From a virus (lineage: Duplodnaviria; Caudoviricetes): a DNA stretch of 50,872 nt. Each line of letters starts with the position of its first letter. Positions within the stretch are counted from its first letter, which is position 1. A program made the translations under genes and the position numbers. The stretch spans positions 1 to 50,872 of IMG/VR virus record IMGVR_UViG_3300034072_001527. One strand, given 5' to 3'. Positions 1-50,872 of the stretch are shown here, in pieces. Below the pieces are notes generated by a model. That model was given only the letters and a program-made list of their open reading frames with translations. It was not told where the DNA came from and searched no databases.

Positions 1-23
1 TATCAGGCTGACCAGGAGAGGGC

Positions 24-97
24 TGGAGCGGGTGAAGGGAATCGAACCCTCGTCGTAAGCTTGGGAAGCTTCTGCTCTACCATTGAGCTACACCCGC
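24..97 (-). tRNA. tRNA-Gly (anticodon CCC)
   Basis: Reverse complement reads GCGGGTGTAGCTCAATGGTAGAGCAGAAGCTTCCCAAGCTTACGACGAGGGTTCGATTCCCTTCACCCGCTCCA: 74 nt, D-loop TGG, anticodon loop TTCCCAA, T-loop GTTCGA, CCA end. Confidence 0.97.
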
Positions 98-98
98 A
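57..98. repeat. att core copy 1, within the intact tRNA (5' half through the anticodon arm)
   Basis: AAGCTTGGGAAGCTTCTGCTCTACCATTGAGCTACACCCGCA (42 bp) is identical to 40357..40398; 41 bp match to 50746..50786. Confidence 0.95.
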
Positions 99-175
99 AC
101 CGGCTGACTTCGCTGGAAAAAATCGCCTAAGCTTACGATCCTTCCAACGAGCGAGACGTTGGAATTCCAACAAGC

Positions 176-508
176 TCACCGCGGCGCGAGCCGCTCCATA
201 CGCTCGGAGCTGGTTTCGCCGCAAGCGAAATTGCCGCCCATGTCGTTCATCGATCGGCACATGCGCACGGCCGCGTCGGCCACCCGATCGCCCCAGCTCT
301 CGACGTCGGCGTTGTAGGTTTCGCGCGCGGCCGGATCGGTGACGATCGCCGGCGTCGGCAGGGGCTTGGCTTCCTGGCTCTTCTCAACGTCCGCCGCACT
401 CGGGAATTGCGGCCGTGTCCTGCCCAGCCCGCCGCAGGCGCTCACAAGCGAGGCGCACAGCAGGGTCAACATGATCGCCCGCAGCGGGCCGGTGGATTGC
501 ATCGTCAT
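176..508 (-). CDS. o-spanin (Rz1-like lipoprotein)
   Basis: Signal peptide with lipobox LLCASLVSAC and a Pro-rich mature part; overlaps the 3' end of the i-spanin in another frame. Start could be 508, 502 or 472. Confidence 0.75.
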   Translation of the reverse strand: MTMQSTGPLRAIMLTLLCASLVSACGGLGRTRPQFPSAADVEKSQEAKPLPTPAIVTDPAARETYNADVESWGDRVADAAVRMCRSMNDMGGNFACGETSSERMERLAPR

Positions 509-776
509 AGGCTTGCTCCTGGTCGCGGTTGGTATCGGCATTGGTGCTGCGCTCTGCATCGGCGCGCGCGTCGGCCTTGCGCTCGCGCTCGGCCGCCTTG
601 GCATTCGCGGCTGCCCGATCGGCATTGATCGCGGCTCGGTCATCGAAATAGTCCCACAGCTGGAAGGCAAGCAGGGCTGCGATGACGATCCCGGCGCCCA
701 GCACCCAGGGGGCCACTTTTCCGGCAACGCGCTCAGACAGGCCCAAACGGGCCAGCAAACCGACAATCATCATCAT
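384..776 (-). CDS. i-spanin (Rz-like)
   Basis: N-terminal TM helix (WVLGAGIVIAALLAFQLW) followed by an Ala/charged coiled coil; downstream of endolysin and holin. Confidence 0.75.
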   Translation of the reverse strand: MMMIVGLLARLGLSERVAGKVAPWVLGAGIVIAALLAFQLWDYFDDRAAINADRAAANAKAAERERKADARADAERSTNADTNRDQEQAYDDAIHRPAAGDHVDPAVRLACERLRRAGQDTAAIPECGGR

Positions 777-1021
777 GGCTCGTTCCCTTCATCAATCGAG
801 CTGGCGCCGCTTTCGTCGCGCCCCTTCGGCCGGAACGTGCCGATCACGCCGACCAGCCCGGTCACGCCGGCCGAGATGAACACCAGCGCGGACAGCACCT
901 CGTCGATGCGCTCCTCCGGCGCCAGCGCCACGGCGACCGCTCCGCCGATCGACATGACCACGATCGCCGCCAGCGTGGCGAGATAGGCGACCATCGCCTC
1001 CTGCGGTGCCTTGAGCCTCAT
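773..1021 (-). CDS. Putative holin (2 TM helices)
   Basis: MRLKAPQEAM... 82 aa, two hydrophobic segments and a charged C-tail; ATGA-coupled to both neighbours. Confidence 0.6.
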   Translation of the reverse strand: MRLKAPQEAMVAYLATLAAIVVMSIGGAVAVALAPEERIDEVLSALVFISAGVTGLVGVIGTFRPKGRDESGASSIDEGNEP

Positions 1022-1635
1022 GCCTCGTTCACGGAAACCGTGCCCCCCGTCATCTTGGGCAGGCCCGGCGTCGGCAGCCCCAGCTGCGTCGGCCAGCGGA
1101 TCGCCACCGCGCGGTTCTTGGCCAGCGGCATGATGTTGACCGCGTTCGACTGATTGCCGCCCAGGACGTAGTAATTGGCCGGGCTTTCGCCGACGAGGAA
1201 GCCGACGTGCCCGCCGCCCGATCGCTTGAACACCACCACCGCGCCGACAGCGGGCGGACATGCCTTGCCCCAGTCTGCCCAGGCGATCGCGCGCGGGAAC
1301 ATCTTGGGAAAAGGCAGGCCGGCCGCCTCAATGCAATGCGCCACGAACAGGCCGCACCACGGGGTTTCGTCATCGGTGAACCACCCTGCACCAAGGCGCT
1401 TCCAGCTGCTCGCAATCCATGCGTTATGCTTCGGGCCGGGGATCTCGCGCTGCCCGATCTTGCTACGCGCCTCGATCAGCCATTTGGGCTCGGGCGCACG
1501 CGGGCTGTCGTCAGCTGGCCAGCGCCCCTCGATCGCGTTGCGGATGAAATCGAGCTCGGCCTGCGTGATCCTTGCCCCGTCGCTGTGCCGGAGCGTGCGC
1601 CAGTGCGCCATGAACCGATCGGAGGGGAAGGTCAT
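1018..1635 (-). CDS. Endolysin, TIGR02594-type CHAP/NlpC-P60-like peptidase
   Basis: Motifs DDETPWCGLFV, GHVGFLVG and VLGGNQSNAV. Confidence 0.85.
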   Translation of the reverse strand: MTFPSDRFMAHWRTLRHSDGARITQAELDFIRNAIEGRWPADDSPRAPEPKWLIEARSKIGQREIPGPKHNAWIASSWKRLGAGWFTDDETPWCGLFVAHCIEAAGLPFPKMFPRAIAWADWGKACPPAVGAVVVFKRSGGGHVGFLVGESPANYYVLGGNQSNAVNIMPLAKNRAVAIRWPTQLGLPTPGLPKMTGGTVSVNEA

Positions 1636-1913
1636 GGTGTGTTCTCCTTCAGCTTATCGAGGTGTTCCTTGCAGCGCGCCAGCACCGGCGCTGCCGCTTT
1701 GCTCTTAGATGCCGCCTGCCACAGCAGCTCGATCACCAGCAGGTGCTTCGAGGCGATCTCTGACGCGCGCAGCTCGCGCTGGCGGCACTTCTCCAACTCG
1801 CCCTCGACCTTCTTGAACCGCGCATCGACGCGGCGATACAGCCACACCACGCCGCCGCCGCCCGTGCCGAGCGCGGTCGCCGTGGTGCTGATGATTGCAG
1901 GCCAGTCGCTCAT
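1632..1913 (-). CDS. Small membrane/coiled-coil protein of the lysis region (possible holin or antiholin)
   Basis: MSDWPAIISTTATALGTGGGGVVWLY followed by a coiled coil; ATGA overlap with the endolysin start. Confidence 0.6.
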   Translation of the reverse strand: MSDWPAIISTTATALGTGGGGVVWLYRRVDARFKKVEGELEKCRQRELRASEIASKHLLVIELLWQAASKSKAAAPVLARCKEHLDKLKENTP

Positions 1914-2035
1914 GCCCCCCCCATATGCGCGCACAGATCGAGCGCGTAATTGATCGCCACCAGAAACAGCGCCACCGCGCACAGGTCGCAGTTGCGCTTG
2001 CCGTGGTTCAGGATGATCTCGACGAGGCCGGTCAT
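1910..2035 (-). CDS. 41-aa hypothetical protein (below the ORF-track cutoff)
   Basis: MTGLVEIILNHGKRNCDLCAVALFLVAINYALDLCAHMGGA; ATGA overlaps at both ends. Confidence 0.55.
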   Translation of the reverse strand: MTGLVEIILNHGKRNCDLCAVALFLVAINYALDLCAHMGGA

Positions 2036-4053
2036 CGGTAGGACGCCGCGAGAATGGAGATTTCGTTTGCAGTGCCGGTATAGGTCGCCGTCACCGTGCT
2101 CGACGCCGAAGCAGCCGTCCCGGAAGCGCGGCCACTGGTGTGCGAGGAACCCGAGACGTTGAAGAAGTAGTCAGCCGAATAAGTCTCGTCCCCCGAGATC
2201 GATCCTGCCGTTGCCGCGACATTGCGGAAAGAGGCTAACGCAAACACGACACCACCGTCAGAGGTCGGCAGCGTCGTGCTGATGGCCGACGCGCTGGCAA
2301 GGCGGTTGTTCCCCGAACTCACCGCCGTGGTGCTGTTGAAATTCGCAGCGATCCCCGTGGCAACGTGCACCACCGCGTTGGCGAAGGGCGTTGCGCCGAA
2401 GGTCAACTCAACATCAACCGACGTCGTCCCCGATGGCAACTCGGCCTGATAAAGGGCAAGGCGGGGGCGCAAGGTGGTGACTGCGACCAGCGTTGCCGTG
2501 ACGCGAGTGCCGGAAGGCTGCGCAATGGCCGTGCAGCCGCTAGGGGCCACGCCCTGCACCGCAACCCCCATAAGGCACAGCAGCGCATTGGATGACCCGT
2601 CAACCGCGAAGCCGGCGATCGTCTGGGTGGTGTTCGCATTCGCGCTGGAAAGAGTGCCAGCATAAGACAAGACAGGCAGCGTCACCGAACCCGCAGCGAC
2701 AATATCGGACGTGGTGAAATTAATCGGCGCGGCCAGCGCGCCGTCATCTTTGAGAGCACCAGTCACATCGGGAAGCTTGCCGTATTGGTAGTGGAACCGC
2801 CGCTCGTTCGTGCCTAGGCCGGTGTGCGTGAAAATGACGCTATCTTCATCCTCGCGCGCACCCGTTGCGCTTACCCAGGTGCCTCCGCCGTCATTCGAAA
2901 ACTCGGCCCCAGTGATCCCGCTGGCCGGGGTGAAGTCGGCCCCCATCGAATGCGCGAGATTGACCCGCGTTTCAGTTTCACTGACTCGCTCTGCCGAGGT
3001 CCAGAACAAGCGCGGGCGCGCGGTTTCCAGTCCCATGAGAACTTGAACAGTGCGAGCCGAGCGCGCGCCGGAGCGGCCATAGCTGGGGCCATCCCAATGC
3101 ACGCCATCGGTCAGCACTGCATCGCGGTTTGAGTGCGAGTAATGAATATTCGGATAGTCAGCGTTAATGCCCGCGAGCGCCTGCTGGATCGTCTGCCACG
3201 AACTGTCCGGCTGATTGAACGAGGTCGCCACCGCGCTATCGACGTTGGCCAGGCTGGAAAGCACAATCGGCAGCTGCGCACGGGTCTTGCTCAGATCAGA
3301 GGTGATGCTGCCGTGGAACGTATCCAGAGCAGTGCGATAGCCCGAAATGGTGGGCGACGCGGTGTTCGCATCGCCTTCGCCTTGGTGCCAGATCATATAC
3401 TGGGGGTCAGAACCCGACGCGATGATACGCGCAAGCAGGGCTTCGTAGTTTCCGTTTGCAGCACCCTTCTGCAAGAGGGCGATCGGGACGCCAGACTGCC
3501 CGCCGTAGACCATGCGACAGACCCGCCCTGTCGCGGCCTGCATCGCATTAAGGAACGTGCGAACGCCATTGCCCGCAGGTTCGACCCATGCGCTCGTATC
3601 AGGATCCCAGACAAAAGTGTCTGGATGAGCGGCAGGGCGACCGGACGTGTTCGTGATCCAGAAAAGAAAATTCGACTGGCCCATGCCAGCGAAATCGAGC
3701 GGCGGGTTCTCATCAACATCGAGGACACCAATCGTGAACACCCGCACAATCGGATCATCCACGCCGTTGCTCGCGCTGATGGTCACGCTGTGCGAGGTGG
3801 CAGTCTCATAATCCAGCGCCGCCGCCGTGTTGAGGTTCGCATTGTTCGTTCCCGCCAGGGCGAACTTGCTGTCCGGGTCTGCGGTCTTGGTGAAGGTATA
3901 AGTGCCTTCGCCGCCAACCACCGAGAGCACGCCCACGGTCGAGCCGGACACGGCGCTTTCGAGGATGCTGCTGGCCGTGATGACAATGCGGGGCCCCGAA
4001 GCACCCCGCCGCGACCGCCAGAAGCGCGAGCCATATCCGTATCCGTAGCTCAT
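2032..4053 (-). CDS. Virion fibre/spike with cadherin-like domain and SGNH (sialate O-acetylesterase/DUF303-type) esterase
   Basis: Cadherin-like LDYETATSHSVTISAS; esterase blocks GQSN, WHQGEGD and DGVH; beta-rich C-terminus. Confidence 0.8.
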   Translation of the reverse strand: MSYGYGYGSRFWRSRRGASGPRIVITASSILESAVSGSTVGVLSVVGGEGTYTFTKTADPDSKFALAGTNNANLNTAAALDYETATSHSVTISASNGVDDPIVRVFTIGVLDVDENPPLDFAGMGQSNFLFWITNTSGRPAAHPDTFVWDPDTSAWVEPAGNGVRTFLNAMQAATGRVCRMVYGGQSGVPIALLQKGAANGNYEALLARIIASGSDPQYMIWHQGEGDANTASPTISGYRTALDTFHGSITSDLSKTRAQLPIVLSSLANVDSAVATSFNQPDSSWQTIQQALAGINADYPNIHYSHSNRDAVLTDGVHWDGPSYGRSGARSARTVQVLMGLETARPRLFWTSAERVSETETRVNLAHSMGADFTPASGITGAEFSNDGGGTWVSATGAREDEDSVIFTHTGLGTNERRFHYQYGKLPDVTGALKDDGALAAPINFTTSDIVAAGSVTLPVLSYAGTLSSANANTTQTIAGFAVDGSSNALLCLMGVAVQGVAPSGCTAIAQPSGTRVTATLVAVTTLRPRLALYQAELPSGTTSVDVELTFGATPFANAVVHVATGIAANFNSTTAVSSGNNRLASASAISTTLPTSDGGVVFALASFRNVAATAGSISGDETYSADYFFNVSGSSHTSGRASGTAASASSTVTATYTGTANEISILAASYR

Positions 4054-4181
4054 AGCATCACCTCTACATGCAGGCCGGTTTCATCACGCCAGACGCGCCA
4101 TTTTCCGGGCGCACAGATACGGCCAGCTCGGCCTACAATGACGCGGAAGCCGCCAATAAGGGCGGAGAGAAGGCGGATCAT
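4050..4181 (-). CDS. 43-aa hypothetical protein (below the ORF-track cutoff)
   Basis: MIRLLSALIGGFRVIVGRAGRICAPGKWRVWRDETGLHVEVML; ATGA overlaps at both ends. Confidence 0.5.
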   Translation of the reverse strand: MIRLLSALIGGFRVIVGRAGRICAPGKWRVWRDETGLHVEVML

Positions 4182-6781
4182 GCCAGCGGCTCCAGATCGC
4201 GCAGACGGCCAACCGCAACTGCGGCCATGCGAGCGCCGCCATCAGCGTTCGGGTGTATCCAGCCACCGTCATTGAAGTGATAGGTCGTCTTGTTCGCTTC
4301 GTTGATGCCTGCCTCGCGGAAGTCGATAAACGGCAATCCCCACCAGCGCGCAGCCTCACGGATCGCATCGCCATAATCGTTGATCGTCAGGCCTTGCGTG
4401 TTCGTCGCAGCATCGCCCCAAATGGTATCCGTCACGCGGGCAGGCAACTCGCTCCACGGCGGCGCGCAAAGCACAATGCGGGTCGTGGGGTAGCGGGTCG
4501 TCAGCCGCTCGATCATCACATTCAGCGCACCATAAAACTGCGCTTCGTTTGTGTTCATGACCGTCTGCGACGTCGAGCCAGAGCCGGTGACCGACTTAAG
4601 AACGCCCAGCGGCACCGACTGCGCCCAGTCGTTCGTTCCGCCGAGAACAAGCAGCAGATCAATGCTCGCAGGCAGCGCGTCAATCGTGGTTTGCGCGACC
4701 ATGTGATTTCCCGAACCACCGCCCGCAGCCGTGCTGATCGTCCGCCCACCAACTCCATAGGCGGTGTGAACCAAACTAAGGGATTGCGCGATACCCGGTT
4801 GCCATTGAAGCTGTGCGGTCAGGCTGTCACCGTAGGAGACAAACACCTGATCGGCCCAGGTGGTCGAGGAGCTGCCTCCAGCGTTGATAATATCATCGGT
4901 CAGCCTAAACCCGAACGGCTCGAAGCCAGTCGCCGTAGCGCCCACCTCGACCTGGAAATCATCCACGCGCGCATCCGCAACGGTCAGCCGCATAAACGCA
5001 TCGCCCGACACAGCGGTATAGCTTGTCGTCCCGTCTGTGAGCGTGCTGTTGGGCGCACCACGATTAACTAATGCAGCATCGAACACCGAGCGAAAACGCG
5101 CACCACCTGCGGCGCTGCCGTAGGAATACGTCTCGCCCGGCGTGATCGGAATGTAGTCCGAAAGCTGGAACCCGGCCAAGGATGCAGTGCCACCCGTGCT
5201 CTGGATCGTGTCGAGCGTGTTCGTGGCCTTGTTGTAAAGGTTCTTGCCTTGCTCAAGAAACGTGACTTTTCCCGGCGCAATGCTCGCATCTGCAAGGGCA
5301 TCGCCGGAAACTGTGCCGTCAAGCAAAGCCGCGCCGTCGAGCACTTTGGCAAAATCTGGCCTCGGTGTGATGAGCGAAGCGCCGGGGGTGACGCTAAAAT
5401 TCGCAATCGATATTTGGGGCTTTAGAATTGAAACACGGAAATGAGTTGCACCCACAGCTTTTGTCAAAGTGTAGGGATTGGTATTGGGGTTGGCATTAGA
5501 GCCAACCACGAAAACGAACTCTCCATCCGTCAAAGTGTATTGAGCAACCCAATTGCCGAGCGTCATGGTGACCTGCGTGACACCCTCGGGCCATGCGATA
5601 TGCTCGGTTGCCGCATAGTCGCTGTTGGCGTTCAAGCCGCCAGTGGTGTTGACGAAGAAATTGTCAGTTACCGCCGTGCTATCATAAAGCTGCAAACGAC
5701 TGAAAAACTCGCCAAGGTTCTCCTGATTGCGGGAGGCGGTGGCTTCAACATCATCAAGCGTGTCGCTGATGCTGTCGATCTGATCCTGAATGCCCGCGTT
5801 TGCGAACGCCTCGACAAACGCGATTGCATCAGTGCCAAGCGTCGCCACCTCGGAATAGGTAACAAAGACCCTGCCTCCGTTGGCCGAACCCGCGCTGACA
5901 TAAACCGCAGTGTCGGCCACCTCGCCAGCAGCGTCCATATCCGTCGCCCGCGACCACGCTCCGGCGCCAGAGACATAAATGCCGTTTTGCGCAGCAGTTG
6001 ACTGGTTTTTCACCAGCACGCGGCTCGTAGAGGTCAGCACCCCGTCAATCGTCTGTTCGCCGGAAAGCGTGATGTTGGCAGTCGTGGCAACTGCCACAGG
6101 CCCGCCAGCGGCGAAAGCAGCGCCCGTGACACTGACGGCCTGCGCATCATCACGCGCGCTTTCCGCCGCCGCTTGCGCTGCTTCGGCTGCATCCTGCGCT
6201 GCCTCGGCATTGGCTTCTGCCGTTTCCGCGGCATCTTGCGCGGCCTCCGCCCCTGCGCGCGCAGCCTCCGCTGCCGCTGCCTGTGATGCAGCTTCGGCAA
6301 TATCGGCATCGAGGCCAACGATTTCTTCATCCACAACGGCCAGGAACTTGCCTTCAAGGCTTGCCCGCGCTGCCATCGGCAATCCCTGTTCACCGCGCGG
6401 CGCTTTTACCGTGCGGGCGAGATCCGCATCTTGCTCCTGGTTAACCAGCATCGCCTTGTCGAGCGCGTTTTCGTGGCTCTGCGCGGTGAACGCCCCGCTC
6501 TCAATATAGTCTGCAGTCTGCGCCCGCGCTGTTTCGCGCCAGATGGTCAGCTTTACCCCGCTCGCCGCCGGCGCAGCGGTGGTCAGCGTGCCGCCGGCAT
6601 TGGTTGAACCGCTGGTCGCCGTGAAGTCGACACCGTTGACCAGCACGGTTTCGGTGCCATCGGCCGCGCGCCGGATCGCTCGCAGATCGGCCGGGCTGTC
6701 ATAGCGGAACGGCACCGCAAAAGCCGTGGTGCTGCCGTTCTCGTTATAGATGATCTCGGGGGTCTGGACGGCAACGGTCAT
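4178..6781 (-). CDS. Tail fibre/spike with C-terminal SGNH/GDSL hydrolase
   Basis: Podoviral fibre N-terminal adaptor (YNENGSTTAFAVPF...ENALDKAM), Ala-rich coil, fibre motif ATTANITLSGEQTIDG...KNQSTAAQNGIY; SGNH blocks YGDS, GGTND and HPN. Confidence 0.85.
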   Translation of the reverse strand: MTVAVQTPEIIYNENGSTTAFAVPFRYDSPADLRAIRRAADGTETVLVNGVDFTATSGSTNAGGTLTTAAPAASGVKLTIWRETARAQTADYIESGAFTAQSHENALDKAMLVNQEQDADLARTVKAPRGEQGLPMAARASLEGKFLAVVDEEIVGLDADIAEAASQAAAAEAARAGAEAAQDAAETAEANAEAAQDAAEAAQAAAESARDDAQAVSVTGAAFAAGGPVAVATTANITLSGEQTIDGVLTSTSRVLVKNQSTAAQNGIYVSGAGAWSRATDMDAAGEVADTAVYVSAGSANGGRVFVTYSEVATLGTDAIAFVEAFANAGIQDQIDSISDTLDDVEATASRNQENLGEFFSRLQLYDSTAVTDNFFVNTTGGLNANSDYAATEHIAWPEGVTQVTMTLGNWVAQYTLTDGEFVFVVGSNANPNTNPYTLTKAVGATHFRVSILKPQISIANFSVTPGASLITPRPDFAKVLDGAALLDGTVSGDALADASIAPGKVTFLEQGKNLYNKATNTLDTIQSTGGTASLAGFQLSDYIPITPGETYSYGSAAGGARFRSVFDAALVNRGAPNSTLTDGTTSYTAVSGDAFMRLTVADARVDDFQVEVGATATGFEPFGFRLTDDIINAGGSSSTTWADQVFVSYGDSLTAQLQWQPGIAQSLSLVHTAYGVGGRTISTAAGGGSGNHMVAQTTIDALPASIDLLLVLGGTNDWAQSVPLGVLKSVTGSGSTSQTVMNTNEAQFYGALNVMIERLTTRYPTTRIVLCAPPWSELPARVTDTIWGDAATNTQGLTINDYGDAIREAARWWGLPFIDFREAGINEANKTTYHFNDGGWIHPNADGGARMAAVAVGRLRDLEPLA

Positions 6782-9240
6782 TCCTGTGGTCCTTCTTCAA
6801 GGGCATTGGCAAAATCGGGATTGCGATCAGGCAGAGTGTCGCCGGGCGACCACCAGTAGGCGGTGCCCTGCTCGGCCGCGAAGCGGTGCATCCGGCGCCG
6901 CGTGTTGCGCAGGTCGGGATTGATCGCCTCCTCGATCTGGTCGGCGAGCATCCGGTCGAAAGCGGCGCGCGTGTACCAGAGGTTGTTGCCGGGAATAAAA
7001 CCCTTGGCCTCGCGCACCAGGCGCTTGCGCGGATCCTTGGCGGTGGCGACGTTGACGATCCCCTGCGCGTCGCTGACGATCGGGCCCGCCAGCGTCTGGG
7101 CAAAGCCGCTTCCCGCGCGGTTTTCGGCGGCGAACAGGAAATCGCCGAAGATCCCGAAGCCGCCGCCCTGCAGCATCGCGGCATACCAGAAATCGTCATC
7201 CTCCATCGGGCGCGGATCCTGTCCGGCCGCCAACGCCTTCAACTGCAGCGCCAGCCCGCCCATCAGCGTGGTGCCGATCATCAGCCCGCCAGCATAACGC
7301 GCCGCGGCGGCCGGCTGCATCGCAAGGATTTCGCCAGCCTGGCGCAGCATTACCGAAACGCCGAAGCTCTTGAACAGCAGCGCCGATCGGCCGATCTCGC
7401 CCAGCCAGGTGCCGCGCTCGAGCTTGGAGTTGAACACCGCCCGCGTCTTGAGATCCGCCACCGGCACGGCAAGGTCGGTTTCGGAAAGGATCATCTCCAT
7501 GAAGCGGTCGCCGATCATCCGGTCCGCGTCGGACAGGTTGTGCGGGCTGATCCAGGTCGCGCCGCGATCGGTGTCCATCGGCGCGCGGCGCAGCTTGTCC
7601 CATGCGGCCGCGTCGATCCCGTACCGCTCGAGCGCCGCGCGCAGTGGCACCTCGAGCTCGCCGAAGGCCTTGCCCGCCGCCTCGGTATAGGTGGCAAGGC
7701 TTTCCATGCCATAGACCCAGCGCATCGTCTGCGTGTGGCGCGCCAGCAGCGACACGCGCAGCACACCCGACGCGAGCCTGCGCGACCATTCGCCGGTCAG
7801 CTCCTCCATCAGGTAGCGCGATTGCCCGGCGGTGCGGTTGGCATATTCCTCGGCGATCAGCCCGCGCCGGATCGCCAGCTGCTGGTCCTCGATCGAGCCC
7901 GGCACCATCAGCTTGAGATATTGCGGCAACACGCTCGCCTGGCCCAGCCCGTTGAAGCTGCGCCGCGCGGCCTGGAACGCGAAATCGCTGGTCGCCGAAA
8001 GATAGGCCCCACCCAGCTTGGTCGCCACCTGGAAGCTGCGGATCGCCGAAAAGGTCAGCGCCAGCGTCTGGTTGTCCGCCTCGAGATTGCGGCCGCGATA
8101 TTCGTCCCACAGCCGGTCGAGCTGCTTGGCCCCGCTGTTCGCTGCCTCGATCGCCTTGCTGTCCGGCGCACGGTCGAGCTTGGCCTGCTGGATCATCGTG
8201 TCTTTGATCCAGCGCAGCGTGTTCTCCGGGTTCGGGCCGAGGATCTCGAGCGCGGCGATATCGCGCGCCATGCTCTCAACGTGGCCCATGATCGCGTCAT
8301 AGGGCGTGCCGCTGCCGAACTCGGCGGCATAGGCCATCCAGTCGTCGGCATTGTTGAACACCAGGAAGCGCGCATCGCCGCGGCTGTTGGCAAGGCTCCG
8401 GCCACCCGGGGCGCCGGGCGTCATCTTGGCCGCGCCGTCGCTGCGGATCGTGTCCCACACCTCGATCAGCGCGCGCTCGAGCCCGGCTTCGCTGAACGGC
8501 TGCCCGGTGCGCTGGTCGATCATGCGCGTGCGGTCGAGCTTCGGCAGGATCGCCGCGCGCCAGGCCTCGAAGCCGGCGGCACGCACCTTCTTCCAGTCGT
8601 GGCTCTGCGGCAGGCCCCAGTCGCTGCGGAAACCGATATCGCCACCGGCACGGTTGAACCGCTGGCGCAACGTCTCGGCCGCGCGCCGCCATGCCGCCGC
8701 CATCTCGCGCGCGGCCTCGTCGCCGGTGCCACCTTCAAACAGCTCGCGCACCATGTTATCGAGCTGCGCCTTGTTGCGCACCTTGCCCAGCAGGTTGGCC
8801 GAAAAGTCGGTGAGCACCTTGTCCATCTGGCGGTGCGCGTCGCCGACGATCGCCTTGCGCCGTGCCTCGACGTTGGAATAGGGCGCGCGCGGATCGTGAT
8901 CGATCAGCGCGGCGGCCGCCTTGGGATCGATCGTGCGGCCGCCACCACCCTTGCCAGGGCGGAAACGCGGGTCGCTGGTCGCCCGGCCATAGCTGGCAAG
9001 ATCCGCCGCCACCGCCTGCCGCCGCTTGATCGCCAGCCCTGCGAGGAATTCCTTGCGGGTGACGTTGCGCTCGAGCGCGGCAAGCACCTCCTCGCTCGCC
9101 AGCGCCTCGGCCGTCTCGCGGCTGCCCGTGCGGGCGTGCGCGGCAAGGCGCTCGTCATACAGGGCGCGCGCCGCCGCCGCCTGCTCGGCGGTCAGCTTGC
9201 CCTCGGCCTCGAGGCCGGGAAGGCACGCGCCCAGGCTCAT
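6778..9240 (-). CDS. Large internal virion (ejection) protein
   Basis: 820 aa, helical, with a Gly-rich hydrophobic C-terminal region; lies directly before the tail fibre. Confidence 0.7.
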   Translation of the reverse strand: MSLGACLPGLEAEGKLTAEQAAAARALYDERLAAHARTGSRETAEALASEEVLAALERNVTRKEFLAGLAIKRRQAVAADLASYGRATSDPRFRPGKGGGGRTIDPKAAAALIDHDPRAPYSNVEARRKAIVGDAHRQMDKVLTDFSANLLGKVRNKAQLDNMVRELFEGGTGDEAAREMAAAWRRAAETLRQRFNRAGGDIGFRSDWGLPQSHDWKKVRAAGFEAWRAAILPKLDRTRMIDQRTGQPFSEAGLERALIEVWDTIRSDGAAKMTPGAPGGRSLANSRGDARFLVFNNADDWMAYAAEFGSGTPYDAIMGHVESMARDIAALEILGPNPENTLRWIKDTMIQQAKLDRAPDSKAIEAANSGAKQLDRLWDEYRGRNLEADNQTLALTFSAIRSFQVATKLGGAYLSATSDFAFQAARRSFNGLGQASVLPQYLKLMVPGSIEDQQLAIRRGLIAEEYANRTAGQSRYLMEELTGEWSRRLASGVLRVSLLARHTQTMRWVYGMESLATYTEAAGKAFGELEVPLRAALERYGIDAAAWDKLRRAPMDTDRGATWISPHNLSDADRMIGDRFMEMILSETDLAVPVADLKTRAVFNSKLERGTWLGEIGRSALLFKSFGVSVMLRQAGEILAMQPAAAARYAGGLMIGTTLMGGLALQLKALAAGQDPRPMEDDDFWYAAMLQGGGFGIFGDFLFAAENRAGSGFAQTLAGPIVSDAQGIVNVATAKDPRKRLVREAKGFIPGNNLWYTRAAFDRMLADQIEEAINPDLRNTRRRMHRFAAEQGTAYWWSPGDTLPDRNPDFANALEEGPQE

Positions 9241-9497
9241 TAGCAGATCCCGTGGATGGTGATCGCGTCGGTGCCGGTGTCGCGCACGTGCGTGACGAAG
9301 CCGACAAAATACTCGCCCGCGGCGAAATTCATCGTCACGTCAGCCGCGCTGTCCTTGACGCGGAAGGTGATCGCGCCCGCTTCATCGGCGCGGATCGCCT
9401 TGGGGATCGGGTCCAGCGCCACGCTGTCGCTCGGCGTGATTGCGAACACGTGGGTCGCGGGGCCCTGCGGACCGGTCGGGTAGGCGGGAATGCTCAT
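9240..9497 (-). CDS. Head-spike base protein, RcGTA Rcc01079-like
   Basis: 85 aa with PATHVFAITPSDS...AIRADEAGAI...VTHVRDTGTDA, resembling the family pattern as I recall it. Confidence 0.7.
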   Translation of the reverse strand: MSIPAYPTGPQGPATHVFAITPSDSVALDPIPKAIRADEAGAITFRVKDSAADVTMNFAAGEYFVGFVTHVRDTGTDAITIHGIC

Positions 9498-9552
9498 GTC
9501 AGACAGCTCCTCATGGTGGCAATGGCGGCCTTGTCGGCATCGATCTCGGCGG

Positions 9553-12500
9553 TCAGATCGGTGATCGTGCGCTCGCCGCGCCCGTCGCAAGGTCAAATTT
9601 CTGCTGGTCGATCGCGTCGAACAGGGGCGTTCCCATCACGCCGTCCTGCTCGGCCGCGGCGCGCAACGGGGCCTCGGCGCCGAGCTGCGCTTCTTGGCGC
9701 TGACGCGCCGCGATGTTGGGATCAGCCTCTGTCAGCTGGCGGATATCGTGCCAGGCGCTCTCGGCCGACGCGACAATGGCGGGGCTGTCAGCCTCGGCAA
9801 AACGCGGATCGGGATCGGGGGGAAGATCGGTGTGGTCGCTGCGCGGCCGGGCGGCAATCGCCTCGTCGCGCTCGCGGGCATTCAGCCCCTGGCTGTCAAG
9901 CTCCGCTCGACCATCTGCAGGGCTTGCGCCGTCGCCTTGGCCCGCTGGCGCACCTCCGGCGTCATCCGGCTGTCCTGCGCCATCTGCTCCATCTGCACGA
10001 CCGCGCGCTCGTGCGGCCTCAAAGCGGGCGTCGAACTCGGCATCCCATTGCGGGTTCCAGGGGTCATAATAGGTGTACTCCTGCGCGAGCTCGGCGTGGA
10101 CAGCCAACGCGATCAGCTCGTCATACTCGTCTTGCGCCGCCTGCGCAACGGCGTGCATCGGCTCGAGCCCGCGGCCGTTCGCCCACAGCAGCGCCGCGCG
10201 ATCGAGCAGCGGGCCCTCGGGCAGCTCCTCGATCGCATGGCCGTAATCGGCCCAGTCGAGCCGGAACTGATCATTGATCGAAGGCGCGTCATCAGCCGCC
10301 TCGTCGGCCGCGCGCACCAGTCCGCCGAACTCGCCCTCGGTCGCGCCTTCGAGCTTGTACTCGGCAAGCCGCCCCCAATCGTCCATCCGGTAACGCGGCG
10401 CGCCGGCCAGCTCCTGGTCGATCGCCGCCAGCAACAGGCCGGCCTCGTCGAGCAGCTCGTCATAGCCGTTCTCGGCCATGCCTTCGAACTCGGGGAAATA
10501 GCCCGCCTCGCGCGCGTCGCGGAAAGCCGTGTCGAGGCCATAGACCCCTTCACCCGACACCACCCCGCCGCCATCCTGACGCGCGTTGCGAATGATCTTG
10601 CGCCCCATCCGCCGGTCGCTGTTGCGGATCCCCAGCGCGCGCAGATCCCCGCCCGTGTCGTTGATCCCGCCGCGCTCGGCCAGGAACTCGAGCAGCGTGC
10701 GGGGCCGCTTGGTGTTGGCGATCGTCTCGGGCGCGGCGGCCTTGCGCATGAAGGTGCCGGTCTTGCTGTTCTGCGTCAGCACGCCGCGCTCGACCAGCGC
10801 CTGCAGCGCCGCCTTGATCGTCACCTCGTCGGTGCCCAGCTCCTCGGCAAGCGCGGCGAACTGGTTCAGCGAGCGGCCGGGCGTGTTGACGATATCGACA
10901 AGCGGCAGCGCCACCGGCTCGAGCTCGGGCGGCAAGCCGCTCGGAACGCGCGACGGCGGCACCAGCGCGCTCACCGGCCGCTCGGCATCCAGCGCCGGAT
11001 CGCGCAGCGGCGGATTGTCGGGCGCCAGCGGCACCGGGCTGCGCTCGGCCGGATCGCCCATCTTGCCGCGGATGGTCTCGATCGCCTCGCCCACGGTCTT
11101 GCCGCCGCCGAGATAGGTCGGGTTCTGGCGGATCGCCTGGGCCGAGAAGAACGCGCTCACTGGCGCATCGCGCGGCGCGCGCAGCAGCTCGACCGCCTTG
11201 CCCGCTCCGGCAAAGTGGGCAAGGTAGAGATTGCCGGCATCGGCCGGCAGGCCCGCACGCGCCAGCGCGGCCGCGTTGTCGTCGAGCAGGCGATCCATCA
11301 GCCGCTCCTGGACGTTGACGTCGAAGCGGTTGCCCGCCCAGGCGCGCTGTGCCGCCGCCTCGCTTACCCCGTATTCGCGCTGATAGAGCCGCACGAAGGT
11401 GCTCTCGATAAACTGGTAACGGCCGGCCGCGCTCGATCCGGCGCGGTTGACGGCGAAGTCATCGCCGGCACTTTCCGGCCCGCGGATCGCGGCCTTCACG
11501 CCTTCGCGATCAAAACCGCCGCCGCCATTGCCTGCCCGCACCGGCGCGGCCGGGACAGGCGACACGCCGGCCGCCTCGATCTCGACCTGCCCGGGCACGC
11601 GCCCGGCCTCGAGCGCGTCAAGCGCGGTCTGCAGCTTGCCGGCATGGGCATCGAGCGCGTCATAGGTGTCGACGAAAGGATTGGCCGCGCGGATCTCTTC
11701 CGAACGGTTGATGATGAACAGCGCGGCGTCCTGCTCGGGCGTGCGCAGGTGCTGGGGCACCATCTCGGCAAAGGCCCGCGCCAGCTCCTTGTCGGGCAGG
11801 TTGGGATCGATCATCCGCCGCACGGGCTGGATCACGTTGTCGTTGAGCGCGCGGCCGGCCACGGGCGCAACATCTATCCCGCCGCGGATCGCTGCGCCGC
11901 CGGCAAAGGCAAAGCCGACGTCGGCAATGCCCTGTTCGAGAGTGTATTCCTCGCCCAGATTGGCGTAATCCTGCGGCCTGTCCTTGACCTGATACAATTC
12001 GACGCCGGCATTGACCGCACCGTCGAGCAGCATGTTGCGCCAAATGCTTGAGGTCGCACCGACCGGGATCAACGCCGAATAGGCATTGACCGGATCGGCG
12101 AAACTGCCGATCACGCCGCCGGTGAATTGTGCGACGGTCCCGACGATCCCGCCGCCCCGAGCCAACGTCTCCTGGTCGCGCGCACGCTCGCCCTGTCGCG
12201 TATAGGCGTTACGATCGAACTGCTCCTGCTGCTCGGGCAGTCCTTGCAACCCGGCTTGCTTGGCGAGCCGCCAGATCTTGTCGAAATCGGGCGGACCGTT
12301 ACCGAGGTCGATACCGAACAGCGAAGGGCGCGCCTGCAGGTCGCGCGGATTGACCCCGCGCTCGACCAGCGCATCGATCAGCGGGCGATAGGCCTCGGCA
12401 CGGCGCAGCAGTTGGTGGTCGTCGACCGTGTCGACCTGAACGCGCACCGCAGCGGCGGCCTGGTCCAGCACGCCAGGCGCGTCGCGCGTGTCGACCGGCT

Positions 12501-12558
12501 CGCCGCTGGGAACGCGCTGCACCGCGCCGGGATCGAAGTCGAGGACCGGGCGGCTCAT
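9553..12558 (-). CDS. Internal virion protein with lytic transglycosylase-like domain; C-terminus probably frameshifted near 9588
   Basis: Start MSRPVLDF coupled to the upstream stop; lysozyme-fold motif GPESAG...SSAAGRYQFIESTF; an alternative frame continues to a stop at 9494. Confidence 0.75.
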   Translation of the reverse strand: MSRPVLDFDPGAVQRVPSGEPVDTRDAPGVLDQAAAAVRVQVDTVDDHQLLRRAEAYRPLIDALVERGVNPRDLQARPSLFGIDLGNGPPDFDKIWRLAKQAGLQGLPEQQEQFDRNAYTRQGERARDQETLARGGGIVGTVAQFTGGVIGSFADPVNAYSALIPVGATSSIWRNMLLDGAVNAGVELYQVKDRPQDYANLGEEYTLEQGIADVGFAFAGGAAIRGGIDVAPVAGRALNDNVIQPVRRMIDPNLPDKELARAFAEMVPQHLRTPEQDAALFIINRSEEIRAANPFVDTYDALDAHAGKLQTALDALEAGRVPGQVEIEAAGVSPVPAAPVRAGNGGGGFDREGVKAAIRGPESAGDDFAVNRAGSSAAGRYQFIESTFVRLYQREYGVSEAAAQRAWAGNRFDVNVQERLMDRLLDDNAAALARAGLPADAGNLYLAHFAGAGKAVELLRAPRDAPVSAFFSAQAIRQNPTYLGGGKTVGEAIETIRGKMGDPAERSPVPLAPDNPPLRDPALDAERPVSALVPPSRVPSGLPPELEPVALPLVDIVNTPGRSLNQFAALAEELGTDEVTIKAALQALVERGVLTQNSKTGTFMRKAAAPETIANTKRPRTLLEFLAERGGINDTGGDLRALGIRNSDRRMGRKIIRNARQDGGGVVSGEGVYGLDTAFRDAREAGYFPEFEGMAENGYDELLDEAGLLLAAIDQELAGAPRYRMDDWGRLAEYKLEGATEGEFGGLVRAADEAADDAPSINDQFRLDWADYGHAIEELPEGPLLDRAALLWANGRGLEPMHAVAQAAQDEYDELIALAVHAELAQEYTYYDPWNPQWDAEFDARFEAARARGRADGADGAGQPDDAGGAPAGQGDGASPADGRAELDSQGLNARERDEAIAARPRSDHTDLPPDPDPRFAEADSPAIVASAESAWHDIRQLTEADPNIAARQRQEAQLGAEAPLRAAAEQDGVMGTPLFDAIDQQKFDLATGAASARSPI

Positions 12559-14510
12559 CGCGGCCTCACCGTCACGCGGTAGAGCTTGCCGCTCTTGCGC
12601 CGCACCGGATCGCCCGCCGCGTTGCGGAACTCGTAAACGCCCTCGCCGACCTCGACGGGCGCAAGCCGGAACAGGTTGGCCGTGCTGCCGTCGGGGTTGA
12701 CCGGCGGATCCTGCGTTGCCTGCACTGCGCGCGTGACCGCGGCGGTGAAGCCGCGATGCGTCACGCCTTCGGGCAGGCGATAGGTGCTCTCGCCCCATTT
12801 GCCGAGCCCGCCGGCCCAGCCATCGGGCGTCTTGACCCCGCCCACCGCCAGCTGCAGGCTGGTCTGCCACAGCGCCGGCGTCATCGTCTCGCCGAACTTG
12901 TCGACCTGCCCCGCCGCGATCTGCTTGGCCGTCTCGAAAATCGCCGCGCGCTGTTCGGGCGGGGCAAAGCGCAGCGCCTGCTCGAAGGCGAGCCGCTCGC
13001 TGGTGTAGGCCTCGTTGAGATCGGGATCGTCCTCGAGCATCTTGAACAGCAGGCTCTTGTCCGCGCGCAGCGCCTCGCGGCCGCGCCGCGCCATGTTGCG
13101 CACACCGGGTTGCAAGGTGGCGATGATCGGCAGGGTGCGATCGTTGGGCTCGATCCGCCGCGCGCTTTCCATCGCCTGCTCCGGCGGCAACGCGGACAGG
13201 ATCGAAAGCACCTGCTCCTCGCCCGAACGCCCGCTGTCGTAGAGCGTGCCGAGCTCGCGCATCTCCACCGCCGTAAAGGCCGGAAGCCGCTGGCCCTGCG
13301 CTGCACGGGCGGCGGCCCATTTACCGCGCGCCGCAATGCTCGCCGGATCGGTGAAATCGATCGGCGGCGGCGCACCATTGCCCCCGCGCGCCGCCGCCTG
13401 CCCCACCGGATCGCGCGCTTCCTCGGCCGCCCAGATGCCGTTGTGCTGACGCAGGAACGCCAGCTCGCGGTTTTCGCTGTCGCTGCGTGCCGGCTTGCTG
13501 GCCAGCTCCGCAAGGCGGTTCTCGCGCTGCAGCGCGGTCGCGTTCTCCGGCCCCCATATCCGCACGAATTGCTGGTTGGCCTTGAGCCCCTCGAGCTCGA
13601 GCGCAAGGCTCTTGTCCCCCACCGCCAGCGCGCCGGCGATCGCCTGGTCGAATTGGCCAGGGTCGGTCACCAGGCCTTGCTGCTCGGCTTCCTTGAAGGT
13701 CTGCAGGTTCTCGCGCAGCACCGCCACCTGCTCGGCTTTTTCGCGCTCGGCCGCGGCCTCGTAACGCCGGATCTCCACCGCGCTCGAATCGCGCAGCGCC
13801 TCGACCTGGTCGCCTGTCAGTACCCCGTCAAAGCCGCCGCTATCGATCAGCGCCTGCGCCGCGGCCGGATCGCGGTCGATCATGCCGCGCAGATAGGACA
13901 CGGCGAGCCGCTGCTCGGCCTCGTCGGCGAGCTTGTCCTTGACCGCGTCGGACACCGCCAGCCCGGCGATCGCGTCCATCTGGATCTTGACCTCGGCGGC
14001 ATAGTCGCCTGGGCTTTCGAGCCGCCGCACCCGGCCCTCTGCAATTCCGAACTGCTCCTGGTGGCGCTCGACCACGATCTCGCTCTGGCGCAGATCTTCC
14101 CAGTCCGCCTCGCGCGCGCGGAAGCTCGCGCCCCATTCGGATAGCGTGCCCTGCGCCCGCTCTTTCAGCCGCGTGCTGGTCAGCTTGCCGAGCAGCGCGC
14201 CCTCGCGCTTCTGCCATTCCTCGGCGATGCGTGCGGCATGGCCGGGATCGTCGCTCTTGCGGCCTTCGCGCGCGGCGGCCGCCAGCTCCTCGCGGGTCAG
14301 CGCGAAATCGGTTTGGAACGCGGCCCACTCGCTGTTGTCGCGCAAGCTTCGGTCGAGCCGGGCATCCTCGATCCGCTCCGAATGCAGCACCTCGCCGGCC
14401 TGCTCGATCGCGCGGCCAAGCCCGGCGCCAAACGCATCGGCCGAGACACCGGGAAGCGGCGCCCCTGCCTGCACGCGGACGCGGCTTTCGTATCCGCGCT
14501 CCTCAACCAT
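12555..14510 (-). CDS. Internal virion protein
   Basis: About 650 aa, helical and charged; position in the ejection-protein cluster. Confidence 0.7.
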   Translation of the reverse strand: MVEERGYESRVRVQAGAPLPGVSADAFGAGLGRAIEQAGEVLHSERIEDARLDRSLRDNSEWAAFQTDFALTREELAAAAREGRKSDDPGHAARIAEEWQKREGALLGKLTSTRLKERAQGTLSEWGASFRAREADWEDLRQSEIVVERHQEQFGIAEGRVRRLESPGDYAAEVKIQMDAIAGLAVSDAVKDKLADEAEQRLAVSYLRGMIDRDPAAAQALIDSGGFDGVLTGDQVEALRDSSAVEIRRYEAAAEREKAEQVAVLRENLQTFKEAEQQGLVTDPGQFDQAIAGALAVGDKSLALELEGLKANQQFVRIWGPENATALQRENRLAELASKPARSDSENRELAFLRQHNGIWAAEEARDPVGQAAARGGNGAPPPIDFTDPASIAARGKWAAARAAQGQRLPAFTAVEMRELGTLYDSGRSGEEQVLSILSALPPEQAMESARRIEPNDRTLPIIATLQPGVRNMARRGREALRADKSLLFKMLEDDPDLNEAYTSERLAFEQALRFAPPEQRAAIFETAKQIAAGQVDKFGETMTPALWQTSLQLAVGGVKTPDGWAGGLGKWGESTYRLPEGVTHRGFTAAVTRAVQATQDPPVNPDGSTANLFRLAPVEVGEGVYEFRNAAGDPVRRKSGKLYRVTVRPR

Positions 14511-14943
14511 CAGCCCGGCGCTCCTGCGCCCAGTCATTGCTCATCTTTGCGGCCGAGCTGCCCGCGCCAAGAATTCCCGAAATCAGTGCAAAGGTGCCTT
14601 CGCGGCTTGCGTCGCGCGCTTGCGCACGCAGCGATCGCGCGCGCAGCTCGCCTTGCCGGCGCAGCTCCATCACGTCGAGCGCCGCCTCGATCTGGCTCTG
14701 GCGCAGCGCGTCGAGCGCCGTGCCGCTGCCGCCTTCAAGGCCGTTGGAAACCTGCGCCGCCAGCTGCTCGCCGATCACCGAGCGGGCTTCGTCTTTGGTG
14801 CGGCGGATCTCGGCCGCCGTCGAGCGCCGCTCTTCCTGCGCCTGCTGACGGAGCCGCTTGGCATTGCTCTTGCCGGCCATGAACCCGCCGACGCCCTGCA
14901 CGACGTTGCCGGCCGCCTGGAGGAAAGGGAGCGCCTGCGCCAT
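14503..14943 (-). CDS. Small internal virion protein (T7 gp14/P22 gp7-like position)
   Basis: MAQALPFLQAAGNVVQGVGG...; Gly/Ala/Gln-rich with hydrophobic ends. Confidence 0.7.
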   Translation of the reverse strand: MAQALPFLQAAGNVVQGVGGFMAGKSNAKRLRQQAQEERRSTAAEIRRTKDEARSVIGEQLAAQVSNGLEGGSGTALDALRQSQIEAALDVMELRRQGELRARSLRAQARDASREGTFALISGILGAGSSAAKMSNDWAQERRADG

Positions 14944-15488
14944 TAAGCGATCCTCTCGAACAGCATGTAAGTTTCGCTTGCCCCGCCGAACTTGCGCAGC
15001 ACGTGCGCCGGCTCGAAGCCGAGCATCACCGCCCAACGGCATTCGGGCGTCGGCTCGGTCATCGACGCGCGCACCAGCATCGCGGTGTCGACCGGGAAGC
15101 CCTCGCGCAGCGCGAAATCGCGGAAACTCTCGACGTCGACAGCCTTGGCGATCAGCTCGATCCGTTGCAGGCCCGCGGCTTCCACCTGGCGGCGCATGAA
15201 GCGGGTCAGCGCCAGGTGATCCTTGCCGACCGGGCTCGACAGCATCGCCCAGGCAACGCCCTGCACGCCCCGGCCGAGGAGATCGTCGAAGGTTTCGTGG
15301 ATCCCGAAACAGGCGAGGATCGAACCGTCCGCTCGCCGTGCGGTCCAGGCAACCGGCTGCGCTGCCAACAACAGCGCGTTCTCGTGATCGATCTCGCACG
15401 GCGCGCCCATCCAGGTGCGCTGGCTCGGCTGCTGCTCGATCGCCAGCAGGTCATCGGGCTCGAGCGGGGAGAAGCGGACCTCACGCAT
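14943..15488 (-). CDS. GNAT-like virion assembly protein (T7 gp13-like position)
   Basis: 181 aa with ILACFG and RWAVMLGFE; lies between the nozzle and the ejection proteins. Confidence 0.55.
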   Translation of the reverse strand: MREVRFSPLEPDDLLAIEQQPSQRTWMGAPCEIDHENALLLAAQPVAWTARRADGSILACFGIHETFDDLLGRGVQGVAWAMLSSPVGKDHLALTRFMRRQVEAAGLQRIELIAKAVDVESFRDFALREGFPVDTAMLVRASMTEPTPECRWAVMLGFEPAHVLRKFGGASETYMLFERIA

Positions 15489-17724
15489 CGGCTGCGCTCA
15501 CGTCAAGGTTGAGCGCGGCGAGCGTGATCGTCGCCGGCAGGGGCCTGTCGCTGATCCAGCTCACGCGGCCTTCGCGGTCGAACTGGGCATCGACAAGGCC
15601 TTCCTCGGTATCGCCGGAAAACAGCGGGATCTGCTGGTCCATCAGCTGTCCGCCGCGCCGCGGCAACAGATCCTCGCCCGCCGCCCCGGGCGCTGCGATC
15701 TTGAGGCCAAGCGTCTCGAGCAGCCGCGTCACGGTCTTGACGACGCGCTGGCGCAGGCCGGCCGTGCTGCCCCGACCGTCGCGCAGCTCGGGCCGCATGG
15801 AGGTAGCGGTGGCGGTATAGGCGAGGCCGACAATCAGGGTGAAGGCAGACGCCGGAACCACGTCGGAAGGCAGTGTCAACGTCCCGTCGGCCGCGACGGT
15901 GAGGCCAGGCACCACCACCCCGTTGCACAGCACCGCAACCTGCTGCGAGGCGAGATGCGGCACGCTGACACTGTCCGATCCGCCCGACAGCGCAAAGCGC
16001 ACGCCCCCGTCGACATAGAAGCTCGCGGTCGTGGCCTCGCCCAGCTCGCGCCACTTGGACTGTTTCCAAATCTCCCGCACCGTGTTCTCGGCCCCGTCCT
16101 CGCGCTCGACCAGTACCCACAGGTCATCGCGCTTGCCGTCAGCGCCGACCACTGACACGGCCGACAGCGCCCGCGCGCCGCCGCCAAGCTTGAAGCGCGT
16201 CCATCCGCGGATTTCCCCGCGGGTCTTGGCATGGACGATCAGCTCGCCGTCGCCGCGCACTGCAAAGGCCAAAGCGTGCGGCACACGCTGGAAACCCAAC
16301 TGCACCAGGCCACCGGCGGTGATGTGGCGGCTCGTGGCATTGAGATCGGGCGCGTCATAGCGATCGCGCCCGAAATCGTAATCGGCCGCGCGCACCCGGC
16401 GGCCGCCGCGCTCGACGAACAGCGTCTCGGTGCCGATCGTCACCGGGAACACCTGCTCGCTGCCGTAATAGCTTTGCGGCTCGGCCTCGATATTGACGCC
16501 GGAAAAGGCCGTGCTGTCATTCTGCGGGCCGATCGCCATCTCGAGATTGGCGGTGCCGATCAGCAGCCGCCGGTCGGCACTCACCCACACCGGCGGATCC
16601 GCAAGGCCGATGGTGCGCCGGAAAGCAAGATCTGCCTCGATCAGGCCGCTATCGGTGAACTGCGAGAAATTGACACGCCCGCCACCATAGTCCCCGGCGA
16701 CCGAGCCGATGATATCGATCCCCTTGAAGTGGATCAGCCGGCCCTTGTAGATCGTCACCAGCTCCGGCCAGCCCTCGGCATTGCTGAAAGCCTGGTGCGC
16801 CCACTTGTAGCTGGCAACGCTGGTCAGGCTGTCGGGCAGGCGGCGGATGACCGTCGCGGTCGCGCTTGAGGCGCTGGCCACGGTCGCGATCTCGACGATC
16901 CCGAAGCGATCGTGGAGATAGGTCCACTTGACGCCGTAAGGCCCCTTGTCGTTGAGCAGATCGTTGGTCAGCTGCCCGTCGAAGAAGCTGCCCTCGGAGT
17001 GCTCGGGTTCGACCGATCCGGTGGTGCCGGCGGTCGCCGCGATATAGACCTTGCCGCGATTGCGCACCTTGTCGTTGATCGCCACGTCTTTCATGCCGGG
17101 CTCCCACTGGGGGATATTGGCAAAGTCCAGCGCTTCGATGCGCAGCAGCGCGCCGACATGGTTGGCGGTGAAGCCGGCGTTGCCGGTCAGCGTGACCGTC
17201 CCGGTGGTGGCGCTTGCGGTCAGCGTGCGCGTCTCGTCGGTGTTGGTATCGAGGAACGGGCCGTTCTCGTTGTCGATCGTCTCGAAAGTGAAGGTGGTCG
17301 GCGTGTCCCGGCGCAGCGCCGAAGGCGGGTGCGAGGGGTGATCGAGGTACTGGCGCTCGAAGCTTTGCTGTGCCGAGACATAGGGCACCTCGGCCGCGGC
17401 ATAGGGCGTCGTGACCTCGTAAGGCACGCCGGGGCTGCTCTCGATCGGCTCCTCGTTGGTGTAGAAGCGGACCTTCTCCTCGCCCCATTCGAGCACATAT
17501 TCCTGCTCGATCGAAGGACGGAAGGCCGTCAGCCAGACAGACGTGTCATCGGCTGCCTGCACGAATTCGAAGCCCTGGCGCTTGACCAGCGGGCCCTCGT
17601 TGATCGCCACCCAGTTTTCACACAGCGACAGGCCGAAGGCATATTGATCGGTGTCGATCCGCCCGTCGAGATGCGGGTCGAGCTCGCCCGCCATGAAGCC
17701 GGTCAGGATATGCCGCCGCGTCAT
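15481..17724 (-). CDS. Tail tubular protein B (nozzle)
   Basis: 747 aa beta-rich; N-terminal FMAGELDP...GPLVKRQG typical of podoviral nozzle proteins. Confidence 0.85.
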   Translation of the reverse strand: MTRRHILTGFMAGELDPHLDGRIDTDQYAFGLSLCENWVAINEGPLVKRQGFEFVQAADDTSVWLTAFRPSIEQEYVLEWGEEKVRFYTNEEPIESSPGVPYEVTTPYAAAEVPYVSAQQSFERQYLDHPSHPPSALRRDTPTTFTFETIDNENGPFLDTNTDETRTLTASATTGTVTLTGNAGFTANHVGALLRIEALDFANIPQWEPGMKDVAINDKVRNRGKVYIAATAGTTGSVEPEHSEGSFFDGQLTNDLLNDKGPYGVKWTYLHDRFGIVEIATVASASSATATVIRRLPDSLTSVASYKWAHQAFSNAEGWPELVTIYKGRLIHFKGIDIIGSVAGDYGGGRVNFSQFTDSGLIEADLAFRRTIGLADPPVWVSADRRLLIGTANLEMAIGPQNDSTAFSGVNIEAEPQSYYGSEQVFPVTIGTETLFVERGGRRVRAADYDFGRDRYDAPDLNATSRHITAGGLVQLGFQRVPHALAFAVRGDGELIVHAKTRGEIRGWTRFKLGGGARALSAVSVVGADGKRDDLWVLVEREDGAENTVREIWKQSKWRELGEATTASFYVDGGVRFALSGGSDSVSVPHLASQQVAVLCNGVVVPGLTVAADGTLTLPSDVVPASAFTLIVGLAYTATATSMRPELRDGRGSTAGLRQRVVKTVTRLLETLGLKIAAPGAAGEDLLPRRGGQLMDQQIPLFSGDTEEGLVDAQFDREGRVSWISDRPLPATITLAALNLDVSAADA

Positions 17725-18335
17725 CGGTACGGGAACCCGTCGAGATGCAGCAGGTCAGGCGCATAGCCGAGCCAGCGCGAGGTGATGTATTCGCTTTCGT
17801 AAGGCTGGATCGGCGGATTTTCCATCGCATCGGACTGGCGCGCCTCAGCCAGGGCCTTGCGATACTTCTCCCAGTTGAGCTCTTCCTTGAACACGCTGCC
17901 CGCGATGCGGTTGCCAATCGCGCAGGCGATCCGCAAGGCAAAGGCCTTGGCAAACAGCGGATCGAACTCGGCCGGCTCGGTGACGTTGCGCAGGTAACGG
18001 ATCTTCAGCGGGCCAGTGGCATCGGCGAGGATCTTGCGCCCCTCGAGCTGCCAGCGATCGCGCGACAGCTCGTAGATCTCGATCAGACGCAGGCAATCGG
18101 CCGGCAACTGGAATGCGGTGGTGAAACCGTGCGAAGGCGCGTCCTCGAGCGCCGCGATCTGGTCGCGCTTGATCGCGAAATTCCAGGCGCCGTCGCGCAG
18201 CGCGGCAAGCCGCTCGATTTCCCACACCGAAGCCACAGCGCGCCCGAGCGTGGTATCGTCGCCAGGCGTCGTCAGCCGGGCGGCGGTGCCGATCGTGATC
18301 GCTGCGTTATTGGCGATGGCAACATAACTCGACAC
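17721..18335 (-). CDS. Tail tubular protein A (adaptor)
   Basis: IANNAAITIG...WNFAIKR...FQLPADCLR...FDPLF pattern. Confidence 0.85.
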   Translation of the reverse strand: MSSYVAIANNAAITIGTAARLTTPGDDTTLGRAVASVWEIERLAALRDGAWNFAIKRDQIAALEDAPSHGFTTAFQLPADCLRLIEIYELSRDRWQLEGRKILADATGPLKIRYLRNVTEPAEFDPLFAKAFALRIACAIGNRIAGSVFKEELNWEKYRKALAEARQSDAMENPPIQPYESEYITSRWLGYAPDLLHLDGFPYR

Positions 18336-18357
18336 CCGGGCGGTCCTCCCCGCCCGA

Positions 18358-18555
18358 TTACAGCGGCGGCCAGGGCGCCGAGAGTACCTTGTCCTTGATC
18401 TTGTCGATCAGGTGGATCGCCTCGGCCCGCCCCATGGCGGCCAGGTCGATATTGATGCTGATCGTGTCGCTCTGCGCCTCGGCATCGCCGCTGGCGATCG
18501 CCACGTCGGCGCTTCCGGTGCTGCCATACTGGGCGGTGTACTTGTAGGCTGCCAT
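18358..18555 (-). CDS. Hypothetical 65-aa protein
   Basis: AAGGAG RBS and high-GC3 codon usage. Confidence 0.65.
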   Translation of the reverse strand: MAAYKYTAQYGSTGSADVAIASGDAEAQSDTISINIDLAAMGRAEAIHLIDKIKDKVLSAPWPPL

Positions 18556-18669
18556 GATCAGCTCCTTGCCGAAATCCGAAGGGGGAGGCCGCTCGCAACT
18601 CCGACGCAGCGCGCAGCCTCCCCGCGGGGTGCCCGGGCGAACTCGCCACGCCCGGGCTGTTCGCTACGA

Positions 18670-19110
18670 TCAGGTGACCCCGATCGTCTCGACGATGAAC
18701 GACAGCTCGACCGCCGAACCGATATCGGTGGTGAGGATCGTCGCGTAGAGATCCTCTTCCGCCCCCGGATCGTCGTCCATGGCCGCAGCCATCACGCCGA
18801 TCTCGGTCACCCGATTGGTGGTGGTCAGCGTTGCGCCGTCCACATACTTGTCGGGATCAGCCGCGGTGCCGACGTCGATCGTGGTGGTCGACAGGCTCGT
18901 GCCGGTCACCAGCTTGATCGAAACGACCTTGTGACCGGCCGGCTTGATGCCGAGGCGGACAGTGTCGTTGACGGCCCAGGTGGTGCCGGTGACCTTGCTG
19001 AAAATGCTGGTCCGCGTGCTGCCGCCGACTTCGCCGCCATCGGCCAGCTTGGCCGGGATCAGCGTGCCGTCGGTAACGCCGACCAGCTGCTTGGGAGTGC
19101 GCTCTGCCAT
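18670..19110 (-). CDS. Capsid decoration/minor capsid protein
   Basis: 146 aa beta-rich (TIDVGTAADPDKY); directly after the capsid gene; AAGGAG RBS. Confidence 0.65.
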   Translation of the reverse strand: MAERTPKQLVGVTDGTLIPAKLADGGEVGGSTRTSIFSKVTGTTWAVNDTVRLGIKPAGHKVVSIKLVTGTSLSTTTIDVGTAADPDKYVDGATLTTTNRVTEIGVMAAAMDDDPGAEEDLYATILTTDIGSAVELSFIVETIGVT

Positions 19111-19155
19111 GTCAGGCTCCTTTCGTTCGCTTTCGCTTCGCTACTTGAGCGGGCC

Positions 19156-20082
19156 TTAGGCCTTGACGTTGAGGACAATCCCGCAGCGGCCCGCTTGGGT
19201 GCGGGTCGAAGCGAGGGTGGTGCCGCCGAAGGTGCCCTGATTGAAGCGCAGCTCGGGGATCAGGCCGACATGGCTGCGCAGGCGCTGCCAGTAATTGGCC
19301 ACGAGGCCGCCCTTCACCCAGAACGGGTTGCGGCGGAAACCCGAACCATTCGTGGCGAGGCCGGGAATGGTGTCGAGGTTGGGATCGTCGAGCTCGACAT
19401 GGATAAAGTGGAAGCTGAGCATCCGCACCAGGTTGCCGTTCTCGTCGACCTGCGCGCCGAACGCCTTCTGGAAGTCGGTGCTGGTCGCCGGCACTTCGTC
19501 GAGCAGCGCGTCATTGTCCTCTTCGGTGAGGATCATGTAGCGCTTCATCGTCTTGTCGTTGAAGTTCTCGCCGAGATACTTCTTCGCCTCGCGCAGCTTC
19601 TTGGTGTTCATGGGCTGGTTGCCGCTCGCGCCGCCGGTGGTCACCGGGATCTCGGCCGCGCCCGGGAAGGCGGTGCTGGTGGTGCCGGCCTTGCCGCTGA
19701 TGATCGGGCCATAGAAGCCCTCGAGCACGCGCTGGATGCGGGCCCGGTTCAGCGTCGCCGCAGTCACCATCGTGGCCGCGCCGTCGAGGTTGATCGAGGT
19801 CGCCAGCTTGTCGGCATTCTCGATCAGCATCGCCTCGTAAAGCTCGTTGGGCTTGGGGATCCACACCCCGTCATTGTCGGGGTTGTCCCACACGGTGCGG
19901 CCGTTGCGTTCGGTGGCTTCCTTCGCGCGCTTGGCCGCGAAAATATCCTTCACCTTGACCTTCTCGGCCGAGGCATCATCGGTCCACACGACGGCTTCTG
20001 CCAGCATCGGGTCCATGCCCTGCTGCAGCACCATCTCGACATTGTTCTGGAACTTGACCTGGTAGGCGTTCTCGACGCTCAT
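19156..20082 (-). CDS. Major capsid protein
   Basis: 308 aa starting AYQVKFQNNVEMVLQQ; follows the scaffold; GGAGG RBS; strong codon bias. Confidence 0.85.
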   Translation of the reverse strand: MSVENAYQVKFQNNVEMVLQQGMDPMLAEAVVWTDDASAEKVKVKDIFAAKRAKEATERNGRTVWDNPDNDGVWIPKPNELYEAMLIENADKLATSINLDGAATMVTAATLNRARIQRVLEGFYGPIISGKAGTTSTAFPGAAEIPVTTGGASGNQPMNTKKLREAKKYLGENFNDKTMKRYMILTEEDNDALLDEVPATSTDFQKAFGAQVDENGNLVRMLSFHFIHVELDDPNLDTIPGLATNGSGFRRNPFWVKGGLVANYWQRLRSHVGLIPELRFNQGTFGGTTLASTRTQAGRCGIVLNVKA

Positions 20083-20298
20083 GGCGCCCTCCGTTCAAAT
20101 GGGTTGCATTTGGTCGAAGGGCTAGGGGAGCAAGGCTCCGGCCACTCTATCGTTTTACGCCCGCGGTCGGCGGCTGCATCCGCAGCTGGGCCCGGGGCTG
20201 CTGCCTGAACATCAGGATCGCAGCTAAGCCAGGACTTGGAGCCCTAAAAATCAGTGAGGGGCGACTCGCCGTCAAGCCGCCCCCGCACTTATCCACAG

Positions 20299-21228
20299 TT
20301 ACGCGGCGGCACCCTGTGCCGCGGCCTCGAGCAACCGCTCGTAGCGCGTCCGCTCGGCCGAGCCCGGCACCATGATCTTGCCCGCCAGCGCCGGATCGGC
20401 CTTCATCGCGTTGAGCTCTTCCTGCGCCTGTTGCGGCGACATGCCGAAGCTCTTGCGGTCGCCCTTGATCAGGCTGTCCTCGGTGAAATTGCTGCCCACC
20501 TTGGCCATCGCGTCGAGGAACTTCTCGACGCCCGACGGCATCGCCCGCATGTGATCGACGTCGGCCCGCGTGAAGCCGAGATCTTTCAGCGCGGCGTTGA
20601 CCTGGGCGAGCTTCGCGTCCTTCTCCGCGCCCCAGCTGTTGATGTGGGCATTGGCCTTGGTCTGCAGCTCCTTCACCGCTGCGTCGTATTCGGCCAGCTG
20701 CTGCCCGATCTCGGTCGCGATCAGCTGCTCGGCGACGCCCTTGGGCACGCCGAGCTTGTGCATCTCGGCGAAGATCCGGTCGGTCAGCTCGGTGTTGTAG
20801 GGCACCGGGTTGCCGCTCGCATCCTTGGGCTCGGGCCGGGCATAGTCCTCGGGCTTGTCGGGCACGCCGATCGCCTTGCGGTATTCGGCGATCTCGTCGG
20901 CCGTCGCGCCTTCGCCGGGAACCTTGATCCGGCCGTTCTCGCGCAGCGCCTTCTGGTTGTCGCGGGCGATCTTGGCGAGGCTGGCGACGTCCTTCACCCC
21001 CAGCGACTTGACCCAGTCCTGCAGGCTCGCGCCCTCGCCCTCGCCGGTTTCGGTCGGGAACTGCGCAAGGAACTCGGCCGGCACGTCGCCGCCGCCACCA
21101 CCGCTGCCGGCATCCTCGCTCCCGCCCTCACCGGCAGGCGTCGGGGTCGGCGTCGGGGTCGGCGTGCCGCCACCCTCGCCAATCAGCTGGTCCACCGAGC
21201 CGCTGTCGTCATTATTGTCCAAGGCCAT
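20299..21228 (-). CDS. Capsid scaffolding protein
   Basis: Acidic low-complexity N-terminus with PT repeat; IGVPDKPEDY motif; between portal and capsid. Confidence 0.8.
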   Translation of the reverse strand: MALDNNDDSGSVDQLIGEGGGTPTPTPTPTPAGEGGSEDAGSGGGGGDVPAEFLAQFPTETGEGEGASLQDWVKSLGVKDVASLAKIARDNQKALRENGRIKVPGEGATADEIAEYRKAIGVPDKPEDYARPEPKDASGNPVPYNTELTDRIFAEMHKLGVPKGVAEQLIATEIGQQLAEYDAAVKELQTKANAHINSWGAEKDAKLAQVNAALKDLGFTRADVDHMRAMPSGVEKFLDAMAKVGSNFTEDSLIKGDRKSFGMSPQQAQEELNAMKADPALAGKIMVPGSAERTRYERLLEAAAQGAAA

Positions 21229-21580
21229 CGTCGAGCTCCATCAGTTGTTGAACATCGGTTTCGTTGAGATTGAGCAGGTTGAAGATCTCCTGCACGGTCG
21301 CCCGCGCGCCCTCGCGATAGGCGAGCACGTGCGGATCGGGATCGAAGTTGGAATGCCGGTGATAGCCGGCGCGCTGGCGCAGCGCGGCGAGCACGATCTC
21401 GCCGGCACGGTGCGGCTTGCCATTCTCGCCGAGGAACAGCCAGCGCAGCACCATGCCGAGAAAGAAGCGGCCCAGCACCGCCTTGGCGAACCGCTCGGGC
21501 ACCGCCAGGAACAGGTGCTTGACCTCGCGCGACAGCAGGATCGTGCGCCAGCGCAGCCGGTTGGCCTGGGTGACGCTCAC
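21212..21580 (-). CDS. Bbp19-like phage protein
   Basis: FDPDPHVLAYREGARATVQEI motif; between portal and scaffold. Confidence 0.6.
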   Translation of the reverse strand: MSVTQANRLRWRTILLSREVKHLFLAVPERFAKAVLGRFFLGMVLRWLFLGENGKPHRAGEIVLAALRQRAGYHRHSNFDPDPHVLAYREGARATVQEIFNLLNLNETDVQQLMELDDGLGQ

Positions 21581-23224
21581 CTAGACACCCCCCGCCAGCG
21601 CATCGGCCTGCGCCAGATCCTTGACGGCACCGGCGCCGGTCGCCAGCAGCTCGGCATCGACCGCCGCCTGCTCGGTCTCCTGACGCTGCGCGCGGCGCTG
21701 TGCGACCGCTTCGGGCGTGCGGATCACGCTCCGGCGCACGCCGATATCCTCGAGCGTGGCACGCGCCAGCTCGTCGATATCGACGACGTCGAGCACGCCG
21801 TTGTCGAAGCCCACCAGCGGCGTGATCGCCTCGATCCCGCGCAGATCCTTCTGCACGCTTTCGGCCCGCGCCATCTGCGCCAGCGGGTTCTCGTAATCGA
21901 TCACCGGCCAGGCCCCGGCCTCGCGCACCACCTCGGGGAAGGGGTCGATCTGCCCGGCGCGCAGCGCCAGGTCGAGATCGCGCTGGGTCATCGGGTGCTG
22001 CTTTTCGGTGGCGTAGCGGCTCGCGAACGGCCGCACCAGCACGCCCTGCTTGGCGATCCGCTCGAGCACCTCGGTGGTGGTCATCCGGCTGTTGGGATCG
22101 GTCAGCGTCGCATAGAACTCCTCGAGGAACGCCGTGCGCACCGTCGCCTGCTCGTCCTGGATCATCTCGAGCGTGAACGGGATCCCCGCCTCGCCGCCCG
22201 GCATCTTGGCGATCATCGCCCGCCCGCTCTCGTTGACGAAACCGGGATTGAGCCCGCCCGGCTTGGTGACGATGCTGGTCGCGCCGTAATCGTCGTGGAA
22301 CAGCAGCGGCGGATCGGTGGCCTTGTGCGCAGCGCGCAGCGCCACGTGCTTCATGGTGTTCACGCCCTGGATATTGGGCATCACCTTGAAGGCGGGACTG
22401 CGGCCGTAGATCTCGCCCGCGCTGGTCATGTGCCGCGACACGCTCACCGGCATGGTGAAATAGCCGCGCCGGCGCAGGTAGATCTTCTCGTCGCACGCCA
22501 TGTAGCGGCTGCTGATCGGGAAGCGCCGGAAATCCATCCGGTCGCGGTCCCATTCGGTGTTGGGTGCCACCACGTGGAGGATCTCGAACTTCGTATCGGG
22601 ATCGCCGCCCGGCTCGAGCGCCCTGCGCATCTTTTCGGTCAGCGCTTCCTTGCCGAACATGTCGGCCAGCTGGCGCGCGGTCCGCTCGAACTTGCGGTGC
22701 ACGCGGTTGATCCGGCCGGCGAAATCCTCGTCGATCCAGCATTCGGACAGGTGCAGCGTGCGATAGACCAGCCCCGTCGCGGTCGCTTCCTGCCACAGCG
22801 GGCTCGTGCCGTAGCGGCCGAGCTGATCCCAGTCCTCGTTCACCGCGATCCCGAAGCCGGTATGCGCCGCGTGGCGGATCGCATAGAGGCGCCGCCCGGC
22901 CTTCTCGCACCACAGCTGCACCTCGCGGTCGCGCATCAGCGCATCGTCGAGGAACCGCGGGCGGATATAGTCCTGCTCTTCCGGCGTCGTGATCGCCACC
23001 CCGGCCGCGGCAAACCGCTCGAGCGCCGTGATATGGGTGCTGTCGTAATTGCGCTGGCCGCGGATCGCGCCCGGCGTCGTCTTGTTGAACCCGCCCGCCC
23101 CGTTGGGGAAGCGATCGTCAATCTCGCGCCAGGCATTCTCCCACGGCTTTCTTTCGCTTTCGAGCCGGGCCTGGTCGCGCAGGTCCGCCTTGGCGAGCTC
23201 ACTGTCCTGGATATTCTCGATCAT
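21581..23224 (-). CDS. Portal (head-to-tail connector)
   Basis: 547 aa; GEIYGRSP, DPPL, MTTTEVLER and YENPLAQ motifs of T7/BPP-1-type portals. Confidence 0.92.
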   Translation of the reverse strand: MIENIQDSELAKADLRDQARLESERKPWENAWREIDDRFPNGAGGFNKTTPGAIRGQRNYDSTHITALERFAAAGVAITTPEEQDYIRPRFLDDALMRDREVQLWCEKAGRRLYAIRHAAHTGFGIAVNEDWDQLGRYGTSPLWQEATATGLVYRTLHLSECWIDEDFAGRINRVHRKFERTARQLADMFGKEALTEKMRRALEPGGDPDTKFEILHVVAPNTEWDRDRMDFRRFPISSRYMACDEKIYLRRRGYFTMPVSVSRHMTSAGEIYGRSPAFKVMPNIQGVNTMKHVALRAAHKATDPPLLFHDDYGATSIVTKPGGLNPGFVNESGRAMIAKMPGGEAGIPFTLEMIQDEQATVRTAFLEEFYATLTDPNSRMTTTEVLERIAKQGVLVRPFASRYATEKQHPMTQRDLDLALRAGQIDPFPEVVREAGAWPVIDYENPLAQMARAESVQKDLRGIEAITPLVGFDNGVLDVVDIDELARATLEDIGVRRSVIRTPEAVAQRRAQRQETEQAAVDAELLATGAGAVKDLAQADALAGGV

Positions 23225-23252
23225 CGATCGCTTCCCTTCAACGTGTGGAAAA

Positions 23253-23924
23253 TCAGCGGAAGATCACGCTTCCGGCGAGGTTGACCGTCTGGCCCGCGCC
23301 GATCGCGATCGGCATCGCCATCGGCGACCAGCCCACCTGCAGGCCGTCCACCAGCAGCGCGACGCCGGCGAGCGTGCTCACCGCATTCTCGCCGCCCGGC
23401 CCGAACACCTCGAGCGGTTCGTCGGTGAACAGCAGCTGCCCGCGCGTGAGGCGGAACGCCTTGGGCGAAACCTTGCGCGGCCGGATCCCGGCGAGCTCGG
23501 CCTTGCCGTCGGAAAACGCGAGCACGATCTCCTCGGCACTGTCGATCGCCGTCATCAGCGTGTCCACCGTGACGTCGCGGCCTTTTTCGTCCTGCACGCG
23601 AGGCACCGGCCCCAGCTTGCGCGGCTTCGCCGCTTCCTCGATTTCCTCGATCCGGTTGCGCGCCTTGGTCGCCGCGCCCTTCTGCGATCGCAGCTGGCGC
23701 TTGAGCGCCGCCACCTCGGCTTCGGCGGTTTCCATGCGCTCGCGGATGCTGGCGGCCACCACCGGCAGAACGCGCGCTACGTATTCCGCCTCGCCTTCGC
23801 CGTCGATCGGCGTCACGCCTTCGAACGGCGCGCACAGCGCGTCCGTCAGCGCCTTGACTGCTTCGGTGATTGCAGCGCCGACAGTCGCCGGCGCGGGCTC
23901 CAAATTGTCCTGATTTTTCGACAC
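23253..23924 (-). CDS. Hypothetical protein
   Basis: GTG start with AAAGGA RBS; central coiled coil. Confidence 0.65.
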   Translation of the reverse strand: MSKNQDNLEPAPATVGAAITEAVKALTDALCAPFEGVTPIDGEGEAEYVARVLPVVAASIRERMETAEAEVAALKRQLRSQKGAATKARNRIEEIEEAAKPRKLGPVPRVQDEKGRDVTVDTLMTAIDSAEEIVLAFSDGKAELAGIRPRKVSPKAFRLTRGQLLFTDEPLEVFGPGGENAVSTLAGVALLVDGLQVGWSPMAMPIAIGAGQTVNLAGSVIFR

Positions 23925-23965
23925 AACGAATGTCCTTTCCTGTTGGATTGTTGCTGCCGGCCGCG

Positions 23966-24202
23966 TCAGCTGCCGACGATCAGCCGTCCGAGCCCGCCGG
24001 CCGGTTCACCGCTTGCGCCGACGATGCGATCGGCGCTGGCGCCGCGCCGGCGCGCCAGCTCCTCCTCGCGCTCGGCCTCGAGCGCCGCGTCGTCGCGGGT
24101 CGCGATCCGCGGCTGCACCACCTGCTGCTTGCGCTTCTTGCCGAACAGCGCCCCGATCCCCATGCCGAGCAAACCGCCGGCCGCTTTCACCAGAAAACCC
24201 AT
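23966..24202 (-). CDS. Small basic virion-associated protein
   Basis: MGFLVKAAGGLLGMG...RRRG; AAGGAGG RBS; typical small gene ahead of the portal. Confidence 0.65.
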   Translation of the reverse strand: MGFLVKAAGGLLGMGIGALFGKKRKQQVVQPRIATRDDAALEAEREEELARRRGASADRIVGASGEPAGGLGRLIVGS

Positions 24203-24203
24203 G

Positions 24204-25730
24204 TCAACCTCCTTGATACACGTCGAAATCACTGACGAGCCGGATGGGCGCACTGCGCCGGGGGCGGCCCTGAATGTCCCCGATGACGTGCTCGCCTTCG
24301 AGCGCGGCATATTGCTCCGCATCGCACACGTGGGTGTGGATGGTGTCGGCGATCTCGAGGTGCCCTCGCGTCTCGCCGTCGGAAATCTCGGCCTTGCGGT
24401 AGTGGTAACCGCCCAAATGGCCGCGGATCAGGTGCTTGCAGCTGGCGTCGACCAGGTAGCCGTCGCGCTCGCTCATGGCTGACCAGATCGCCTCGTTGCG
24501 CAGCGTCGGGCGGTTGGTCTTGGCCTTGCGCACCCGGTAGCCCAGCCCCTTCTGGAACGCTCGGATCCAGTCCATCTCGGCGTCGGCGCGATCCTCGGCC
24601 GCCCAGGCTGCCGGATCGCCGACGACGCGCAGATTGTCGGGGTGAAGCTCGGGGAAATTGTCGGCGATCATGGTCCGCACCATCGCCCCGGCCGCAGTCG
24701 GCCCGATCTTCATCAGCGTCTTGCCGTCCTCGCGGAACATTACCGCCTCGCGCAGCGTCCGCAGCTGCCCCATGATCGTGCGCTGGCAGGCGACGGCGGC
24801 CGCAAACAGGCCCTGGTCGACGCCCACGATCAGCGGGCGGCTGCGATCCCAGGCGAGGCCCTCGCGCACATGGGTCTTGTAATCGAACTGGGGGTTGACC
24901 GGCTGCCCGTGCTGCAACGGCACGAACTTGTTGTCGATCATCCGGTCGACATAGCCCGGCCGGTGCCGGTTTGCGGCCGCCTGGATCTGGTAATAGCCCT
25001 TGGGCAGGTTGTGCAGGTTCTCGGCGTCGGGCTCGCGGCCGCCGGGCTGGATGAACACCTCGATCAGCTCGCGGTCGCCCAGCAGCTCGCGCAGCTCTTC
25101 GTCCATCTCGCCGAGGTTTTTCTCGATCGCGAGGCCGTAAACCCAGTTGTCGATCGACGGCGCGTTCAGCGAGAGGATGATCTGCGGATCCACCATCAGA
25201 TCGCGGTCGATCCCGCCGCGGCCGACGCGCCCTGTGAGGAACGACAGCAGCTCGGGCGGCTGCAGGTCCGCCTCGTCGACCATCACCGCGCACACCTGCC
25301 ACCCGCGCGTGACTTCCTCGACGCTGCGGTCCCCGATCGCGCGAAACTCGATCTCGAACTCGCACACGTCGATCGGGTTGCCGTCCTCGTCCTCGGCGAG
25401 GATCAGGTTGAGCCGGTGGGTGTAGGGCTGCTTCCAGGTGAACTTGCCCAGCTCCTCGGGCATCAGGTCGAACCAGCTCTTGAGCGTGTTCTTCTCGAGG
25501 TTCGGATAGGTTTCACGGATCACCCCGACGCGCGCGGTGCGCCACAACACGCCGCGGCCGTCGCGCCGCCCGCCCTGCCGCTCGGCCACGCGCCGCAGCG
25601 CGCGCAGCGCGGTCATGGTCTTGCCCGAACCGACCGGCCCGATGATGATCTTGATGAACGCCCGCGACAGCAGGAACGCATCCGAGATCGGCCCCGGCGA
25701 ATTGAGGCGGCGGGTGATGATCTCGGTCAC
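24204..25730 (-). CDS. terL: Terminase large subunit
   Basis: Walker A GPVGSGKT, Walker B VMVDEA, nuclease GVDQG and HVCDAEQY. Confidence 0.92.
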   Translation of the reverse strand: MTEIITRRLNSPGPISDAFLLSRAFIKIIIGPVGSGKTMTALRALRRVAERQGGRRDGRGVLWRTARVGVIRETYPNLEKNTLKSWFDLMPEELGKFTWKQPYTHRLNLILAEDEDGNPIDVCEFEIEFRAIGDRSVEEVTRGWQVCAVMVDEADLQPPELLSFLTGRVGRGGIDRDLMVDPQIILSLNAPSIDNWVYGLAIEKNLGEMDEELRELLGDRELIEVFIQPGGREPDAENLHNLPKGYYQIQAAANRHRPGYVDRMIDNKFVPLQHGQPVNPQFDYKTHVREGLAWDRSRPLIVGVDQGLFAAAVACQRTIMGQLRTLREAVMFREDGKTLMKIGPTAAGAMVRTMIADNFPELHPDNLRVVGDPAAWAAEDRADAEMDWIRAFQKGLGYRVRKAKTNRPTLRNEAIWSAMSERDGYLVDASCKHLIRGHLGGYHYRKAEISDGETRGHLEIADTIHTHVCDAEQYAALEGEHVIGDIQGRPRRSAPIRLVSDFDVYQGG

Positions 25731-26242
25731 AGCAGCAGCCCCTGCGGCGTGGCTGGCAAAGGAGCATCGCGGCGCGGACGGGCAGCTTCATCTGGCCATG
25801 CAGTCATCCACGGCTTTGCCGGATCGATCGATCCCACTCCGGCCCGACTTTCCCACAAAAACATTCCCAACTGACCGGGGCACGCGATAGGCTCGCAGGC
25901 CGCCGGAGTTTCTAGCTCAAGGCACCACGGGCCGAAAAACCACGGGCTAGAACTTTGCTTGGCAACCGCCGTAATTCGCACGGACCCAATGATTGCTCCG
26001 CGCACCAGCGCATCAGGGCGAGGACATTCCACCCCAATCGAAGCCATGAAGCTCCGCGCGCCCTCGTATTCGTCGCGCGTCATGCCCTTCGAGGCGTGGA
26101 TCGCGACCTGACCCGGAGCGGCCATTGAGCCTTTGGTGATTGCCACCTTCGTTCGGTTCTCGACGTCTTTCCCGCCGTGAATGATCGCCCAAGCCCAAGG
26201 CTGGCGAACCGACAGCGCATATGCGGGCAGAAACTCGCTCAT
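25727..26242 (-). CDS. ASCH-domain protein
   Basis: ALSVRQPWAWAIIHGGKDVENR signature; GAIIGSV; GQLGMF. Confidence 0.8.
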   Translation of the reverse strand: MSEFLPAYALSVRQPWAWAIIHGGKDVENRTKVAITKGSMAAPGQVAIHASKGMTRDEYEGARSFMASIGVECPRPDALVRGAIIGSVRITAVAKQSSSPWFFGPWCLELETPAACEPIACPGQLGMFLWESRAGVGSIDPAKPWMTAWPDEAARPRRDAPLPATPQGLLL

Positions 26243-26835
26243 CCCTCATCCCCTTCTCGAACCGGCAACACCTTGACCGGCGCCTCAAGCAGCCGGTCGC
26301 GCGCCTCGCGCTGGCCGCCGATTTCCTCGACAATGCGCACGCCCTGGATCGTGTGATCGACCTGCACAGGCTGGTCGCCGTGGAAGATCTTGCGCGTCGC
26401 CTCGGCGCAGCGGATGCGGATCGCGCGCGCCTCGGCGAAGGTCATCCGCTTCTTGGGCGGATCGAGCTGGCGCGAGCGTTCGACCATCGCCTCCTCGCTC
26501 TCGCCGAGGATCTTCATCATCACCACCGCCGGATCCGGCCCGAACTGGCGCAGGTAGGCCTGCACGTCGCGGTTGACGCGGTTTTTCGCCCCCTTGGGCC
26601 GCCCTGCCTTGCGCTTCTCGCGCACGTGCCGCAGCACCGTCAGCCCGCCCGGATTGCCGCCGAGCTCTTCATAGGCCTCGGCCGCTTCCTCGGCGGTGAT
26701 CGGATCGTCGTCGAACAGCCCGCCCTGCTCGGCCGCGGCCGCTTCGGCGATCTCGGCATCGATCAGCTTGGCCGCCTCGGCCGCCGCCTGCTCGAGCTCG
26801 ACTTTTCCACCGGGTTTGAACGGGTCAGTTGACAC
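26239..26835 (-). CDS. Probable terminase small subunit
   Basis: GRPKGAKNR motif; first gene of the late operon; GTG start after GGAGG. Confidence 0.6.
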   Translation of the reverse strand: MSTDPFKPGGKVELEQAAAEAAKLIDAEIAEAAAAEQGGLFDDDPITAEEAAEAYEELGGNPGGLTVLRHVREKRKAGRPKGAKNRVNRDVQAYLRQFGPDPAVVMMKILGESEEAMVERSRQLDPPKKRMTFAEARAIRIRCAEATRKIFHGDQPVQVDHTIQGVRIVEEIGGQREARDRLLEAPVKVLPVREGDEG

Positions 26836-27517
26836 GCGCGCCTCCCGCTTTAGCGTGGTTGGTCCGACGCAGCGCCGTATTCCCGGCACCGCAGACGATC
26901 AGGGCCTCACCCCGGCCCGTTGCCGCCACCGCGGCATGGATCGGCGCCCTCACCCTACCCCGACCCGTCAGTCCGGCCTCAGACTTGCCGCGTCCCCGCC
27001 CGCGCGGTGCCTGTGCCGCCGCAAGGCTTCGAGGCGCAGCGGCGCTGCCCGGCGTCGGGCAAGCGGATCCAAATCCTGCCAGTCTGGCGCGCCAGGGTGA
27101 TAGGGATCGGGCTCGGCCGCGATGGGGGCATGGGGGGGTCGGGGCCGATCGGCCCCCGGGGCCCTCGACCAGGGGGCCGGGTCGAAGCCTGTCAGGCTTA
27201 CGCCCAGCGCCAGAAAGCGCAGCAATGGCAATGCCTTGCGCCGATCCTTCCAACGCAAGGCTTCCAACATGCCCGCTCGAGCCCTGCGAAAACGGCAGAA
27301 TTCCGCCATTCCCGCGCTCGCCCTGGACGACGCGCCCCAGCTGCTCGAGCAGCCCGGCCGCGCCCCCGAAAACCCGGAAACTTTTCGCGCCAGTCCCGTG
27401 ATTTTGGCCCCTGCCAGCGCCTCCGACGCCGATCGCGCCGAGCTGCGACCGATATCGCGCCGCTAGAATATCCACCGGCGACCGACCGCGGCCCCCAATC
27501 ACCCGCAGCGCCAAGCC

Positions 27518-27788
27518 GGTTCCCGTCGGGAACCACTCGGGAACCGTTCGGGAACCACTAAACCCTTCTATAACATAGAGAATAGATAGCGGTTCCCAAG
27601 TTCCCGCTTTTTTGCGGAACGCCCTATACGCGCGCGCGCGTGTGCCCGCACGCGCATCTGGCTGCATCCAAAAACCGGGAACCACGGGAACCGGCGCGAT
27701 TATCGAGCAATAACAACGCGCTAGGCGTTCCCCAAGCGGTTCCCGAGCGTTCCCAACGGGAACCACCCCCCGGGCCCAGCTGGTTCCC
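27518..27788. repeat. Iteron cluster, probable phage replication origin
   Basis: 13 copies of GGGAAC/GTTCCC in both orientations (three spaced 11 bp apart at 27528, 27539, 27550) around an AT-rich core at 27559..27589. Confidence 0.7.
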
Positions 27789-27993
27789 GAAACGTGCCAA
27801 TCACTTCCTTGGCAAAGCCAACGGGCCGGGGTGAAAGAGGCCAAGCGACGCGGCGCGATCGGGTCCGGGTTGCACGGCAAAGACGAGGCAGAGCGCGAGC
27901 GCACCGCGACCGCTTCGCGGCCGCTGCTCGCGCGCATTATTGGTTGAGAAATGGCGGTTTCCCGCCATTTGCCGGGATGTTGAAAAAAACCGC

Positions 27994-28029
27994 TTGACAC
28001 GGTTTGTTGTATAACTTTATCAATACAAC
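27994..28029 (+). promoter_or_regulatory. Promoter (-35 TTGACA) with overlapping inverted repeat GTTGTAT-N10-ATACAAC upstream of ardC
   Basis: TTGACA at 27994..27999; repeat arms at 28006..28012 and 28023..28029. Confidence 0.55.
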
Positions 28030-28078
28030 CACAGCGACGGCAATCGGGCCGCGCTGCGATCACAGAGGATCGATCAAC

Positions 28079-29020
28079 ATGGCCAAATTCGACACCTATC
28101 AGGAAGTGACCGACGCCATCCTCGCCCAGCTCGAGGCCGGCAAGAAGCCCTGGCAAAAGCCCTGGCAGGACGGCGGCCTTTCCATGCCGCGCCGCGCCAC
28201 CGGCGAATATTACCGCGGGATCAACGTGCTCTTGCTGTGGGCGAGCGCGATGGAACAAGGCCTCACCGGCGACCGCTGGATGACGTTCAAGCAGGCGATC
28301 GATCTCGGCGCCAGCGTCCGCAAGGGCTCCAAGGGCACCCGCATCGTGTTCTTCAAGCAGCTCACCGTCGAGGACAAGGAGACCGGCGAGGACAAGGCGA
28401 TCCCGATGCTGCGCACCTACGTCGTGTTCAACAGCGACCAGATCGACGGCCTGCCCGACAAATTCGCCAGCGCCCCGATCGTGCCGGCCGAAGGCATCGA
28501 ACGGGACCGGGCGGCCGAGGCTGCGCTGCGCAGCTGCGGCGCCACGATCCAGGAAGGCGGCGCCGGCGCCTACTACACCCCGGCGACCGATATCGTCACC
28601 ATGCCGGATTTCGAGCGCTTCGCCAGCTCGAGCGGCTATCTCGCCACCCTCGCGCACGAGCTGTGCCACTGGACCGGGCACAAGTCGCGCCTCGACCGCT
28701 TCGGCGCCAACACCAAGACGGCCTACGCCTTCGAGGAGCTGGTGGCGGAAATGGGCGCGGCTTTTGTCGGTTCGCGGCTCGGCATCGTGGGCGAGCACAT
28801 CGAAAACCACAGCGCCTATCTCGCCAGCTGGCTCAAGGCCCTGCGCGATGACAAGCGCGCGATCTTCAAGGCTGCGAGCCTTGCCCAGGCCGCGGCCGAC
28901 ATGGTGCTCGCCAACGCCGGCGACGCCCAGCCCGCCAGCACCCCGGCCGAGGCCCCGATCGCGGCCGCCAAGCCCGCCCCGGCGGCCGAGGCGCCCCCGC
29001 AAGCCGCCTTCGCCTTCTGA
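28079..29020 (+). CDS. ardC: ArdC-like antirestriction protein (ssDNA-binding DUF1738 plus zincin domain)
   Basis: YQEVTDAILAQLEAGKKPWQKPW, YRGINVLLLW, WMTFKQA, HELCHWTGH and YAFEELVAE. Confidence 0.92.
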   Translation: MAKFDTYQEVTDAILAQLEAGKKPWQKPWQDGGLSMPRRATGEYYRGINVLLLWASAMEQGLTGDRWMTFKQAIDLGASVRKGSKGTRIVFFKQLTVEDKETGEDKAIPMLRTYVVFNSDQIDGLPDKFASAPIVPAEGIERDRAAEAALRSCGATIQEGGAGAYYTPATDIVTMPDFERFASSSGYLATLAHELCHWTGHKSRLDRFGANTKTAYAFEELVAEMGAAFVGSRLGIVGEHIENHSAYLASWLKALRDDKRAIFKAASLAQAAADMVLANAGDAQPASTPAEAPIAAAKPAPAAEAPPQAAFAF

Positions 29021-29131
29021 CCATCCCTTGCGCCGCCTGGCACCCGCCGGGCGGCCATAGGGACGGCCACCAGGCCCCCCGCACAAGGCGACGGCACAGG
29101 GCCGCGCCTGGTCAAGGAAAGGACCGACACA

Positions 29132-29425
29132 ATGCCCACCAAGCTTGAAGCCCAGCTTGGCCGCAATGGCCTCGCCCCGGATCATAATTATCCGGCGTAC
29201 ATCGCCCGCCTGACGGATCAGAACCAGCATTGGCAGGCGGCCGCCTCGATCGCTGCGCGCTACGGCAACCCGACCGAGGAAGCGGCAATCGACACGTTCA
29301 ACCATCGCCAGGCGAAGCGCGGCTACAGCGAGCCCTCGGAAATCGCTTGCCGCACCGCGATCCTTGCCGGGATCCTCGACCGACTGCCCGCCAACGTGGC
29401 GGCCGAGCTGCGGGAGGCACTTTGA
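29132..29425 (+). CDS. Hypothetical protein
   Basis: AAGGA RBS; high GC3. Confidence 0.65.
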   Translation: MPTKLEAQLGRNGLAPDHNYPAYIARLTDQNQHWQAAASIAARYGNPTEEAAIDTFNHRQAKRGYSEPSEIACRTAILAGILDRLPANVAAELREAL

Positions 29426-29428
29426 GCC

Positions 29429-29779
29429 ATGGCCAAGCTGACCACCTGGACGCCCACCGCCGGCGATATCGTCCACTTTCGCGATGACAAGAACCCGGAA
29501 ATTGCCGGACGCTACCGGCTCGACCTCAAGGACGACGAGCCCGGTTATTTCGCCTTCACCCTGCTCCGCACCGGCAAGGCGCACATGCTGATCAAGCCGT
29601 GCGTGCTGATCGACTGGGAAGAGCGCGGCGTGATCACCCTGATTGATCCGGCCGAGCTCGAGCGCGATCGCAAGGCGCTCGAGCTGCGCAGCCTCGCACC
29701 GCTTCGCGGCCGACGCGCGCAAGCCGACGTCGACGGCCTCGGCCTGTTCGATCGCGTGCGCTCGCCCGCGCTGTTCTAG
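29429..29779 (+). CDS. Hypothetical protein
   Basis: Starts 3 bp after the previous stop; high GC3. Confidence 0.65.
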   Translation: MAKLTTWTPTAGDIVHFRDDKNPEIAGRYRLDLKDDEPGYFAFTLLRTGKAHMLIKPCVLIDWEERGVITLIDPAELERDRKALELRSLAPLRGRRAQADVDGLGLFDRVRSPALF

Positions 29780-29811
29780 CCCGCCACGGGCCGGGGAGGC
29801 CGCGCGCGTCG

Positions 29812-31815
29812 TCACGCCGCGGCCTCCGCACCCAGCTCTTCCATCCACCGCCGCACCGCCGCCTTCTGGCTGGCTTCGGGCAGCTGCTCCTCGTCCAGGA
29901 CGTGATAGAGCGGCACCAGCACCGCCTTGAGGCCGGTTCGCCCGAATTTGATCTTGCGGCACTCCACCGCCTGCGGGAACCGCGCCAGCACGTCGCCATA
30001 GATCGGCGCCCACAGCGTGCCCTCCAGCAACTTTGAAAGCGGCTGATAATTGGCCGCCAGCGCCAGGAAGCCGGGCTCTTCGGGCTTGTAGCTTTCCGCC
30101 CCCCACCGCGCCGGCTTGGAAACCTTGCCGGCCGCGTCGCGCTCTTCGGGATAGAACCGCGCATTGACCAGCTTCAGCCCGATATTGGCCAGGCGATCGG
30201 CCGCGCGCTCATCGCCGGCGCGCTCGTCGCTCCCGGCAAACATCGGCGTCACGGCATAGTCCAGGGCGTCGCCAATCCAGCTTGACAGCGCCACCCGCTC
30301 GTCGCCGCCGCGCGCCTGCACCTGCCCGCCCAGCATGTGGTGCAGGCAGCGTGCATAGTCGGGCTCTTCCTGCGCGATTTCGCGCATCTTCTCCGGCCGG
30401 CAACGGTCCGCCCATTCCAGCACGGTTTCGAAATCGGGCAAGCCGTCGGCCGTGTCGTGATCATGGATCAGCACGTCGGCACAGGCCAGCAGCGTGCCAA
30501 ACTGGTCGCAGGCGCGGCCATCATGCCCGGCCTCGGCCAGCGCCTCGTGAAACTTGATCTTGGTCGCCTCGAGCCGGTGCCATCCGTCGATCATCCGCCG
30601 CAACAGCTTGCGGCCAAGCACGGGGAGATTGTAGCGCGCCAGATCCGGCGGCGCCGGCCATTCCTGCGGGAAGGGGCGCAGCTCGAGGATCGCAAGCCGG
30701 CTGCGGTCCTGCGGCTGCAGCGCCGGGATGTTGATGCTCGAGAAGAAAAATGCGCTGCGCAGCGTGAATTCGTGCGCGCTATGATCCTGTCCGCCGCGGT
30801 GCATCGGGCTGCCACTCGAGGCAACGCGCGCCAGCTCGACCACCTCGTTGACCTTGCGGTTATCGACGCTCGCCTCGAGCTCGTCGAACAGCACGGGCAC
30901 GGTCGCATTGGCCAGGCTCTGGCGGATCGCGGCCGCGCTGGCATTGCCGGTGCGGAACACGCCCTTGCCCAGCAGCAGCGCCAGCACGCCGTCGTCGCCG
31001 TTCAAGGTCGATTTGCCGGTGCCGCGCCCGCCGGTCAGCCAGGCATTGGGACGCCAGCGCAGCGCGCCGCCGATCATCGCCGCGCCGATCCAGCCCAGCA
31101 ACAGACGCGGATCCAGCAGCGGGCGCCGCCAGTTCCAGGTGCGCAGCAGGCCGGGCAATCCGTCGCGCCCGGGCGTGCCGGCGATCAGCAGCGCGGCCGC
31201 CTCGGGGCCGACCGGCTCGTGCCAGGGCCGGGGGATCGGATCGTCGCCGGGGTACACGTGATCAGCCAGCAGGCCGGGATCCTCCCACTTGAAATCGCGG
31301 ATCCGGCCCTCGATCGTGTGGTGGCTCGCCAGCAGCTTGTCGCCGCAATGCAGCACCAGCCCGCCATTGTCATGGCGGTGCGCGCCGCGGCCGCGCATCT
31401 TGCCGGCGGCGCTGAACACGCCCTTGCGCACGCATTCGCCGATCAGCGCGGCCGTGGCCTCGGCCTGGTCCCAGCCCACGATCTCGGCCGGGCGCTCGCG
31501 CGTCGGCTTGCTCCACTTGGGGAAATGCTCCTCGAGCCATTCCTCGCCGCCGAACAGCGCGACCACGCCGTTCTTGCCGTGGCGATTGTTCGCCTCGAGG
31601 CCGACCAGCTGCTTGTTGACGTCGAGGTAATAGCAGGTCTGCTTGCCGTCGACCGAGCTTTTGATCCCCAGCGGCTTCACCGGGCAATCGCGCGGGAAGG
31701 GCGGCCGGTCGCGGCCGCGGCGATCGGGCCGGGCCTCGCCGTCATCGGCAAGCCGCGGCGCCGGGACCGGATTGTCCAGCGCTTCCTTGATCGGTGTCAC
31801 GTCCGCCCCCGCCAT
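29812..31815 (-). CDS. Phage replication P-loop ATPase/helicase
   Basis: Walker A GGRGTGKST and Walker B VLFDELE; downstream of the primase. Confidence 0.8.
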   Translation of the reverse strand: MAGADVTPIKEALDNPVPAPRLADDGEARPDRRGRDRPPFPRDCPVKPLGIKSSVDGKQTCYYLDVNKQLVGLEANNRHGKNGVVALFGGEEWLEEHFPKWSKPTRERPAEIVGWDQAEATAALIGECVRKGVFSAAGKMRGRGAHRHDNGGLVLHCGDKLLASHHTIEGRIRDFKWEDPGLLADHVYPGDDPIPRPWHEPVGPEAAALLIAGTPGRDGLPGLLRTWNWRRPLLDPRLLLGWIGAAMIGGALRWRPNAWLTGGRGTGKSTLNGDDGVLALLLGKGVFRTGNASAAAIRQSLANATVPVLFDELEASVDNRKVNEVVELARVASSGSPMHRGGQDHSAHEFTLRSAFFFSSINIPALQPQDRSRLAILELRPFPQEWPAPPDLARYNLPVLGRKLLRRMIDGWHRLEATKIKFHEALAEAGHDGRACDQFGTLLACADVLIHDHDTADGLPDFETVLEWADRCRPEKMREIAQEEPDYARCLHHMLGGQVQARGGDERVALSSWIGDALDYAVTPMFAGSDERAGDERAADRLANIGLKLVNARFYPEERDAAGKVSKPARWGAESYKPEEPGFLALAANYQPLSKLLEGTLWAPIYGDVLARFPQAVECRKIKFGRTGLKAVLVPLYHVLDEEQLPEASQKAAVRRWMEELGAEAAA

Positions 31816-32315
31816 CAACCGGCCTTTCTCTTGTCATTGCTGCGCAGCGGGCAATCGCGCTCGATGCACTTGGCGCCGAACCACGCCGGCACAGGGCCGA
31901 AACCGCGGCCGCTCGATCGCGAACCGCATCGGCACATCACCTGGTTGCGCTTGGCTTCGGGGATCGGCGGCGGCTCCATCGGCGCCGGCCGCGGGCCGCG
32001 CCACCGCGCCGCCGTCTGCTCCATGCCGCTCGGCGCGTCGGCGATCGCGATCCGCTCGCCACAGAAAACAACACACGCTTGGCGGGCTTTCTCCGGATAC
32101 CTCACCGGCGGGACTACCACTCCCGCCGGCGCCGCGGGCCGGTTTGCAACGTGCGCGGGGGCTTGCGCTCCCGCCTTCTCCGCAGCCCGCCCATCGCAGC
32201 CGCGCGTGCGGTCGGCTGTTGGCTTACCCGCGGATGAAGTTTGTCGGCGAGCGGCCGCGCGCTCGGCCTTGCGCTTTTCGCGCTCGTAATCTGCCCAGGA
32301 CCAGGTGTAGCTCAT
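31815..32315 (-). CDS. Hypothetical basic protein with C-terminal Cys cluster
   Basis: Coupled to both neighbours; CRC...CIERDC. Confidence 0.55.
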   Translation of the reverse strand: MSYTWSWADYEREKRKAERAAARRQTSSAGKPTADRTRGCDGRAAEKAGAQAPAHVANRPAAPAGVVVPPVRYPEKARQACVVFCGERIAIADAPSGMEQTAARWRGPRPAPMEPPPIPEAKRNQVMCRCGSRSSGRGFGPVPAWFGAKCIERDCPLRSNDKRKAG

Positions 32316-33505
32316 GCCGCACGCTCCTGGCCATTTTTAGCCGGGCCTACCGCTGCGCTGCTTGAGGCCTCGCGCAGCGCCAGCACCCAGTCATTGATAT
32401 CCTTGACCGGCACTCCGCCGACCGCCTTGGGCGGCATCACGATCGAAACCTTCACCCCGCGCGCCTGCTGGCGGGCGATCGCGGTTTCCAGCGCGTCGCG
32501 CGCGGCCGGCTTGTCGTCGCGGTCGGCCACGATCACCAGGCTGCGCGCCTGACGGGGCAGCACGATCGCGCCGATATTGCCGAGATTGATCGAACAGATG
32601 ATCCGCGCTTCGGGCTTGATCATGCGGATCGCCACCGCGTCCTCCGGCCCTTCACAGACATAGATCGGCTCGCCCTCGGTCATGTCGCTCATGGGCTTGC
32701 CGCTCGATCCCTTGTTGATCGGGATGAAACCGCCCCACTGGTTGCCAAGCACCATCTTGGCCGGCGCGCCCGTCAGCTTGCGCCAGCGGCCTTGCCGGTC
32801 CTGCTGCAGGAAGATCCGGTGCGTGCCGATCTGGCGGCCTTCGGGCGTGACGATGCAGGCGACGATCGCCGGCAGCTTGATCTGCAAGCCGCCATGATAG
32901 ATCTCGGGATGGAACCGCAGCGAGCCGGGCCATTGCCCCGTCGATCCCGGCACCAGCCCGCGGCCGCGCAGATAGAAGTCGCCGCCGGTCCCGGCGATCG
33001 GCGCAGCCCCCAGCCACAGCTGGCGCGCGCGCTTGGCCTTGCGCTCGAATTCGTCGCGCTCGGCCGCGGCGCGCTCTTCGGCGCGGGCCTGCGCCTCGGC
33101 CGCGCGGCGCTGCTTTTCCTCCTGGGTCAGCTCGCGCCGCTCGCCGCTCACAGGCATTCCGAGCCGCCGCCGCGCTTCCTCGAAGGCGCCGCGCGCATCG
33201 AGCCCCAGCTTGAGCCGGAGCAGGTCGATCATGTCGCCCTTTTCCTCGCCGGGCGCGCAGTTGCCCGCGTCGCACCAGTGCCCGATCTTGGAACCGGACA
33301 GGTTCACCCAGGCGCTTTCGCTCGCGCCCGTGTCGGGGATCCCGGAAAACATCCACTTGTTGCCCGCCTTGCGCCCGTTCGGCAGCAACTCGGGCGCAAG
33401 GCTAGCGGCAAGCGCGTTGATCGCGTCGACCACCTGCGCGGTGTCGTCCAGATATCGCGTGCCTTGTCGGCCTACCGCTTCGCTACTTGAGGCCCGCCCG
33501 CTCAT
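32312..33505 (-). CDS. TOPRIM-domain DNA primase
   Basis: GDMIDL, YLRGRGL, GTHRIFL, VCEGPEDA, IVADRD and KDIND. Confidence 0.88.
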   Translation of the reverse strand: MSGRASSSEAVGRQGTRYLDDTAQVVDAINALAASLAPELLPNGRKAGNKWMFSGIPDTGASESAWVNLSGSKIGHWCDAGNCAPGEEKGDMIDLLRLKLGLDARGAFEEARRRLGMPVSGERRELTQEEKQRRAAEAQARAEERAAAERDEFERKAKRARQLWLGAAPIAGTGGDFYLRGRGLVPGSTGQWPGSLRFHPEIYHGGLQIKLPAIVACIVTPEGRQIGTHRIFLQQDRQGRWRKLTGAPAKMVLGNQWGGFIPINKGSSGKPMSDMTEGEPIYVCEGPEDAVAIRMIKPEARIICSINLGNIGAIVLPRQARSLVIVADRDDKPAARDALETAIARQQARGVKVSIVMPPKAVGGVPVKDINDWVLALREASSSAAVGPAKNGQERAA

Positions 33506-33666
33506 TCCGCGCCCTCGACCAGATCGGCAAGCCGCAACAGGTGCCCCGCCAGCTGGCGCGCGCCGGTCGGGTTCATCGTGAAGGTCTGGCTGTCGGTCGG
33601 CAGCGTCAGCTGCGCGGCGATCTCGCCAAACGTGCCCGAAGCGGTGATCTTGAGTTTCAGGCTCAT
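33502..33666 (-). CDS. Hypothetical 54-aa protein
   Basis: MSLKLKITASG...; ATGA-coupled at both ends. Confidence 0.55.
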   Translation of the reverse strand: MSLKLKITASGTFGEIAAQLTLPTDSQTFTMNPTGARQLAGHLLRLADLVEGAE

Positions 33667-33872
33667 GCCGGCGGCAATCCCCGCCGCTCGCGCACCAGCT
33701 TGGCATAGTCGAGCAGGCCCCGGGCAAGCTTCTCGGCCGCGTCGACGTCGAGCTCGTGCTCGATCATGTCGGCACCATCGGGCAGCGGCACCATCAGCAG
33801 CACGCGCCATTGCCCGTCGCTGCCCAGCTTGCCCACCACATGGGCGTGCGGCGTGAGGCGGGGCGCGCTCAT
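33663..33872 (-). CDS. Hypothetical protein
   Basis: MSAPRLTPHAHVVGKLG...; coupled to the downstream gene. Confidence 0.55.
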   Translation of the reverse strand: MSAPRLTPHAHVVGKLGSDGQWRVLLMVPLPDGADMIEHELDVDAAEKLARGLLDYAKLVRERRGLPPA

Positions 33873-33964
33873 CTGCCAATCCCTAAGAGTTTGCATTTAC
33901 AGGCCGTTAGGGATTGGACCCTAGGCATGACGCAATGAGGAAAACGCAATTGCATCGCCACGCC

Positions 33965-34180
33965 TCACGCTGCTTGCCGCGCTGCGAGGTTGGGCAAGGC
34001 ATAGAAATCGTTCGGCTGCACCGCCCCGCCGGTCAGCTCGAAGATCGCGATCATCGTCGCCGGGCCGGGCAGCCTTGTGCCGCTCTCGTAACGCGCGATC
34101 GAAACCGGGATCAGGCCCAGCTGGGAGGCGAGATCCTCTTGCGTCAATCCGGCGGTGCGACGCCAATCGGCCAGCTTCAC
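33965..34180 (-). CDS. Cro-like HTH regulator
   Basis: LTQEDLASQLG...IARYESGTRLP...TGGAVQPNDF; divergent from the repressor. Confidence 0.88.
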   Translation of the reverse strand: MKLADWRRTAGLTQEDLASQLGLIPVSIARYESGTRLPGPATMIAIFELTGGAVQPNDFYALPNLAARQAA

Positions 34181-34215
34181 GGTGTCACCTGTCCTGTTCT
34201 GGGACTACAATCGTT

Positions 34216-34268
34216 GCCAAATTGGATAGACAAAACATATCCGCTTTGGCAATACGCCAATATGGATA
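34216..34268. promoter_or_regulatory. Three operator sites TATCC-N4-TGGC between cro and cI
   Basis: 34216..34228 (minus), 34238..34250 (plus), 34256..34268 (minus). Confidence 0.75.
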
Positions 34269-34648
34269 AGCCACAGTCTGGCTATATTAGGTTGGTGAGC
34301 GACAATTCCGCACCCCCCAACCGGATCCGCGAACTGCGCGAAAAAATTGGCATGTCGCAGGCCGAGCTTGCGCGCCGTATTTCCATCACGGCCGGCGCGC
34401 TGCAGAAGGTCGAAGTCGGCTCGCGCAAGCTCGATCAGCAATGGATGCGCCGCATCGCGCCGGTGCTCGGCGTCACCCCGGCGGACCTGCTCCCAGCTGT
34501 GGATAACCCCTACGCGCTCAGCGAAGAGGAGCGCGCGATGATCGACCGGATGCGCGCGGCCGACCAGCGCGAGCGCCAGCAGCTCAACCAGCTCGCCGAC
34601 GTCGTCGTGCCCTGGAAACACAACCACCCCGAAAGCGACGCCGCTTGA
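34262..34648 (+). CDS. CI-like XRE repressor without a peptidase domain
   Basis: NRIRELREKIGMSQAELARRI...LQKVEVG...LGVTPADLL; about 128 aa, start could also be GTG at 34295. Confidence 0.88.
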   Translation: MDKPQSGYIRLVSDNSAPPNRIRELREKIGMSQAELARRISITAGALQKVEVGSRKLDQQWMRRIAPVLGVTPADLLPAVDNPYALSEEERAMIDRMRAADQRERQQLNQLADVVVPWKHNHPESDAA

Positions 34649-34842
34649 ACGAAGCGGACGCCGTGGCCTTGGGGCTGTGGTTTGGTTGCTTCGGTCCTGC
34701 CGCCTATATTGCGGCCAACCTGTGGCTGGACCGGGTCAACGCTTTCCCCCATGAACGCCAGCAATTGCAGAACTGCGTGGCAGCCTTGATTGGCCTGCCA
34801 ACCAGCCTTGCGATCACGCTGGCGTGGATCGCGCTGACCTAG
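34645..34842 (+). CDS. Small 2-TM membrane protein coupled to the repressor
   Basis: TTG start overlapping the repressor stop; two hydrophobic segments. Confidence 0.45.
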   Translation: MNEADAVALGLWFGCFGPAAYIAANLWLDRVNAFPHERQQLQNCVAALIGLPTSLAITLAWIALT

Positions 34843-34846
34843 GCCA

Positions 34847-34886
34847 TATCCAAACTGGCTTGACAGCATATCCATTCTGGCAATAT
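34847..34886 (+). promoter_or_regulatory. Early rightward promoter (TTGACA at 34860) flanked by two TATCC-N4-TGGC operators
   Basis: Operators at 34847..34859 and 34869..34881. Confidence 0.7.
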
Positions 34887-34918
34887 GAACCGCTCCGTAA
34901 CCACCCGGAGGCGTGTTC

Positions 34919-35278
34919 ATGTCTGTCGTTTCCCGACTGCTCGCACAGGATGACGAGCCCACCTGCACCCTGCACTGGATATGCCGCCAGCTCGGCCATG
35001 CCGGCACCGACGTGTCGAAGATCCGTTACGTCGAAGGCCTGATCGCCAATCTCGGTTTTCCGCGGCCGCTGCCGCACCTGGCGCACGGCGGCCGGATCTC
35101 CGGCGATATCCATGCCCAGCGCAGCCGCTGGATCCGCCGCGGCGTCGAAGTCTGGATGGGCGACTATCTGCCCCCCGCCGCCGCCGCCGCGCTCGCCGAT
35201 GAAGCCGCGCACGAAGCCGCCGAGGAAATGGACCGCAACGCCTGCCACCTGCAGCTTGTCGGGGGGCTCGAGGCATGA
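34919..35278 (+). CDS. Hypothetical early protein
   Basis: GGAGG RBS; first gene after the operator-controlled promoter. Confidence 0.65.
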   Translation: MSVVSRLLAQDDEPTCTLHWICRQLGHAGTDVSKIRYVEGLIANLGFPRPLPHLAHGGRISGDIHAQRSRWIRRGVEVWMGDYLPPAAAAALADEAAHEAAEEMDRNACHLQLVGGLEA

Positions 35279-35442
35279 CCCCGCGCCAGCTGCTTCGCCT
35301 TGCCGCGCGGATCGAGCACGCGCTCGAATATGTCACCGCCGCGATCTTCGGCATTGGCATCGCGCTGCTGCTGAACGTGGCGATCGACGCCGCCGTGCAG
35401 CTCGCCGCGCCAGCGCCGGCCGTGCTCGGAGCCAATCCGTGA
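35275..35442 (+). CDS. 55-aa membrane protein
   Basis: MTPRQLLRLAARIEHALEYVTAAIFGIGIALLL...; ATGA and GTGA overlaps. Confidence 0.55.
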   Translation: MTPRQLLRLAARIEHALEYVTAAIFGIGIALLLNVAIDAAVQLAAPAPAVLGANP

Positions 35443-35927
35443 CCGCGCCCGCGATCTTTGCCCATCCCGTACTTCCTCTCGACGGCCTCGACCCGGCGGA
35501 TCGCCCCACGAAATCCGCGGCCGTCGAGGGGGAGACTTTCCAAGCTTCACCGCAATACCGTCGCCTGTTTGGAATGGTCCCTCCTCACCAGGCGATGGCC
35601 CCGCCCGTCGATTGCATTCGCGACGGGCCGCCTGCTTCCCTGCCTGCAACTTGCGACCCATCGCAGGCAGGGGAGCTTTTTCTTTCGCAGGCCCTGCTTG
35701 ACGTCGCCCGGCTACGCGCGCGCCATGCCGAAAAGGGCCACACGCCCGAAGGCGATGCTGCGCACGGTTGGGTCTATTTCAAACGCATATCCGACCAGGC
35801 CTTCCGCGATGGCGTCATGGCTCGCTGCCCGGTCAAGCGCCGCAACCGCCTGATCACCGCCGTCGCCATCCTCGTGGCGCTGATCGATTGTGAAGATTTT
35901 TCCGCACAACAACGGAGCTCCGAATGA
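35439..35927 (+). CDS. Hypothetical protein
   Basis: GTG start overlapping the previous stop. Confidence 0.5.
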
Positions 35928-36136
35928 ACAATCCCATGCCTTTCAACGAGCGCGATTTGCCCTCAAGCAGCGAAGCGGTAGGGCTCAAGGAATTGCCGGA
36001 GTGGCTGCAGCGCGAGGCCGACGCGATCACTGCGCAGCGCAACCGCGACCAGCGCCTCGTCGTCGCCGCCGCGGCGGCCGTCCTCGCCGCCGGGATCCTC
36101 GCGATCCTGTGGCTCGCCGGAGTGATCGGGGCATGA
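35924..36136 (+). CDS. Small protein with C-terminal TM helix
   Basis: GGAG RBS; coupled at both ends. Confidence 0.6.
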
Positions 36137-36396
36137 GCGGTCCCGGACACAATAGCGGCGACACCGCCGCCAGCGACGATCGCCTGCGCTTGCTGATCGA
36201 GCGCATCGAACGCCTCGAAGAGGAAAAGCAGGGCATCGCCGATGATATCCGCGACGTCTATTCCGAGGCCAAGGCGGTTGGCTACGACGCCAAGATCATG
36301 CGCCAGATCGTCCGCCTGCGGAAAATGCGCCCTGACGATCGCCGCGAACAGGAAATGGTGCTCGACACCTACAAGGCCGCGTTGGGCCTCGACTGA
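36133..36396 (+). CDS. gapR: GapR/DUF2312 nucleoid-associated DNA-binding protein
   Basis: [47 protein letters not shown]...LDTYKAALG. Confidence 0.92.
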
Positions 36397-36524
36397 TGCG
36401 CCGCCGTCCGCACCGCCTCGACTGGGTAAACCTTGCCACCTGGGCGCTGATCGGCACCTGCACGCTGATCGTGTGGGGTCTGGCCGGGCTCGGCGCGGCG
36501 TGGCTGCTCGGGTGGCTGGCATGA
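36396..36524 (+). CDS. 42-aa membrane peptide
   Basis: [42 protein letters not shown]; TGATG and ATGA coupling. Confidence 0.5.
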   Translation: MRRRPHRLDWVNLATWALIGTCTLIVWGLAGLGAAWLLGWLA

Positions 36525-36754
36525 GCGCCTTCCACCGCGACGGGATCAACACCACCGAGCGCGAGATCCTCGACCTGTGGGACGCGGACCTGTCCGCCCA
36601 GGCCATCGCCCGCCGCCTCGGCCGCTCCCCGCGCTTCGTCGCCACCACGCTATCGCGCCTGCTCGAAGGCAACGAAACCCGCCTGCACGTCGCCGCGATG
36701 CGCTCCGGCAGCAACGCCCTGCTCGCCGCGATGAAGGAGGCCCGCCATGTCTGA
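36521..36754 (+). CDS. Small HTH protein
   Basis: EILDLWDADLSAQAIARRLGRS. Confidence 0.65.
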   Translation: MSAFHRDGINTTEREILDLWDADLSAQAIARRLGRSPRFVATTLSRLLEGNETRLHVAAMRSGSNALLAAMKEARHV

Positions 36755-37082
36755 CTTTATCGAAACCGGCCTGCGCTTCGGCGCCGAACGCAGCTATTTC
36801 ACCGGGCACGTCAACCTGTACATGCTCAAGCTGTCCGAGGCCGGCCGCCACGCCGCCGCGCCGATCGACTTCACGATCGACGTCCGCGACCCTGGTAAGC
36901 TCACGGCCCCCACGCTCTCGCTGACCGACTTCGAGGCGCAGCAGCTGATCGACGCGCTGTGGAGCGCCGGCCTGCGCCCCGCCGGAGCGAAGCAATCACA
37001 AGGCGCCTACGACGCACAGAGCCGCCACCTCGAGGACATGCGCGCCCTCGCCTTCCACCACGCCAAGGTCGAACGGCCATGA
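36747..37082 (+). CDS. Hypothetical protein
   Basis: AAGGAGG RBS. Confidence 0.7.
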   Translation: MSDFIETGLRFGAERSYFTGHVNLYMLKLSEAGRHAAAPIDFTIDVRDPGKLTAPTLSLTDFEAQQLIDALWSAGLRPAGAKQSQGAYDAQSRHLEDMRALAFHHAKVERP

Positions 37083-37411
37083 AGCTCGATCCCTACAAGC
37101 ATATCGGCCGCCCCGACAGCTGGGGCGCATTCGGTGACGGCGAGCACGATGAAATCGCCGACGCGGAGCGCAGGGCCCTTGCCGAGTATTTTGCCGGCCG
37201 GGTGATGCAAGCGGGCCTGCAAGGCATCCCTCACCAGGAATTCATGGTCAGTCTGATCGTGGGGGCACTGGTCGCAAACTGCGGACTGTTCATGGCTGGC
37301 CGGGGTGTCGACAATCTTTCCGATGATGCTTTCGAGCATTGGATCGGCATGGTTACTTTCTCATGGCATCAGGCCTTGGAGTGCTTTTCGCCGGGCGCTG
37401 GGAAGGCATGA
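37079..37411 (+). CDS. Hypothetical protein
   Basis: MKLDPYKHIG...; ATGA coupling. Confidence 0.55.
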   Translation: MKLDPYKHIGRPDSWGAFGDGEHDEIADAERRALAEYFAGRVMQAGLQGIPHQEFMVSLIVGALVANCGLFMAGRGVDNLSDDAFEHWIGMVTFSWHQALECFSPGAGKA

Positions 37412-37944
37412 ACCTTCACCCCTCCCATCCCGCGATCACCGCCGCGCACGTCGTCGCCGAATGCGCGCGCGAGCTCGAACAGCGCCGCCGCTTCTATCCG
37501 CGTCGGATCGAACAGGCCCGTATGAGCGAGGGCGAGGCCGCCGCCCAGCTCGCCCTGTGCGAGGCATGGCTCGAGGACGCGCGCCGGATCGAGGCGAGCG
37601 ATTACACCCCGGCGCTGCCCGCCCCGGCGCAGCATGGCCTAAGCTGGACGGCCCGCCGCCAGGGCCTGCAGCGCGAGCTCGGCTTCCGCGCCCGGATCTA
37701 CCCCGCGCGCATCGCCGAATGCCGGATGACGCAGGCCGAGGCCGCGCACCGCACCGCCTGCCTCGAGGCGCTGCTCGCGCGCTACGACGACGGCTTCGAC
37801 TGGCTGGCCAGCAACGGCCGCCGTCCGCAATTCGGCCTGGTCACGGTCGGCCCTGATATCGAACAGGCCCGCCGCGAATGGGACGAACACACCGCCGCGC
37901 TTGCCGCGGCCGCAACACCACCCCAGCAACAGGAGCTGATTTGA
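37408..37944 (+). CDS. Hypothetical protein with an internally duplicated domain
   Basis: RELEQRRRFYPRRIEQARMSEGEA and RELGFRARIYPARIAECRMTQAEA. Confidence 0.7.
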   Translation: MNLHPSHPAITAAHVVAECARELEQRRRFYPRRIEQARMSEGEAAAQLALCEAWLEDARRIEASDYTPALPAPAQHGLSWTARRQGLQRELGFRARIYPARIAECRMTQAEAAHRTACLEALLARYDDGFDWLASNGRRPQFGLVTVGPDIEQARREWDEHTAALAAAATPPQQQELI

Positions 37945-38246
37945 TGGACGAACAAGGAATGGACTTCGGGCAGGCAATCCGCCTGCTCAAGCAGGGCAAG
38001 CGCGTGGCTCGTGTAGGCTGGAATGGGAAGGGCATGTATCTTTGGCTGCTGCCCGCAGCGACCGTGAAGGCCGAGTGGTGCCGTGAAGAGCATCTGCGCG
38101 CGGTTGCCGAAGCAAACGGCGGTGAGATTGAGGCGCTCGGATCGATCCGCATGATGACCGCCGACAAGAAGGTTCTCACCGGGTGGCTGGCGTCGCAGAC
38201 GGATATGCTGGCCGAGGACTGGGTCGAGGTTTGCGAGCCGGACTGA
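37944..38246 (+). CDS. DUF2829 / Tad2-like anti-defence sponge protein
   Basis: MDFGQAIRLLKQGKRVARVGWNGKGMYL...GWLASQTDMLAEDW. Confidence 0.85.
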   Translation: MDEQGMDFGQAIRLLKQGKRVARVGWNGKGMYLWLLPAATVKAEWCREEHLRAVAEANGGEIEALGSIRMMTADKKVLTGWLASQTDMLAEDWVEVCEPD

Positions 38247-38447
38247 CACCTGTGTGATCATTTTGACGGAGCAGCCTATGGACCCATCCCGATAACCGAA
38301 CACTGTCCCGAAGCGGCGCGGGCGGGGATGACCGTCCTCTCTCTCCCCCCTCCAAGGCACCTTGCCCGCGCCGCCTCACCCGATTACCTTACCTTCGCCG
38401 CCGACAATCCGGTCGCGGCACGCTCGAGATCCGACCAGGAGCGATCA

Positions 38448-38768
38448 ATGTCGAAACCCATCCCCACCGATCCCGATATCCAGCGCACCCGCTTTGCCGA
38501 GGCGGTCGAGCTGCTCGGCGGTTTCCGCGCCACCGCGCGCCTGCTCGACGTCAGCGAGCACACCATCCGCGCCCTGGTCAAAGGCCAGCGCCGCCTGCAC
38601 GACGGCTTCCTGCGCGATATCGCCGCCGCTCTGATCACCCATGCCGACCAGTGCCGCGCGCTCGAGCGCAGGATCTCGCCCGCCTTCGCCGGCAACCTTA
38701 CCGCTGACCAGCTCGCCCGCCCGCCGCACCCCAACCGCTATGACCGGAAGGACCGGAACGATGGCTAG
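38448..38768 (+). CDS. HTH protein upstream of the integrase (possible excisionase or regulator)
   Basis: LGGFRATARLLDVSEHTIRALVKG; AGGAG RBS. Confidence 0.6.
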   Translation: MSKPIPTDPDIQRTRFAEAVELLGGFRATARLLDVSEHTIRALVKGQRRLHDGFLRDIAAALITHADQCRALERRISPAFAGNLTADQLARPPHPNRYDRKDRNDG

Positions 38769-40074
38769 CTTCCGCATCCCCTTCCTTGTCACCCGCCGCA
38801 ACAAGGACGGCAGCGCCAACTACTACTGGCAGCCCAGCAAGACGCTCGCCGACGCCGGTTGGCACGCCCGCCCGCTCGGCCGCGATGAAGCCGCCGCGAT
38901 CGACGCCGCGCGCGAGATCAACCGCCAGGTGGAACGCTGGCGCGAAGGCGAGGCCCTGCCGAAGATCCGCAGCCGGCCGCAGGACGGCACGCTCGCCGGC
39001 GCGATCGCCGATTACACCCGCACCGTGATCGAGGGCACCCGCGCCAACGGCACCCCGCGCGTCGGTGACAACACCGCGCGCACCTATCGCACCGGCCTCA
39101 AGCGGCTCGAGACATGGGGCGGCAAGTTTCCGCTCGCTTACATCACCCGCCAGCGCGTCCGCGCTCTGCGCGACGGCATGATGAAATCGGGCGTCGGCGA
39201 ACACGCGATCCACAACACGCTCAAGATGGGCCGCCAGCTGTTCGCATGGCTGATCGACGAAGGGCGATGGGAGCAGGGCAAGAACCCCTTCGAGGCGTTC
39301 GGCATGGCCGCCCCGGATCCGCGCCAGACGATATGGAGCCCGCCCGCGCGCGAGCTGATCGTCGCCACCGCCGACCGGCTCGGTTTCCCCTCGATCGCGC
39401 TCGCCGTCATGCTCGGCTATGCGATCGGCCAGCGCGAGGCTGATATCCTCGAGACGACGATCCCCCAGTGGGTCGCCCTGCCCGAACACAAGATGCAGCC
39501 CGAGGACCACGCCGTGCTCGCCGCCGCCGCGCCCGATGGCGTGCCGCGCGGGATCCGCATCCGCCAGATCAAGACCGGCGCCTGGATCGAGGTTCCCGTG
39601 GTGGGCGAGGTCCGCCGCCGGGTCGAAGCCAACATCGCCCGCGCACGCGCCGCCGGCCGCTTCGAGCTGATCCTTGATGACACCCGCGTGATCACCGATC
39701 GCCGGATGGAGAAGGGGACACAAGGAACGCTGGCGGCATACGAAGGCAAGCACGGCGCCACCCGCTTCCAGCGCGACTTCGCCGAGATCCGCGAAGCCGC
39801 CGCCGCGTCGGCCGCCGCCAATGGCGATGAGGCGCTCGCGGCCGAGATCCGCGCGCTGCAATTCCGCGACCTGCGCCGCACCTGCGTGGTGTACCTGGGC
39901 GAGCTCGGCCTCGAGGATCACCTGATCGCCGCGATAACCGGCCACGATATCGACGAGACGCGCCGGATCCTCAAGGTGTACATGCCCCGCACCACCGGCC
40001 GCGCCGCCCGCGCGATCGCACTGGTGACCGCGAGGGAAGCGAAGGAAGCCGGGAAGAAGGAGAGTAACCGATGA
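38761..40074 (+). CDS. int: Prophage tyrosine integrase
   Basis: GQREADIL (Arg I), FRDLRRT, ITGH and VY catalytic motifs; next to the att repeat. Confidence 0.92.
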   Translation: MASFRIPFLVTRRNKDGSANYYWQPSKTLADAGWHARPLGRDEAAAIDAAREINRQVERWREGEALPKIRSRPQDGTLAGAIADYTRTVIEGTRANGTPRVGDNTARTYRTGLKRLETWGGKFPLAYITRQRVRALRDGMMKSGVGEHAIHNTLKMGRQLFAWLIDEGRWEQGKNPFEAFGMAAPDPRQTIWSPPARELIVATADRLGFPSIALAVMLGYAIGQREADILETTIPQWVALPEHKMQPEDHAVLAAAAPDGVPRGIRIRQIKTGAWIEVPVVGEVRRRVEANIARARAAGRFELILDDTRVITDRRMEKGTQGTLAAYEGKHGATRFQRDFAEIREAAAASAAANGDEALAAEIRALQFRDLRRTCVVYLGELGLEDHLIAAITGHDIDETRRILKVYMPRTTGRAARAIALVTAREAKEAGKKESNR

Positions 40075-40277
40075 TCACCTACGGCACGATGGATGCAAAG
40101 CCCGGCGACCAATGCAGCAACTCGCCATGGATAGACTATTTCACCACGCCTTGCTGCTACCAGGACGTGGAGGATGGCACTACCGAATGCCCCAGTTGCG
40201 GCGCCCCGATCGAATGCCGTTATGAACAGCAGCCGGTCGCGATCTGCACCATTCGAGATCCCGAGGATGACGACTGA
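40071..40277 (+). CDS. Small Cys-rich acidic protein (zinc-ribbon-like)
   Basis: TPCC...CPSCG; AAGGAG RBS; coupled to the integrase stop. Confidence 0.55.
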   Translation: MITYGTMDAKPGDQCSNSPWIDYFTTPCCYQDVEDGTTECPSCGAPIECRYEQQPVAICTIRDPEDDD

Positions 40278-40356
40278 TCCTTCCAACAAGACCGCCTGAA
40301 ATCCTTCCAATTCACCACAATTCGCGGCAAATTCTCTAGGAAAATCAGTAACCGCC

Positions 40357-40398
40357 AAGCTTGGGAAGCTTCTGCTCTACCATTGAGCTACACCCGCA
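40357..40398. repeat. att core copy 2 (tRNA-Gly 5' fragment)
   Basis: Identical to 57..98. Confidence 0.95.
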
Positions 40399-40444
40399 TT
40401 TCAATAGCTTAGGCCATCGAAACCCCGGCAGTTTACAATGCGGT

Positions 40445-41569
40445 TTACACATCGCCCCGGAGCCGCCGGGTCAAATCACTCACAATGGCCCTGTCGTCAA
40501 CATACTTTTTCCGGATTTGATCGACGTGCTGGGGAGACCAGCCCATCCGTTCGGCGACCTCATTGTTGGTGAGATTTGCATTGGCGTGCGCGATGATGCG
40601 AGTTGCAAACGTCCCGCGAAGATCGTGCAGTCGCTTCTGGATGCGCCTTTCCTCACCAGTGATCGGATCACGTTCAGTGTGCCAGATGCCCGCCCCATTA
40701 TTGGCTCGCTTGCGTGCATCATGAAAGCTGGAATTCAAGCCATCGCCCGTCCAAGATTTTCCAAGGCTATTCACGAGCACAGTCTCCACGTTTGGCCTCC
40801 TTGGCCTCTCACGAAGGGCATCAAGCAGTTGATCGAGTTCCTGAAGCCTAGGGAGAGAGACAGTAAATCGCTTGCCCCGTGAACGCTTTGCGGCGGTCCT
40901 ACGAATACCAACATCACCGACCTCATCCCAACGCAAGGCTACCAAATCTGCGCGCCGCAAACCTGTAAGGACGGCGAGGTCGATGGCATCGCGAAGCGGC
41001 TGATCTGCAACCGCCTTAATGGCCTCCAAATCTTCAGGCAGCCAAATGACCGCCGCGCGACCCTCGGGGCGGTCGATAGTCGGGATGCCAATAGCTGGAT
41101 TGTGGATCATATGCCCTTCGAGCACAGCCCACTGGAAGAACTTCCTTAGCACCATGATCGCGATGTCCGCCGTGCGTGCGGTGTCCGACATGCTGTTGCG
41201 CCAAGCGACAATCTTGGGCCTCATTCTGAGATCATCTAGGGCCTTTAGCGGGGCCTTCCCCCACTTCTTCTCGATCCGGTCTAGAGACGCACCCCACACC
41301 TTTTGCGTGCTGACTGCTAGGCTTTTCCATTCGTTGGATGCTCGAAAGGCGGTCAGCGCCTTTCCGACGGTATCCGTGGGATCATTCACTTCCTCAGCCC
41401 GCGCGGCAGTGATCCTCGCCCAGTCGTCCGCAGTCACCCTCGGCTTTTTTCCGCCTTCCGACTTACGGACAAGCGGCCCCCCACGCCAAGCGTAGATATA
41501 CCAAGCAGGGCCACTCTTGAGGCGCTTGGGAACGATGTGAGGCCCGCCCTTCAAAGACGGTCCTTCCAC
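40445..41569 (-). CDS. int: Island tyrosine integrase
   Basis: TGLRRADL, HDLRGT, MGW and KKYV motifs; N-terminal WYIYAWRGGP. Confidence 0.93.
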   Translation of the reverse strand: MEGPSLKGGPHIVPKRLKSGPAWYIYAWRGGPLVRKSEGGKKPRVTADDWARITAARAEEVNDPTDTVGKALTAFRASNEWKSLAVSTQKVWGASLDRIEKKWGKAPLKALDDLRMRPKIVAWRNSMSDTARTADIAIMVLRKFFQWAVLEGHMIHNPAIGIPTIDRPEGRAAVIWLPEDLEAIKAVADQPLRDAIDLAVLTGLRRADLVALRWDEVGDVGIRRTAAKRSRGKRFTVSLPRLQELDQLLDALRERPRRPNVETVLVNSLGKSWTGDGLNSSFHDARKRANNGAGIWHTERDPITGEERRIQKRLHDLRGTFATRIIAHANANLTNNEVAERMGWSPQHVDQIRKKYVDDRAIVSDLTRRLRGDV

Positions 41570-41775
41570 TCGTCGAAGGCGCTCCCATCGGCCTCGACGG
41601 CCATTGTTGGCGTGAGGACTTTCAGCCCGCCATCGGGGGTGAAGCAGACCGCTCCGATCTCAATGCCACTACTTTTGACCGACCCGAGCAACCGCTTGAT
41701 CTCAGGTCTGGTCAGCTTCGTGGACGAACGCTTCCGGCGGGGTCGGGGCAATGGATTTATCGGACGAATTGGCAT
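41551..41775 (-). CDS. Small protein overlapping the integrase start (possible directionality factor)
   Basis: MPIRPINP...AFDEWKDRL; AAAGGAG RBS. Confidence 0.6.
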   Translation of the reverse strand: MPIRPINPLPRPRRKRSSTKLTRPEIKRLLGSVKSSGIEIGAVCFTPDGGLKVLTPTMAVEADGSAFDEWKDRL

Positions 41776-41834
41776 AAAACTGCTCCTTTCGCCCGAATTT
41801 AGCAGCCCCGCGGAAGAATTAAAGCGCTGATTTA

Positions 41835-41863
41835 TTGACATAAAAAGTCGGTGTTCTTAAATT
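41835..41863 (+). promoter_or_regulatory. Sigma70-type promoter for the RT gene
   Basis: TTGACA-17 bp-TAAATT. Confidence 0.75.
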
Positions 41864-41916
41864 GCAACAGTTGCCCGGATTGATGCTAGTAATCACCCAG
41901 CCTCACTCACTGTTCG

Positions 41917-43368
41917 ATGCCTGCAAAGGGGGTTGTTGAGTTGCCAATTGTTCCCGCCTCTCGCGCTTCGCACCGCGTTGCTAGGGAACTCCCGCCATAT
42001 CAGCGGTTTCAGCGTGATTTCCCGGACTTTACGGACAAGATGAATGGCCTGCGGAAAGCGTTCACGCGGGATTGCGAGCGACTGGGCGGGTTGGACCAGC
42101 GGTCACAGCGCGGTGCCATCCGGCAATTGCTGCGCAATCGACAATTCTTTCCGCTCTTCGCCTTCGACGCGCTGAAGCGGTGCGACGAGTTTGCGCACGC
42201 AAACCCCGCCGTGGTTGAGGCGCTCGCCGACCAGTTCGACCCGTTTAATCCTATCGAGGACGAGCTTGCCATAATTCGCAATGTCGCTGCCCGTGCGAGC
42301 AGAACGCGGCATGTGATGGATTTTGGACCCAAGCGGAGGATGCATCAGCAAACCATTGCCCGCATCGTCCGCCACACCCATTCCCCCTTGGACAATCAAA
42401 AGTTGTTCCATGGCGGGATGCCGACGGCGCTTAGCGCCATCGAAGCTGCCATCTCGGCTGGAGCAACGCACGCCATGGAAGTGGACTTCGTCAACTTCTA
42501 CGGCAGTGTCCGCTTTGACGGGTTGGTCGAAGTCATGCGGCCACTACCGGCATCGGTCACGTCGCATGTCATCTGGGACGAAACGTGGCGCAACGGCGAA
42601 TTGCTCGTTAACGCGGCACCATCGTCGCACCATGCTACCCCCGAGATACCGAAGGGTCTTCCACTGGGGTCCTCAACATCTCCAATCGTTGGTGAAGTGC
42701 TGATTGCTCGATTGCTGGAGGCCGCGCAGCTTCCCGACATCGTCACCTATGCCGACAATCTGTGCGTCCTAGGGCGTTCAGAGGAAGAGGTGCTTGAGCG
42801 GTTCCACACGCTCCAGACGGTTCTCAGGAACCTGCCTTTCGCTTGTATCTCGGGGCTTAGCATGGCCTCAAATGAAATTCGGAATGTGATCGAACGGGAA
42901 AAACCCAGCAAGTTCGGGATCGAGTTCGCGAACCACGAGAGCATCGTTGCGCAATGTGCGGAGGGCGTAGCCTCGATTGGTGGCTGGCGACCATCGGCGG
43001 CGAAGCTTCAGGATTTTCAGATCAGCGCGTCGGACCGTGTCTCTGTCTCGCAATTGAACCGAGCAATCCGGCAAGTGCGTAACCGAGCCAGATATTACCC
43101 AAGTTGGCCTGAAGGCGAGAAGATGGAGGCCGAGTTTGTTGCCGGACTGCTTTGCAGAAAGTTCAGGCTACAGCCCTCGCAAGCCAACCTGCGAGATGCT
43201 GTCAACGCAGTTGTGACGGCGGCTATCGCGTGGGAAGGTGAGCGACCCTTTCACGATTTCCTCGATGACCAGAACGAACCACTCGAAGCCGCAATCGAGC
43301 GCAAGCTAGAGGCAATGGCACGCATCGCTGCAACTCCACGGAGAGGATCGAGGGTTTGCCTCGACTAG
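41917..43368 (+). CDS. Divergent reverse transcriptase-family protein (YADN)
   Basis: Ordered RT motifs RTRHVMDFGPKRRMHQ, MEVDFVNFYGSV, GLPLGSSTSPIV, YADNLCVLG and IEF; start uncertain (41917 or 42040). Confidence 0.88.
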   Translation: MPAKGVVELPIVPASRASHRVARELPPYQRFQRDFPDFTDKMNGLRKAFTRDCERLGGLDQRSQRGAIRQLLRNRQFFPLFAFDALKRCDEFAHANPAVVEALADQFDPFNPIEDELAIIRNVAARASRTRHVMDFGPKRRMHQQTIARIVRHTHSPLDNQKLFHGGMPTALSAIEAAISAGATHAMEVDFVNFYGSVRFDGLVEVMRPLPASVTSHVIWDETWRNGELLVNAAPSSHHATPEIPKGLPLGSSTSPIVGEVLIARLLEAAQLPDIVTYADNLCVLGRSEEEVLERFHTLQTVLRNLPFACISGLSMASNEIRNVIEREKPSKFGIEFANHESIVAQCAEGVASIGGWRPSAAKLQDFQISASDRVSVSQLNRAIRQVRNRARYYPSWPEGEKMEAEFVAGLLCRKFRLQPSQANLRDAVNAVVTAAIAWEGERPFHDFLDDQNEPLEAAIERKLEAMARIAATPRRGSRVCLD

Positions 43369-43450
43369 CTACGCGCCGATCCCCTGCCCCCTTGCAACCC
43401 GTTGCAACTGCGACGCACAAACAGGAGGGCACGAGGTCGATCAGCGTGCG

Positions 43451-44218
43451 CTACGGCACGTAAGCCTCATCGCGGTCGGCCCTGACGCAAACCTGTTTCC
43501 AGACATTGTCGATGCTGTCACCGGCTGCAAAATCTGAGGCGAGGAAGGCGAAGTCAGGAACGTCTCCTGCTGCGATGAACCGCTGGAACCCAGAATAACC
43601 GCCGAAGCCGTTCTTGGAGTTCACCTCCCCGCAAACCACGGGTGCAGAGCCGCCAGAATAGAAGCGCGAGTTGCGGAAATCGGCGCTGCCCGGATCGCGA
43701 AGGCGAGCCTTGATCGCGTCGTGCGATCTGACGATCCACAATTGCTGCTTACCAACATCAGCGAACGGGCTTTCGTCGCTCTTGGCGACTGCCTCGGGTT
43801 CCGACTGCGCAGACGGCTTCGCCTCGGGTTTGGGTGCGGCTTGGGCCTTGGTTGCCTTCTTGCCCGCATCCGCGATCTTTTCGGCGTCAGCATCCTTCGT
43901 CTTGAACTTTGTCGGGTCAGCCGTTGCGCCGATCATGACCATGGAAATGATGGACGCAACTGCGAACTGCCACCGAGAAATCCGCTCGGTGTATGGCTTG
44001 ATAGCGCCAAGCGCGACAGCACAGAACACCAGCACAAAAACCTCATTCAAACCAAGCTGGCTTTTGTCTGAAGCCGTAGCCCCGCAGGCCAATCCGGAAA
44101 GGAACGCAATGACAGCGAACTGCCAGCGATTTAGGTGGCTGGTGTATGGTTTGATCACGCCAAGCGTCGCAGCCAGAAACGCGATGAGAAAGAACCCAGA
44201 AACCACCTGCATAGCCAT
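43451..44218 (-). CDS. Membrane protein with duplicated TM hairpin and a soluble C-terminal domain
   Basis: LGVIKPYTSHLNRWQFAV / LGAIKPYTERISRWQFAV; C-terminal LRDPGSADF...CGEVNSKNGFGGYSG. Confidence 0.8.
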   Translation of the reverse strand: MAMQVVSGFFLIAFLAATLGVIKPYTSHLNRWQFAVIAFLSGLACGATASDKSQLGLNEVFVLVFCAVALGAIKPYTERISRWQFAVASIISMVMIGATADPTKFKTKDADAEKIADAGKKATKAQAAPKPEAKPSAQSEPEAVAKSDESPFADVGKQQLWIVRSHDAIKARLRDPGSADFRNSRFYSGGSAPVVCGEVNSKNGFGGYSGFQRFIAAGDVPDFAFLASDFAAGDSIDNVWKQVCVRADRDEAYVP

Positions 44219-44236
44219 CCCCTTGATACGATTAGC

Positions 44237-44292
44237 AGACTATCGTCTACCAAGCACCAAAGGTGCTGCAAGTGCTTTGTAGCCTATCGTCT
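44237..44292. promoter_or_regulatory. Probable XRE operators AGACTATCGTCT / AGCCTATCGTCT
   Basis: Near-palindromic 12-mers at 44237 and 44281 between divergent genes; AGCACC-AAA-GGTGCT at 44253..44267. Confidence 0.5.
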
Positions 44293-44329
44293 GGTGACTG
44301 GAATTTGAGGCTGTGGTCCATCGTGCTTG

Positions 44330-44551
44330 ATGGGCCTGCGCGATAACCTTGCCGCAAATCTTCTTCGCCTGCGCCGCGAACGTGATCTGCCGCAGGATCA
44401 ATTCGCCGCTGAGATCGGCATCCACCGCACTTACCTGAACCACATCGAGAACCGGAAGCGCGCACCGACGATTGACGTTATCGAGAAGATCATGGCGGCG
44501 CTCGACGTCAGCGTGGTCGATCTGCTCGGCGATCCGCCAAGGGATCGTTAG
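44330..44551 (+). CDS. XRE HTH regulator (controller-protein-like)
   Basis: LRRERDLPQDQFAAEIGIHRTYLNHIENRKRAPTIDVIEKI. Confidence 0.88.
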   Translation: MGLRDNLAANLLRLRRERDLPQDQFAAEIGIHRTYLNHIENRKRAPTIDVIEKIMAALDVSVVDLLGDPPRDR

Positions 44552-44562
44552 GCACTCGCGGC

Positions 44563-45024
44563 TCAACCCATTAAGTGGCGCAACGCCGCGAACACATCTG
44601 GCTGCTTCGCAGCCTCCAGCATCTCAGACCGCGACAACTCCCGCGTAAGCAAGGAATGAACCCAGTCGGCGGCTGGCATCGCAGACAGGAACTGTTCCCA
44701 CCCGACGGGATCGCCGAAGCGGCGATGAACCTTGAAATGGCACGAGCGGCAGATCGGTCGTGCCGCCAGCGGGCGAGCGTATATTTCGCCGTGCCTCATG
44801 CTCCCGGCTGGTTGACCGCACACGTCGCAGGGCGCGGTCCGCGCAATCAGGCCCAGATTGCGGGCGACGGCTACCTTCTGCCAGCCGACAATTCTTTCGG
44901 CACCCGTTGCACCGTTGTAGGATCGCGGGGTGGGCCAGCCCCATCTCGGCAAGAAAGCGCCCTGAGCGATGGCAGCATCGACCGCCCGCTCGATGACAAT
45001 GTCGGCAGGCAGGTCAGGCATCAT
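44563..45024 (-). CDS. Zinc-finger/HNH-like protein
   Basis: CDVC...HGEIY...PICRSCHFKVH. Confidence 0.6.
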   Translation of the reverse strand: MMPDLPADIVIERAVDAAIAQGAFLPRWGWPTPRSYNGATGAERIVGWQKVAVARNLGLIARTAPCDVCGQPAGSMRHGEIYARPLAARPICRSCHFKVHRRFGDPVGWEQFLSAMPAADWVHSLLTRELSRSEMLEAAKQPDVFAALRHLMG

Positions 45025-45211
45025 GGCCTCCGCACATCGCTTCAATCTCGGCGCACAGGCGCTGGCCGCGCGTCAAGCCTTGTCGCACCTGCCGAGATAG
45101 GCAGTGGCAATACTCGGGCGGCTGATCGGCGCGCTGGCCCTCGACTGTGATCCCGTGGAGGTCTTCGAGCAGCATCGTGAGGCGTGCGAACAGTTCGGCT
45201 GGTTCGGTCAC
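45014..45211 (-). CDS. 65-aa hypothetical protein
   Basis: GTGA overlap with the resolvase stop; GGAGG RBS. Confidence 0.55.
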   Translation of the reverse strand: MTEPAELFARLTMLLEDLHGITVEGQRADQPPEYCHCLSRQVRQGLTRGQRLCAEIEAMCGGHDA

Positions 45212-45771
45212 GCCCGATCCTCCTTCAAGAGCCGGTATACGGACGCTCGGCTGCAATTGAGCCTAGCGGCGATCTCTGGGGGAGTAAGGCCCTGCCCCGC
45301 CAAGTCGCGCATCATGGGCAATTGTCGGCGGGCTGTAGGCACCCTGCCCTGGTATTTGCCTTCGCGCTTGGCGCGCTCGATCCCTTCGCGCTGCCGGACC
45401 AGCATCAGTTCTCGCTCGAACTGGGCGAGCGCGCCAAACATGGTCAGGACAAGTTTGCCCGTGGGCGACTGGGTGTCCATCTCTGTGCCGCCGAAGTCGA
45501 GCACCCGAAGGCCGACCTTCTTGGCTTCAAGCTGTGCGATGATCTGGAGCAGATCGGACGTTGACCGGGCGAGGCGATCAAGCCGGACAATGACGAACAC
45601 GTCGCCCTCGCGGGCAAAATCGAGAGCGGTGTTGAGTTGCTCCCGCTCAGCGACCGACGACACCTGCTCGAAAAAGACCTTGCTACAACCCATCGAACGG
45701 AGTTGGTCGATTTGCCCCTCCAGTCCAGCCTTCTGGTCGAAGGTCGAGGTCCTCGCATACCCTACTAGCAC
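45208..45771 (-). CDS. Serine recombinase (resolvase/invertase)
   Basis: VGYARTST, RLDRLARS, FERELMLVRQREG and a C-terminal HTH (SRASVYR). Confidence 0.95.
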   Translation of the reverse strand: MLVGYARTSTFDQKAGLEGQIDQLRSMGCSKVFFEQVSSVAEREQLNTALDFAREGDVFVIVRLDRLARSTSDLLQIIAQLEAKKVGLRVLDFGGTEMDTQSPTGKLVLTMFGALAQFERELMLVRQREGIERAKREGKYQGRVPTARRQLPMMRDLAGQGLTPPEIAARLNCSRASVYRLLKEDRA

Positions 45772-45781
45772 GTCACTTTCC

Positions 45782-45939
45782 TCTGATTTTCTTCATGAAA
45801 TCAGACTAGGGGAGTGTGCAGGTAGGGCTAGGGCTAAGTGGCATTTCGGCGAGAAGATCGCGCCCCTGAGGGTTCCCCCTCGGACCGCCCCCCCTCAGTA
45901 ATCAGACGAAATCAGACGGAATTGAGGTCTAGGCCTCAG
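45782..45939. promoter_or_regulatory. Probable res site
   Basis: TCTGATTT-N8-AAATCAGA inverted repeat at 45782..45805; tandem AATCAGACG at about 45900..45919; directly upstream of the resolvase. Confidence 0.55.
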
Positions 45940-46126
45940 CTAGAATACGTCCAAAAGCCTGAACCTGACCCTTGTGCGACCCGATAGCCATTGCGGGGAC
46001 CGTCCAACATGGGGAAGGCTGTGCGAGATCGGCCTTCATCCCTTTGCCACGCATATGCGCCACCAGTCCCCACTGCCCCAGCCATTCAATCTAGCCATAG
46101 CGAGAACATCGGGTATGAATGAGCTT

Positions 46127-48475
46127 ATGGCGACGACTGAGCATTTTAGAGTAAGTTCCTTCCTCAAGGACATCATAGGCCGCGACCTGGTAACCAACGA
46201 ATTCGTTGCCGTCTTTGAGTTGGTAAAGAATGCCTTCGATGCGAACGCAAAGCGCGTAGATATCGCGTTTGACCTCATCAACGACGAACTTTGGATCGTC
46301 GACAACGGTAAAGGTATGGACGAGGCGGGCATCAAGGATCGCTGGCTGTTTGTGGCCTATTCCGCAAAGGCAGATGGCTCCGAAGATAATACCGACTATC
46401 GGGACAAAATAAGGCCACAAGGCCAATTCGCTGGCAGCAAGGGCATTGGTCGCTTTTCGTGTGACACCTTAGGGGCTGAACTCGAGCTTTATTCTAAGGA
46501 AAAAGAAAGTGCGCGAGTTCAGCGGCTCGACGTGGAGTGGGCAAGGTTTGAAGAAGACAGCAAGGACCTCTTTCAAAAAATAAATGTCACCCATGAACCT
46601 GATGCCTCTTTTCCGGAGGAAGCACCTGTCAAACTTCCGGCTAAATCAGGCACCATACTGCGGATCAAGCGGCTCCGCATGGACTGGGATGCAGACGCTA
46701 TAGCAAGGTTGCGTCGTTACCTGGAAAAATTAATTGATCCCTTTGGAACTACAAAGGACACCCCGGTCTACATTTCCGTCGTAAGCGACGAACTCGAAGT
46801 CGATGAAATTGAAGAGCTGAGCGGACAGGTTGGAAACGATCTTCAAGAACTGCTCGCTGAGAAAACCACCCGAATCGTTGTCGAAATAAAAGACGATAAA
46901 ATCGAGACCGAACTCATAGATCGTGGTCGGACAATATACCGAATTTGCGAAGCAAACAGTTATCCTTCCCTGGACGCCGCAATCGTCCGCATGGAAATTT
47001 TTTATCTTAACCGAAGCGCCAAGCACACCTTTACATCTCGCATGAAGGTCCGGCCTGTTGAGTTTGGAAGCGTTTTCCTGTTCTTGAACGGCTTTCGTAT
47101 CTTTCCAATTGGGGAGGAAACGGACGACACGCTGGGGCTTAATCGGCGAAAGCAGCAGGGCACATCACGCTACTTAGGAACGCGAGACATCATGGGCCGG
47201 GTCGATGTGACGGCACCTCCCCGAATGTTTCGTGAAGCGTCCAGCCGAGATGCCGGACTGATTGAAGACGCACGCTCTCGCGAGCTATTCGAGGCTATCC
47301 ATCGAAAGGCAATCGTGAGGCTTGAACGGTATGTCGTTGGCGTAACCTGGGCCGACAAAGACGACATGTTCCGGGATGACGCAAGTGGGCTGCGCTTCGG
47401 TGAGACGAAGGGACGGGTGGCGCAAATAATTGCCAACTTGGCTGCGACCAAAGACCTTGAACTCCTCTATTTCGATCCTGAAATTGCCGAACTTGTCGAT
47501 GACGACGTAAATTCCATTGATGGAGCACTGAAGTCTCTTACCGCTATTGCCGAAAAGCAGGGTGACGAAAATTTACTCCGTCGGATCGAAGGTGCAAAGG
47601 CTCGCATTGCTCAACTCGAAAAGGCAGAGGCCGAGGCTGCACGAGCCGCAAAGGAGGCGCGAGAGGCCAAGGCGCGGGCAGACGCGCGGATCGAAAGATT
47701 AGAGCGTCAGACCAAATACCTTGCCTCGACACAAGACCTTACTGTTGAGCAAATGACGCTGCTACTTCATCAGGTCATGATCTACTCAGGCCACATAGGA
47801 GCAGCAATCGACCGCTCCCTAAAGGGCGCGCGCGTAATCATTGATGCAGCGGTCGAGATTGCCGAGCACGTCTCGGAGGAGGAGTTGGAGGAGGCTGCCG
47901 CAGCAATCCGAAGTCGAGCGAGACGCGTTGCGGACGATCTCGACTATATCCACCTCGAAAATGATCGATTGATTGCTGTCGCTCGCTTTGCATCCAACGC
48001 GCGTTTTGATCTTGAAACCGATCTCCTTGAAGGAGATGTCGTCGCCTTTCTTGACGAGTATGTTAATCAGGTGCGAGGCGGTCGGGATGCAACTTCCACC
48101 GTAATGTTCGACGCCAATGACCTTGAACTTCTTGCCAGTTTCAGGCCTGTGGACCTGGTGGTCGTTGTCGACAATTTGCTCGACAATGCGAGAAAGCATG
48201 GTGCCAGGATGATGACCATGGAGGCACGTAAGGGCGACAAAAAGGGTCGAGTTCAGGTTGCGATTTCCGATGATGGTCGGGGAATAGACGAACAGAGGGT
48301 TGATCCAGCGAGGATTTTCGAGAAGGGCTATTCTTCGACTGCCGAAGGAACGGGTCTTGGTCTGTATCACGCCAAGAAGGTTATGCAGGACATGGGGGGC
48401 GATCTGATTTTGGACCCGAAAAGAGAAGTTGGGCGAGTTGAGTTTGCGATGATCCTACCGGAGCCGAAGAAGTGA
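46127..48475 (+). CDS. MORC-like GHKL ATPase fused to a C-terminal histidine kinase
   Basis: N-terminal ELVKNAFDA, DNGKGM, GSKGIGRF; central coiled coil; C-terminal LLHQ, NLLDNA, DDGRGI, IFEKGYSS, GTGLGL. Start 46115 or 46127. Confidence 0.9.
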   Translation: MATTEHFRVSSFLKDIIGRDLVTNEFVAVFELVKNAFDANAKRVDIAFDLINDELWIVDNGKGMDEAGIKDRWLFVAYSAKADGSEDNTDYRDKIRPQGQFAGSKGIGRFSCDTLGAELELYSKEKESARVQRLDVEWARFEEDSKDLFQKINVTHEPDASFPEEAPVKLPAKSGTILRIKRLRMDWDADAIARLRRYLEKLIDPFGTTKDTPVYISVVSDELEVDEIEELSGQVGNDLQELLAEKTTRIVVEIKDDKIETELIDRGRTIYRICEANSYPSLDAAIVRMEIFYLNRSAKHTFTSRMKVRPVEFGSVFLFLNGFRIFPIGEETDDTLGLNRRKQQGTSRYLGTRDIMGRVDVTAPPRMFREASSRDAGLIEDARSRELFEAIHRKAIVRLERYVVGVTWADKDDMFRDDASGLRFGETKGRVAQIIANLAATKDLELLYFDPEIAELVDDDVNSIDGALKSLTAIAEKQGDENLLRRIEGAKARIAQLEKAEAEAARAAKEAREAKARADARIERLERQTKYLASTQDLTVEQMTLLLHQVMIYSGHIGAAIDRSLKGARVIIDAAVEIAEHVSEEELEEAAAAIRSRARRVADDLDYIHLENDRLIAVARFASNARFDLETDLLEGDVVAFLDEYVNQVRGGRDATSTVMFDANDLELLASFRPVDLVVVVDNLLDNARKHGARMMTMEARKGDKKGRVQVAISDDGRGIDEQRVDPARIFEKGYSSTAEGTGLGLYHAKKVMQDMGGDLILDPKREVGRVEFAMILPEPKK

Positions 48476-49374
48476 ACCTCACTTTCAATGTCTGCTGGAT
48501 CGAGGATCAAGCCACCGACGCATTCGTTGAAAGTGTAGAGGAAGCCGTTCGTGCGAACGGATTTGCTCCGAAGATCGAGCGGATTGCAACGCAGGAAGAG
48601 ATTGCCGAGTTCGCACAGCGTCAAGAGCAATTTTATGACTACGAGTTGATCTTATTGGACTTACAACTCGGCGCTACAAAGGGTGATGAGGTCGCCAAAT
48701 CAGTCCGGAGGCATTTTCGCTCGACCCCACTGCTTTTCTACAGCGGCGCGGACGAAGTCGATCTTCGGAAGCTAATGTATGACGCGGGCATTGAAGGGGT
48801 CTACTGCGTTCACCGGGAGGAACTGACAAACCGAGTTCGCGAGCTTGTTGGGGAGCTGTCTCCCGCCCTAAATCGCCTCAACTCGATGCGGGGGCTTGCG
48901 GCCCAAACAGTCGCAGTCTGTGATGAGCGCTTTCGAGAAATCATCATGCATGCCGCCCAAGATGCTGGGCAACGAGACGAGATTTTTCAGTCCTTGCGTG
49001 ACGGTCTCATCAAAAGTGCGCAAGAGCGCGAGCAGGAACTGAATGGCCAGACATCACTCGATGGGTTGATGCAGCTATACATACCGACAGCCGCACTTTT
49101 CCGCGAGGCGTTGAGGATTGCACGAATTGCTGGAGAAAATGATGACGACATTCTCGACTTACATAGAGCGGTAAAAAAGAATTTTTACCCGAAGCTTACA
49201 GCGCGCCGAAATACTCTATCGCACGTAATTGAAGAGCGAACCAGAACCGGATTTGTGGTCCGCACTGCCGACGGAACAGCTCTAACCCGCGACGACTTTA
49301 TTAGCTATCGAGCGGAATTCGCCATTGTCTTGCGAGATGTGACCAACTTGCACAGCCGACTGGTCCCTCAATAG
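48472..49374 (+). CDS. Response-regulator receiver-domain protein
   Basis: WIEDQ, LILLDLQL and PLLFYSG; GTGA-coupled to the kinase. Confidence 0.85.
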   Translation: MNLTFNVCWIEDQATDAFVESVEEAVRANGFAPKIERIATQEEIAEFAQRQEQFYDYELILLDLQLGATKGDEVAKSVRRHFRSTPLLFYSGADEVDLRKLMYDAGIEGVYCVHREELTNRVRELVGELSPALNRLNSMRGLAAQTVAVCDERFREIIMHAAQDAGQRDEIFQSLRDGLIKSAQEREQELNGQTSLDGLMQLYIPTAALFREALRIARIAGENDDDILDLHRAVKKNFYPKLTARRNTLSHVIEERTRTGFVVRTADGTALTRDDFISYRAEFAIVLRDVTNLHSRLVPQ

Positions 49375-50559
49375 ACCGATCAATACCTTGCCGATAGCTT
49401 CGGCGAGAAGCGGAGGAACGGCGTTGCCGATCTGGGTGTAACGCGGACAAGCGGTCTTTCTTCGTTCTCCTCCTGTTGTGTATGGTCCATAAAAGGAGAA
49501 CCAATCAGGAAAGGACTGGAGGCGAGCCAATTCTCTGACGGTAAGGGTGCGAGGGTCAGAATAGTGGATTATGTCGTCCGGTAATGTGGTCACTGTCGGG
49601 GCGGGCAGCGACTTATCTAACGGGGTGGTTGACCGTTTGCCGATCCCAAGCCGCAACCGATCTTCTGGTGAGATGCAGCGACCGCGAGGGCAGGTGGCCA
49701 GGATGGTAGCGAAGCGTCCGACCGTCTTTTCATTGTGCCTTGCCAACCGACAGTCGGTCGGCTGCCCTTCCTGCCCATCACGCATCAATGTTTGATAATT
49801 ACTGTCTGCATTTCTTGCGCGGCTGACAGCCCGGTAGCCCCTTCCTCCCCACTCTTGATCTAGAAGCGGCTGACGGTCACCAACAGCGAAGTCGGATATC
49901 GCCTCCCCGACCGAAATGAACCTACTGCCAAGACCCTTTTCTTGCAAAAAGCGCCGTCGGGACGTGCGAAGTCTGACGAGCGGATCAATGCCGGGTAGAG
50001 TTCCTTCAAGTGCTGCGATCAGAATGAACCGTGGACGCTTCTGCGGGACGCCATAGTCCGATGCCAAGAGAACGTCTGACCAGACTTCGTATCCCAAGTT
50101 TCTCAGGCTCTCCTCTGCCGCCTGATTGTATGTGCCGCCACTCGAATGGGGCATAGAGGTGAAACCGCGAACGTTCTCTAGTAAGACGAGCTTAGGCCGG
50201 ACAAGTTCAACAAACCGCAGGTAGGCATCGACCATCTTGCTGCGCGGATCATCTGGATTGCGTCGACCATTAATCGAAAAGCCTTGGCATGGCGGGCCTC
50301 CAGCGATCAGGTCGATGGTGCCATTCAATTTGCGGAGGTCAATTTCGTGCTCGCGGACAATGCAGGTGACATCATGTGGCCGCATTTCAAGCCAGGACGG
50401 CCATTGAACCCTAAACCTATCGCTATCGAGTAGATTGTTTTTGTAAGTTGAGAATGCGTCTTGATGCTGTTCGATGGCGAACTCGCAGTCAAACCCAGCG
50501 TTGTGGAGGCCGAGCGATAGCCCGCCGCAACCAGCGAAAAGATCAATGAACCTTGGCAC
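49282..50559 (-). CDS. DNA (cytosine-5)-methyltransferase
   Basis: DLFAGCGG, GGPPCQGFS, ENV, QKRPR, RELARLQSFPD and QIGNAVPP; GTG start after GAAGG. Confidence 0.96.
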   Translation of the reverse strand: MPRFIDLFAGCGGLSLGLHNAGFDCEFAIEQHQDAFSTYKNNLLDSDRFRVQWPSWLEMRPHDVTCIVREHEIDLRKLNGTIDLIAGGPPCQGFSINGRRNPDDPRSKMVDAYLRFVELVRPKLVLLENVRGFTSMPHSSGGTYNQAAEESLRNLGYEVWSDVLLASDYGVPQKRPRFILIAALEGTLPGIDPLVRLRTSRRRFLQEKGLGSRFISVGEAISDFAVGDRQPLLDQEWGGRGYRAVSRARNADSNYQTLMRDGQEGQPTDCRLARHNEKTVGRFATILATCPRGRCISPEDRLRLGIGKRSTTPLDKSLPAPTVTTLPDDIIHYSDPRTLTVRELARLQSFPDWFSFYGPYTTGGERRKTACPRYTQIGNAVPPLLAEAIGKVLIGLLRDQSAVQVGHISQDNGEFRSIANKVVAG

Positions 50560-50745
50560 GGGGCCTTCGTATAGCGTGGCTGATGCGGAAAGCCAGGACA
50601 AAGCGACCTGTCCCGCAAACCTGTTGCAACTCGTTGCAAAAAAAGCGCACAATAGGTTTACAGGAAAATCGTAAGCTACTGAAATGACTGGAGCCAAATC
50701 GGGCGCGGTTTACAGCAGGAAGGGCGGAAATCCGCCAATCACGGC

Positions 50746-50786
50746 AGCTTGGGAAGCTTCTGCTCTACCATTGAGCTACACCCGCA
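50746..50786. repeat. att core copy 3 (tRNA-Gly 5' fragment)
   Basis: 41-bp identity to 58..98 and 40358..40398. Confidence 0.95.
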
Positions 50787-50872
50787 TTTCAACAGCTTAG
50801 GCTACCGAAACTCCCGCGGATTGCAGCGTGGTTTGCGCTGGTCCGCTGAGGCGACGCGTCAATTCCACGACT

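Follow-up and report, generated by a model that had tools for sequence, protein, structure and literature searches.

A free-standing reverse transcriptase with a YADN motif C occupies the variable slot of a tRNA-integrating island family of Sphingomonadales

What is the function of a free-standing reverse transcriptase (RT) in a small tRNA-integrated island? This question is raised by a viral DNA record of 50,872 nucleotides, which was analyzed over its whole length (the window). A preliminary description called the protein an unclassified, UG/DRT-like RT and considered that it might stand in the slot of a missing replication gene. Four functions were weighed: defence-type cargo, island replication, DNA repair, and none at all in a decaying remnant. 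The gene and its motifs are as follows.

41917..43368, + strand: RT, 483 aa; ORF call, Pfam, fold and motif evidence
42484..42501, + strand: RT motif A, DFVNFY, beginning at residue 190
42655..42684, + strand: RT motif B, GLPLGSSTSP, beginning at residue 247
42748..42759, + strand: RT motif C, YADN, beginning at residue 278

The 483-aa ORF was recovered with its palm motifs in the order reported earlier. In the span 41835 to 43368 given earlier, position 41835 marks the -35 box, and the ORF begins at 41917. The protein matched Pfam RVT_1 (E 8.9e-8, 32.5 bits, cut-off 29.6). Its AF2 model (pLDDT 82.6) aligned over the full fingers-palm-thumb with the DGR bRT (8ub7_A; Z 20.6, 303 aa, rmsd 3.9), the best structural match, and with a group II RT (Z 19.2, 341 aa). 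Scores were Z 14.8 for the G2L4 apoenzyme and Z 10-11.5 for AbiK, Abi-P2, AbiA, DRT4, and DRT6, the latter five below the group II and DGR RTs. The first catalytic Asp and the aromatic steric-gate residue had been described as retained, and the motif-A Asp (D190), the steric-gate Tyr (Y195), and the first motif-C Asp (D280) are invariant in the family alignment A1. The motif-B Gln is replaced by Leu (LGSSTSP). Longer or fused forms of the RT were sought and none was seen, which is weak evidence. The RT is genuine and probably catalytically competent and would act as a polymerase. According to a published account, every RT has an F/YxDD active-site motif, and Mg2+ binding depends critically on the two aspartates of motif C; activity with Asn in the second position is therefore presumptive, which was counted against the defence reading. 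Where the criterion for G2L RTs is F/YxDD, the protein reads YADN.

A check on the conservation of YADN, proposed at the outset, identified it as a family trait. The xxDN form occurs in 68 of 70 members of the RT family (A1); in the neighbouring clade (A3), 72 of 88 sequences have it. Moreover, dN/dS was 0.35 and 0.23 in two close pairs of the family; thus, YADN is not a sign of decay. In addition, 39 alignment columns are invariant across A1 sequences down to 33% identity with the RT of the window. One homologue (locus L010) is broken into two ORFs. Judged from its sequences, the family is small and fast-evolving, with YADN for the second motif-C Asp and Leu for the motif-B Gln. Among the genomes sampled, 2 of 401 Sphingomonadales and 0 of 400 other Alphaproteobacteria carried it. 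By tblastn the RT had no match in 72,556 plasmids or in 50,697 phage records, and a scan of viral contigs with the A1 profile gave no relative. Literature searches found no paper on YADN as an RT motif, none among those listed that links an RT, a serine recombinase, and the unknown group, and nothing relevant on phage satellites and RTs or on RT, genomic island, tRNA-Gly, and Sphingomonas. The words "resolvase," "recombinase," and "invertase" are absent from PMC2602772, and "recombinase" or "resolvase" occurs only in unrelated passages of PMC8632793 and PMC9226505. The lists of unclassified RTs in the latter two papers may include members of the family.

To which class does the family belong? 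The label "unclassified" held, as the protein fell into none of the PADLOC, NCBIfam, or Pfam classes; the class-model libraries were dated 2023 and 2026, so that later RT classes may be absent from them. Generic PADLOC RT models matched with E values of 4e-8 and 1.5e-6, the best class-specific model was UG37 (E 8.7e-4, 15 bits), and a weak match to Cas1_IIIb covered only the RT part of that model. An NCBIfam search gave no Drt match, and TIGR04416 reached 21 bits against a cut-off of 300. The label "UG/DRT-like" was not supported: in profile comparisons the RT is closest to group-II-intron-like RTs, e.g. G2L4, and not to those of the UG/Abi group. The only PDB match of the A1 profile was the G2L4 RT (E 2.9e-4, 22.9 bits, 128 profile positions), and the profile of the sister clade A3 matched a group II RT (6me0_C, E 1.2e-36) and G2L4 (E 7e-21). 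The outgroup alignment took in 40 of 93 outgroup matches (P0080-P0172). By profile and fold, the family appears to be a divergent offshoot of the group-II-intron-like (G2L) RTs.

G2L4 RT of Pseudomonas aeruginosa is free-standing, has the motif C YIDD, and, according to published work, functions in microhomology-mediated end joining and translesion synthesis. Both RTs are ORFs without intron RNA and have an altered motif C, and the fold of the RT studied here comprises RT0-7 and a thumb and can be superposed on those of group II and G2L4 RTs. They differ in motif C (YADN versus YIDD), in the motif-B Leu, in about 115 extra N-terminal residues of the 483-aa protein, and in setting, since the present family is island-borne, rare, and fast-evolving and not a chromosomal repair gene; the sequence similarity is very weak. 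DGR RTs carry an [ILV]GxxxSQ motif and an Avd accessory gene. The Bordetella phage bRT shares with our RT a hydrophobic residue for the motif-B Gln, as had been pointed out, but SQ is SP here (LGSSTSP), there is neither TR/VR nor Avd, and the conserved neighbours differ. With AbiK, Abi-P2, and DRT4 the RT has in common that it stands alone on a mobile element, lacks a template RNA next to it, and evolves fast; however, no UG/Abi model matched it above noise, the fold scores were lower, and its C terminus aligned in the model with the group II thumb region and forms no separate repeat domain. Neither experiment nor homology ties it to a defence RT that has been tested, a point against a defence function. 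Abi-P2 and several DRTs reside in prophage or satellite hotspots according to PMC9122126. Unlike CRISPR-associated RTs, the RT has no adjacent Cas1 or array.

The island around the RT consists of the following parts.

24..97, - strand: tRNA-Gly(CCC) (ARAGORN), integration target common to prophage and island
about 40358..40400: left att copy, repeat of the tRNA 5' half
40445..41569, - strand: tyrosine integrase int2 (Pfam Phage_integrase, E 3.4e-7)
41551..41841, - strand: orf96, possible excisionase, overlapping the integrase start; true start uncertain
43451..44218, - strand: orf255, membrane-type protein with internal duplication (phrog_2320, E 2.3e-19)
44327..44551, + strand: XRE-family HTH regulator (HTH74), backbone (NCBIfam RstR-family, E 2e-11)
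44563..45021, - strand: orf160, Cys4/His HNH-like zinc protein, backbone
45014..45211, - strand: orf64, small conserved ORF between recombinase and orf160
45208..45771, - strand: small serine recombinase (resolvase/invertase type), backbone (Pfam Resolvase, E 1.1e-37)
45974..50697: second cargo region with double-GHKL ATPase (833 aa), receiver protein (300 aa), and C5 cytosine methylase (471 aa)
about 50748..50790: right att copy, made up of the 5' half of the tRNA and native upstream DNA

Integration at a tRNA gene was borne out by repeats of the 5' half (41 nt) of tRNA-Gly(CCC) at both island ends, a repeat pair that reaches about 120 nt at 81% identity, and by a drop in GC content from 0.67-0.70 to 0.50-0.61. 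The integrase end directly adjoins a whole tRNA-Gly in three other metagenomes, without an intervening prophage, and in contigs of other samples the tRNA 3' half immediately precedes position 40357. No attL x attR circle junction was present in the contigs examined, which cannot show absence. Homologues of int2 adjoin tRNA-Gly(CCC) in loci L008, L047, L050, L051, L060, and L064. The C-terminal half of orf96 is conserved beside int2 in L008 and L047; the domain and family libraries gave no match for orf96. With its internal repeat (43959..44045 and 44112..44198) and homologues in the RT-less islands L045, L048, L050, and L059, orf255 is an island accessory gene and not RT-specific. The second cargo region is conserved only in L005, and in another sample the DNA past 46018 is replaced by other DNA.

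The absences noted in the preliminary description were reproduced. A motif scan found neither of the retron motifs VTG and NAxxH in the RT; retrons also possess an adjacent msr-msd ncRNA, for which, as had been surmised, there is little room, the gaps in most loci being at most 17 nt upstream and 41 nt downstream and Rfam remaining blank. Rfam gave no match of any kind, group II intron RNA and msr-msd included, at E <=1 in 40300..46000. The only repeats of the window are the att pair and the duplication in orf255, with no TR/VR-like pair among them; no CRISPR repeat array was found, and no Cas1 or Avd domain in the scanned ORFs of the island and its left flank. Domain and family scans gave no other recognisable replication gene in the island of the window, and no iterons or other origin-like repeats were found near the RT. 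The RT is not part of a retroelement but single-gene cargo in the variable slot of small tRNA-integrating islands.

Three sites in the window bear on RT transcription.

41835..41863, + strand: promoter-like site TTGACA-17-TAAATT for the RT; 10 of 12 consensus matches, by count not above chance
41862..41874: palindrome TTGCAAC-A-GTTGC, operator-like, overlapping the RT -10 box
43392..43407: second palindrome TTGCAAC-CC-GTTGCAA, directly past the RT stop

That the RT diverges from the orf96/integrase pair, whose genes overlap, was seen as described. The promoter described for it is the only promoter-like site in 41500..45300, but 1.0 +/- 1.0 are expected there by chance. Three palindrome sites occur in the window, all inside the island, against 0.03 expected, and in other loci similar palindromes precede genes for the RT, orf160, ATPases, and methylases. 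The second palindrome is near a break in homology, as contig X4 from another sample matches 41570..43424, RT included, at 96% identity and then continues with unlike DNA. The bracketing palindromes were considered as recombination partners or template ends and dismissed, since one has a spacer of 1 nt and the other of 2 nt, and other loci do not preserve the downstream copy. In 7 loci the HTH gene immediately precedes the RT, its stop at most 17 nt from the RT start or overlapping it. With gaps of this size on the upstream side and of at most 41 nt downstream, the HTH-RT arrangement leaves no room for a dedicated ncRNA, and so no template was identified; this, too, was held to weigh against a defence function. 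The RT is convergent on orf160 in all 12 loci that reach that far. It is antisense to the long recombinase-to-integrase operon of the island and would usually be co-transcribed with the HTH gene.

Comparison of loci defined the setting further. The backbone of this Sphingomonadales island family runs integrase, small gene, slot, orf160, orf64, serine recombinase, together with an XRE HTH gene. The RT sits in the same slot in 12 of 12 loci with enough flank, in the window, and in L058. Restriction to a single slot is narrower than usual for defence cargo and was counted against that function. The conserved neighbours of the RT are the XRE HTH gene and the recombinase-orf64-orf160 operon. Linkage to the integrase type of the window did not hold, as an int2 homologue occurs, besides the window, in 1 of 14 RT loci (L008); other RT islands have a DUF6538-type integrase at tRNA-Ser or tRNA-Ala. 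The recombinase is 55-77% identical across loci, and orf64, which matched no family, recurs across 11 loci; L005 and L006 show stop and start codons that overlap there. HNH endonucleases are characterised by a beta-beta-alpha-metal fold with a Cys4 zinc site and a catalytic His. In orf160 the residues C65 C68 H77 E79 Y81 C91 H95 H99 are invariant (CxxC-x8-HxExY-x9-CxxCH-x3-H). Its AF2 model (pLDDT 96.4) matched best the Gme HNH nickase (VIA; Z 4.4, 79 aa, rmsd 2.9), HNH nucleases made up 4 of 8 chains with Z >= 2, and phrog_2340 endonuclease matched with E 2e-4; Foldseek gave nothing at E <= 0.001, and the best Pfam E value was 0.0028, not for HNH. A predicted RT-orf160 complex scored 0.00 against a mark of 0.32, which neither supports nor opposes binding.

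The survey of orf160 covered 28 places, 20 of them with wide flanks; the seven weakest (L035-L040, L044) were omitted, as was L017, which is the orf160 place of genome G001 and the same locus as L002. In the sample of 401 Sphingomonadales genomes, 16 of 18 recombinase-orf160 loci carried the backbone without the RT, and the idea that the recombinase, orf64, and orf160 act as partners of the RT was therefore rejected. The HTH was dropped as an RT-specific controller because it is also present in the X1 and X2 islands described below. An invertible RT segment under the serine recombinase was rejected as well, the orientation of RT to recombinase being constant in 11 of 11 loci. No RT-specific partner gene or ncRNA was found. 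The modular exchange of the RT between backbones is evident from L005 and L006, with dS of 0.07 for the RT versus 1.72 for the recombinase, from L004 and L005, where the RT is 47% and orf160 80% identical, and from contig X4, in which unlike DNA begins after 43424, past the RT copy of 96% identity. C5 methylase genes are near the module in 4 of 14 RT loci and in L058, the slot of L001 holds a PycTM protein, and Shedu SduA adjoins a distant recombinase-orf160 pair in L053; these defence-type neighbours were counted for a defence function.

What else occupies the slot? In L045 and L048 the backbone is present and the slot is empty. In L047, L050, L054, and L060 the slot, between orf160 and HTH, contains X1. 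Pfam indicated, weakly (E 0.0038), a wHTH of the Phage_rep_O type at the N terminus of X1; the protein also matched phrog_5810 (1.6e-5) and phrog_678 (9.9e-5), and Atlas gave matches of 0.95 to Phage_rep_O clusters. Iterons of 21-22 nt with dyad symmetry, three in a tandem row, are present within three of the four X1 genes. Iterons inside an initiator gene resemble lambda O/ori, and X1 looks like a lambda-O-like initiator. In L049, L051, L057, and L064 the slot holds X2, a protein of about 470 aa with a conserved YAKT motif and an Atlas value of 0.80 to Phage_CRI as its only lead; it is possibly a rolling-circle-type initiator. Plasmid searches gave one partial match for X1, none for X2, and one partial match for orf160, none informative. 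The RT and X1/X2 never occur together (0 of 17 RT loci with X1/X2, 0 of 8 complete X loci with RT). X1 and X2 are on the strand opposite the RT, in line with the recombinase-to-integrase operon; in L059 an RT of the sister clade has the position and orientation of X1. The initiator-like nature of the best-supported alternative occupant, which is not a defence gene, the lack of co-occurrence of RT and X1/X2, and the L059 arrangement were set against a defence function. The idea that the RT stands where a replication gene is missing thus gained comparative support from sibling islands with a lambda-O-like initiator and iterons.

It is very improbable that a retroelement (group II intron, DGR, or retron) left the RT behind as a catalytically dead or decaying remnant. 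The loss of the second motif-C Asp, called critical in the literature, and of the motif-B Gln and the split L010 homologue would fit decay, but xxDN conservation, low dN/dS, the invariant columns, and the retained catalytic and steric-gate residues contradict it, and the searches for remains of an intron, retron, or TR/VR pair came up empty. A domesticated G2L-type polymerase for DNA repair or recombination, modelled on G2L4, is somewhat less improbable and still doubtful. Such an enzyme might help island or host survive breaks, e.g. from excision or from the HNH-like orf160, whose gene the RT always adjoins. G2L4, a free-standing repair enzyme with YIDD, is the only solved protein matched by the family profile, and the RT model aligns to it; however, the similarity is weak, the family is rare and island-borne, and orf160 is present with or without the RT. 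Because the RT evolves fast and is exchanged between backbones, conflict genes fit better than housekeeping repair.

The RT could also be a non-homologous substitute for the island replication module that starts or performs replication after excision, e.g. with an island transcript as template for a DNA primer or first strand, in place of the lambda-O-like X1 or the possibly rolling-circle-type X2 of sibling islands. We consider this rather unlikely, and the narrower claim that the RT is the island's replication enzyme or initiator, replacing such an initiator and starting replication of the excised island from RNA, slightly more so. In its favour are the initiator-like X1 with its iterons, the Phage_CRI lead and YAKT motif of X2, the mutual exclusion of RT and X1/X2, the sister-clade RT of L059 in the X1 position and strand, the lack of another recognisable replication gene in the window's island, and the conservation of recombinase, orf64, and orf160 in RT islands. 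Yet A1-family RTs lie on the strand opposite X1/X2 and are coupled to the HTH gene, not to the recombinase-to-integrase operon, and neither iterons nor other origin-like repeats lie near the RT. Lambda-O-type modules share the slot and backbone with the RT and are unrelated to it in sequence and fold. The backbones with an empty slot imply that the slot gene is dispensable for backbone upkeep. Cassettes at a common insertion point exclude one another irrespective of function, the missing circle junction counts weakly because only contigs were searched, and to our knowledge no bacterial DNA element replicates with an RT.

We tentatively favour the RT as repressor-linked, defence-type cargo. Transcribed against the long recombinase-to-integrase operon, it would be translationally coupled to the HTH protein, which would act as a repressor, or, in the window, be driven by its own promoter with the island palindrome over the -10 box. 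Lambda rexAB is the model for expression of a prophage "moron," and the RT would likewise be expressed in the integrated, quiescent state. It may then protect host and island from phages or rival elements via DNA synthesis.

These results assign a free-standing RT to an exact position within the backbone of a mobile island and bring to light an island-wide operator-like palindrome and a conserved recombinase-orf64-HNH-like operon, neither with a named family or paper match in the libraries and searches used. The RT family and its larger sister clade keep the "essential" second motif-C Asp as Asn. Because the alternatives in the slot appear to be replication initiators, defence versus replication is directly testable. 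If the RT is the replication enzyme of the island, the island would be the first bacterial DNA element whose replication depends on an RT, and this would provide a function for the wider clade of G2L-like xxDN RTs.

The reverse transcriptase (RT) of the island is encoded at 41917..43368 (+) of the window, an IMG/VR virus record of 50,872 bases, and comprises 483 amino acids. It was recognized by Pfam RVT_1 with an E value of 8.9e-8 and 32.5 bits (cut-off 29.6). As claimed in the preliminary description, the palm motifs follow one another in the correct order: DFVNFY (motif A) at residue 190, GLPLGSSTSP (motif B) at residue 247, and YADN (motif C) at residue 278, the last encoded by nucleotides 42748..42759. 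Other features described there were also borne out. The tyrosine integrase gene int2 (40445..41569, -) and the small overlapping orf96 (41551..41841, -) are divergent from the RT gene. The element TTGACA-17-TAAATT is present at 41835..41863; no second one was found in 41500..45300, where a single occurrence is the chance expectation. Neither VTG nor NAxxH of retrons was found in the RT, Rfam was blank for intron or msr-msd RNA over 40300..46000, no TR/VR repeat was present in the window, and no CRISPR-type repeat array was found.

The proposed UG/DRT-like placement was not supported. PADLOC returned generic RT models only (4e-8, 1.5e-6) plus UG37 at 8.7e-4, and the group II maturase model of NCBIfam scored 21 bits, its cut-off being 300. 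A single-sequence search of the PDB with the RT gave no match; with the family profile, the RT of G2L4, a group-II-intron-like (G2L) enzyme, was the sole match (E 2.9e-4). Structural comparison of an AF2 model (pLDDT 82.6) placed the Abi and DRT folds below those of group II and DGR enzymes, and Foldseek gave the same kind of matches.

Structural matches of the RT model
DGR bRT: Z 20.6, 303 aa, rmsd 3.9
Group II RT: Z 19.2, 341 aa, model residues 41..467
R2: Z 17.2
Retron RTs: Z about 15
G2L4: Z 14.8
DRT2 and DRT9: Z about 14
AbiA, AbiK, DRT6, DRT4, and Abi-P2: Z 10-11.5

We assign the RT family to the group-II-intron-like lineage, in which it forms a divergent branch, and not to UG/Abi. Its sister clade (P0080-P0172) is larger and consists of group-II-like RTs of roughly 400 aa. 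This clade had no class-level match in PADLOC or NCBIfam; a profile from A3, the alignment of 40 of the 93 outgroup matches, matched group II RTs (1.2e-36 and 8.4e-24), G2L4 (7e-21), and Cas6-RT-Cas1 (2.7e-20).

Among 5.8 billion protein clusters, 24 relatives of the RT were found, nearly all metagenomic and 96-35% identical. When 1.84 billion representatives were searched with a profile, matches numbered 57 at E <= 1e-30, rising to 422 at <= 1e-10 and to 838 at <= 1e-3. In the family alignment A1 (25 rows), Asp190, Phe191, Phe194, Tyr195, Gly247, Gly251, Ser255, Tyr278, Ala279, and Asp280 are invariant and Asn281 nearly so, YADD occurring only in P0018. Motifs were counted in the listed matches, all aligned to the family profile. 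Among these, 68 of 70 family members carry xxDN (YADN 60, YHDN 4, FADN 3, YSDN 1) and two carry YADD. The Gln position of motif B is mostly Leu (45 Leu, 5 Gln, and 2 Met in the 12 commonest variants, covering 52 sequences). In the sister clade xxDN is found in 72 of 88 sequences, yet the canonical PQG of motif B is retained. Values of dN/dS for the RT gene were 0.35 (L005 versus L006) and 0.23 (L002 versus L012). The conservation of xxDN together with these ratios shows that the gene is under constraint and that YADN is a trait maintained in it, not a result of decay. Asparagine at this position can suit catalysis, as certain RNA-virus polymerases with a GDN motif illustrate, and polymerase activity of the RT may be expected from its conservation. 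Both motif-C aspartates are called critical in a published RT paper; hence, activity of an Asn-bearing RT is presumptive.

The family is rare. Of 401 Sphingomonadales genomes sampled, two (G001 and G258) contained it; 400 genomes of other Alphaproteobacteria and the plasmid and phage records searched did not. One homologue (L010:1432-2858) is split into two overlapping ORFs of 117 and 379 aa by a frameshift or an assembly error.

The sole tRNA detected in the window by ARAGORN is tRNA-Gly(CCC) at 24..97 (-). Copies of its 5' half lie at about 40358..40400 and 50748..50790, and the match between these two distal copies extends into DNA from upstream of the tRNA (120 nt at 81% identity). The GC content drops beyond 40 kb from 0.67-0.70 to 0.50-0.61. 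Thus, one tRNA has received two elements in tandem within the window, a prophage (about 98..40357, roughly 40 kb) and an island of 10.4 kb. Each of them duplicates the tRNA 5' half, the 3' half being the usual case. In contigs from three other metagenomes the tRNA 3' half directly precedes 40357, implying that there the island resides at the tRNA without the prophage. The distal part of the island (45974..50697) encodes a double-GHKL ATPase (833 aa), a receiver protein (300 aa), and a C5 cytosine methylase, a block kept in L005:16574-21183 with 78, 56, and 67% identity. In its N-terminal domain the ATPase is similar to restriction enzymes of the BbrUII/HgiDII family (NCBIfam E 7.4e-21); no nuclease was evident in the block. 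The product of orf255 (43451..44218, -) contains an internally duplicated hydrophobic segment (43959..44045 and 44112..44198, 67% identical) and a C-terminal domain matching phrog_2320 (2.3e-19), with homologues in islands with and without RT.

The surroundings of 14 RT loci (2 reference genomes, 12 metagenomes) were surveyed by tblastn with the window neighbors. Linkage to the integrase, suggested by the position of the RT next to int, proved not to be conserved, as the window integrase family occurred in only one of the 14 loci (L008). A DUF6538-type integrase was found in L001, L002, and L013, with tRNA-Ser (L001) and tRNA-Ala (L013) as targets. By contrast with int2, orf160 was convergent on RT in 12 of 14 loci, the sequences of L007 and L014 stopping inside the RT gene or shortly beyond it, and a serine recombinase lay beyond it in 11. 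ORF clustering revealed, in 11 loci, an intervening orf64 (61-80 aa) between recombinase and orf160, the stop and start codons often overlapping. An XRE HTH gene is located directly upstream of RT in seven loci and between RT and orf160 in three, as in the window. In one sub-lineage a 124-aa Excalibur calcium-binding-domain protein is encoded between HTH and RT (L002:9590-9964, L012:2360-2734, L014:1542-1916). The recombinase-orf64-orf160 operon (window 44563..45771, -) is conserved within the sets L001-L013 and L045-L064.

No family assignment was found for orf64 or orf160. The latter has the invariant pattern CxxC-x8-HxExY-x9-CxxCH-x3-H and a model of pLDDT 96.4, whose best fold match was weak (Gme HNH nickase, Z 4.4); eight chains reached Z >= 2, and four of them are HNH nucleases. 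Foldseek gave no match, and phrog_2340 "endonuclease" was matched at 2e-4. With 76 relatives against 24 for RT, orf160 was present in 24 of 401 Sphingomonadales genomes. Wide flanks were taken for 20 of its 28 places there. The recombinase adjoined it in 18 of these 20, at >= 48% identity to that of the window in 15 and at 27-29% in three, while the RT family occurred in one (L058) and a sister-clade RT, on the other strand, in another (L059). Thus, orf160, orf64, and the recombinase are the island backbone and not partners of the RT, which has no partner of its own and fills a backbone slot open to several alternative occupants.

Occupants of the slot or its surroundings in orf160 loci
L047, L050, L054, L060: X1 (411-488 aa) in the slot; remnants in L052, L061
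L049, L051, L057, L064: X2 (456-480 aa) in the slot
L046: HNH endonuclease in the slot
L053:4988-6229 (-): Shedu SduA, beside a distant recombinase-orf160 pair
Remaining loci: other genes or an empty slot (empty, e.g. L045, L048)

Homologues of int2 lie beside tRNA-Gly(CCC) in L008, L047, L050, L051, L060, and L064; in L047 the recombinase, orf64, orf160, X1, orf96, and int2 are co-directional and point to the tRNA. X1 carries a weak Phage_rep_O N-terminal domain, matched PHROG "replication initiation" families (1.6e-5, 9.9e-5), and had Phage_rep_O clusters as Atlas neighbors at 0.95. Three of four X1 genes contain iterons, three tandem copies of 21-22 nt with dyad symmetry, in the part encoding a low-complexity linker (L050:4174-4234, L047:9955-10020, L054:9941-10003). 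Lambda O is an initiator with the origin inside its gene, and we read X1 as a putative lambda-O-like initiator whose origin would likewise lie inside the gene, the signs being individually weak but concordant. X2 obtained no family assignment, only an Atlas lead of 0.80 to Phage_CRI and a conserved YAKT motif. Iterons were found neither near RT nor in X2, and none of 17 RT loci contained X1 or X2.

Pairwise identities of RT, orf160, and recombinase correlate (Mantel r 0.76-0.86, p <= 4e-4, nine loci), partly owing to two close pairs. L004 and L005 are discordant (RT 47%, orf160 80%, recombinase 77%), as are the dS values of L005 versus L006 (RT 0.07, orf160 0.31, recombinase 1.72). In the latter pair the RT (10001-11452) and recombinase (12352-12918) genes are 1 kb apart, a sharp mosaic boundary inside one island. 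A 7.1-kb contig from one of the three other metagenomes is about 95% identical to 40370..46018 and diverges right past the recombinase gene; a contig from another is 96% identical over the RT gene (41570..43424) and then continues into unlike DNA. These discordances and homology breaks show that the RT is a cassette exchanged between backbones.

The palindrome TTGCAAC-N(1-3)-GTTGC has three sites in the window, all within the island, against 0.03 expected:
41862..41874, over the -10 box of RT
43392..43407, just past the RT stop
50624..50639, upstream of the methylase gene
Similar palindromes precede RT, orf160/orf64, ATPase, and methylase genes in L001, L004-L006, L008, and L013, and one lies within the recombinase ORF over the codons for residues A-T-G-C, rare codons being used. 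The palindrome is probably an island-wide operator for a regulator of the island. In seven loci the HTH stop overlaps the RT start or is <= 17 nt from it, and 0-41 nt separate the RT stop from that of orf160, leaving no room for a dedicated noncoding RNA.

The family, the xxDN trait, and the backbone were not described in the libraries and literature searched; supplementary RT tables may list members as unclassified. The RT belongs to a known kind, free-standing G2L-type RTs on mobile islands, and a categorically new entity is improbable.

A role of the RT in replication of the island would fit several observations. The best-characterized alternative slot gene is a putative initiator carrying an origin. 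RT and X1/X2 are mutually exclusive, the RT family is confined to the slot, and no further replication gene was visible in RT islands. In L059 an RT of the second clade (9613-11076) follows orf160 in the place and operon orientation of X1. We nevertheless regard this role as fairly unlikely. Repair or some other function is quite improbable, and a dead remnant highly so.

A defense role is what we tentatively favor, with slightly less than even confidence. As a general prior, an RT that stands alone on a mobile element is most often a defense gene, which speaks for this reading, as do the antisense position of RT to a long operon and its coupling to the HTH gene. The RT evolves fast and is swapped between backbones, and backbones with an empty slot exist. 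Defense-type genes are nearby: C5 methylases in several loci, Shedu in L053, and, in the slot of L001, a protein with a PycTM (Pycsar effector) domain (12469-13122, -) encoded between RT and orf160. The RT may thus be defense-type, repressor-linked cargo of the island, i.e. a "moron."
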